DNA of 31,001 nucleotides from NCBI GenBank assembly GCA_036557885.1, contig DATBGS010000114.1, forward strand, positions 1 to 31,001. The letters are read 5' to 3'. This DNA is from Ktedonobacterales bacterium. GTDB taxonomy: Bacteria; Chloroflexota; Ktedonobacteria; Ktedonobacterales; DATBGS01. This document shows, in pieces, positions 1-31,001 of this stretch. The notes beneath the pieces are model-generated. The model had not been told where the DNA came from. It ran no database searches and worked only from the letters and a program-made list of their open reading frames with translations. Position numbers and translations under genes: made by a program. Positions within the stretch are counted from its first letter, which is position 1. Each line of letters starts with the position of its first letter.

Positions 1-596
1 CAAAAACGTCTCAGCGCTACCTCCAGCAGCAAGCATTTCCTGGGTCTTTCCATCCAGCTGCGCAACCAGCGCGCCTGCTCGAACAACTCGTCGCACCTGC
101 TCTGCTCTGGCATTGAGTAAGCGCTGGTATTCCTGGGCAGCCCCCCAGGTCAGCACCGTAAACAGCAAAAACATCCCTGCCCCAGCCGCAAAATACATCG
201 GATAGAGCGAAGGCTCCTGAAGAAGCGGGCTGTTAGTAAACGCCTCTGTGACTCCTGGAAGCTGACCACTCAAGAGATTTTCCAGATATTCAACCGCCAC
301 CGCCCCGATGACCACCAGCCCCAGCGCCAGCCAGAGTACGCGAGTAACAGGCCAAAGCACGCGCAAGGGCACCCAAAAACCGCCAAAAAGGACATGGACT
401 ATCCGATCAAACCCAGTGGGCGGAAGCGGTGGAGGCAGATCCGCCACCCCTATCGTCTGAATACCCTGGGGCTTCGGCTTCTCAGCAGGGGCCACTTCCC
501 GCGATCTTGGCGCGCCTTGCACGTCTGACATGGAAGTTGAAGACATCGTTGGCCTCGATGGAGTCTGGCCCCAGGAGGGATTTTGCTGTGGCTGCA
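1..596 (-). CDS. hypothetical membrane protein, 3' end outside window
   Basis: Manual minus-strand translation: ATG at 596-594 (MERMQPQQNPSWGQTPSRPTMSSTSMSDVQGAP...), a Pro-rich N-terminus, then hydrophobic helices (VLWLALGLVVIGAVAV; MYFAAGAGMFLLFTVLTW). The frame stays open to the window edge. It is absent from the ORF track because there is no stop within the window. Confidence 0.4.
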
Positions 597-825
597 TTCT
601 CTCCATAGACAGTCCTTTCTGGGAGCCTTCACCAAAAGGGAACATCAAGCCCCAGACTCAAGGGCAAACCAATTACAGGGGCTTCTCAAATCTCCGCCTA
701 TTATGTAGCATGCGCCAGGACAAATCAAGTAACCAGGACTGCTGGATAGTCGGTAAGGTGCTTGCTCAACCAGCCAACCACGCCTGTTCAGCCTCATGTC
801 CCCAGGCACAGTTGGAGAATTGTTG

Positions 826-853
826 TTGCAAGTTCTCCAACATTCTATAGTAT
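826..853 (+). promoter_or_regulatory. putative sigma-70-type promoter for mogA (TTGCAA, 16 nt spacer, TAGTAT)
   Basis: -35 TTGCAA at 826-831 and -10 TAGTAT at 848-853, ~45 nt upstream of the mogA ATG. It overlaps a 6-bp hairpin (GGAGAA...TTCTCC, 817-841) and a tandem AGTATCTTC repeat. Confidence 0.25.
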
Positions 854-899
854 CTTCAGTATCTTCCATGAAATCTCGCTCATGTGAAAAGAGGCAACC

Positions 900-1415
900 A
901 TGTTCAGCGTTGGCATCCTGACCATCAGCACAAAAGGGGCGCGCGGTGAGCGCGAAGATACCAGCGGCGCTGCTATTCGTGAGATCATCTGTGCTCCAGC
1001 CATTGGAGGCCAGATAGCCGCCTACGAAGTCGTCCCCGATGATCGACCAACCATCGAAGCGCGTCTGCGGCAATGGGCCGATGAGCGTAAACTGCATCTC
1101 ATCCTCACCACCGGTGGCACCGGCTTAGGCCCCTACGATATGACGCCAGAAGCCACTCTGGCAGTGCTTGAGCGCCAGGCGCCAGGGATTGCCGAGGCCA
1201 TGCGGCTGGAAAGCCTGAAACATACTCCTTTCGGGATGCTTTCGCGCGCCGTTGCTGGAACACGCGGAACCACGCTGATTATCAATCTCCCTGGCAGTCC
1301 GAAAGGCGTCCGCGAATGCCTGGGCGCCATCCTGCCAGCACTCCCGCATGCTATCGGCCTTCTGACCAGCGAAATTACTGAGCACCTCCAAAAGCCGGAG
1401 GAGCACAAAACCTGA
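900..1415 (+). CDS. mogA: molybdopterin adenylyltransferase / molybdenum cofactor biosynthesis protein (MogA/MoaB family)
   Basis: 171-aa ORF with an ATG start and RBS aaagaggcaacc. It has the MogA/MoaB hallmark GGTG motif (LILTTGGTGLGPYDMTPEA) and is the typical size for the family. Confidence 0.88.
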   Translation: MFSVGILTISTKGARGEREDTSGAAIREIICAPAIGGQIAAYEVVPDDRPTIEARLRQWADERKLHLILTTGGTGLGPYDMTPEATLAVLERQAPGIAEAMRLESLKHTPFGMLSRAVAGTRGTTLIINLPGSPKGVRECLGAILPALPHAIGLLTSEITEHLQKPEEHKT

Positions 1416-1431
1416 AGCACACTGCTCTGTA

Positions 1432-3852
1432 TCACCAGAGGGACTGGCACAGAAAAGCAGAAAAAATGTAAGGGGCGTTCGCTGCGCCAGGTCTGGTGTC
1501 CTCTCTGCCCCAGACCACGCACGCAAACTGCCCCGGTGCGCTTTCGGCTAGCAAGAGTCGTGCCGAGGCATCGCCGAGGCATCTATGTATGGGGATGAAT
1601 ATCTGGGGTGAAGTCGGCAAAACGAGCGGGCATGAAAGCTGGAATGGCTGACCTGAAAGGCAGGACAACGGCAAAGGTTGCGAAATCCTTCTAGTTATCG
1701 CACCTGATACCAGGCGAAGCGGACCAATCACAGGTTCAACGCGCTGTGCTGCAACCGTGCGCACAGAAAGAGCCGCCAGCACTACGCTGTCTGGCAGCGC
1801 GGCGCCTGAACCAGGGAGGCTAAACCATGTGAGCAGCGTTTCGCCAACTTGAAGATGCCCCGGCGTGCATAGTGCTGTGGAGGCAGCGCCTGAAGCGTCG
1901 CTAGTGCCTGTCATGGGCTGAACGCTAAAGAGCAGGCTAAGCGGCTCCGCTCCCGTTCCGGTTGGCTCCTGGTATGTCTGGAGCACGCGCCACCGCAGCA
2001 CCACCAGGCGCTGCGGGCCTGGCAGAGCAACCATCCCTTCCAACGCCAGATGCTGATCTGCAACCACTGGCTGGCTCAGTGTCTGCTCCCCGGCAAGATG
2101 CAGGGTGGAACCATCCACGCGATAGAGATGATCAGGGGGCAGATCACGCACCGGCAAAGTCCTCAGCAATGTTGCTGCTGGCAGCGCAGCAAGCACCTTA
2201 TCAACCGCGCTTTCTTTTTGATCGAACGCAGTTACCACCACCGTTGGCAGCGCCGCTGCTGCTGGCAGTGCCAGGCACGATTCGGCGCTTTGCACCTCAA
2301 CTGCGCCTGGTTCATGCTCGGCCAGATACGCAAACGCGCTCTGTAAAAAGAGAGAACTGGCAACAATCGTGTGCTGAGCGCCGATTGCGTATGCCTCGTG
2401 TTGCCCGGCGCTCAGGCTGGCCTCCTCGGTATCCAGCCCGCGATAAGCCACCATCAGATGGCTGCTAGCCAACGCTTGAAGCCCCAGCAGCACAACAAGG
2501 CTACATACAAGAGCGCCTCGCCAGAGTATCCCTGGCAGCGCGCCCTGGAGTGAAAGAGCGATACTCGCCGGTGGCCTTCGCGCCAGGCGAACGCTTGCTG
2601 TGCTTATTGCCTCTAATAATTTTCCGCGCCGAACAACCCAGGCAAAACATACCCCCAGGGTAATGTAGGGAGCGGGAAAGAAAAGCACCATATAACACTG
2701 GCAATACCCCTGCGTGCGATGAATAAGCAAAAGCAGGGGCGCGGCCTGCCAGATGAACAAAAGAAGCGCGCCTCGCCATTCGGCAGCCTCGCGCACTTGC
2801 CAAAGCGCAACCGCTCCATCGCGCCGCATTGCTTGCAATGCTCGCAGCAGCGGCGCCCCTACCCACCAGCCCAGCCACCCCAACGCCAGCACATACGCGC
2901 CATTCATCAGCCAGCCCAGCCAGGCTGCACTTACCCCAAAAGGAAGCATGCCCTGAAAGCGCAGCACTGCTAATAATTGATCCAGACCCAGCAGATCATA
3001 GGTTGAGGAGGTAGCAAAAAAATGACGCAGCAGAACCCGCGTATCGGCCCAATTACTTACCAGTTCCCAGAGCAGCGTGGGCACATACAACAGCCCAATA
3101 CAAAGCAAGCCAATAACCAGACTCTTCCAGGGAATCCGGGGCCAGAGCAGCGCTAGACCCACCAGCGTGGTTGGAAGAAGATAGGCCATGATGGGATGAA
3201 GCTGGCTCAGCAGCCCCAGGACAATCAGATGCGGAACCAGCCAGCGCTTGCGTTTCTGGACAACCCCGGCATAAAGCGTCAGCAAATACACCAACAGAAA
3301 CGGAGCCACCGCCGTCTGCTGCCAGAAATAGCTGGAATAGAACACCGCCCAGGCCGAAGTCGCATACAGGGCCAGCGTTGCTCCCGCTGCCAGCCGCCCA
3401 AATGCCCGATCCACCACCACATAGGTCATGAGTAGTGCGACAAGATTTGCCAGCGCAATCATCCAGGCAGCACCCAGCGGGCTACCAGCAGCAGCAAACG
3501 GCAAATACAGATAGATTGAGAACGGAGCATTCAGCGTCCCAATGGATGAACGAATACCCGTGACTGGCAATCCGCCGTCTTTCAAGGCAGCCTGGCCGAG
3601 TTGGAGCAGCGCCACTTGATCATCCAAAAATAAGGTGTGATGCAAATCAGCCAGGCGCAGCCAGGCGCCCACTACCAGACCCAGCCAAAGCTCCCACCGC
3701 TTGTACCATTGGTACGCCAAGGCAGATCTGAAGACGCCCGCGCCCCATGCTCGCCAACGTGGTGCCACTGAAACCGGGATGGCTTCCTGGTGATTGCGCA
3801 GCGGGTCACGCGCAATCGTGTGTGGTACTGCGTCTCCAGAACCTGCTCGCAT
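1432..3852 (-). CDS. polytopic membrane glycosyltransferase (GT-C fold, PMT_2/ArnT-like) with a large C-terminal extracytoplasmic domain
   Basis: Continuous minus-strand ORF, 1432..3969 with a GTG at 3969; the first in-frame ATG is at 3852 (MRAGSGD...). There are more than 10 hydrophobic helices. A DD motif sits in the first loop (LFLDDQVALLQLGQ), as in GT39/GT83 enzymes. A ~400-aa Ala/Leu/Pro-rich C-terminal region follows. The start is uncertain (3852 vs 3969). Confidence 0.6.
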   Translation of the reverse strand: MRAGSGDAVPHTIARDPLRNHQEAIPVSVAPRWRAWGAGVFRSALAYQWYKRWELWLGLVVGAWLRLADLHHTLFLDDQVALLQLGQAALKDGGLPVTGIRSSIGTLNAPFSIYLYLPFAAAGSPLGAAWMIALANLVALLMTYVVVDRAFGRLAAGATLALYATSAWAVFYSSYFWQQTAVAPFLLVYLLTLYAGVVQKRKRWLVPHLIVLGLLSQLHPIMAYLLPTTLVGLALLWPRIPWKSLVIGLLCIGLLYVPTLLWELVSNWADTRVLLRHFFATSSTYDLLGLDQLLAVLRFQGMLPFGVSAAWLGWLMNGAYVLALGWLGWWVGAPLLRALQAMRRDGAVALWQVREAAEWRGALLLFIWQAAPLLLLIHRTQGYCQCYMVLFFPAPYITLGVCFAWVVRRGKLLEAISTASVRLARRPPASIALSLQGALPGILWRGALVCSLVVLLGLQALASSHLMVAYRGLDTEEASLSAGQHEAYAIGAQHTIVASSLFLQSAFAYLAEHEPGAVEVQSAESCLALPAAAALPTVVVTAFDQKESAVDKVLAALPAATLLRTLPVRDLPPDHLYRVDGSTLHLAGEQTLSQPVVADQHLALEGMVALPGPQRLVVLRWRVLQTYQEPTGTGAEPLSLLFSVQPMTGTSDASGAASTALCTPGHLQVGETLLTWFSLPGSGAALPDSVVLAALSVRTVAAQRVEPVIGPLRLVSGAITRRISQPLPLSCLSGQPFQLSCPLVLPTSPQIFIPIHRCLGDASARLLLAESAPGQFACVVWGREDTRPGAANAPYIFSAFLCQSLW

Positions 3853-4079
3853 CGTCTGCCTTTCACGAGAACCTGAAGCATTACCTATGCCGCTCTCAAG
3901 GACGTGCTGGCAGAGTGGAATGTAACAACATGGCTGGGAATGCCTGCGTGCAAAAACATGGCAACACACTGCACAGCCACACGCTGCACATAGGAGCGAG
4001 GCCGGAAAGCCTATTCATTAAGCCTTCCAGCCTCGCTGTTGTGAGGAGGGAACAGGGCGAAAAAGTTCTGCGTGGCCTC

Positions 4080-4286
4080 TTATGCCTCAATCTTACCCTG
4101 TTGATAGAGCCAGCGGACAAACTCCAACCGACGCTGCTCAGGCGGGTTATCAACGTATGTTCCGCGGGAATAATGATCGCGGCAAGACATCAAAAAAGTA
4201 ATCTGGTCCTGGTCAAATCCCTGCTCGCGGAGTTGTTGTATCTCTTCATCAGAACTGATGGTTGATTTCGCTGGAAGCATTGTCAT
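4080..4286 (-). CDS. small hypothetical protein (68 aa)
   Basis: ATG at 4286 with RBS GCGAGGTAT immediately upstream. The composition is balanced and non-GC-skewed (MTMLPAKSTISSDEEIQQLREQGFDQDQITFLM...RWLYQQGKIEA). It is preferred over the overlapping plus ORF 3747..4265, which reads like antisense junk. Confidence 0.45.
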   Translation of the reverse strand: MTMLPAKSTISSDEEIQQLREQGFDQDQITFLMSCRDHYSRGTYVDNPPEQRRLEFVRWLYQQGKIEA

Positions 4287-4502
4287 ATACCTCGCTTTTG
4301 GGTACTAGAACCCGATAATGGCTGCTCCTGTCATAGCAGGGGCGACTTTTTACTTCCTACTAATAAGTACGAATCCGCTGGCTTTGGGTTACATTTCCTT
4401 CACATTTCTATTCTGATAATACCCGCCTACAACGGAAAACGCTGTAAGGCATCTCACTTTCCCGGAGTGACCCTCACAATGTTCTCCGTCCCTGGTACAC
4501 CA

Positions 4503-4575
4503 GGTCAAAATAGCAAGAGCCAGGCAGCAGCTACTTCTCTCGTTCGAAATCGGAAGTAGCTGCTGCCTGGCTCTT
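4503..4575 (-). terminator. intrinsic terminator-like perfect 23-bp hairpin downstream of the histidine kinase gene
   Basis: Left arm AAGAGCCAGGCAGCAGCTACTTC (4515-4537), 15-nt loop, perfect complement GAAGTAGCTGCTGCCTGGCTCTT (4553-4575). On the minus strand the stem is followed by GCUAUUUUGA. It lies 32 nt past the HK stop (4607). Confidence 0.5.
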
Positions 4576-4606
4576 AACGTATCACCTGGAGCATCGCGGA
4601 AAAGTA

Positions 4607-6202
4607 TCAGGAGGCGCGTGAACTCACCGCGCTCCCGCTCCCCTGTTGCTCATCTGGCGGTGTCAATTGACGGGGCAAGGCGAACGCAAACGTGACCCCA
4701 GCCTCTTGCTCATGACGCTCTGCCCAGATGCGCCCTCCGTGCAATTGAAGAATAGCCTGGGCATGATACAGGCTGACCCCAATTCCATCAACGTGCTGCG
4801 CGCCCGGCGAGATTGGCTGATGAAAACGCTCAAAAAGGTGCTCAATCTGTTCAGAAGGTATCCCCTCACCTTGATCGCTCACGGTAACAAGATATTCCTC
4901 GTCACGCGCCAGCAGACTCACCTCCACCACACCGCCTTCTGGCGAATATTTCATGGCATTCTCCAGCAGATTCCCAAGAATCGAGCGCAGTCGCTCCCGA
5001 TCAGCACACAGCATCGTCTTCTCTGCCATATGACACAGTGTGATCTCGTGCTGCTCAGCGGAAAGCTGAACTGATCGAACCGTTTGCTCGATGAGTTCGG
5101 CCAGATCAAAACAGTGAAGCTGCACCCGAAGTTTGCCCCGCTGCAACATAGAAACATCCAGCAGCGTATTTACCAGACGTTCAAGATGTTCTGCCTCACT
5201 CTGAATAATCTCCAAAGAGCGCTGCTCGTACTTGATAGAAGAGATCTGCTTTGCCTGCTCATCGCTGCCCTGGCTGCCAATCTCTGCCAGTTTCCGCTCA
5301 GTCCTCCGCAGCAAATGCTGGGTAAAACCCTTGATCGGCGTCAAGGGCGTGCGCAACTCGTGCGAAACGGTGGAGAGAAATTGATCTTTCCATTGCTCAA
5401 TTTGCTGACGTTCTGTGTGTACCTCTTCCCAAAGACGCTGCTGCGCCTGCATCAGGTGCGCATGCTCTAACGCCGCCGCCGCCGCATCCAATAAAACCGC
5501 CAGTAACTCTGCCTGCTCTGCTGGCGCCTTCTCAGCATGCTCGCCAGCTATCCCAAGCACGCCAGCACACGTTCCATAACGCGCAAGCGGATGGACAAGC
5601 AAGAACTCCAGATGCTCAGCCGAGGCAGGCAACAAATGGCTCTGCCGCTTCTCCAGAACATCAACCACCTGGCTTTGGATGAGAGATGCGCGTTCCACTG
5701 GCGGGAGGCCATGCAGCATGCCCTCATGCTCTAAACGTTTGATAGTTTCTTCTAAAAAGCGCTCGCTTAAAGCATACTGGGCAGCGGCATAGAATTCGTA
5801 CTGTCCCGCTTCTTCACGCAGCAATACAGAGCAAGCGGTAAAGTGATGAATTCGTTTCAAGCTGCTCAAGAGCGCTTGCAGCACCTCTTGAGGCCTGGTC
5901 GCCGCTGCAAACGCCTGAACAGTTTCGCGGATCAAGCGCACCTGTTCAGGCGCCGAAAGCGTCTGTGTATAGCTGGAAGGGGCAAGCAAGGTTGCCTGAT
6001 CACGGGTGGGCTGGGGATGGGTGTTGCGCGCCGGATGAAAAGGTGGCGGTGGCACAGGGGCCAGGGGAGGAAACATCGGCAGCAAAGCAGAGGCTTCTGG
6101 CTCTGATTGAGAGCAATCAAGTGAGTGAGATAGAGCATCGAGATTCTGCACAAAACGTCTCCTCAAAGCTATTGCGAGTGTTGCCGCTCCGCCTGCTCGC
6201 AA
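4607..6202 (-). CDS. sensor histidine kinase with N-terminal GAF-like sensory region (HisKA + HATPase_c)
   Basis: H-box FLSTVSHELRTPLTPIKGF. ATPase motifs LGNLLENAMKYSP (N-box), DQGEGIP (G1) and GIGVSLY (G2). The sensory domain is ~250 aa. The track start at 6202 is TTG; the first ATG is at 6076 (MFPPLAPVPPPP...), so the true start is uncertain. No cognate response regulator is adjacent. Confidence 0.85.
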   Translation of the reverse strand: MRAGGAATLAIALRRRFVQNLDALSHSLDCSQSEPEASALLPMFPPLAPVPPPPFHPARNTHPQPTRDQATLLAPSSYTQTLSAPEQVRLIRETVQAFAAATRPQEVLQALLSSLKRIHHFTACSVLLREEAGQYEFYAAAQYALSERFLEETIKRLEHEGMLHGLPPVERASLIQSQVVDVLEKRQSHLLPASAEHLEFLLVHPLARYGTCAGVLGIAGEHAEKAPAEQAELLAVLLDAAAAALEHAHLMQAQQRLWEEVHTERQQIEQWKDQFLSTVSHELRTPLTPIKGFTQHLLRRTERKLAEIGSQGSDEQAKQISSIKYEQRSLEIIQSEAEHLERLVNTLLDVSMLQRGKLRVQLHCFDLAELIEQTVRSVQLSAEQHEITLCHMAEKTMLCADRERLRSILGNLLENAMKYSPEGGVVEVSLLARDEEYLVTVSDQGEGIPSEQIEHLFERFHQPISPGAQHVDGIGVSLYHAQAILQLHGGRIWAERHEQEAGVTFAFALPRQLTPPDEQQGSGSAVSSRAS

Positions 6203-6346
6203 ACTCTGTGCCAGAATCGCCCCCCGTCTCTTTCAATTCCCCTGCCGCTTGATACTGACCCATCTGGCGCTCTTCGTTTCGGTACTTTTTTCCCAATTCC
6301 TCTTGAAGACGACTTGCGAGACTAGACGTTGCAATGAACAAGACCT

Positions 6347-6352
6347 TATAAT
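6347..6352 (+). promoter_or_regulatory. possible -10 element (TATAAT) upstream of ftsH
   Basis: A perfect TATAAT sits ~160 nt upstream of the ftsH ATG. The only nearby -35-like hexamer (TTGCAA) is at 12-nt spacing, so the assignment is weak. Confidence 0.2.
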
Positions 6353-6512
6353 GGGCGCGAGAGAAAACCTCTCACCCACCAAGGGTTCAACTGTCACCAC
6401 GCACTGCGTCCCCTTCTAGCTACAGCGTATTAGCGTCCTATTTCATTGCAAAGCCACTCACCTCTATGCGAGAGTCGGTTGTTGTTGGGAAGAAGAAGGA
6501 TCTCACAAGCGC

Positions 6513-8426
6513 ATGAAGAGATATACCAGATCACCAAAGAACGAACCTATGAAACCGCCAAAATCGCCCAAGACCCACAAACCCTCTGACCCAGACCCCA
6601 GGCGCCCGCTGCGTGTACCGCTGCGCCTTGGCATCCCCATTATCTTGCTCATTGTGCTTGGCATGGGGGCACTTTTCTGGGTAGCTTCCAACAGCGACGA
6701 CAGCGACGCCTATAAACAGGTTCCCATTACCCAGATTTTGACGCTGGCCGATAATCATCAGGTGCTACAGGCCACTATCACTGGGGACCAGCTCCAGGTG
6801 ACGACAAAAGACCATCAAAAGCTGACTGCGACCAAGGAATCGCAGGATTCTGTCACAGACCGCCTGGCAAAAGACGGAGTACAAGTGACGGTTGCCCCAG
6901 CCACTGATAACCTCAGTCGCTGGTCGCAGATTGCCATCAATGTCATCTTGCTGTTGCTGATTCTGGGCTTCATCGTTGTCCTGATTCGCCGCAATGCTGT
7001 TGGCGGCGGGCAGGCGGTACCCTTTGGTCGCAGCAAAGCAAAACGCTTTAGCGAATCGCGCCCTTCGGTGCTCTTTCAGGATGTCGCGGGCGTTCAGGAA
7101 GCCAAACAAGAGCTTGAAGAGATTGTCATGTTCCTGAAGCACCCCGAAAAATTTGTTTCGATAGGCGCGCGCATCCCCAAGGGGGTGCTGCTCGTCGGCC
7201 CTCCAGGGACCGGCAAAACACTCATTAGCCGCGCCGTCGCTGGGGAGGCTGGTGTTGCCTTTTACAGCGTCAGTGGCTCCGAGTTTGTCGAAATGTTTGT
7301 GGGCGTGGGCGCTTCTCGCGTGCGCGATCTGTTTCACACCGCCAAAGAAAACGCGCCCTGCATCATCTTTATTGACGAGATTGATGCCGTTGGGCGACAA
7401 CGCGGCGCTATGCCGACCACCGGCAACGACGAACGCGAACAAACCCTCAATCAGTTGTTGGTCGAGATGGATGGCTTCGACAAGAACACCAATGTGATCA
7501 TCATTGCCGCCACCAACCGGCCTGATGTGCTTGATCCGGCCTTGCTCCGGCCTGGGCGCTTTGACCGTACCATCACCCTGGAAAAGCCCGACATCAACGG
7601 GCGCAAGCAGATTCTGGCTGTCCACGCGCAAGACAAACCACTTGACCCAGAAGTGGACCTGGGGCGCCTGGCCCGTCAAACTGCTGGATTTTCCGGCGCA
7701 GACCTGGCGAACCTGGTAAACGAAGCCGCATTGCTGGCTGCGCGGCATGACCGTTCCTCGATCAATAACACCGATCTGGAAGAGTCTATCCTACGTGTCG
7801 TCGCGGGGCCGGAACGCAAGAGTCGTGTCATCACTGAATCAGAGAAAGCGATCATCGCTTATCATGAAGTCGGGCATGCCATCGTCATGCGCTCGCTGCC
7901 CGGCTCTGACCCGGTGCAGAAGGTTTCGGCCATTGCGCGCGGCATGGCACTGGGTATTACGGTGTCTGCGCCAGCCGAGGACCGCTATTTAATGCGCCGC
8001 TCCGAATTGCTGGCGAAGATGGCCGGGTTGATGGGGGGCCGCGCTGCCGAAGAGATTATTTTTGGCGACATCACAACTGGTGCCTCCAACGACATCGAAC
8101 GGGTCACGGGTCTTGCCCGCAAAATGGTGTGCGAGTTTGGCATGAGTCCCCTGGGCCACATCCAATTCAAATCACCTGAAGAAGGCGGCGTGCTCAGTCA
8201 AGAGACCGCCGCGCGGGTTGATACCGAAATCAGCCTCCTGGTAGATCAGGCGTATCAAACCGCCAAAGACATCCTGCTCCAGCGCAAGGACAAGTTGGTC
8301 GTCATCTCCGATCATCTGATGGAGGTCGAAACGATTGATGGCGAGGAGCTTGACCGCCTGCTCAACGACCAGGAAGAAGACAACACCCTTCAGGGACTTG
8401 CCATCAGAAGCGATGCGGTTGCCTAG
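6513..8426 (+). CDS. ftsH: ATP-dependent zinc metalloprotease FtsH
   Basis: Two N-terminal TM segments, the AAA+ Walker [10 protein letters not shown], the second region of homology, and the HEVGH zinc-binding motif (HEVGHAIV). RBS gaagaagaagga precedes the ATG. Confidence 0.95.
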
Positions 8427-8433
8427 AAATGGT

Positions 8434-8470
8434 GCGATGGGTTGCAGCAGCGCTTGTCTGGACCCATCGC
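8434..8470 (+). terminator. perfect 9-bp stem hairpin (GCGATGGGT...ACCCATCGC) directly after ftsH stop
   Basis: GCGATGGGT at 8434-8442 pairs with ACCCATCGC at 8462-8470. The loop is 19 nt and ATTTGCTTCT follows. Either a weak intrinsic terminator or a leader structure for thpR. Confidence 0.3.
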
Positions 8471-8519
8471 ATTTGCTTCTGGCAAGCACGTTTCTCCTGG
8501 TAGAGACGATGCTGAATCA

Positions 8520-9128
8520 ATGACACGCACATTTATTGCTGTTGAACTGGACGAAGAAGTCCGCGCTTACCTTGAGCACGAGCTACGCAGGCTAAGCGCG
8601 CTCTTGCCCCAGGTGCGCTGGGTAGACCCGGCCACTTTACATCTGACGCTGGCCTTTCTGGGCGAGCTAGACGATCAAAGGCTGGCCCAGGCGACTGAAG
8701 CCGCTTTGGAGACGGCACGCCAGGGCAAGCCGTTTACGCTGCGATTGTCCTCGCTTGGCACATTTGGGCCACGCTACCAGCCACGAGTCGTCTGGGTTGG
8801 TATTGCAGGGAACCTCCCGCGCCTCCTGGAACTCCAGGCAGCACTGGTTGCCTCCCTGACCAGCCGAGCTTTTCCTCCCGAAGAACGTGCCTACAGCCCA
8901 CACCTCACCCTGGCACGTCTGAAAGACCCACTCAGCAAGCCAGACCTTGCCACCTTGCAACGGATTCTCGCTTCATCTCAGTCTGCGCAAACTGCCTCCA
9001 GCCACGCATCATCCTCACCCAAAAGCACGCCTCCCGCTCTCCCAGTTGCCCAGATCAGCGTAATGAAGAGCGAATCATTTCCCGGTGGTCCACACTACAC
9101 CTGCTTACAGAGTTGCCCACTCGGTTGA
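8520..9128 (+). CDS. thpR: RNA 2',3'-cyclic phosphodiesterase / 2'-5' RNA ligase (2H phosphoesterase, ThpR/LigT)
   Basis: Two H-x-T-x motifs characteristic of the 2H family (HLTLAFLG and HLTLARLK). The start was re-assigned to the in-frame ATG at 8520 (MTRTFIAVELDEE), since the track start at 8442 adds 26 non-conserved residues. Confidence 0.85.
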   Translation: MTRTFIAVELDEEVRAYLEHELRRLSALLPQVRWVDPATLHLTLAFLGELDDQRLAQATEAALETARQGKPFTLRLSSLGTFGPRYQPRVVWVGIAGNLPRLLELQAALVASLTSRAFPPEERAYSPHLTLARLKDPLSKPDLATLQRILASSQSAQTASSHASSSPKSTPPALPVAQISVMKSESFPGGPHYTCLQSCPLG

Positions 9129-9165
9129 CAGATAGCTCCAGACACACCTCAAACGCAAGGCAGGC

Positions 9166-9194
9166 TTGACACTCCACCTCCTACCTGATAGCAT
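9166..9194 (+). promoter_or_regulatory. putative promoter (TTGACA, 17 nt spacer, TAGCAT) for the DUF2877 gene
   Basis: A consensus -35 TTGACA at 9166-9171 with a -10-like TAGCAT at 9189-9194, ~35 nt upstream of ATG 9229. Confidence 0.3.
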
Positions 9195-9228
9195 AAGCAA
9201 GGAAAGGCTGGAAAGATCAAGAGGGCAG

Positions 9229-10212
9229 ATGCACCTTCCTATGCGCATACTCCACGCACGTTCCTACAGCACGGCAATACACCCTCTGATAGCAGGACCG
9301 TTGCTCCAGGGAACTGTCCAGAGCATCTTCTCGCGTGCTGCCAACCTTCAGTTTGATCGTCGCCTGGTCACACTTCACGCTCACCTGACGCCTTGTGCCC
9401 CCAATGGCATCACCCTCTCTGTTGAGGCCACCAACTCTCTCCTTCTTGATCTTCAGGCTGGCATGTCCGTGACGATTGAACACGAAACCCTCTCTTTCCC
9501 TGCCATATCTGCCTGCCTGAGCCTTCAAGGAAGCCAACCCTGGAACCCTCGCCCAGTTATTTCTTACGCAGCAGATATGGCGGGCCTGCTAGAACGCAGC
9601 CTGGCGTTCCTTCTTCCCTTGCTGATGAACACAGGCCAATCAGATCCATCAGCAGGCCTGGCCCAACTCGCCCTACTCGCAGATTGCCCCGCTTCGAGCA
9701 TGCCCCCTCATGCCTCGCCGCTTCTGCAAAAAGCCTGGAGCAGCAGTCGCCAACTCATACAAGCCATCGGCCAGCAGCAAATCACAAGAGCAGCCCGCGC
9801 CGCTGAAACATTGATTGGCCTCGGTCCTGGGTTGACCCCTTCTGGAGATGACCTTCTGACTGGCTTAATTGCTACGACCATCCTGCTCAGCGAAGCGCTG
9901 GCCTTGCCCGGCGACTTCTACCGACAATTCGGCAGCGCCGTTCTGGCACTGGCTAAAGACAAAACAACGCACTTGAGCTTACATTGGATAGAATATGCCA
10001 CGCGCGGCGCGGTTTCTGAACCGCTGGGGCGGCTCCTGCAAGCCCTGGTAGTCTCTGATCAGCCACAACAACTGGAGGCAAGAGCCAATGAGGTGCTCTC
10101 TACTGGAGCTACCTCTGGCGGGGATTTGTTGGCAGGCGTCATGCTCGGCAGCCATTGCCTGCTCACACAGCACAAACGAGAGGGGTATACGCATGGCCTT
10201 CACAGTCAGTGA
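9229..10212 (+). CDS. DUF2877-family protein (YlbF/AllH-like subunit of FdrA-DUF1116-DUF2877 complexes)
   Basis: Track ORF 9166..10212 begins with TTG; ATG 9229 is preceded by RBS aagagggcag. It contains the DUF2877-like region GLGPGLTPSGDDLLTGLIAT and co-occurs with fdrA and a DUF1116 gene. Confidence 0.65.
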   Translation: MHLPMRILHARSYSTAIHPLIAGPLLQGTVQSIFSRAANLQFDRRLVTLHAHLTPCAPNGITLSVEATNSLLLDLQAGMSVTIEHETLSFPAISACLSLQGSQPWNPRPVISYAADMAGLLERSLAFLLPLLMNTGQSDPSAGLAQLALLADCPASSMPPHASPLLQKAWSSSRQLIQAIGQQQITRAARAAETLIGLGPGLTPSGDDLLTGLIATTILLSEALALPGDFYRQFGSAVLALAKDKTTHLSLHWIEYATRGAVSEPLGRLLQALVVSDQPQQLEARANEVLSTGATSGGDLLAGVMLGSHCLLTQHKREGYTHGLHSQ

Positions 10213-11887
10213 CGCCCTCAAAATTGGGCCACTCAGTCGTGCCCGTGTCCTGGCTGGCATGGAAGGACTCCAGCGCCCTTTGTCCTATGTCAATGTCATG
10301 GAGGTTCCCGACATCTTAAAATGGGTTCGGTCTGATGAATTACTGCTGACGACCTTGTATCCAATGCGCGACATGACCATCTCGCCACGCGAACTGGTCC
10401 GCGAACTCTCGCGCCGTAATCTGGCTGGTATCGCCGTCAAGATCGGGCGCTATGTTGATACCGTTCCCGACGAAATGATTGAAGCCGCCCAGAGCGAGCG
10501 GCTTCCCCTGCTGGAGCTTCAGCCCGACATCTCCTTTAACGATGTTATCAATTCCCTGCTTGGTGAAATCTTAAACGCGCAGGCGCGCACGCTTCAGCTT
10601 TCACAAGAGATTCACCAGCGTTTCACCGAAATTGTCCTGGCCGGGGGCGGCCTGAATGAGATAGCCGAAAACCTGGCGATCCTGGTCCACAGCCCCATCG
10701 TCATCATCGCCCCAGACCGCCGGGTGCTTGCATCTTCCGAGCCGAGTAATTCAGATGGTTTGCTATCGCGGCTCATCACCCAAAAAGGCGAGCGTCAGCA
10801 TTTGGAAAGCAGCGAACTGGCCGAGAACGGCAGAGTCACCAAAACGGCCACAACCACGCGGCGCATCTTGCGCGTGGGCGCAGAGAGTATAAACTGCGCA
10901 GTCCGACCTATTCGCGTTGGCGCAACCCTCTATGGCTCCATCATTGTCATTCTGCGCGAGCAGGAACCGGATGCCGGTATCAGCATGGCAATTGACCATG
11001 CCGCCACCGTTGCCGCGCTCGACATCATGAAGCAGCAGGCGGTCTTGAATGTCGAGCGGCGCTTCCAGGCCGATTTCCTGGATGATCTGCTCTCTGGGCG
11101 ACTCCACTCACGCGAAGCCATCTTTACCCGCGCCAGCGCGCTTGCCTGGAATCTCGATCAGCCCGCCCTGGTGCTGGTCATTGAGGTTCAACGGACAGGG
11201 AACGATTCACCCCAGCGCTGGCGCAATCATGCCTCCTACCGACGCGATGGAATGCGCCTGATAGATGTTGCTGGGGCCTCACTGCTCAAATATGATCGCA
11301 GCGCCATTCTCTGGGAACGCTCAGATAGCCTTGTCGCAGTGCTCACCGAGCCTTGTGCCCCGCATCAACCCCAATCTGCTCACCTAGCCAGCATGCAAAT
11401 CGCTCAACAGGTCGGCCAGGAGTTACGCGCGCTTGGTGGCGATGCCTGTGCCAGCATCGGCGTGGGGCGGCCCTGCAATGACCCGCTCAAGCTCTACATC
11501 AGCTACGAAGAGGCGCGGCAGGCGCTGATCATTGGCACAAAAGTCTGGGGCCAGGGAGCAATCACCCACTTTGAAGACCTGGGCGTCTATCGCATCTTGC
11601 ATCATCACCACGATAAAGCCGAACTGGATGCTTTTGCCGAGGAAATGCTCGGCAAGCTAATTGAATACGACAGAAAGCGCAATACCGACCTCGTGGAGAC
11701 GCTGGATGTCCTGATGGACTGCAACCTCAACATCTCTGTTGCTGCGCGGCGACTGTATCTTCATTACAACAGCCTGCGCTATCGCCTGCAAAAAATTGAG
11801 GAGTTGATCGGCCCATTTGTAGATGACGCGCAACAGCGCTTTAACCTCCAGTTCGCCCTGCGCATCCGCAAAGCACGCAAGCTCTAA
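10193..11887 (+). CDS. PucR-family transcriptional regulator (purine catabolism regulator-like)
   Basis: Start at ATG 10193 (MAFTVSDALKIGPL..., typical PucR N-terminal PurC-like domain) with RBS gagagggg. The C-terminal PucR HTH is NISVAARRLYLHYNSLRYRLQKIEELIG. It overlaps the upstream gene by 20 nt. Confidence 0.85.
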   Translation: MAFTVSDALKIGPLSRARVLAGMEGLQRPLSYVNVMEVPDILKWVRSDELLLTTLYPMRDMTISPRELVRELSRRNLAGIAVKIGRYVDTVPDEMIEAAQSERLPLLELQPDISFNDVINSLLGEILNAQARTLQLSQEIHQRFTEIVLAGGGLNEIAENLAILVHSPIVIIAPDRRVLASSEPSNSDGLLSRLITQKGERQHLESSELAENGRVTKTATTTRRILRVGAESINCAVRPIRVGATLYGSIIVILREQEPDAGISMAIDHAATVAALDIMKQQAVLNVERRFQADFLDDLLSGRLHSREAIFTRASALAWNLDQPALVLVIEVQRTGNDSPQRWRNHASYRRDGMRLIDVAGASLLKYDRSAILWERSDSLVAVLTEPCAPHQPQSAHLASMQIAQQVGQELRALGGDACASIGVGRPCNDPLKLYISYEEARQALIIGTKVWGQGAITHFEDLGVYRILHHHHDKAELDAFAEEMLGKLIEYDRKRNTDLVETLDVLMDCNLNISVAARRLYLHYNSLRYRLQKIEELIGPFVDDAQQRFNLQFALRIRKARKL

Positions 11888-11951
11888 CCTGGGCGCTCAA
11901 CTCAAACTTTGCAGATATGACCTGTGTAGAATTGTTTCATCACCAGGGGGT

Positions 11952-11976
11952 GCTGGCAAGCGAGGATGCTGGCAAG
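11952..11976. promoter_or_regulatory. tandem direct repeat GCTGGCAAG x2 (16-nt periodicity) in the pucR-fdrA intergenic region
   Basis: GCTGGCAAG at 11952-11960 and again at 11968-11976, ~150 nt upstream of fdrA. A candidate regulator-binding site. Confidence 0.3.
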
Positions 11977-12121
11977 AATCGCAAATCCTGGGGAGTCCTT
12001 TCGTGAGAATTCGCTGTAGACATCACTCCTCTTCTTTGGTAGAAAAGAGAAGGAGAAGAAGTAAAGAACAAAAGCCCTCTGACCAGCTCGCATACCCACA
12101 CAAGGCACGTAAAGGGCAGCC

Positions 12122-13702
12122 ATGATTACAAAAACGCTCGTTCGTCGCAACCTATATGCTGATTCAGTCGCCTTAATGCAGCTCTCTCGCGCGCTGACGG
12201 CGCTCCCAGAGGTGGAAGACGCCGCTGCCGTCATGTCCACCGCAGCCAACCGGGAACTACTCCAGCAGGCGGGGCTGTTGGGGGCAGATGCTGATCCTGG
12301 GGAATTTGGCGGGCCTAATGATCTACTCATCATTATCCGCGCCGCCACCGACGCAGCCATCGAAGCGGCACTGCTGGCGGCTGAACAAGGTCTAAGCCAT
12401 CGAGCAGGTGGAGAGACAGGAACAGTCGCGCAGCAACGCCCGCGCTCACTGGAGCAAGCAGCACGTCAGCAGCCCGCGCTCAATCTCGCGCTGATCTCGG
12501 TGCCAGGCGCGTATGCCGCCGTTGAGGCTCATCAGGCGCTGCTGGCTGGTCTACACGTCCTGCTCTTTAGCGATAATGTCTCGCTGGAGCAAGAAGTTGC
12601 CTTGAAAATGCTGGCCGCCGAACGCGGTTTGCTGCTCATGGGTCCAGATTGCGGTACCGCCATTATCAACGGCATTGGCCTGGGGTTCGCCAACGCCGTC
12701 CCGCGTGGCTCCATCGGGATTGCCAGCGCCTCTGGCACCGGATTACAGCAAGTTTCCTGTCTCATCGCCCATGCCGGACTGGGCATTTCCCAGGCCATCG
12801 GAACGGGTGGGCGCGACCTCTCTCAAGCCGTTGGAGGCCGCACGATGCTCGCTGGGCTGGACCTCCTCCAACAAGACCCGGAAACCAGCGTGATCATACT
12901 GCTTTCCAAGCCACCCGCGCCAGAGATCGCCCAGCGCGTCCTGGAACGGGCAGCGCAAGGCAGCAAACCAACGGTGGTCGCCTTTCTGGGGAGCCATCTG
13001 GACAGGAGCGTAGGGCCTTCCGCTGCCCATCTCCATCTCGCCAACACCCTCAGCAGCGCCGCTCGTCTTGCGGTGCAACTTGCAGGCGGGAGGGTGGTTT
13101 TGGAAAACGAATCGCTCACTGAGGAAATTCGCGCAGCAGCGCAAGCGGCCAAAGCAGCGCTCAGTCCAGAGCAACGCTACGTGCGCGGCCTCTTTTCGGG
13201 CGGCACCTTATGCGATGAAGCCATGCTGGTGCTGAGCCAGCGGCTTGGCCCAATTGCCTCCAACATCCCTCTGCGTCCCGAATGGGCGCTCACCAACCCC
13301 AACCAGAGCCAGGGCCACACCGCCATTGATCTTGGCAGCGATGAATTCACCGTAGGCCGCCCACACCCGATGATTGACGCCGGGCTACGCCTGCGCCGCC
13401 TGGCCCAGGAAGCACGCGACCCAACCACTGCCGTTCTTCTGCTGGACATCGTGCTTGGCTACGGCGCGCATCCCGACCCAGCCGCCGAGATTGCACCGGC
13501 CATACAAGAGGCCAGAAAAGAGGCCGCGCAAGCAGGCCGCAACCTGGCTTGCATCGTATCGCTGTGTGGCACTGAACAAGACCCACAGAGTTTAAGCAGG
13601 CAGCGCGAAGAGTTACAACGGGCTGGCGCGCTGGTCTTCACCGAAAACGCGCTGGCGGCCCAGGTCGCCGCAGAAAGTGCGCCAGCCAAGCGGAGCCAGT
13701 AA
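12122..13702 (+). CDS. fdrA: FdrA-family protein (acyl-CoA synthetase/succinyl-CoA synthetase-alpha-like; AllF-like)
   Basis: The N-terminus MITKTLVRRNLYADSVALMQLSRAL resembles the E. coli FdrA N-terminus. CoA-binding/ligase-like glycine-rich segments are present (GPDCGTAIINGIGLGFAN, GIASASGTGLQ). Confidence 0.8.
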   Translation: MITKTLVRRNLYADSVALMQLSRALTALPEVEDAAAVMSTAANRELLQQAGLLGADADPGEFGGPNDLLIIIRAATDAAIEAALLAAEQGLSHRAGGETGTVAQQRPRSLEQAARQQPALNLALISVPGAYAAVEAHQALLAGLHVLLFSDNVSLEQEVALKMLAAERGLLLMGPDCGTAIINGIGLGFANAVPRGSIGIASASGTGLQQVSCLIAHAGLGISQAIGTGGRDLSQAVGGRTMLAGLDLLQQDPETSVIILLSKPPAPEIAQRVLERAAQGSKPTVVAFLGSHLDRSVGPSAAHLHLANTLSSAARLAVQLAGGRVVLENESLTEEIRAAAQAAKAALSPEQRYVRGLFSGGTLCDEAMLVLSQRLGPIASNIPLRPEWALTNPNQSQGHTAIDLGSDEFTVGRPHPMIDAGLRLRRLAQEARDPTTAVLLLDIVLGYGAHPDPAAEIAPAIQEARKEAAQAGRNLACIVSLCGTEQDPQSLSRQREELQRAGALVFTENALAAQVAAESAPAKRSQ

Positions 13703-13747
13703 CAAGCAGGGCTGGTAAAAAGAGCAAAGCAGCAAGGAGAATATCTT

Positions 13748-15157
13748 ATGGCAGAAAGGGGCTTTCTTGGCAGCCGATTAGAGGTGGTCAACGTTGGGGT
13801 TGATCTGTTTGCCGACGCGCTGACCGCGCAGGGACTGGAGCCGGTTCGGGTCGAATGGCAACCGCCCGCCCAGGGCATGGGCACTGAACTCTGGGCCACG
13901 CTGAGCGACCCGCGCATAGATGCCGCCAATGAACGCGCCGTCCAGCGCATGTTGTCAGCACGGCCAAAGCTGGTGGATGTTTGCCCGGCCAGCGAGGTTG
14001 TCCCAGGCATGTCGCGCCAGACCATCTTGCATGCTGGCCCACCGATCACCTGGGAGCACATGTGCGGGCCGCTGCGTGGGGCGGTGATTGGCGCCCTGTT
14101 GTACGAAGGACTTGCTCAAAATGAAGTAGAGGCAGTTGCGCGTATTGAACGCGGCGAAATTGACTTCTCGTCCTGCCATCATCATCAGGCGGTTGGCCCA
14201 ATGGCTGGCGTAATGTCCTCCTCCATGCCTGTCTACATCCTTGAGGATGAGGTACATGGTCGTCAGTCCTTTTCCACCTTAAACGAAGGGCTGGGAAAAG
14301 TCCTGCGCTATGGTGCCAACAGCCCGGAAGTCTTGCAGCGCCTGCGCTGGATGCGCGATGTGCTCGGCCCGGCCCTGGGGCGGGCCATTCGCAAGGCCGG
14401 TGGCCTGGATGTCAAGCCCTTGACTGCCCAGGCGCTTCAGATGGGCGACGAATGCCATAACCGCAACCGCGCTGCCAGTGCCATTCTCATCCGCGCCCTC
14501 GCGCCATTCCTGGTAGAAACCAGCCAATCGCCCGAAGAGACGGCCAGTGTCCTCCGCTTCATGGCTGGCAATGAGCATTTTTACTTGAATATCTCGATGG
14601 CTTGCTGCAAAGCCTCAGCCGATGCTGCCGCCGGAGAACCATTCAGCAGCCTCGTTACCGCAATGGCCCGCAACGGCACCGAGTTTGGCGTGCGCGTCAG
14701 CGGACTGGGCGAGCGCTGGTACACCGGCCCGGCCCAAAACGTGCGCGGCCTCTATTTTAGCGGCTTCAGCGATGCCGATGCCAACCCCGATATTGGCGAT
14801 AGCACAATCTCTGAAACGGTGGGCATTGGGGGATTTTCAATGGCTGCCGCCCCAGCCATTGCGCAGTTTATTGGTGGTACTCCGGCTGATGCCTTGCGCG
14901 CCACCCTGGAGATGTACGACATCACCCTGGCCGAAGACAGCGCGATGGCCCTGCCGCCTCTTGATTTTCGTGGGGCACCCACCGGCATAGACCTGCGCAA
15001 AGTCGTGCACCTGAACCGCTTGCCTGTTATTAACACTGGCATTGCGCATCGCCTGCCAGGAGTGGGACAGGTTGGTGCCGGGCTGGTCGAACCCCCTCTG
15101 GCGTGCTTCACCCAGTCACTTGTAGACCTGGCAGCGCTGGTACAAAAAAATCCTTAG
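13748..15157 (+). CDS. DUF1116-family protein (YlbE/AllG-like)
   Basis: 469-aa ORF with RBS aaggagaatatctt before the ATG. Its size and position immediately after fdrA match ylbE. Family assignment rests on recall of DUF1116 features and gene context. Confidence 0.7.
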   Translation: MAERGFLGSRLEVVNVGVDLFADALTAQGLEPVRVEWQPPAQGMGTELWATLSDPRIDAANERAVQRMLSARPKLVDVCPASEVVPGMSRQTILHAGPPITWEHMCGPLRGAVIGALLYEGLAQNEVEAVARIERGEIDFSSCHHHQAVGPMAGVMSSSMPVYILEDEVHGRQSFSTLNEGLGKVLRYGANSPEVLQRLRWMRDVLGPALGRAIRKAGGLDVKPLTAQALQMGDECHNRNRAASAILIRALAPFLVETSQSPEETASVLRFMAGNEHFYLNISMACCKASADAAAGEPFSSLVTAMARNGTEFGVRVSGLGERWYTGPAQNVRGLYFSGFSDADANPDIGDSTISETVGIGGFSMAAAPAIAQFIGGTPADALRATLEMYDITLAEDSAMALPPLDFRGAPTGIDLRKVVHLNRLPVINTGIAHRLPGVGQVGAGLVEPPLACFTQSLVDLAALVQKNP

Positions 15158-15213
15158 CCAGCCTTAGCTAACCGGTTGTCTTGTACCAGTGGGGTAAAGG
15201 CTTGTTGACGCTT

Positions 15214-17076
15214 TTAACGCGCTTGCGGTGGAGGCGGTGAGGATGCATCAGATGAAAAAGTCTGGGGAGCAGACGCCTGCCGCTCCAGGCTAGTAAGATG
15301 CTTTCGCAAATTACGCGCAGCCGCAGTTGCATCAAATTCTGCCTGATCGCTCAGCACCTGATCAGCCGCTACCCCCTCAAACTGCGCAATAATACGCCTG
15401 ATCGTTGAGCTATCCGTAATTTGCTGCTGCACAATATCGTTATAAAACTGTTCAAGCTGGCGCAGGCTGAGCAGCGGAGGAGCCGGGTTCGCTCCTGAAA
15501 ACCTCACACCCATCCCGCTGGGAGGAACGAGCGACAAACTCTTTCCCGTCCCTTGCTCTGAAAAGAGCGAGGTCCGCTCTTCTGGCGCATTCGCCTGCCT
15601 GCCATCCGTATAGGAGGTCGCCATTCCAGCGACATGCGTAATCATGGGCGGGGGTGCGATGAGATGGGGAAGCGCCTGTCCGCTCCCTTCAACAACCCGA
15701 CCAACTCCTGTCTGGTCAGCAGGGAGCAGGAGCGTGGGGTGAGGCCCCTCTGCTGAAGAAACTATACGGGTGGTCAGCGAAGCCGGACGCCCTCCTGCCT
15801 GCGAGCGCGGGCCATCAACGAGATGCACCCTGACTGTCTGGATTTCAACTCCTCGCCCAGCTACCCGTGCATGCAACGCATTCCTCACCTGGTTATCCAG
15901 GTCCGAAAGCGACATATCCATTGCGCCCGTATCCAGGGTGTGGGAAAGCGATGGGCCAACCTGAACCCCCGCTGATGCAGCGATAAAATCATCAGCGGTC
16001 AGCCTGCTGATGACCTCTTCCACCGCTCTCGCCAGGCTCTGCTGAATCGGCGTATTCCAATTCTTTGTGTTGCGTATTGCCAGGTACTCCTGACCAGGAA
16101 TGACCTCATACAGCACCGACACGCGCAGCTTCACCTGCTCACCAGAGCGCAAACGAAGAAGCACCAGGGGGATTTCATACCGCTTTGGGCCGGTGTCAAC
16201 ATACCCCAGCACACGCTCACCTGGAGAGCGCAGATTAAAACCGGCATGCAGCGCCCGCGTGGGCTTTCCAAATCGTCCCATGACCGCAGCCGTTCCAGCC
16301 TTGACCACACAGGAGTATCTGCGCAGCAGCAGGCATCCCACGAGCAGCAGCAAAATGGTCAAAAAAAAGGCAAACGAAGTTGAGAAAAGGACAAAGCAGA
16401 TCGTTGCCAGAAATGCGATGATCCCCCCGGCAACTGCCAGAACCCACGCCGTATCATTGGCATTCGCATCAGCGTAATAAAGCGCGCCAGACTGGAGAAT
16501 CCCAATGGCGGTAAAGATAAGGAACATTGGACCAATGGCTTGTGGAGGGAGGCGCGTTCCCCCATCCAGGCTCGCAAAAGACACCCAGATAAACGAGAGC
16601 AGCACCAGCACCGTTGGGAGAAACCAGCGCGAATGGCGACGGATATTTGCCCAATTATTTAAGCGTTCTGCTGAGAAATTGCCGGATGGAGTGCTCTCCG
16701 GCAAAAAGTGTGTCTGCGCAGAAAGCGAGCGACGTTGAGAAAGATTTCTCCCTGTCCGAGACACCTCTGGAGCAGCGAATTGAGGGAAAGTATCCTCATC
16801 AGGAGGCAGCGAAGCCGAATAAGAGAGGGCATTCCGTCGCGCCCGGAGCGAGGAAGGGGTAGGAGGCGGTGAAGATACTGGTGGAAAGGCATCCGCTTCT
16901 TGAGCAGGCGAAGAACTTCGAGGCTCATCCATCGCTGAGGGCATCAGGGGCGTAGCTATTCCCTGCCCGCCACGAACGGAGCGCCACAAGTCGCGCAACT
17001 CCTCTGCCGTCACATGCAAATCTTCTTGCTCATACTCATCGTCAGAGTCTTTGTCAGCGTTGGAGTTATCTGGCAC
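15214..17076 (-). CDS. SPFH/Band-7 domain membrane protein with long disordered N- and C-terminal regions
   Basis: GTG start at 17076 with a strong RBS CCAGGAGGGAAGCC. The order is an acidic N-tail, four hydrophobic helices, an SPFH-like core (VVKAGTAAVMGRFGKPTRALHAGFNLRSPGERVLGYVDTGP...VKLRVSVLYEVI), and a long Pro/Ser/Ala-rich C-terminus. Confidence 0.65.
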   Translation of the reverse strand: MPDNSNADKDSDDEYEQEDLHVTAEELRDLWRSVRGGQGIATPLMPSAMDEPRSSSPAQEADAFPPVSSPPPTPSSLRARRNALSYSASLPPDEDTFPQFAAPEVSRTGRNLSQRRSLSAQTHFLPESTPSGNFSAERLNNWANIRRHSRWFLPTVLVLLSFIWVSFASLDGGTRLPPQAIGPMFLIFTAIGILQSGALYYADANANDTAWVLAVAGGIIAFLATICFVLFSTSFAFFLTILLLLVGCLLLRRYSCVVKAGTAAVMGRFGKPTRALHAGFNLRSPGERVLGYVDTGPKRYEIPLVLLRLRSGEQVKLRVSVLYEVIPGQEYLAIRNTKNWNTPIQQSLARAVEEVISRLTADDFIAASAGVQVGPSLSHTLDTGAMDMSLSDLDNQVRNALHARVAGRGVEIQTVRVHLVDGPRSQAGGRPASLTTRIVSSAEGPHPTLLLPADQTGVGRVVEGSGQALPHLIAPPPMITHVAGMATSYTDGRQANAPEERTSLFSEQGTGKSLSLVPPSGMGVRFSGANPAPPLLSLRQLEQFYNDIVQQQITDSSTIRRIIAQFEGVAADQVLSDQAEFDATAAARNLRKHLTSLERQASAPQTFSSDASSPPPPQAR

Positions 17077-17174
17077 GGCTTCCCTCCTGGAAGACGGCTT
17101 GAAGCGAAAGCTCCCGCTCCCGGTTTCCTACAACAATCCTCCGTCTACAAAAAATTTGTTTCGATGGGCTGATC

Positions 17175-18092
17175 TTAATTCAACACGTCATCCCCATTTG
17201 CAGGAACCAGACCACCTTTTCCCTCTTCATCCCCGCTTCGCTTTGTTTTGCAGCAGTTCCCACTCCCCACGCTGCATCCAACGCCACCAGAGCGCTTTGG
17301 CGCCTCCAGTTCATTCACCGGCACCTGAACTGTTGCCCCACTCTCCAGCATCACCTCAACCGTTCGTTTCAACACATTGACCCCAACCACTTTGCCCATG
17401 CCGCTCGCGCTGTTCACAAAAGCCCCGATCACTGGCATACCCTGCTTGGCCTCCAGGTACTGATCGTTCTCATAGGAGAGACAGCACATCAGCCGCCCAC
17501 AGACTCCTGAAATCTTGGCAGGGTTCAAGGGCAACCCTTGCTCCTTTGCCATCTTAATCGAAACCACTCCAAATTCGGTCAGCCAGGAACTACAACAGAG
17601 CGTCTTCCCACAGGGGCCAACGCCTCCCAGCATCTTTGCCTGGTCACGCGCGCCAATCTGACGCAGTTCGATGCGCGTGCGAAACTGCGCGGCCAGGTCA
17701 CGCACCAGCGCCCGGAAATCCACCCGTTCTTCTGACGTAAAATAGAACGTCAGGCGGCTGCCATCATAGGTATATTCAGCTTCCACTAGTTTCATCGGCA
17801 GCTTGTGGAACTCCACGCGCTGGGCGCAGCGCGTCAAGGCGTTTTTTTCTTTACTTTTAAAAGCCAGCAACTGGCGCAGGTCATCCTCAGTTGCCAGCCG
17901 CAAAATGGGCTTGAGCGTCTCCGCGATCTCTGACGCGGCGATCTGCTTGGGCGCGATCACCACCCGCCCGGCCTCAATACCACGCGCCGTCTCCACAATC
18001 ACAAAGTTCCCGGTGGAGAGGTCTTTTCCCGCCGGATCAAAGTGATAAATGCGGCCAGCCGGTCGGAAACGAATACCGACAACCATTGGCAT
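17175..18092 (-). CDS. ricT: PSP1-domain protein RicT/YaaT (regulatory iron-sulfur complex subunit)
   Basis: PSP1 C-terminal domain with conserved Cys cluster (GPCGKTLCCSSWLTEF, CGRLMCCLSYE). ATG at 18092 with RBS AGAGGAGCGGCACGT. Confidence 0.85.
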   Translation of the reverse strand: MPMVVGIRFRPAGRIYHFDPAGKDLSTGNFVIVETARGIEAGRVVIAPKQIAASEIAETLKPILRLATEDDLRQLLAFKSKEKNALTRCAQRVEFHKLPMKLVEAEYTYDGSRLTFYFTSEERVDFRALVRDLAAQFRTRIELRQIGARDQAKMLGGVGPCGKTLCCSSWLTEFGVVSIKMAKEQGLPLNPAKISGVCGRLMCCLSYENDQYLEAKQGMPVIGAFVNSASGMGKVVGVNVLKRTVEVMLESGATVQVPVNELEAPKRSGGVGCSVGSGNCCKTKRSGDEEGKGGLVPANGDDVLN

Positions 18093-18105
18093 ACGTGCCG
18101 CTCCT

Positions 18106-18681
18106 CTAGGAAATCTCGCTGGTCAGGAGGATTGCCTCAGCCACCTCGCGCATGGATTTACGATTGTTCATGCTCAGTTTTTGAATGCGCCGGAACGCCT
18201 CTTGTTCGGTCAGCCCCTGCTTCTCCATCAACAAGCCCTTGGCTCGCTCCACCACTTTGCGCGTGGCAAGTTGATCTTGCAGGTCTTTGGCCTGTTTCTC
18301 CATCGCCCGGAATTCGGCAAAGCGGGCCAGCGCAATCTCAATCGCCGGGCGAATATCGCCCTGGCGCCAGGGTTTGACAATATAATTGACCACCCCGGCG
18401 CCCTTGGCCCGGTCAATCAAATCCTGATCATTGAACGCTGTTACCAGGACAACTGGCGCGATCTTCTCCTGCGTTAACGTCTCGGCAGCCTTGATGCCAT
18501 CCAATTCAGGCATGCGAATATCCATGACCACCAGGTCGGGCCGCAATTCGCGTGCCAGGTTGACAGCGCTCACGCCATCCACCGCTTCACCAACGACCAG
18601 ATAGCCCTGCTTGGTCAACTCCTCTTTTAAGTCAATACGCATGACTGGCTCGTCATCCGCAATAATGATTCTCGTGGGCAT
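18106..18681 (-). CDS. ANTAR-domain response regulator (receiver + RNA-binding antiterminator output)
   Basis: Receiver motifs IIIADDEP, MDIRMPELDG and KPW. C-terminal ANTAR (VVERAKGLLMEKQGLTEQEAFRRIQKLSMNNRKSMREVAEAIL). The start was set to ATG 18681 with RBS GGGGGAA; the track start at 18774 adds 31 junk residues. Confidence 0.85.
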   Translation of the reverse strand: MPTRIIIADDEPVMRIDLKEELTKQGYLVVGEAVDGVSAVNLARELRPDLVVMDIRMPELDGIKAAETLTQEKIAPVVLVTAFNDQDLIDRAKGAGVVNYIVKPWRQGDIRPAIEIALARFAEFRAMEKQAKDLQDQLATRKVVERAKGLLMEKQGLTEQEAFRRIQKLSMNNRKSMREVAEAILLTSEIS

Positions 18682-18814
18682 ACCAGTTCCCCCAACACGC
18701 TCTGGGAGGTACCGAGCACCAGGCGTACTCTGCACCCCAACGAATAAAGGACGGAAAAACGAGAACGAACGCAACTACTATCCACAGGAGTATAACACAT
18801 ATGCTTTCCACGAC

Positions 18815-19786
18815 TCACATCCAATGTTTCCAGCGGAAGTAGAGAATTTGTGACATACTCACCAGGAGCATAAAACCAAGTACCACCCAGAAGAAGTAGC
18901 CGTTGTCATGGTCCACCTGCGGCGAATGCCCAAAGTTTTGCCCAAATATCCCGGTGATAAAGGTGATCGGCAAAAAGATTGTGGCAATAATCGTCAGGCG
19001 CTTCATCACATCATTCAGCCGGTTGGAAACCGTCGAGAGATAGGCATCCAGCATCCCACTCATCAGATCGCGGTAGGAATCTACCACCTCAAAGACGCGC
19101 ACCAGATGGTCATGCACATCGCGGAAATACAGCGACGCCTCATCGGAAACAATATGGAAGACACGGCCACCCAGCCGATTAAAATGCTCAATTTGTGGGC
19201 TGACCACGCGGCGAAACTGTCCCAGCCCGCGCTTCAGCTTAAAAATGCGTACTTGCAGGTCCGGTGTTGGATTATCAATCACACTATCTTCCAATTGATC
19301 CAGCACATCATCCAGTTCGTCCAGCACCGGAAAATAGCTATCCACCACCGCATCAGCCACCGCGTGCAACAAAAAATCTATCCCCCGGCGCAATGGGCGA
19401 AGCTCATTTGGATCATGGGGAATCAATTTGGTGATAAAAGGCATGGGCGCATCATGGACCGTCAGCAGAAAATGTTCATTAAAGACCACATCCAATTCGG
19501 GGAGCTTCACCACATCGGTCTTCGGGTCATAGTGAATTGTGTGCATCACCAGATAATAATACCCTTCCCCCTCCTCAAACTTGGCACGCTGCTCCTGTTC
19601 GATAATGTCCTCTACCGTCAGATGCCCAATGCCAAACCACCCTGCAATTTCGGAAACTTGCTTGTCGTCTGCCCCCTCCAGGTCTATCCAGATACGCGCC
19701 TTGGGGTCGCTCGTCAACCTGGAAAGGTCTGGGAGCGGCAAATCGCACAACAACTGATCACCCTGATACACCCGCGAATGAATCAT
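18815..19786 (-). CDS. corA: CorA-family divalent cation transporter with GQN variant of the GMN motif
   Basis: The C-terminus aligns with E. coli CorA TM1-TM2 (LTIIATIFLPITFITGIFGQNFGHSPQ...YFRWKHWM vs [28 protein letters not shown]...YFKRKNWL). The Gln codon CAA was verified in the sequence. ATG 19786 has RBS GGAGGGG. Confidence 0.85.
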   Translation of the reverse strand: MIHSRVYQGDQLLCDLPLPDLSRLTSDPKARIWIDLEGADDKQVSEIAGWFGIGHLTVEDIIEQEQRAKFEEGEGYYYLVMHTIHYDPKTDVVKLPELDVVFNEHFLLTVHDAPMPFITKLIPHDPNELRPLRRGIDFLLHAVADAVVDSYFPVLDELDDVLDQLEDSVIDNPTPDLQVRIFKLKRGLGQFRRVVSPQIEHFNRLGGRVFHIVSDEASLYFRDVHDHLVRVFEVVDSYRDLMSGMLDAYLSTVSNRLNDVMKRLTIIATIFLPITFITGIFGQNFGHSPQVDHDNGYFFWVVLGFMLLVSMSQILYFRWKHWM

Positions 19787-19850
19787 ACGACTACCCCTCC
19801 AAAATCAGCTATGGCGCTGCCAGAGATGTGCTTCCTCTCCCCGGCAATGC

Positions 19851-20687
19851 TCACAAGAGGCTGCCCATCGAGCCAGCCGCAAGCGTCCTCCAGTCAAGAT
19901 GCGCGTATTTGGTCGCCGCCAACTCCTGCGCCAGCCACCATTCCTCAGCGCTTAACGACCCAGCCTTAAATGGCACCCCCAACGCCTGGATAAAACCCTG
20001 CTGAAACGCCTGGCGCATCTCGTCCCATGTAACACCTGGCGCGAAGCGATGGATGCTCGCTGTTGCTTCCTGATAGGCCATTAAAGCCGCCTGACGCTGT
20101 TCTTCGGTCGGGTACCGTAAGAGAGAGAAGAGCAGCGGTCCACCATCCTCTAAGGGGATCGTCCCCTGTTGCAAGACACTGTTCTCCTTCCAGACCTGCG
20201 CGCTCCCTACCAGCTTGCGACCATTGCTTGTCAGATCGGCCTGGGTGGAAAAAGCAAAACACGCTGCTGTCTGCTGCTTACTCACCCGATTGGTGCTGAC
20301 CTCTGAATAAATCCCAAACGGCTCAAGCGCAGCAATAATCCCCTGCGCGAGCCAGGAATAGGCAGCTACCACACCCGTTGGCACGCCATACTCGGTAGAA
20401 ACCGTCATGCTGTAGGTAAACTCATTGACGTGTAATACCGCTCGCCCACCAGTCGGGCGGCGCACCAGATCAATCCCACGCTCAGCGCATTGCTCCACAA
20501 GAATTTCGCGCTCAATATCTTGAAAACGCCCCAGCGAAATTGCCGGGTGTTCCCAGGCAAACGCGCGGAGCGTTGGAGGCGTCTCGCCCCGCAGATGAAA
20601 CGTTAAGATCGCCTCGTCAATTGCCATATTCAACGCAGCGCTCCTCGCGCCGGTATCAAGAAAACGATACGTCGAAAAAAGAGACAT
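19851..20687 (-). CDS. lipoate-protein ligase family protein (LplA / octanoyltransferase LipM-like)
   Basis: BPL_LplA_LipB catalytic motif RRPTGGRAVLH. The N-terminus MSLFSTYRFLDTGARSAALNMAIDEAIL resembles LplA. The start was re-assigned to ATG 20687 with RBS AAGAAGG; the track start 20747 is TTG. Confidence 0.8.
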   Translation of the reverse strand: MSLFSTYRFLDTGARSAALNMAIDEAILTFHLRGETPPTLRAFAWEHPAISLGRFQDIEREILVEQCAERGIDLVRRPTGGRAVLHVNEFTYSMTVSTEYGVPTGVVAAYSWLAQGIIAALEPFGIYSEVSTNRVSKQQTAACFAFSTQADLTSNGRKLVGSAQVWKENSVLQQGTIPLEDGGPLLFSLLRYPTEEQRQAALMAYQEATASIHRFAPGVTWDEMRQAFQQGFIQALGVPFKAGSLSAEEWWLAQELAATKYAHLDWRTLAAGSMGSLL

Positions 20688-20931
20688 GAGACCTTCTTTC
20701 AGCAGCCGCAAACCAGGAAACAAGACATCGCGCCAACACCTCGGCAACTGCTGCCTTCAGGGTAATCCGCTCACCCTTCTTTGTCAAGACGCGCAAGGAG
20801 ACGCACAGGGCATTTGCATGCCAGGGCTTCTCTCCTGCCTGGCACCGCCGGTTCTGTGCTACAATAGCCGCAGAAACTCCGCTACGACGGCATCACCGTT
20901 GATGCTGCCAAAACCATTGAGGGGTGTCTAC

Positions 20932-21762
20932 ATGAAAGTCTTCATCTCCACTGATTTTGAAGGCGTGGCTGGTATCGTTGATTGGGACCAGATTCTTGCT
21001 ACCGGACGTGATTACGACCTGGGGCAGCGCCTGCTCCTGAAAGAAACCAACGCCGTGATTGATGGCGCTCTGGAGGCAGGAGCCACCGAAATTGTCGTCA
21101 ACGACTCCCACTCCTTCATGCGCAACCTGCCTCCTGATGAACTGCATGGCCGCGCGACTTACATCTCTGGCAAACATAAACCGCTCTATATGATGGAGGG
21201 GCTGGACACGTCTTTTGATGCCATCTTCTTTGTTGGCTATCACGGCTCAATTGGGGCCAGCCACGCCATCCTGAGCCACAGCTATAATCCCCGCGCCATC
21301 TGGGAAGCCAGAATCAATGGGCGCATCGTTGGCGAAACCGCGTTGAACGCGCTAGTCGCCGCCCATTATGGCGTCCCCATCGTTCTCGTTACTGGAGATC
21401 AAGTCACCGCTTCCGAGGCCCGCGAGGTGCTTCCCGAAGTGGAATGCGTGGTCGTCAAAGAATCCATCACCCGCACCGCCGCCGCCAGCCTGCACCCCCA
21501 GGTGGCTTGCGAACGACTGCGCGAGGGTGCGCTCCGCGCCCTGCAAGGGCTGCGCCAGCACAAGCCACCCCAATTTGCCGCTCCGGTGCGCGTAGAGATC
21601 ACCTTCTTGACCGCCGATATGGCCGAATCCGCCACCTGGCTGCGCAGCGTTGAATTAGTGCCGGAACAGACGCGCACCATCGTCTTTGAGGGCACCGACA
21701 CACTCACCTTGTTTCGCACCTTTGTGACGATCATTCAACTGACCCGCGCACTCGTCGAATAG
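20932..21762 (+). CDS. dppA: D-aminopeptidase DppA family (peptidase M55)
   Basis: MKVFISTDFEGVAGIV... is the classic M55 N-terminus. RBS gagggg lies 7 nt upstream of ATG 20932. The track ORF begins 246 nt upstream in non-coding-looking sequence. Confidence 0.8.
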   Translation: MKVFISTDFEGVAGIVDWDQILATGRDYDLGQRLLLKETNAVIDGALEAGATEIVVNDSHSFMRNLPPDELHGRATYISGKHKPLYMMEGLDTSFDAIFFVGYHGSIGASHAILSHSYNPRAIWEARINGRIVGETALNALVAAHYGVPIVLVTGDQVTASEAREVLPEVECVVVKESITRTAAASLHPQVACERLREGALRALQGLRQHKPPQFAAPVRVEITFLTADMAESATWLRSVELVPEQTRTIVFEGTDTLTLFRTFVTIIQLTRALVE

Positions 21763-21941
21763 CTCGTCGAGTAGAGCAGCGGCTCCGGCTCAAGCTCGCG
21801 CAAATCAGGTTCGGTCTAGTTGCCTGCTCTTGCGCAGTTTGCTATACTTGTCCCAGAGAAAACCACTGTTCTCTTGTTCTGCCAGCCAAACCAGGAACGC
21901 GCGTTCCCATCTGGCAGACAGCAGCCAGGAGGAGAAAGAGC

Positions 21942-22766
21942 ATGAGCCAGGGCCGATTTATCGTCCCACCCATCTATCAAGACCACAGCGACCAGGGTCG
22001 GGGCTACTTCCAGTTTAGCTTTCACTGCCCCGAATGTGACTACTCCGTGATGACCAACACCCAGCGCTCGAACACAGCAACCGCCACCCGCGTCATGGAC
22101 CTGGGCGTTGGGCTGATTGGTGGCTTCTGGGGCCGTGCAGCGGAGCAAGGCGAGCAAATGTTTGGCTCGCGCTATGAACAAGAACACGATCAAGCCCTTG
22201 TCAAAGCCTGGGACGAGATTAAAAAAGACTTCCGCTACTGCAATAAATGCAAGCAAACCGTCTGTTTTCGCTGCTGGAATCCTCAGATCAACATGTGCAA
22301 CACCTGCGCGCCCGATCTCAAGGCCGATGCTGTGCAGTACCAGCATGGCCTGAACATCGAAGCGCAGCGCCAACAAATAGAACAGAACTATCACGCCCCG
22401 CAGTTCAATACAGGCGCGGTGGTTTCAGCGGTCACGCCAGATATGGTCATGCCCCCACAAGGACACTCCGGGCCAATGCAGCAGATGCCAGCAGGACAGA
22501 TGGCCCCTCAGATTTCCGGCGGTCAGCCAATGGCACAGATTCCTCCACAAGCCCCTTCAGCCGCCAGCATTGCCGGTTTTTCGACCCCTGGCTACCCCAA
22601 ACAAGTCGCTTGCCCAAGCTGCAACACCGCCGGACTCCCCGGCAAGTTTTGCCAGAACTGCGGCACAAAATTACCCATGCCAGACCTGTTTTGTCCCAAG
22701 TGTTCCACCCAGGTAGCGGCCACCTCCCATTTCTGCCCGGAGTGTGGCGAACGGCTCGCCCAGTAA
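21942..22766 (+). CDS. Cys-rich multi-zinc-ribbon protein (hypothetical)
   Basis: RBS ggaggag precedes the ATG. Six or more CxxC pairs: CPECDYS, CNKCKQTVCFRCW...CNTC, CPSC...CQNCG, CPKC...CPEC (C-terminal double zinc ribbon). A Q/P/M-rich low-complexity linker is present. A hairpin terminator follows the stop. Confidence 0.7.
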   Translation: MSQGRFIVPPIYQDHSDQGRGYFQFSFHCPECDYSVMTNTQRSNTATATRVMDLGVGLIGGFWGRAAEQGEQMFGSRYEQEHDQALVKAWDEIKKDFRYCNKCKQTVCFRCWNPQINMCNTCAPDLKADAVQYQHGLNIEAQRQQIEQNYHAPQFNTGAVVSAVTPDMVMPPQGHSGPMQQMPAGQMAPQISGGQPMAQIPPQAPSAASIAGFSTPGYPKQVACPSCNTAGLPGKFCQNCGTKLPMPDLFCPKCSTQVAATSHFCPECGERLAQ

Positions 22767-22778
22767 CTGCTTCACACA

Positions 22779-22827
22779 ACAAGTAGCCCCTGGCGATGTG
22801 GTCATCACCAGAGACTACTTGTTTTAT
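22779..22827 (+). terminator. rho-independent terminator after the zinc-ribbon gene
   Basis: ACAAGTAG (22779-22786) pairs with CTACTTGT (22815-22822) around an internally paired segment (CTGG/CCAG, GATG/CATC). TTTTAT follows. Confidence 0.5.
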
Positions 22828-22866
22828 AGCACATCAGCCTGGGGAGAGCCTCGCCCTTTCCGGCGG

Positions 22867-23436
22867 CTAATTCTCTATCTCAACGGGGTGATGTCCATTC
22901 TGCTTTGGGCAGGCATGTGGCTCTGGACCCAACGGCGCGCCACAGAACGGGCAGCGCGGGCGCCCGGAAGCCAAAATCCCCTGAATATGTCGGCTCAGCG
23001 CGTTGGCCTGATCCCGTGAGAAGCGTGCAGCAAACTCCGGGTCGCGGAGTTCTCCCTGCTCACCTGGCTCATCTTCATCAATGATTCTAATGGGGGCAGC
23101 CAGCATGATCAGCAAATTATCGCGGTCATCATATCCCAGCGAAAGCTGACCAACCTGAAACTCAACATCTGGATGCTCAGGGAAATCTGCTGGAGCGCCG
23201 GGCGCCTCCAGGGCAGATGCCTGCGCCAGCGGGCGCAACACCTCCTCGCCAGAAATCTGCGCCAGCGCCTGATCAAGCGCATCACCCAGGGCTGCCAACT
23301 GCTCACGTTCCACCCAGAGCACAGCCGTGCGCCCATGCCCGCGTGCAAATAGGCGGAAGCGCCGCTGTCCTGGCTTGCCAATTGCTTCGGCATCCAGCAA
23401 CTCTACTCGCCCAAAATCATAGCGTTCTCTACTCAT
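22867..23436 (-). CDS. DUF3090-family protein
   Basis: The N-terminus MSRERYDFGRVELLDAEAIGKPGQRRFRLFARG matches the recalled DUF3090 signature (F-x-F...PGQRTF-LQA). There is a C-terminal CPFCG...CP zinc-ribbon-like tail. Start at ATG 23436; the track start 23472 is TTG. Confidence 0.7.
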   Translation of the reverse strand: MSRERYDFGRVELLDAEAIGKPGQRRFRLFARGHGRTAVLWVEREQLAALGDALDQALAQISGEEVLRPLAQASALEAPGAPADFPEHPDVEFQVGQLSLGYDDRDNLLIMLAAPIRIIDEDEPGEQGELRDPEFAARFSRDQANALSRHIQGILASGRPRCPFCGAPLGPEPHACPKQNGHHPVEIEN

Positions 23437-23614
23437 TACAGCATCCTTTCGGCGCCTGGAATGCACAAGCAAGCCTCAGAGGGGTAGTCACCCACACCAT
23501 TCCCCAAAATCCGTCAATTCAAGAGCTAGAGCAGCCCCAACGTTCAGGCACAGTGTAACACGTCGCTCTCTCCAGGCGCAAACAAGGATTCGCTCAAAAA
23601 CGGCCTCAGAAAGA

Positions 23615-23643
23615 TTGACAAAACCAGCACAGCATTGTATACT
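23615..23643 (+). promoter_or_regulatory. near-consensus sigma-70 promoter (TTGACA, 17 nt spacer, TATACT) for tRNA-Leu
   Basis: TTGACA at 23615-23620 and TATACT at 23638-23643. The predicted TSS lies ~35 nt upstream of the tRNA 5' end. Confidence 0.55.
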
Positions 23644-23684
23644 TCTTAGTGCAGCATGGCACAAGCCAGGTATGTACACAACAA

Positions 23685-23766
23685 GCCCCCGTGGCGGAAT
23701 GGTATACGCAGCAGGTTGAGGGCCTGTGCTCGAAAGGGCGTGGTGGTTCGAGTCCACTCGGGGGCA
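23685..23766 (+). tRNA. tRNA-Leu (anticodon GAG)
   Basis: Hand-folded cloverleaf. The 7-bp acceptor GCCCCCG pairs with CGGGGGC. D-loop with GG, anticodon stem GCAGG/CCTGT, loop TTGAGGG (U33, GAG, G37). The long variable arm has a GAAA loop. T-arm GGTGG-TTCGAGT-CCACT. Discriminator A. CCA is not encoded. Confidence 0.85.
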
Positions 23767-23774
23767 CCTATTCC

Positions 23775-23803
23775 TTGACTTTTGGTCCAGCATCTGGTAT
23801 GCT
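23775..23803 (+). promoter_or_regulatory. near-consensus sigma-70 promoter (TTGACT, 17 nt spacer, TATGCT) for tRNA-Gly
   Basis: TTGACT at 23775-23780 and TATGCT at 23798-23803. It begins 9 nt after the tRNA-Leu 3' end. Confidence 0.55.
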
Positions 23804-23823
23804 GTGAAATACAAACATCATTT

Positions 23824-23895
23824 GCGGGCTTGGTGTAGTGGTAACATGCGACCTTCCCAAGGTTGAGACCGTGGGTTCGAATCCCATAGCCCGCT
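23824..23895 (+). tRNA. tRNA-Gly (anticodon CCC)
   Basis: Hand-folded. Acceptor GCGGGCT pairs with AGCCCGC. D-stem GTGT/ACAT. Anticodon stem CGACC/GGTTG, loop TTCCCAA (CCC). T-arm GTGGG-TTCGAAT-CCCAT. Discriminator U. 72 nt. Confidence 0.85.
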
Positions 23896-23938
23896 CCTCA
23901 TTTTCATCTGAGCCATGAAAATCCATAAATCAGCGACC

Positions 23939-23968
23939 TGGCCGGGAGAATGCCCGGCTTCTTTTTTA
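23939..23968 (+). terminator. rho-independent terminator after the tRNA pair
   Basis: GCCGGG-agaatg-CCCGGC stem (23941-23958) followed by TTCTTTTTT. Confidence 0.6.
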
Positions 23969-24011
23969 CTCCAAACGTCGCCTTCCAAATGATGAATGGT
24001 ATGGTGAACGG

Positions 24012-24041
24012 TTGACTTCCCTTTCCCCAAAATGGTAAACT
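24012..24041 (+). promoter_or_regulatory. putative guaB promoter (TTGACT, 18 nt spacer, TAAACT)
   Basis: TTGACT at 24012-24017 and TAAACT at 24036-24041, ~75 nt upstream of the guaB ATG. RBS aagggg lies 8 nt before the ATG. Confidence 0.4.
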
Positions 24042-24117
24042 ATCCAAATAATACCCGGCCATTGTAGATTCAGCCGCTGTAGGCCCGCTGTTTGAGCTTG
24101 CAAGGGGTACAGTTCAC

Positions 24118-25617
24118 ATGACCACACACATTGATTGGGAAGAAAAGTTTGGCACCCAGGGATATACCTTTGACGATGTTCTGCTCATCCCGGCTGCCTC
24201 CTCAGTGCTTCCCTCCGAAGTCTCCACACGCACGCGCCTGACCAACACCATTGAACTCCAGATTCCTGTGCTCTCCGCCGCAATGGACACCGTTACCGAG
24301 GCGCGGTTAGCGATTGCGATGGCCCGCGAAGGCGGCATTGGCATCATCCATCGCAATCTCTCGATTGAAGACCAGGCCACAGAAGTAGACAAGGTGAAAC
24401 GCTCGGAGGCGGGAATGATCACCGATCCCATCACCCTCGCCCCCCACGATTCGCTGCGCGCTGCCCTGGCTGCAATGGCAAGTTACCATATCTCTGGTAT
24501 TCCCATCACCGAGCAGGGACGGCTTGTCGGCATTCTGACGAACCGCGACCTGCGCTTTGAAACCAACCTTGACCGCCCAATTGACGAGGTTATGACCAGA
24601 GAGCACCTGATTACTGCCCCAGTGGGAACCTCACTAGAAGAAGCCCGCAGCATCCTGCACCACCACAAAATAGAGAAACTTCCTGTGGTGGATGAACACG
24701 GCATGCTCAAAGGCTTGATTACCGTGAAAGACATCCAAAAGAAGACGCAATACCCATCGGCAGCGAAAGACGCGCAGGGGCGGCTGCGGGTTGGCGCGGC
24801 GGTTGGCGTTGGGCCAGACTGTGAAGAACGCTGCGCCGCCTTGATCGCAGAGCATGTAGACGTGCTGGTCGTAGACACCTCACACGGGCACTCGCGTATG
24901 GTACTGGAGGCAATTAGCCGCGTCAAGCGTCGCTTTGGTAAGCAGGTCCAGATCATCGCTGGCAACGTCGCCACTGCTGAAGGCACCGAGGCGCTGATCG
25001 AAGCAGGAGCCGATGCCGTCAAGGTAGGCATTGGGGCCGGAGCTATCTGCACTACCCGCGTCGTCGCAGGTGTGGGTGTCCCGCAGATCAGCGCCATTTA
25101 TGACTGCGCGCGGGCAGCCGCTCGCCACCACATCCCCATCATTGGCGACGGAGGCATCCAATATTCCGGCGACATCGCCAAGGCTATCGCCGCTGGAGCC
25201 GATACCGTCATGCTCGGCGGATTGCTGGCAGGGGTAGATGAAAGCCCCGGCGAACTGGTCATCTCGCAGGGCGAACGCTATAAAAACTATCGAGGCATGG
25301 GGTCTATCGGCGCCATGAAACGCCGCAGCTACAGCAAGGACCGCTACTTCCAGCAAGGAACTACCGACGAATCACAGCTTATTGCCGAGGGCATCGAGGG
25401 CCGGGTACCCTACAAGGGACCGCTGGGCAACATGATCTATCAACTCGTTGGGGGATTGCGCCAGGCAATGGGCTACTGCGGGGCAGCAACGATACAAGAG
25501 ATGCAAAGCAAGACGCGCTTCACGCGCATGACGGGCGCGGGCCTGCGAGAAAGCCACCCACACGACATCTTCATCACCAAAGAAGCACCCAACTACAATA
25601 CGTCCGGCTCGCGTTAA
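24118..25617 (+). CDS. guaB: inosine-5'-monophosphate dehydrogenase
   Basis: IMPDH TIM barrel with an inserted CBS pair. Catalytic Cys loop [20 protein letters not shown]. Conserved motifs GSIGAMK and [11 protein letters not shown]. 499 aa. Confidence 0.95.
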
Positions 25618-25639
25618 AGCCGCTTCTCGTTACCTGCAC

Positions 25640-25692
25640 AACAGGAAGCGCCGCTCGTACTGTACAAGCGGCGCTTCCTGTTGTTTTGTTTT
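25640..25692 (+). terminator. strong rho-independent terminator after guaB (convergent with rpoN)
   Basis: A 16-bp stem, AACAGGAAGCGCCGCT (25640-25655) pairing with AGCGGCGCTTCCTGTT (25667-25682), with an 11-nt loop. GTTTTGTTTT follows. Confidence 0.7.
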
Positions 25693-25693
25693 C

Positions 25694-27100
25694 CTATACC
25701 CGCAAACGCGAAGGCAAAATCCGCAGGGATTCACGATATTTTGCCACCGTGCGACGCGCCACAACCAACCCGCGCTCAGCCAACTCAGCAGCCAGTTCTT
25801 CATCGCTCAGCGGATGCCTGGGGTCTTCGCTTGCAATCAATTCGCGCAGGGTATCTTTTGCGCGTAGCGAACCATCAAAAAACTCATCAAAGGGAATGGT
25901 TCGCCCTTCGGGAAGCAGCACAAACTTATTGGCTGTTGCCCGGCTAATCGTAGACTCGTGCAGCCCCACCTTTTGCGCCAATTCCCCGCGCGTGAGCGGG
26001 ACCAAATAGCGCACGCCCTTTTCCAGAAACTCACATTGATACTCCACCAGCGCATCGGAAATCTTCTTCAGCGTCTCCCAGCGTTGATGAATACAATCAA
26101 TAAAAAACTGCGCGCGTGACGTGTAATGGCGAATATGCTGGCGTTCTTCCTCGCTGCTCTGCTGGCGGTCCAGATGCTTTGCCAGATGGTTATAGGTGGG
26201 ATTCAGCCGGAACAGGTATTTCTTATTCTCGACTACCTCCGCCTCAAAGCCCGTTTCCACCCGGCGTATAACGACATCTGGGCGCACCAGCGTGGTGTGC
26301 GCGCGAGCGCCTGCACCGGCGCTTGCAGACGCATCATAAACGTGCGCAGGGAAAGGCGTCAGGTTTGTGCGGATAAATTGCCATGCCTGGCGCACATGCG
26401 AGCCAGGCGCGTGCACCTCCCGCGCAATCTCCGCAAAGCGATGCTCGCCAAGCTGGTTCAAATACTTGTCAACCAATTTCTCAGCCAGCGGCTGTGGGCT
26501 GCCCAGCTCTCGAAACCAGCGCAGTTGAATCAGCAGGCATTCGCGCAGATCGCGTGCCCCAATCCCAACTGGCTCCTGCATCTGCAAAATGTCCAGAACA
26601 TGCAGCACCTGTTCGAGAGCCACCCGCAATGTCCAGGCAGCCTCCTCAACCGAAACCTGCAAATACCCGTGACTATCCAGATTCCAGATCAAATACTCAG
26701 CAATGGGGAAATCGTCGGGGGAAACCATCGTGCGCATATGGGAAAGCAGCGACTCCTCCAAAGACTCCAGCGATTCTACACGCGCCAGCGGATCATAGTC
26801 ATCTTCTTCGCTACTCGACACCCCCGGCTCGTTGTAATCCTCCCATTCAGGGGTGTTCTCCGCCCTGCTGCCAGCCGTCGTACCACAGTTCGGACAGATT
26901 CCATCCTTCATCTGCGTCCCACAGCACTGGCACTGGCTCACTTCTTCCATCTCAAATGCCGGGTTATCTCGCACCTCCACAGCAGCCAATTGCTCCAATT
27001 CCTCAGCAGAAAGCTGCAAAATCTTAATCGAGGCTATCAACTTTGCAGAAATATTTAGTGAGGTCTGTGGTACGATTGACGGGTCTTGCTTTAAAAACAT
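25694..27100 (-). CDS. rpoN: RNA polymerase sigma-54 factor
   Basis: N-terminal region I, Leu/Gln-rich (LIASIKILQLSAEELEQLAA). C-terminal RpoN box ARRTVAKYRESLRI. ATG 27100 has RBS GAGAAGGAAGACGCAG. There is an unusual CxxC...CxxC insert (CQCCGTQMKDGICPNCG) in region II. Confidence 0.9.
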   Translation of the reverse strand: MFLKQDPSIVPQTSLNISAKLIASIKILQLSAEELEQLAAVEVRDNPAFEMEEVSQCQCCGTQMKDGICPNCGTTAGSRAENTPEWEDYNEPGVSSSEEDDYDPLARVESLESLEESLLSHMRTMVSPDDFPIAEYLIWNLDSHGYLQVSVEEAAWTLRVALEQVLHVLDILQMQEPVGIGARDLRECLLIQLRWFRELGSPQPLAEKLVDKYLNQLGEHRFAEIAREVHAPGSHVRQAWQFIRTNLTPFPAHVYDASASAGAGARAHTTLVRPDVVIRRVETGFEAEVVENKKYLFRLNPTYNHLAKHLDRQQSSEEERQHIRHYTSRAQFFIDCIHQRWETLKKISDALVEYQCEFLEKGVRYLVPLTRGELAQKVGLHESTISRATANKFVLLPEGRTIPFDEFFDGSLRAKDTLRELIASEDPRHPLSDEELAAELAERGLVVARRTVAKYRESLRILPSRLRV

Positions 27101-27149
27101 CTGCGTCTTCCTTCTCGTGTCATAGACGGAGCCTCGCTGAGGCAGAAGC

Positions 27150-27866
27150 CTACAGCCAGCCGCTGGCTTCCAACGCCAGCCGTGCCGCTTCTTGCTCTGC
27201 GCTTTGCTTGTTGCGCCCCTGGCCGCGACCTGCGACCTGTTCCCCTAAAAGTACCTCGACACTAAAGAGACGATGATGAGATGGGCCTTCCTCCTTCACC
27301 ACCCGATAGGTTGGTGTCAGCCCTACCTCGGCCTGGGCCAGCTCTTGAAATAGCGACTTATCATCTTTGAAGTGGGGCTGAGAAACGATGCGCTTTGCCG
27401 CAGCCTCCAGTATAGGCAGCAAAAATCTTCGCACTTCCTCCAGCCCGCCATCCAAATAGATTGCAGCGAGAAGCGCCTCAAACGCGGCTGCTAGAATCGG
27501 ATCGCGTTCACGCCCGCCCGTCCGTTCCTCGCCTTTGCCCAGACGCAAGAAGGTACCTAGTTCCAGGCTGCGTGCAAAGCCCGCCAGCGTCTGTGTCTTC
27601 ACCAGCGCCGCGCGCGCATCGGTTAGCTCCCCTTCACTCAGCACAGGGTAACTGCGAAAGAGCGATTCAGCACTCAGAAACGCCAGAATCGCGTCTCCCA
27701 GAAACTCCAGGCGCTCGTTGTAGCGCTCACCCGACACTGGTGTCTCATAAACATAGGAGCGATGCGTCAGCGCCTCCAACAAGAGGCTACGCTCCTGAAA
27801 ATGAACCCCCAAACGCTGCTCAGCGTGCTGCACCAAAAGCGCAGCGTCGCTGCTTTTGGTGCTCAT
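27150..27866 (-). CDS. rnc: ribonuclease III
   Basis: RNase III signature ERLEFLGDAIL and a C-terminal dsRBD (GPSHHRLFSVEVLLGEQVAGRGQGRNKQSAEQEAARLAL). Start at ATG 27866 (MSTKSSDAALL...) or the upstream ATG 27899. Confidence 0.9.
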   Translation of the reverse strand: MSTKSSDAALLVQHAEQRLGVHFQERSLLLEALTHRSYVYETPVSGERYNERLEFLGDAILAFLSAESLFRSYPVLSEGELTDARAALVKTQTLAGFARSLELGTFLRLGKGEERTGGRERDPILAAAFEALLAAIYLDGGLEEVRRFLLPILEAAAKRIVSQPHFKDDKSLFQELAQAEVGLTPTYRVVKEEGPSHHRLFSVEVLLGEQVAGRGQGRNKQSAEQEAARLALEASGWL

Positions 27867-27951
27867 AGAACCATTCTTCCGTCCCGAATGCCTGCGCATT
27901 GGCCTCGCTTCTCTTTATTCTCAAGATTGCGCCAGCATACTAAGAGGCAGC

Positions 27952-28998
27952 TCAGGCCACTTTGATGCCCCTATTAGCAATTACCTCGCCAATTTGCCAA
28001 CAAGCAAGATTTTCTTCCAAAAATTTGCTCTGCACCACCGGCCAGAGTTCCGGCCTCACCGCTGCCAGGAGGCCACCGGAAGTCTGCGGATCAAAAAGCA
28101 AATCGCGTTCAGTTGGCCCAAAATTTGCTGGCAATGTGACAAACTCATTGAGAAATTCCTCGTTGCGTCCCGTCCCGCCAGGCACACACCCGGCTGCCGC
28201 GTAGTGCTGCGCCCCAGGAAGCCAGGGCAGCTGCTCCCACCAGAAGCGTATCCCTCCCTCGCTTTGCAGCGCCATTTCCCAGGCATGCCCCAGCAGCCCA
28301 AAGCCGGTCACATCGGTGCAGGTGCGTACCCCGGCCTGCACCAGCACCTGCGCGGCTTTGCAGTTGAGCGTAGACATGCTGGCTATCGCAGCTTCAAGAT
28401 CACCTTCATCCACCTGTTCGCGTTTATGTGCCGTCGTAATCACGCCAGTGCCCAACGGTTTAGTCAACACCAGCACATCCCCAACCTGGGCCTGGCCTTT
28501 GGTCAAAATCCGTTCAGGATGCACGATGCCCGTCACCGCCAGCCCGTATTTCGGCTCTTTATCGGTGACAGTATGGCCGCCAGCAATCACCCCCCCGCCT
28601 TCCATCACCTTATCGCGCCCGCCCCGTAATATTTCGATGAGAATTTCCGGCTCCAGGTTATCGGGGAATGCCACCAGATTTAACGCAAAGAGCACCTCGC
28701 CCCCCATCGCGTAAACATCGCTCATGGCATTGGCCGCCGCAATAGCGCCAAACGCATAGGGATCATCTACCACCGGAGGAAAAAAGTCAGCCGTACTCAC
28801 AACGGCCTGCTCGCCATTTAGCCGATAGACCGCCGCATCATCAATGCTATTCAGCCCCACCAGCAAATCTGGGTGATTATGCTCCGGCAAGGGAGTAAGT
28901 GGACGCAGCACGTGCGCCAGGGCCGCTGGACCCATCTTTGACGCTCAACCAGCGCAACTGGCAAGCGAGGTCAGACGGATTTTTCTGCCTGTGCTCAT
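27952..28998 (-). CDS. selD: selenide, water dikinase (selenophosphate synthetase) SelD, selenocysteine-containing (in-frame UGA at 28947-28945)
   Basis: The track ORF (27952..28935) aligns with E. coli SelD only from ~residue 25 onward. Reading the same frame upstream through the TGA gives M-S-T-G-R-K-I-R-L-T-S-L-A-S-C-A-G-U-A-S-K-M-G-P.... This matches the E. coli SelD N-terminus IRLTQYSHGAGCGCKISP, with U at catalytic Cys17 and Lys20 conserved. ATG 28998 has a strong RBS TGAAAGGAGGGAGGAGAACC. Downstream the SelD AIR-synthase-like fold is clear (TTDFF..DDPY.FG.IAA.NA.SD..AMGG; VTDVTGFGLLGH). Confidence 0.8.
28945..28947 (-). other. UGA selenocysteine codon within selD
   Basis: Minus-strand codon TGA, 17 codons after ATG 28998, flanked by the GCT-GGT (A-G) and GCG-TCA-AAG (A-S-K) codons and aligned to Cys17 of E. 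coli SelD. Confidence 0.75.
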
Positions 28999-29153
28999 GT
29001 GGTTCTCCTCCCTCCTTTCAGTGGAGTCAGTGTAGCTGGTGGTCCGCGCTTGTTGTATCCAGGCTTTTGCTGTTATTATAGACCGCACACAGCGAGCACG
29101 ACAATCCAGCAACCTGTTCCATGCTCCTTTCTGGGTGCTCGTTACACGTGTTC

Positions 29154-29177
29154 CAGCCTATTTGTTTCAGCCTATTT
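29154..29177. promoter_or_regulatory. direct repeat CAGCCTATTT x2 (14-nt period) in the selD / DUF1611 divergent intergenic region
   Basis: CAGCCTATTT at 29154-29163 and 29168-29177, ~50 nt upstream of ATG 29227. A candidate operator or promoter element. Confidence 0.3.
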
Positions 29178-29226
29178 TCAACAGCAAAAACTCATACAGA
29201 CAACTTGAGAGGGGGAGGCAACAGGC

Positions 29227-30273
29227 ATGCGTCAAATCGCAATTCTGGCAGAGGGGCATTTCACCTGGCAGGGGGCAAAAACAGCCGTTGGCGTCATCCG
29301 CTACGGACAAGACAAGGTTGTCGCAGTGATTGACAGCACCAGAGCCGGGCAGGATGTCGGACAGCTATTAGGGGGCGTGGGCGCGGGCATCCCCATTGTG
29401 CGCGATGTCTCCGAGGCGTTTCAGCATCACCCCGATACGCTGCTGATTGGCATTGCTCCGGTAGGTGGCCGCCTGCCTGACCCCTGGCGGGCGCAAGTCA
29501 GGCAGGCATTGGATCACGGTCTGTTCATCATTAGCGGCCTACACGAATTTCTGGACGACGACCCTGACCTTCACGCGGCAGCCGAACGCCACCATACCTC
29601 CATCTGGGATGTGCGCCGCCCTCCAGCAGAGCGAGCCATGCTCATCGCCAAATATACGCCCCACCGCCCCGGCAGCCACACCGTCTATCTGGCCGGAAGC
29701 GATTGCAACGTCGGAAAAATGACCGTCGCCCTGGAACTTGATCGAGAAGCGCAGCAGTGTGGCCTGTCTTCGGGCTTTGCGGCCACCGGACAAACGGGCA
29801 TCATGATCTCCGGGCGCGGGATGCCGGTAGATCGGCTGATCAGCGACTTCACTGCCGGGGGCGTCGAGGCGCTGGTGTTGGAATTCACCGCAGAATATGA
29901 CTGGGTTTTTGTGGAGGGCCAGGGGTCGCTCATTCATCCAGCGTATTCGCCCGTAACGCTGGGGCTGCTGCATGGCGCCATGCCAGATGTTATGCTGCTC
30001 TGCCATCAGGCACGCCAGACCAACATCAAGGGCTATCCTGCCGTGCCGATTCCGCCGCTGCGCCGGATGATCGAAATCTACGAGCAAGCAATGGGTTGGC
30101 TGCGTCCAGCACCAATCGTTGGTATCGCCCTGAACACCTTTGAACTCAGCGAGGCTGAAGCAGACGACGAAATTCGCCGCGCCGAGGACGAAACGGGCCT
30201 ACCCGCCACCGATTGCGTGCGTTTTGGCGCGGGCAAGCTGATTGACGCGCTCCTGGCCCATGCTGCGCAATAG
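29227..30273 (+). CDS. DUF1611-family protein (Rossmann-like N-terminus + P-loop-like domain; DgcN-like putative N-acetyltransferase)
   Basis: RBS gagagggggagg precedes the ATG. The N-terminus MRQIAILAEGHFTWQGAKTAVGVIRYGQDKVVAVIDS is typical of DUF1611_N. A C-terminal domain carries a GKMT P-loop-like segment. It is paired with a downstream enolase-superfamily epimerase, as recalled for DUF1611 genes. Confidence 0.75.
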   Translation: MRQIAILAEGHFTWQGAKTAVGVIRYGQDKVVAVIDSTRAGQDVGQLLGGVGAGIPIVRDVSEAFQHHPDTLLIGIAPVGGRLPDPWRAQVRQALDHGLFIISGLHEFLDDDPDLHAAAERHHTSIWDVRRPPAERAMLIAKYTPHRPGSHTVYLAGSDCNVGKMTVALELDREAQQCGLSSGFAATGQTGIMISGRGMPVDRLISDFTAGGVEALVLEFTAEYDWVFVEGQGSLIHPAYSPVTLGLLHGAMPDVMLLCHQARQTNIKGYPAVPIPPLRRMIEIYEQAMGWLRPAPIVGIALNTFELSEAEADDEIRRAEDETGLPATDCVRFGAGKLIDALLAHAAQ

Positions 30274-30353
30274 TCTCGCTTCGTAGTCATCAGACAGGCG
30301 TATCTCACCGCAACCGATAGAACAAGAGATCAGAATGGACCGAGGAACACGCT

Positions 30354-31001
30354 ATGCTCACACTGGAAGCCTCACCCATGAACCTCAAACTGCACGAACC
30401 GTTTCGCATCTCGCGCGGCGTGCAGCACTATGCTCATTGCGTGGTCGCAAAAATTAGTGCAGAAGGCGCAACTGGCCTTGGCGAAGCGGCGCCAACCACC
30501 TACTACGGCGAAACCCAGGAAAGCGTTCTCTCCTGCCTGTCGGTGTACGCCGGGCATCTGGGCGACGACCCCTTTGCCCTGGAAGACATCCTGGACGAAG
30601 TGGAGCACACCATCGGGCGCAACGGCGCGGCCAGAGCCGCTGTAGACCTTGCCCTCCATGATCTGGCGGGCAAGCTGCTAGGCATCCCACTGTATCAACT
30701 CCTGGGACTGAACCCGGCCAAAACTCCAAAGACCTCTTTTACTCTTGGCATTGATACGCCCGCCGAGATGCGACGCAAAGCCCTGGAAGCTCAAGGCTAT
30801 CCTATCCTCAAAGTCAAAGTTGGCACCAGAAATGATCTGGAGAACCTGAAAGCCATCCGCGAGGTATCCGATGCCGTCATTCGTGTGGACGCCAACGCCG
30901 GCTGGACCGCCAAAGAAGCCATCAGAATGATTGAAGCCCTGGAGCCATACAATATTGAGTTCGTAGAGCAGCCCGTCCCCTCGCACGACCTGGAAGGGCT
31001 G
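30354..31001 (+). CDS. enolase-superfamily dipeptide epimerase-like enzyme (MLE subgroup; L-Ala-D/L-Glu epimerase / N-acyl amino acid racemase-like), 3' end outside window
   Basis: Manual translation from ATG 30354 with RBS gaggaacacgct: MLTLEASPMNLKLHEPFRISRGVQHYAHCVV...LKVKVGTRN...IRVDANAGW...FVEQPVP. It has the KxK catalytic lysines, the first metal-ligand Asp and the EQP motif of the MR/MLE family. It is open to the window end. Confidence 0.8.
   Translation, partial: MLTLEASPMNLKLHEPFRISRGVQHYAHCVVAKISAEGATGLGEAAPTTYYGETQESVLSCLSVYAGHLGDDPFALEDILDEVEHTIGRNGAARAAVDLALHDLAGKLLGIPLYQLLGLNPAKTPKTSFTLGIDTPAEMRRKALEAQGYPILKVKVGTRNDLENLKAIREVSDAVIRVDANAGWTAKEAIRMIEALEPYNIEFVEQPVPSHDLEGL

Follow-up and report, generated by a model that had tools for sequence, protein, structure and literature searches.

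A PucR-bearing, kinase-less AllFGH-type gene cluster of Ktedonobacterales and its probable role in the phosphorolysis of N-acyl-ureas

The window studied here, a stretch of 31,001 nucleotides of DNA from a soil representative of Ktedonobacterales (Chloroflexota) of aerobic type, carries a cluster of four genes, allH-pucR-allF-allG, which is a conserved unit of its lineage and has the layout that is normal there. In our opinion, the cluster probably encodes an N-acyl-urea phosphorylase controlled by PucR and yielding carbamoyl phosphate, which would be consumed in trans. The protein families of the three-gene oxamate carbamoyltransferase, an enzyme discovered recently, are known; no published description of the H-PucR-F-G arrangement was found in a literature search.

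9229-10212, + strand: allH, AllH/DUF2877 (YlbF family), 327 aa
10193-11887, + strand: pucR, PucR-family regulator, 564 aa
12122-13702, + strand: allF, FdrA/AllF, 526 aa
13748-15157, + strand: allG, AllG/DUF1116 (YlbE family), 469 aa
15214-17076, - strand: SPFH/Band_7 gene (PF01145), convergent to allG

The assignment of the four products to the DUF2877, PucR, FdrA and DUF1116 families at these coordinates, made in an earlier note on this DNA, was confirmed. AllH matches Pfam PF11392 (E = 4e-22, 79 bits against a cut-off of 25), AllF matches NCBIfam PRK06091 (491 bits against a cut-off of 433), AllG matches PF06545 (E = 1e-96), and PucR has the full Pfam architecture of its family, PucR (PucR_N) plus GGDEF_2 and HTH_30, with weak NCBIfam matches to AdeR, PmfR and CdaR that are each far below the cut-off. 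Identity to the E. coli counterparts is 49% for AllG (YlbE), 40% for AllF (FdrA) and, over the C-terminal 116 aa only, 34% for AllH (YlbF); E. coli AllH is alignable over only a third of the length, and AllH identity across the lineage is 33-47%. Matches in the PDB were found for AllG (3clq, 1.7e-129) and AllF (3dmy, 4.5e-79), the latter containing CoA_binding and Ligase_CoA domains. A segment of ~30 aa that forms the end of FdrA in E. coli stands at the N-terminus of AllG in the window, where residues 13-43 are the counterpart of the FdrA C-terminal tail. The AlphaFold model of AllH (pLDDT 95.6) is ordered from residue 6, which supports the allH start at 9229. Calculated against the L020 locus of a related lineage at dS ~0.7, dN/dS ranges from 0.07 to 0.29 over the four genes (allG 0.07, pucR 0.11, allF 0.14, allH 0.29), and all four are under purifying selection.

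As previously read from the sequence, the pucR ATG lies 20 nt upstream of the allH stop codon, so that the two genes overlap by 20 nt; allF and allG are separated by 45 nt. The SPFH gene does follow allG convergently; it is the boundary of the cluster and functionally outside it. The absence of a kinase was also borne out, as tblastn gave no match in the 31-kb window to AllK of E. coli, nor to its AllB, AllC, AllD, AllE and AllA, and the remaining ORFs of the window are housekeeping genes only (Pfam scans). AllD, cyclase, Mo-hydroxylase and permease genes, as well as any gene making oxalurate or ureidomalonate, are lacking near the cluster in the window and in its closest relatives.

The same order with the same flanks was found in three further Ktedonobacterales lineages (loci L018/L019, L020 and L026). 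The flanks consist of housekeeping genes, with FtsH, LigT, SPFH and PSP1 as conserved neighbours; the SPFH gene keeps its position in L018, L020 and L026 and not in the cultured Ktedonosporobacter rubrisoli. In the latter species (CP035758, 10.53-10.55 Mb, annotated in the record; no published study of the locus was found) the order allH-pucR-allF-allG is identical, the overlapping pucR included, and identity to the window is 48% for PucR, 55% for AllF and 63% for AllG. PucR orthologues from Ktedonobacterales contigs are 73-88% identical, and those of PucR-AllH-AllF-AllG loci in other phyla ~29% over the full length. In a neighbour-joining tree of concatenated AllG and AllF the window groups with these Ktedonobacteria loci, K. 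rubrisoli included, with 100% bootstrap. Where the window has LigT and FtsH, K. rubrisoli has a divergent operon adjoining allH, which encodes a PF04199 cyclase, a three-subunit CoxL-like Mo-hydroxylase, a carbamate kinase and a RutG-like permease.

Beyond the lineage, 48 metagenomic AllG loci were surveyed. The commonest order was H-F-G(-K) (20 loci), PucR-H-F-G(-K) occurred in 7 loci from other phyla, and F-G-H-K belonged within the sample to E. coli only. The cluster had been called re-arranged, which is true with respect to E. coli but not otherwise, and for the same reasons the view of pucR as an insertion into an operon of E. coli type does not hold; only the exchange of places between allH and pucR is specific to Ktedonobacteria. 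Nor is the missing kinase a peculiarity, since 35 of the 48 loci lack one directly downstream, and the arrangement proved by comparative synteny to be the common one in the lineage, an outcome that the earlier note had named as speaking against its reading.

Three features of the upstream regions are relevant to regulation.

9166-9194, + strand: candidate sigma-70-type promoter of allH-pucR (TTGACA, 17 nt, TAGCAT, TG extension)
11948-11976, + strand: direct repeat GG[GA]TGCTGGCAAG, two copies with 16-nt spacing, upstream of allF
11968-12004, + strand: conserved two-block footprint GCTGGCAAGA-N20-CTTTCGT in the allF upstream region, a candidate for a PucR site or for an activator-dependent promoter

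Two transcription units, allH-pucR and allF-allG, are predicted. The first would be transcribed from a conserved canonical sigma-70-type promoter, whose candidate matches 10 of 12 consensus positions and keeps the -35 element TTGAC[AG] and the extended -10 element TGnTAnnAT in the window, L020, L018 and L026; the 20-nt overlap may couple allH and pucR translationally. On the + strand of the allF upstream region there is no canonical sigma-70 promoter, and the predicted promoter of allF-allG would have no good -35 element and bear the footprint instead.

The tandem repeat had been proposed as an operator. Its core, GCTGGCAAG, stands at 11952 and 11968; two copies of this 9-mer appeared anywhere in the window in 17 of 100 shuffles, which is not improbable by itself; evidence for the significance of the repeat comes from its conservation in related loci and not from the copy count. 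The promoter-proximal copy is invariant in all four orthologous loci; L018 lacks the distal one, which in the other three lies 16, 30 or 50 nt further upstream. In the window and in L018, L020 and L026 alike, neither GCTGGCAAGA nor CTTTCGT varies, and the start-to-start distance between them is exactly 30 nt, within a spacer that is otherwise variable. Because only the proximal copy is invariant, at a fixed distance from CTTTCGT, the footprint is bipartite and not a tandem repeat. The footprint is likely to be the PucR site, in which case synthesis of the enzyme would be governed by a catabolite to which PucR responds. It is not conserved in K. rubrisoli. The regulator resembles B. subtilis PucR (PucR/CdaR family) in its three domains and in the position of its gene beside nitrogen-heterocycle catabolic genes; unlike in that system, no match to a PucR box of the B. 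subtilis type exceeded chance expectation.

In E. coli, allFGHK (fdrA-ylbE-ylbF-ybcF) encodes oxamic transcarbamylase and a catabolic carbamate kinase (Kim & Kim 2024, PMC11326118; 2022, PMC9843812). Family membership and similarity to the E. coli enzyme, which has been purified (PMC11326118), make it probable that allH, allF and allG specify a three-subunit carbamoyltransferase of the AllFGH type. With phosphate, an N-acyl-urea, H2N-CO-NH-CO-R, would lose its carbamoyl group as carbamoyl phosphate and leave the amide H2N-CO-R. This phosphorolysis of an N-carbamoyl amide is presumably also the reaction in E. coli, where R = COO- and oxalurate is converted to oxamate (PMC11326118). The substrate here could be oxalurate, which is favoured only tentatively, or, with less confidence, its one-carbon-longer homologue ureidomalonate. 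Both systems share the three protein families and have allF and allG adjacent in the same order. In contrast to E. coli, where allH is third, it comes first in the window, pucR stands between allH and allF, and allK and nearby allB/C/D/E are missing; regulation is exerted by AllS/ArcA in E. coli (PMC12535856) and presumably by PucR in the window, and the hosts are an enteric facultative anaerobe and an aerobic-type soil bacterium, respectively.

The domains of AllF are also those of its structural relatives, the succinyl-CoA synthetase alpha subunit and ATP-citrate lyase, and in both types of reaction an acyl phosphate arises by phosphate attack on an activated acyl group. Unlike in succinyl-CoA synthetase, there is no ATP-grasp partner with AllF, and in the alignment the position of the SucD catalytic histidine is occupied by Tyr in the window and by Phe in E. 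coli FdrA, so that a phospho-histidine relay to ADP seems unlikely.

With no kinase encoded in the cluster, carbamoyl phosphate would be consumed in trans, by a carbamate kinase from a different cluster of nucleobase catabolism or else by aspartate/ornithine carbamoyltransferases. The earlier suggestion of a consumer encoded elsewhere is reasonable, although the evidence for a kinase in trans comes from a sibling MAG and does not place one in the window's own MAG. This sibling, with an L018-type AllH (HLV99802.1), almost certainly encodes its carbamate kinase (HLV97883.1) away from the AllH cluster: the two proteins are ~1,900 accession numbers apart, a proximity from which their common genome was deduced, run SRR5579871 has sequences from both protein clusters, and the kinase sits in a 2,8-dioxopurine-type cluster. 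On the two Ktedonobacterales kinase contigs considered, L104 and L107, the carbamate kinase is found in a YgeW/YqeA-type cluster (SsnA, YgfK-like, M20, OTCase-like, hydantoinase and PALP genes); L107 originates from the window's sample, with no tie to its genome established. The YgeW carbamoyltransferase and YqeA carbamate kinase belong to the 2,8-dioxopurine or reductive urate pathway (PMC12507026; bioRxiv 10.1101/2025.04.24.650524). There, too, a ureido group becomes carbamoyl phosphate, ATP is obtainable via carbamate kinase, and the kinase is encoded apart from the transferase in some organisms (precedent in bioRxiv 10.1101/2025.04.24.650524). YgeW, however, has the OTCase/ATCase fold and acts on 2,3-diureidopropionate, whereas AllFGH is unrelated in sequence, consists of three subunits and acts on acyl-ureas.

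A strictly E. coli-type role, in which an oxalurate-specific oxamate carbamoyltransferase finishes allantoin/ureidoglycolate catabolism, PucR responds to a purine catabolite, and the genes for allantoinase, AllC/E/D and the kinase lie at other places of a large genome, is a serious possibility, which we hold only tentatively. The sole characterised member acts on oxalurate (PMC11326118), the identity of AllF and AllG to E. coli points the same way, and AllG is 57% identical to that of AtzF/BiuH-linked AllFGK loci, interpreted in the literature as oxalurate degraders; the PucR family is named after purine catabolism, and sibling genomes contain purine-degradation genes and a carbamate kinase. 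Yet their purine cluster is of the 2,8-dioxopurine type, not described as an oxalurate source, allB/C/D/E are absent from the window and from the 20-kb surroundings of four related loci, and the adjacent AllK that is near-universal in AtzF/BiuH-linked and E. coli loci is missing in the window. K. rubrisoli, the nearest relative with a catabolic module, has a RutG/uracil-type permease and a PF04199 hydrolase, not allantoin genes. The modules of related loci (uracil-type permease, Mo-hydroxylase, PF04199 cyclase, malonate decarboxylase) hint at ureidomalonate beside oxalurate. A substrate other than that of E. coli, raised in the earlier note, is thus a live possibility by gene context, with oxalurate retained as a candidate, and the AllFGH enzyme here may split a pyrimidine-derived acyl-urea instead of purine-derived oxalurate. 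In the route proposed from this context, uracil would be oxidised to barbiturate by the Mo-hydroxylase and opened to ureidomalonate (N-carbamoyl-malonamate) by the PF04199 hydrolase, AllFGH would yield carbamoyl phosphate and malonamate, and the latter would give malonate; thymine could enter the same oxidative branch, and the partner genes would be relocated elsewhere in the window's lineage. We consider it plausible but rather doubtful. In related loci AllH/F/G are accompanied by genes for a Mo-hydroxylase, for a permease of the NCS2 family and for malonate decarboxylase or acyl-CoA decarboxylase; in 20 of 48 loci a PF04199 gene immediately follows allG. The uracil-permease model scores best for all nine module-linked permeases tested, two of them above the curated cut-off, and the permease of K. 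rubrisoli, whose AllF/AllG cluster with the window at 100% bootstrap, reaches 621 bits on RutG (best) versus 196 on xanthine permease. Ureidomalonate is oxalurate plus one CH2, so the same chemistry should be applicable. Against this, a publication proposing such a route was not found in a literature search, every partner gene is locally absent in the window's lineage, the AllG/AllF tree has no resolution in deep branches, and the Mo-hydroxylases belong to two subfamilies, CoxL-like and XdhA-like, so that the substrate need not be the same in all modules.

A role outside nucleobase catabolism, tied for example to the neighbours FtsH, LigT, SPFH and PSP1, or an anabolic (reverse) carbamoylation, is very improbable. 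The housekeeping flanks are kept in synteny in four lineages, an orphan AllF-AllG pair (L027) also adjoins an FtsH-like gene, and sister-clade AllF-AllG pairs occur in unrelated contexts without AllH or kinase. But FtsH is inverted and ~7 kb off in L018 and not adjacent in K. rubrisoli, the dedicated PucR and the K. rubrisoli module favour inducible catabolism, and the KM of the E. coli enzyme for oxamate, 37 mM (PMC11326118), speaks against synthesis. The reading as a decaying half of a bidirectional locus, which has lost the cyclase/Mo-hydroxylase/kinase/permease operon, would account for the divergent operon of K. rubrisoli at the place of LigT-FtsH; it is strongly disfavoured and the least probable of all, the four ORFs being intact, dN/dS being low, and cluster, promoter and footprint being kept in four lineages despite AllH identity down to 47%.

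The cluster at 9229–15157 is a variant of a widespread PucR–AllH–AllF–AllG module and is not a rearranged E. coli operon. AllF belongs to the FdrA family, AllG is YlbE/DUF1116, AllH is YlbF/DUF2877 and AllK is carbamate kinase (YbcF in E. coli). The ORFs of the window were called by ORF listing and profile searches, with the locus of E. coli K-12 as comparison. These calls match those of the earlier note exactly, HMM searches assigned the DUF2877, FdrA/CoA_binding and DUF1116 families as it had them, and the convergent SPFH gene is present after allG:

9229–10212, allH: PF11392 (DUF2877), E = 4e-22, 79 bits (cut-off 25)
10193–11887, pucR: PucR, GGDEF_2 and HTH_30, E-values of 2.6e-29, 4.6e-17 and 1.1e-21
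12122–13702, allF: CoA_binding and Ligase_CoA; NCBIfam PRK06091 (FdrA), 491 bits (cut-off 433)
13748–15157, allG: PF06545 (DUF1116), E = 1e-96
15214–17076, SPFH gene, convergent, after allG

The pucR gene separates allH from allF, and its ATG, as read in the sequence, precedes the stop codon of allH by 20 nt; allG starts 45 nt past the stop codon of allF. Identity to the E. coli proteins is 40% over 512 aa for AllF (FdrA), 49% for AllG (YlbE) and 34% for AllH (YlbF), the last in an alignment limited to the C-terminal 116 aa. AllF matches PDB entry 3dmy at 4.5e-79, and AllG matches the uncharacterised entry 3clq. According to profile searches, the rest of the window consists of housekeeping or unrelated ORFs, including those for a GAF histidine kinase, FtsH, LigT, PSP1, an ANTAR regulator, CorA, LplA, an M55 peptidase, IMPDH, RpoN, RNase III, an AIR-synthase-related (PurM-superfamily) protein and a DUF1611 protein. 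An 845-aa ORF at 1432–3969 (minus strand) has no Pfam or NCBIfam match, and a 754-aa gene without Pfam matches is placed likewise in the Ktedonobacterales locus L020. The window spans a whole contig of a MAG, and its sequence is also present in several JGI and Logan assemblies.

AllH homologues at 43–72% identity form a tight group, the named members of which are labelled Ktedonobacterales. Four distinct lineages were compared, namely the window, L020 (AllH 69%), L026 (AllG 79%) and L018/L019 (AllH 47%), and the order allH-pucR-allF-allG, then convergent SPFH, is the same in all four; PSP1, ANTAR, CorA and LplA follow SPFH in the lineages with annotated flanks (window, L018/L019 and L020). An overlapping allH-pucR pair followed by allF-allG was also found in the cultured Ktedonosporobacter rubrisoli (complete genome CP035758; locus L103), with identities to the window of 48% for PucR, 55% for AllF and 63% for AllG. 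A neighbour-joining (NJ) tree of concatenated AllG and AllF recovered the four lineages as a group, and a 15-member clade adding K. rubrisoli and metagenomic loci, both at 100% bootstrap. Only this Chloroflexota-type clade is robust in the AllG/AllF tree, the deeper splits having at most 73% bootstrap and shifting with rooting; in a midpoint-rooted AllG NJ tree, a clade of E. coli and the AtzF loci stands apart from the rest.

For the window–L020 pair, dS comes to about 0.7, with dN/dS values of 0.29 for AllH, 0.11 for PucR, 0.14 for AllF and 0.07 for AllG. Together with the conserved order, these values of 0.07–0.29 point to maintained functional genes and rule out a pseudogene remnant. The H-PucR-F-G cluster is thus the normal, selectively maintained layout of Ktedonobacteria and not a peculiarity of this contig, the four lineages and K. 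rubrisoli sharing this order.

Two minor features of these loci may be mentioned. In L018, two small opposite-strand ORFs (11020–11442; 83 aa and 55 aa, the latter Arc/RHH-like), possibly a toxin-antitoxin pair, lie between allH and pucR and break the overlap seen elsewhere. In the window and in L020, FtsH (6513–8426 in the window, followed by LigT at 8442–9128) is found a short way upstream of the cluster, and an FtsH-like AAA/M41 gene adjoins an orphan AllF-AllG pair in L027 (5440–7398). The fdrA gene owes its name to the suppression of dominant-negative ftsH; L018 and K. rubrisoli do not share the adjacency, which is probably a coincidence.

A wider sample comprised 10 species-representative genome loci and 80 metagenomic loci with AllG relatives at 51–79% identity, scored with custom HMMs for AllF, AllG, AllH, AllK and PucR. 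The order F-G-H-K occurred once, in E. coli, H-F-G(-K) in 20 loci and PucR-H-F-G(-K) in seven loci of unrelated lineages, while H-PucR-F-G was confined to Ktedonobacteria. PucR and AllH are adjacent in L001, L043, L065, L069, L093 and L094, and in a Halanaerobiales locus, one of those seven, they overlap by 20 nt, in reverse order to the window. In 48 of the metagenomic loci the sequence extends at least 1.5 kb past allG; of these, 13 have AllK, 20 have a PF04199 'cyclase' as the next gene, one has both and 16 have neither; AllK was absent throughout the locus in 10 of the 17 loci with at least 5 kb on either side. Judged by these orders and counts, the layout of the E. coli operon is atypical among AllFGH loci, PucR linkage and kinase absence are both recurrent, and the H/R swap alone is lineage-specific. 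Of the re-arrangement proposed in the earlier note, the H-first order with an embedded PucR therefore stands and the derivation from the E. coli order, seen only once, does not. The searchable literature on these genes (E. coli papers and a nitrifier MAG survey) yielded no description of the H-PucR-F-G arrangement.

The absence of a carbamate kinase from the window, the other element of that interpretation which holds, was borne out by tblastn with E. coli AllK and by the custom AllK HMM, neither of which gave a match. AllA, AllB, AllC, AllD and AllE of E. coli also had no tblastn match in the 31 kb, and no allB, allC, allE or allD was found in the Pfam-annotated 20-kb neighbourhoods of L018, L020 and L103. 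In K. rubrisoli, directly upstream of allH, where the window lineage has LigT and FtsH, there is a divergent operon with the following genes:

PF04199 cyclase
three-subunit Mo-hydroxylase, the large subunit passing the NCBI CoxL-like 'group 5' model, 1107 bits (cut-off 950)
carbamate kinase, TIGR00746, 371 bits (cut-off 358)
NCS2 permease, top score on RutG

This kinase, used as a query, retrieved carbamate kinases labelled Ktedonobacterales, and the neighbourhoods of two of them, L104 and L107, were examined. About 1,900 accession numbers lie between the L104 kinase (HLV97883.1) and an AllH of the L018 type (HLV99802.1), and run SRR5579871 holds members of both protein clusters. The two proteins are almost certainly from one MAG, which would mean that a sibling genome with the same kinase-less cluster encodes the kinase elsewhere. 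One JGI sample yielded both L107 and a contig with the exact AllG of the window; the NCBI accession of L107, however, belongs to another MAG. The suggestion that carbamoyl phosphate is consumed by an enzyme encoded elsewhere is upheld in these relatives, by the sibling MAG and by K. rubrisoli, in which the kinase adjoins the cluster. In summary, the missing adjacent kinase is ordinary, and the kinase is almost certainly encoded in trans at least in the sibling genome.

The neighbourhoods of the two kinases (L104 1–20993 and L107 1–20993) contain a fused Fe-S/Mo hydroxylase, SsnA (512 bits, cut-off 444), a YgfK-like protein, an M20 peptidase and RidA, and also the carbamate kinase, an OTCase-like carbamoyltransferase, D-hydantoinase and a PLP lyase, with GNAT and SnoaL genes in addition. 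The set forms a nearly complete homologue of the recently described 2,8-dioxopurine / reductive urate cluster of gut bacteria (PMC12507026; bioRxiv 10.1101/2025.04.24.650524), and the 2,8-dioxopurine preprint describes strains with the carbamate kinase located away from the carbamoyltransferase gene (bioRxiv 10.1101/2025.04.24.650524).

A sigma-70-type promoter candidate lies upstream of allH at 9166–9194 (TTGACA, 17 nt, TAGCAT, with a TG extension), and all four Ktedonobacterales loci share the -35 and the extended -10 within a surrounding sequence that is not conserved. No canonical promoter was detected upstream of allF on the coding strand. When the allF spacers of four orthologous loci were aligned, GCTGGCAAGA and CTTTCGT stood out as invariant blocks, and the distance between their starts is exactly 30 nt in each locus (11968 and 11998 in the window). 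Of the tandem repeat noted earlier upstream of fdrA, the proximal copy is thus invariant in the four loci; in three of them the distal GCTGGCA copy lies 16, 30 or 50 nt upstream, and the fourth has none. The bipartite footprint would be the best candidate PucR site, judging from this conservation; the allH-pucR unit would be expressed constitutively and the allF-allG unit would depend on an activator. The motif is absent from the corresponding position in K. rubrisoli.

Other readings of this spacer were less successful. The B. subtilis-type PucR box, the consensus of which we take to be WWWCNTTGGTTAA, has four window matches with at most two mismatches versus 5.4 expected by chance, and none upstream of allF. 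The window encodes RpoN (25694–27100), and a sigma-54 reading of the TGGCA-containing repeat was rejected on account of a GG-to-GC spacing of N11 or N8, not N10, that varies among orthologous loci, and of a PucR without an AAA+ domain. The allF leader (234 nt) was also considered as a possible riboswitch or other leader RNA; this was rejected, no Rfam match at E ≤ 1 being found across 8300–17300. The divergent spacer between cyclase and allH of K. rubrisoli (L103 8789–9019) contains TGCCAGGT[AG]AGA twice, 34 nt apart, and an inverted repeat TTGGCA-N14-TGCCAG; the GCTGGCAAGA footprint of the window shares its core hexamer CTGGCA/TGCCAG, a likeness of low information content that may be due to chance.

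Purified E. coli AllF-AllG-AllH catalyzes the reversible conversion of oxalurate and Pi into carbamoyl phosphate and oxamate (PMC11326118). By its domains and structure match, AllF is a relative of the succinyl-CoA synthetase alpha subunit. An alignment of six sequences places Tyr of the window AllF and Phe of E. coli FdrA opposite the catalytic His of SucD, so AllF was rejected as a phospho-histidine enzyme; a phospho-enzyme relay to ADP appears unlikely from this alignment, and a separate kinase would be needed for ATP. The C-terminal tail of E. coli FdrA (residues ~513–543) is homologous to residues 13–43 of the window AllG (13784–13876), with a local score of 51 versus 22 ± 4 in 500 shuffles, which indicates that the allF/allG gene boundary shifted between lineages. 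The presence of this element of about 30 aa in different subunits fits AllF and AllG forming one complex.

The function of AllFGH was assigned in 2024 and in E. coli alone, and Pfam and NCBI give the label 'oxamate carbamoyltransferase subunit' to every homologue. Most environmental AllF-AllG pairs have no adjacent kinase, many have PucR, and a large share stand beside genes of a uracil-type permease, Mo-hydroxylase, PF04199 hydrolase and malonate decarboxylase; the family-wide label may be too narrow. Two groups of pairs were distinguished. The first (Burkholderiales and similar) lies beside allophanate hydrolase and a BiuH/TrtA-like isochorismatase, and in this AtzF/BiuH-type group AllK is nearly always present; such AllF-AllG-AllK loci are described in the nitrifier MAG survey. 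In the second, larger group there are a Mo-hydroxylase, an NCS2 permease, often PucR-AllH, and a PF04199 hydrolase directly after allG. Several of these loci also encode either a malonate decarboxylase of the Na+-pumping type (OAD-beta, malonate decarboxylase alpha, carboxyltransferase, MdcG) or an acyl-CoA decarboxylase, the latter together with a CoA-transferase or a thiolase. All nine permeases tested from this group had their top score on the uracil-permease model, two of them above its curated cut-off; on the xanthine-permease model all of them fell well short of that level. The K. rubrisoli cyclase is 44–72% identical to the cyclases of other modules, and the module Mo-hydroxylases fall into two subfamilies.

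The module, for which no description was found in the literature, combines Mo-hydroxylase (FAD/FeS/Mo), uracil-type NCS2 permease, PucR, AllH, AllF, AllG, PF04199 'cyclase' and decarboxylase genes, as observed in L065 (1–21350), L001, L010, L039, L043, L064, L068, L069, L080, L083, L093 and L094. Its gene content suggests an energy-conserving oxidative uracil/thymine pathway via barbiturate and ureidomalonate, a compound that is oxalurate plus one CH2. The nucleobase would be taken up by the uracil-type permease, uracil would be oxidized to barbiturate by the Mo-hydroxylase, and the PF04199 ring-opening hydrolase would convert the latter to ureidomalonate. AllFGH would then give carbamoyl phosphate, the source of ATP via carbamate kinase, and malonamate, which would be converted to malonate and decarboxylated, with Na+ pumping in anaerobes. 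A literature search for a barbiturate/ureidomalonate route, or for FdrA with xanthine dehydrogenase and cyclase, gave nothing relevant.

In our opinion, oxalurate is a plausible substrate of the window triad, held with rather less than even confidence, and a ureidomalonate-like substrate, proposed from gene context, is possible and held tentatively. AllF and AllG of the window are orthologous to those of module-bearing genomes (15-taxon clade, 100% bootstrap); profile searches found no PF04199 cyclase, Mo-hydroxylase or NCS2 permease in the window, L018, L020 or L026. Substrate-discriminating residues were sought by comparing AllG and AllF of kinase/AtzF-linked and cyclase-linked loci; ten conservative columns were obtained, and the mixed score of E. 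coli (5 vs 3) means that this test follows phylogeny rather than substrate. The joint reading, in which AllFGH would be an N-acyl-urea phosphorylase family, the Ktedonobacteria triad and the cyclase-linked loci would use ureidomalonate in an undescribed oxidative uracil/thymine route, and PucR would sense pyrimidine and not purine catabolites, is less likely than not when taken as a whole.

If the substrate is ureidomalonate, there would be a gene-level account of energy-conserving pyrimidine degradation and the family-wide annotation would be corrected; if it is oxalurate, the cluster would be an unremarkable version, typical of the lineage, of an operon already known. Ktedonobacteria are abundant soil Chloroflexota in which few pathways have been studied. 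Their locus offers a compact, directly testable system of a regulator, a candidate operator and an enzyme, and K. rubrisoli is a cultured carrier of the full module.

Two further loci concern the distribution of individual subunits. Two AllG genes and one AllF share one contig in L088 (9195–20480), as H-G-K and then a second G and F, which hints at paralogous AllFG sets within one genome. A lone AllH/DUF2877 gene occurs in a Thermogemmatispora MAG (L021 8124–10669), on a contig of 11.7 kb that has neither AllF nor AllG. It runs in the same direction as an unknown ORF of 170 aa and is followed by PRPP synthetase, and DUF2877 may therefore have roles beyond the AllFGH complex.

Follow-up and report, generated by a model that had tools for sequence, protein, structure and literature searches.

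The selD gene of an uncultured Chloroflexota bacterium of the class Ktedonobacteria raises the question of whether a UGA codon in its frame terminates translation or is read as selenocysteine (Sec). In the stretch of 31,001 nucleotides analysed here (the window), a program-made ORF list gives a frame of 327 residues on the minus strand (27952..28935) with an ATG start. When the same frame is followed upstream of ATG 28935, a TGA (28947-28945) is met, and then 17 sense codons that begin with a further ATG (28998-28996). The original prediction had proposed, on the basis of these two ATGs, the TGA between them and a strong Shine-Dalgarno sequence, that the true start is ATG 28998 and that selD encodes a selenoprotein with the UGA at the catalytic column. 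All of these elements are present in the sequence (Table 1). The same selD sequence is carried by an 81 kb contig (Ga0376026_0000268) of JGI metagenome 3300037153.

Table 1. Features of the selD locus and of the RNA segment that follows its UGA codon
Feature	Coordinates	Strand	Remarks
Complete selD coding sequence	27952..28998	minus	348 codons including the proposed Sec18, plus its own TGA stop (27952-27954); translation, HMM and PDB match
UGA, very likely read as Sec (residue 18)	28945..28947	minus	Column of the catalytic Cys17 of E. coli SelD
N-terminal 17 codons (MSTGRKIRLTSLASCAG) missed by gene callers	28948..28998	minus	First part of the glycine-rich catalytic loop
Internal Met22 codon, miscalled as the start	28933..28935	minus	ORF finders, JGI and NCBI gene calls
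Shine-Dalgarno sequence AAAGGAGGGAGGAG for ATG 28998	29005..29018	minus	Direct reading of the sequence
Sigma-70-type promoter-like site TTGTCG-18-TATAAT	29075..29104	minus	10 of 12 consensus matches
Proximal hairpin GGGUC-CAGC-GGCCC	28920..28933	minus	+15 to +28 from the U of UGA; present in MFE folds
Distal hairpin GGCGCA-CGUGC-UGCGUC	28902..28918	minus	+30 to +46; G-U at loop positions 2-3
Alternative extended stem, fdhF-like	28914..28944	minus	Lower helix 28939-28944 / 28914-28919 around the proximal hairpin

The GGAGG of AAAGGAGGGAGGAG lies 8 nt ahead of ATG 28998, and no comparable Shine-Dalgarno sequence was seen upstream of ATG 28935. Most of the six close relatives described below also have a GGAGG-like, purine-rich block ahead of this ATG; the block is weaker (GAAGG or AAGG) in the most distant two, L091 and L090. 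About 77 nt ahead of ATG 28998 lies the promoter-like site, a consensus match only and one that would suit both start codons; its -35/-10 pair is conserved in four loci (L085-L088). Concerning the use of TGA in general, the codon terminates seven of the 21 long ORFs in the window, selD itself among them. TGA is thus an ordinary stop codon here, and any recoding in selD must be local and site-specific.

The identity of the product was examined with a placeholder Cys in place of the TGA in the 348-residue sequence. The NCBIfam model TIGR00476 (selD) matched residues 8-317 of the recoded product with 387.6 bits (cutoff 125), and NF002098 matched residues 5-343 with 355 bits (cutoff 299); both matches begin upstream of the UGA, at residues 8 and 5. 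The best match among solved structures was E. coli SelD (PDB 3U0O; E=1.6e-75, residues 5-345). In the phmmer alignment with this chain, residues 5-21 of the window protein fall on E. coli residues 4-20, so that the UGA corresponds to Cys17 and K21 to Lys20, just as had been proposed. The chain of Aquifex aeolicus SelD (2YYE) has Cys at the column of the window UGA; this enzyme is naturally Sec-type, and the crystallised protein was a Cys mutant. In full-length homologues from cultured Ktedonobacteria, RLTxLASCAGCAAK stands opposite the RLTSLASCAGUASK of the window, and the full-length Cys-type homologues begin at the alignment column of ATG 28998. The AIRS and AIRS_C domains (PF00586, PF02769) were recorded for the called product as well as for all homologues. 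Judged by these matches, the gene is a full-length equivalog of SelD (selenide, water dikinase/selenophosphate synthetase), and membership in this family predicts the ATP-dependent synthesis of selenophosphate from selenide as its activity.

We then compared the gene with its closest relatives. The best 25 database proteins (75-100% identity) are all 326-328 residues long, cover 94% of the recoded query and are all cut at the equivalent of Met22. DNA was obtained for six close relatives (65-93% identity) through exact-protein look-ups; one of the six proteins is named by NCBI as a Thermosporothrix hazakensis selenophosphate synthase. All six genes have the same ATG, the 17 codons, the TGA and then ASKMGP. 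Homologues beginning only at the internal Met, with no similarity further upstream, had been named beforehand as evidence that would speak against recoding; what we found was the opposite, as every relative keeps the 17 codons and the TGA. In pairwise comparisons of these 17 codons with the six relatives, which are not independent of one another, there were 40 synonymous and 11 non-synonymous changes, while the 51 nt directly 5' of ATG 28998 are only 22-47% identical in the same genes. At the level of sequence comparison, a codon-change pattern of this kind next to a diverged 5' flank is the signature of a translated segment. If UGA 28947 were a genuine stop, SelD would be made from ATG 28935, and the 17 codons would represent a tiny ORF or an untranslated leader. 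Although this is the output of every gene caller, the resulting protein would have neither the Cys/Sec17 position nor the N-terminal half of the glycine-rich loop. Moreover, the 17 codons are conserved as protein from 93% to 48% identity with mostly synonymous change, the strong Shine-Dalgarno sequence belongs to ATG 28998 and not to ATG 28935, and the SelD profile match sets in ahead of the UGA. Taking these points together, we regard termination at UGA 28947 as very improbable.

A wider view was obtained from a sample of reference genomes, which provided 80 SelD loci among the matches listed (48-65% identity, mostly Chloroflexota MAGs). At the catalytic column, 67 of these 80 listed loci have TGA, eight have TGC and five have TGT; among the 79 more distant of the listed loci, TGA is found in 66, a count that ignores kinship. 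The reference-genome loci share the conserved motif (I/V)RLT..A.CAG*A.K, which extends to either side of the TGA, and the TGC/TGT homologues have Cys exactly at the column of the window UGA, so that the two groups form a catalytic Cys/Sec pair. The claim that selD is a selenoprotein with UGA at the catalytic column is thus supported both by the SelD profiles and by the recurrence of the TGA. The same data bear on the possibility that a TGC or TGT was misread or misassembled as TGA, or that the gene is a decaying pseudogene. A change of one base from TGC or TGT would suffice, and Cys-type SelD proteins do occur in the same class. Nevertheless, the identical gene with its TGA is present in four independent assemblies (L001-L004; three JGI samples and one SRA run), and the TGA recurs in each of the six close relatives as well as in 66 other genomes. 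This recurrence in independent assemblies and lineages excludes the base-call error that the original prediction had allowed for. In addition, purifying selection acts on the remainder of the gene, which is intact, and, as described below, RNA structure co-occurs specifically with the TGA. An error or a pseudogene is in our estimate the least probable of all readings, with a chance close to nil.

The RNA downstream of the UGA was examined for a Sec insertion sequence (SECIS). Two adjacent hairpins were found in the window. The proximal one has 5 bp and a 4-nt loop that starts 16 nt past the UGA (-7.3 kcal/mol), and the distal one has 6 bp and a 5-nt loop that starts 32 nt past the UGA (-7.2 kcal/mol). 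A lower helix, GCGUCA/UGGCGC, can extend the proximal hairpin and is mutually exclusive with the distal hairpin. The extended stem (-15.0 kcal/mol) and the form with two hairpins (-14.5 kcal/mol) are nearly isoenergetic; MFE folding yields the extended stem for the window, L087 and L088, and the composite structures of the window range from -14.5 to -16.3 kcal/mol. The SECIS of E. coli fdhF consists of a lower stem, an internal loop and an upper stem, a layout that the proximal hairpin together with the lower helix resembles. The pairings proposed originally do not form the main helices: CCAG/CUGG is a weak alternative of -2.5 kcal/mol, and the two hairpins listed in Table 1 are found instead. 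The palindrome GCACGUGC, also considered as a hairpin, cannot fold on itself.

Published criteria for the bacterial SECIS (bSECIS) call for a loop of 3-9 nt with a G at its first or second position, an upper stem of 4-16 bp, a spacing of 16-37 nt between UGA and loop, and an energy no higher than -7.5 kcal/mol (PMC13188914). Both window hairpins lie within the ranges for loop, stem and spacing. As bare hairpins, their energies are -6.4 and -6.1 kcal/mol, just short of the -7.5 criterion, and -7.2 and -7.3 kcal/mol when dangling ends are counted. Concerning the G rule, the distal loop CGUGC fits, and the proximal loop CAGC fits only in a weaker register with the loop AGC. No SECIS family was matched in Rfam, either at gathering thresholds or in a permissive scan. 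The window RNA was not more stable than its dinucleotide shuffles (z +1.47), nor did it differ significantly from synonymous recodings in which the protein sequence and the codon usage of the gene were preserved (z -0.15 overall; -1.0 and -1.2 for the hairpins), a result that taken by itself would also suit a genuine stop at the UGA. Since the window taken alone gives no significant fold, the argument for a SECIS has to come from the comparison across the family.

When each gene was compared with its own recodings, Sec-type genes gave a median z of -1.52, with 26 of 67 at p<=0.05, and Cys-type genes a median of +0.20, with none of 13 at this level (Mann-Whitney p=1e-5, kinship ignored). Both hairpin regions were individually significant in the Sec-type genes: the median z was -1.55 against +0.62 in Cys-type genes for the proximal region, and -2.45 against -0.31 for the distal region. 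A control segment of the same genes did not differ between the two groups (median z 0.29 in Sec-type, 0.16 in Cys-type). The strict bSECIS criteria, applied to bare perfect hairpins, were passed by 53 of 67 Sec-type and two of 13 Cys-type genes (Fisher p=2e-5, kinship ignored). With respect to the two hairpins, 47 of 73 Sec-type genes retain both, nine the proximal only, 13 the distal only and four neither. The 13 Cys-type loci sampled, four of which are Ktedonobacteria-like, comprise one with both hairpins, two with the proximal only, none with the distal only and ten with neither.

The distal hairpin has the family consensus GCGCAG-GUN-CUGCGC and is 81.8% paired in a count over fixed columns. 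Its stem displays covariation between the third position of a Gln codon and the first position of a Leu codon: CAG is found with CUG in 38 cases and CAA with UUG in ten, and only one case is mixed. This covariation of CAR and YUG at synonymous sites is highly significant (Fisher p=1.3e-9, kinship ignored), and the ten A-U cases are scattered over several lineages. Within the distal stem, alanine is encoded by GCG in 56 of 61 Sec-type and three of eight Cys-type genes. For the proximal hairpin, fixed-column covariation is weak (59-63% paired) owing to slips of register between lineages, and the tests made sequence by sequence were used for this reason. The lower helix of the extended stem is 61.7% paired across the family with almost no covariation, and the RNAalifold consensus contains three pairs only. 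These comparisons support a SECIS-type structure 3' of the UGA at the family level. The SECIS hairpin of the original prediction is thus supported for the family, while the fold of the window gene itself is no better than its controls.

Concerning the machinery for Sec insertion, the tRNAs of the window are tRNA-Leu and tRNA-Gly only. We searched the 31 kb window and about 150 kb of Ktedonobacteria flanks for selA, selB, tRNA-Sec and a second selenoprotein gene, and found none; tblastn with SelA and SelB of E. coli K-12 gave no match, whether in the window or among the Ktedonobacteria loci. A search for tRNA-Sec in the window and 87 loci gave hits only in Photobacterium (L048) and Clostridiales (L084). 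As for further genes interrupted by TGA in the window, 50 candidates were inspected, and a context of the Cys/Sec type was seen in selD alone. Elsewhere in the family, selB (TIGR00475, 305 bits, cutoff 242) adjoins the Sec-type selD on a Dehalococcoidia chromosome (L083), a partial selB adjoins that of an Anaerolineae MAG (L018), and selA, selB and tRNA-Sec all lie near the Sec-type selD in the Clostridiales MAG and in Photobacterium.

These results are relevant to the possibility that the UGA is recoded site-specifically to a residue other than Sec, for example to Cys by a tRNA with the UCA anticodon and SelB, or by near-cognate readthrough, which would give a functionally Cys-type SelD. The outcome of the search for Sec machinery in the window and the Ktedonobacteria flanks is in line with this possibility, and tRNAs with the GCA anticodon, like those with UCA, have been reported in UGA recoding with a SECIS, according to work cited in PMC13582414. 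On the other hand, where the genomic context is available, Sec-type selD adjoins selB, selA or tRNA-Sec(UCA). Sec is typically recognised by a conserved UGA at the column of a redox-active Cys together with SECIS-like RNA, and SelD is a classic selenoprotein (PMC1794560, PMC13188914). We therefore judge the insertion of another residue to be improbable, if less so than termination at the UGA.

Taking all of this into account, selD of this uncultured Ktedonobacteria-class bacterium very likely encodes a selenoprotein that starts at ATG 28998 and carries Sec at residue 18. Translation would begin at ATG 28998, and the mRNA structure in the next ~45 nt after the UGA (28902-28944) would recruit SelB with Sec-tRNA(Sec) at UGA 28947-28945. 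Selenocysteine would be placed at residue 18 in the N-terminal glycine-rich loop, and translation would then continue to the TGA stop at 27954-27952. In this scheme, we infer both the insertion of Sec rather than another residue and the binding of SelB to the downstream hairpin structure. We likewise infer that the organism decodes Sec; selA, selB and tRNA-Sec are then logically required elsewhere in its genome. Since SelD makes the selenium donor for Sec, its own synthesis would follow the selenium supply, a positive feedback that has already been discussed for Sec-type SelD.

Which of the two hairpins would be the site of SelB was also considered. The spacing of the proximal hairpin is that of the E. 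coli fdhF element. The position of this hairpin also matches a SelD SECIS example in BSepDB (PMC13326102). The distal hairpin has an N-G-[G/U]-N-N loop pattern and the strongest covariation. A search for a trade-off, in which one hairpin would lose stability as the other gains it, was negative (Spearman 0.17, p=0.14), so that the functional hairpin is not singled out in this way. We lean towards the distal hairpin as the candidate SelB site, since its loop agrees with the published G-[G/U] rule; the proximal hairpin would then be an accessory or alternative element. One could go further and suppose that the recoding signal in this gene and in the majority of the Chloroflexota SelD genes sampled is composed of two parts, a hairpin at about +20 and a hairpin with a G-G/U loop at about +37, and that switching between folds could tune readthrough to the availability of SelB or selenium. 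If so, an RNA-level layer would be added to the known Sec-dependent feedback on SelD, but we hold this proposal to be speculative and rather unlikely. The layout with two hairpins is mildly unusual and may simply belong to the known variability of the SelD SECIS.

SelD was described in 2006 as the second largest selenoprotein family in bacteria, with 38 members, and reversions from Sec to Cys were noted at that time for this family in particular (PMC1794560). Sec-type SelD proteins are often mis-annotated (PMC1794560, PMC13188914, PMC13326102), and a 2024 paper (Inoue et al., cited in PMC13582414) deals with SECIS variability in Sec-type as against Cys-type SelD. Our literature search found no paper on the use of Sec in Ktedonobacteria, in this lineage or in Thermosporothrix. 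As judged from their selD genes, the uncultured Ktedonobacteria lineage and the cultured Thermosporothrix are probable users of selenocysteine, which implies selA, selB, selC and possibly more selenoproteins in their genomes. The main value of the present result is a correction of annotation, as the deposited models of this gene and of its ~25 closest relatives are without the catalytic residue (327 versus 348 aa). The other Sec-type loci sampled are very probably truncated in the same manner, given the TGA in 66 of the 79 distant loci and the homologues of 329-335 aa in the protein search. The understanding of Sec decoding as such is unchanged, as Sec-type SelD, SECIS variability and mis-annotation have all been documented.

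In comparison with known systems, the window gene resembles the SECIS of the bSECIS model (Zhang and Gladyshev 2005, as presented in PMC13188914) in having stem-loops within the coding sequence 3' of the UGA, at spacings of 16 and 32 nt. It differs from this model and from the E. coli fdhF SECIS in that there is no sequence similarity, that two hairpins are candidates and that the energies are marginally short of the threshold. The Cys-type SelD proteins of Ktedonosporobacter rubrisoli, Dictyobacter (including D. arantiisoli) and Tengunoibacter tsumagoiensis are 59-61% identical to the window protein and begin at the same column; their genes differ in using TGC or TGT and, like ten of the 13 Cys-type loci sampled, in having no downstream hairpins. 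This pattern is consistent with the conversions from Sec to Cys reported for SelD (PMC1794560). E. coli SelD (3U0O) has UGC for Cys17 and involves no recoding, unlike the window gene with its UGA, and the two proteins share Lys20 and the AIRS/AIRS_C core. The closest likeness is to Sec-type SelD itself, represented by Aquifex aeolicus (PDB 2YYE/2ZOD) and by Acetomicrobium mobile in BSepDB: the G-U-A-x-K loop is present with the UGA at the Cys17 column, stem-loops follow directly after the UGA, and gene callers truncate the product in the same way (PMC13326102, PMC13188914). What sets this gene and most of the sampled Chloroflexota genes apart from the known Sec-type SelD is that two adjacent hairpins, and not one, are under selection.

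The order selD, rnc (RNase III) and rpoN (sigma-54) is kept in the close relatives L085-L088 and L090, so that conservation of this arrangement spans from the clade of the window to Thermosporothrix. On the other side, selD is adjoined by a divergent DUF1611 gene in the closest relatives only. The selD leader of approximately 50 nt, which runs from the TATAAT box to the Shine-Dalgarno sequence and starts with ACAGCAAAAGCCUGGAUACAACAAGC, is nearly identical across the three closest genomes (the window, L085 and L086), and divergence begins further upstream. In L002, a contig from another sample with an identical selD, we found an IS element (HTH_Tnp_1 and rve integrase) approximately 2.4 kb from selD. 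This element is absent from the window and from L001, another assembly with the same selD, and represents strain-level variation.

Features in the window and in other selD loci
Feature	Locus	Position	Strand
845-aa ORF, many hydrophobic segments	window	1432-3969	-
Gene cluster: AllH (PF11392), PucR-type regulator, FdrA-like CoA-ligase-domain protein, AllG (PF06545)	window	9166-15157	+
Adjacent tRNA-Leu(GAG) and tRNA-Gly(CCC) genes	window	23685-23897	+
selD-rnc-rpoN	window	25694-28998	-
selD leader	window	29025-29075	-
DUF1611 gene	window	29227-30273	
IS element	L002	465-1608	
Single palindromic hairpin, 8 bp, UCCUGGAG / CUCCAGGA, loop GAUC	L061, L065, L074, L075	+17..+36 after UGA	

Concerning the rest of the window, the gene cluster containing AllH and AllG is an oxamate carbamoyltransferase cluster of the allantoin/purine-catabolism type. 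In this cluster, the last 125 nt of ORF 9166-10212 are shared with ORF 10088-11887, and therefore the true start of the latter is probably further downstream than called. The two tRNA genes were the only RNA genes detected in the window. No Pfam match was obtained for the 845-aa ORF at E<=1e-5.

The Sec-type SelD genes of four Methylomirabilota-type MAGs carry one hairpin instead of the proximal and distal hairpins found 3' of the selD UGA in the window, and this 8-bp hairpin is displaced approximately 5 nt downstream.

Both SelD types are present in the class Ktedonobacteria, the Cys-type in L005, L007, L008 and L010, and the Sec-type in L006, L009, L085-L088, L090 and L091. Neither downstream hairpin was found in 10 of the 13 Cys-type selD loci. 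The presence of both types in this class and the lack of the hairpins in Cys-type genes agree with the Sec-to-Cys conversions and SECIS decay reported in SelD.
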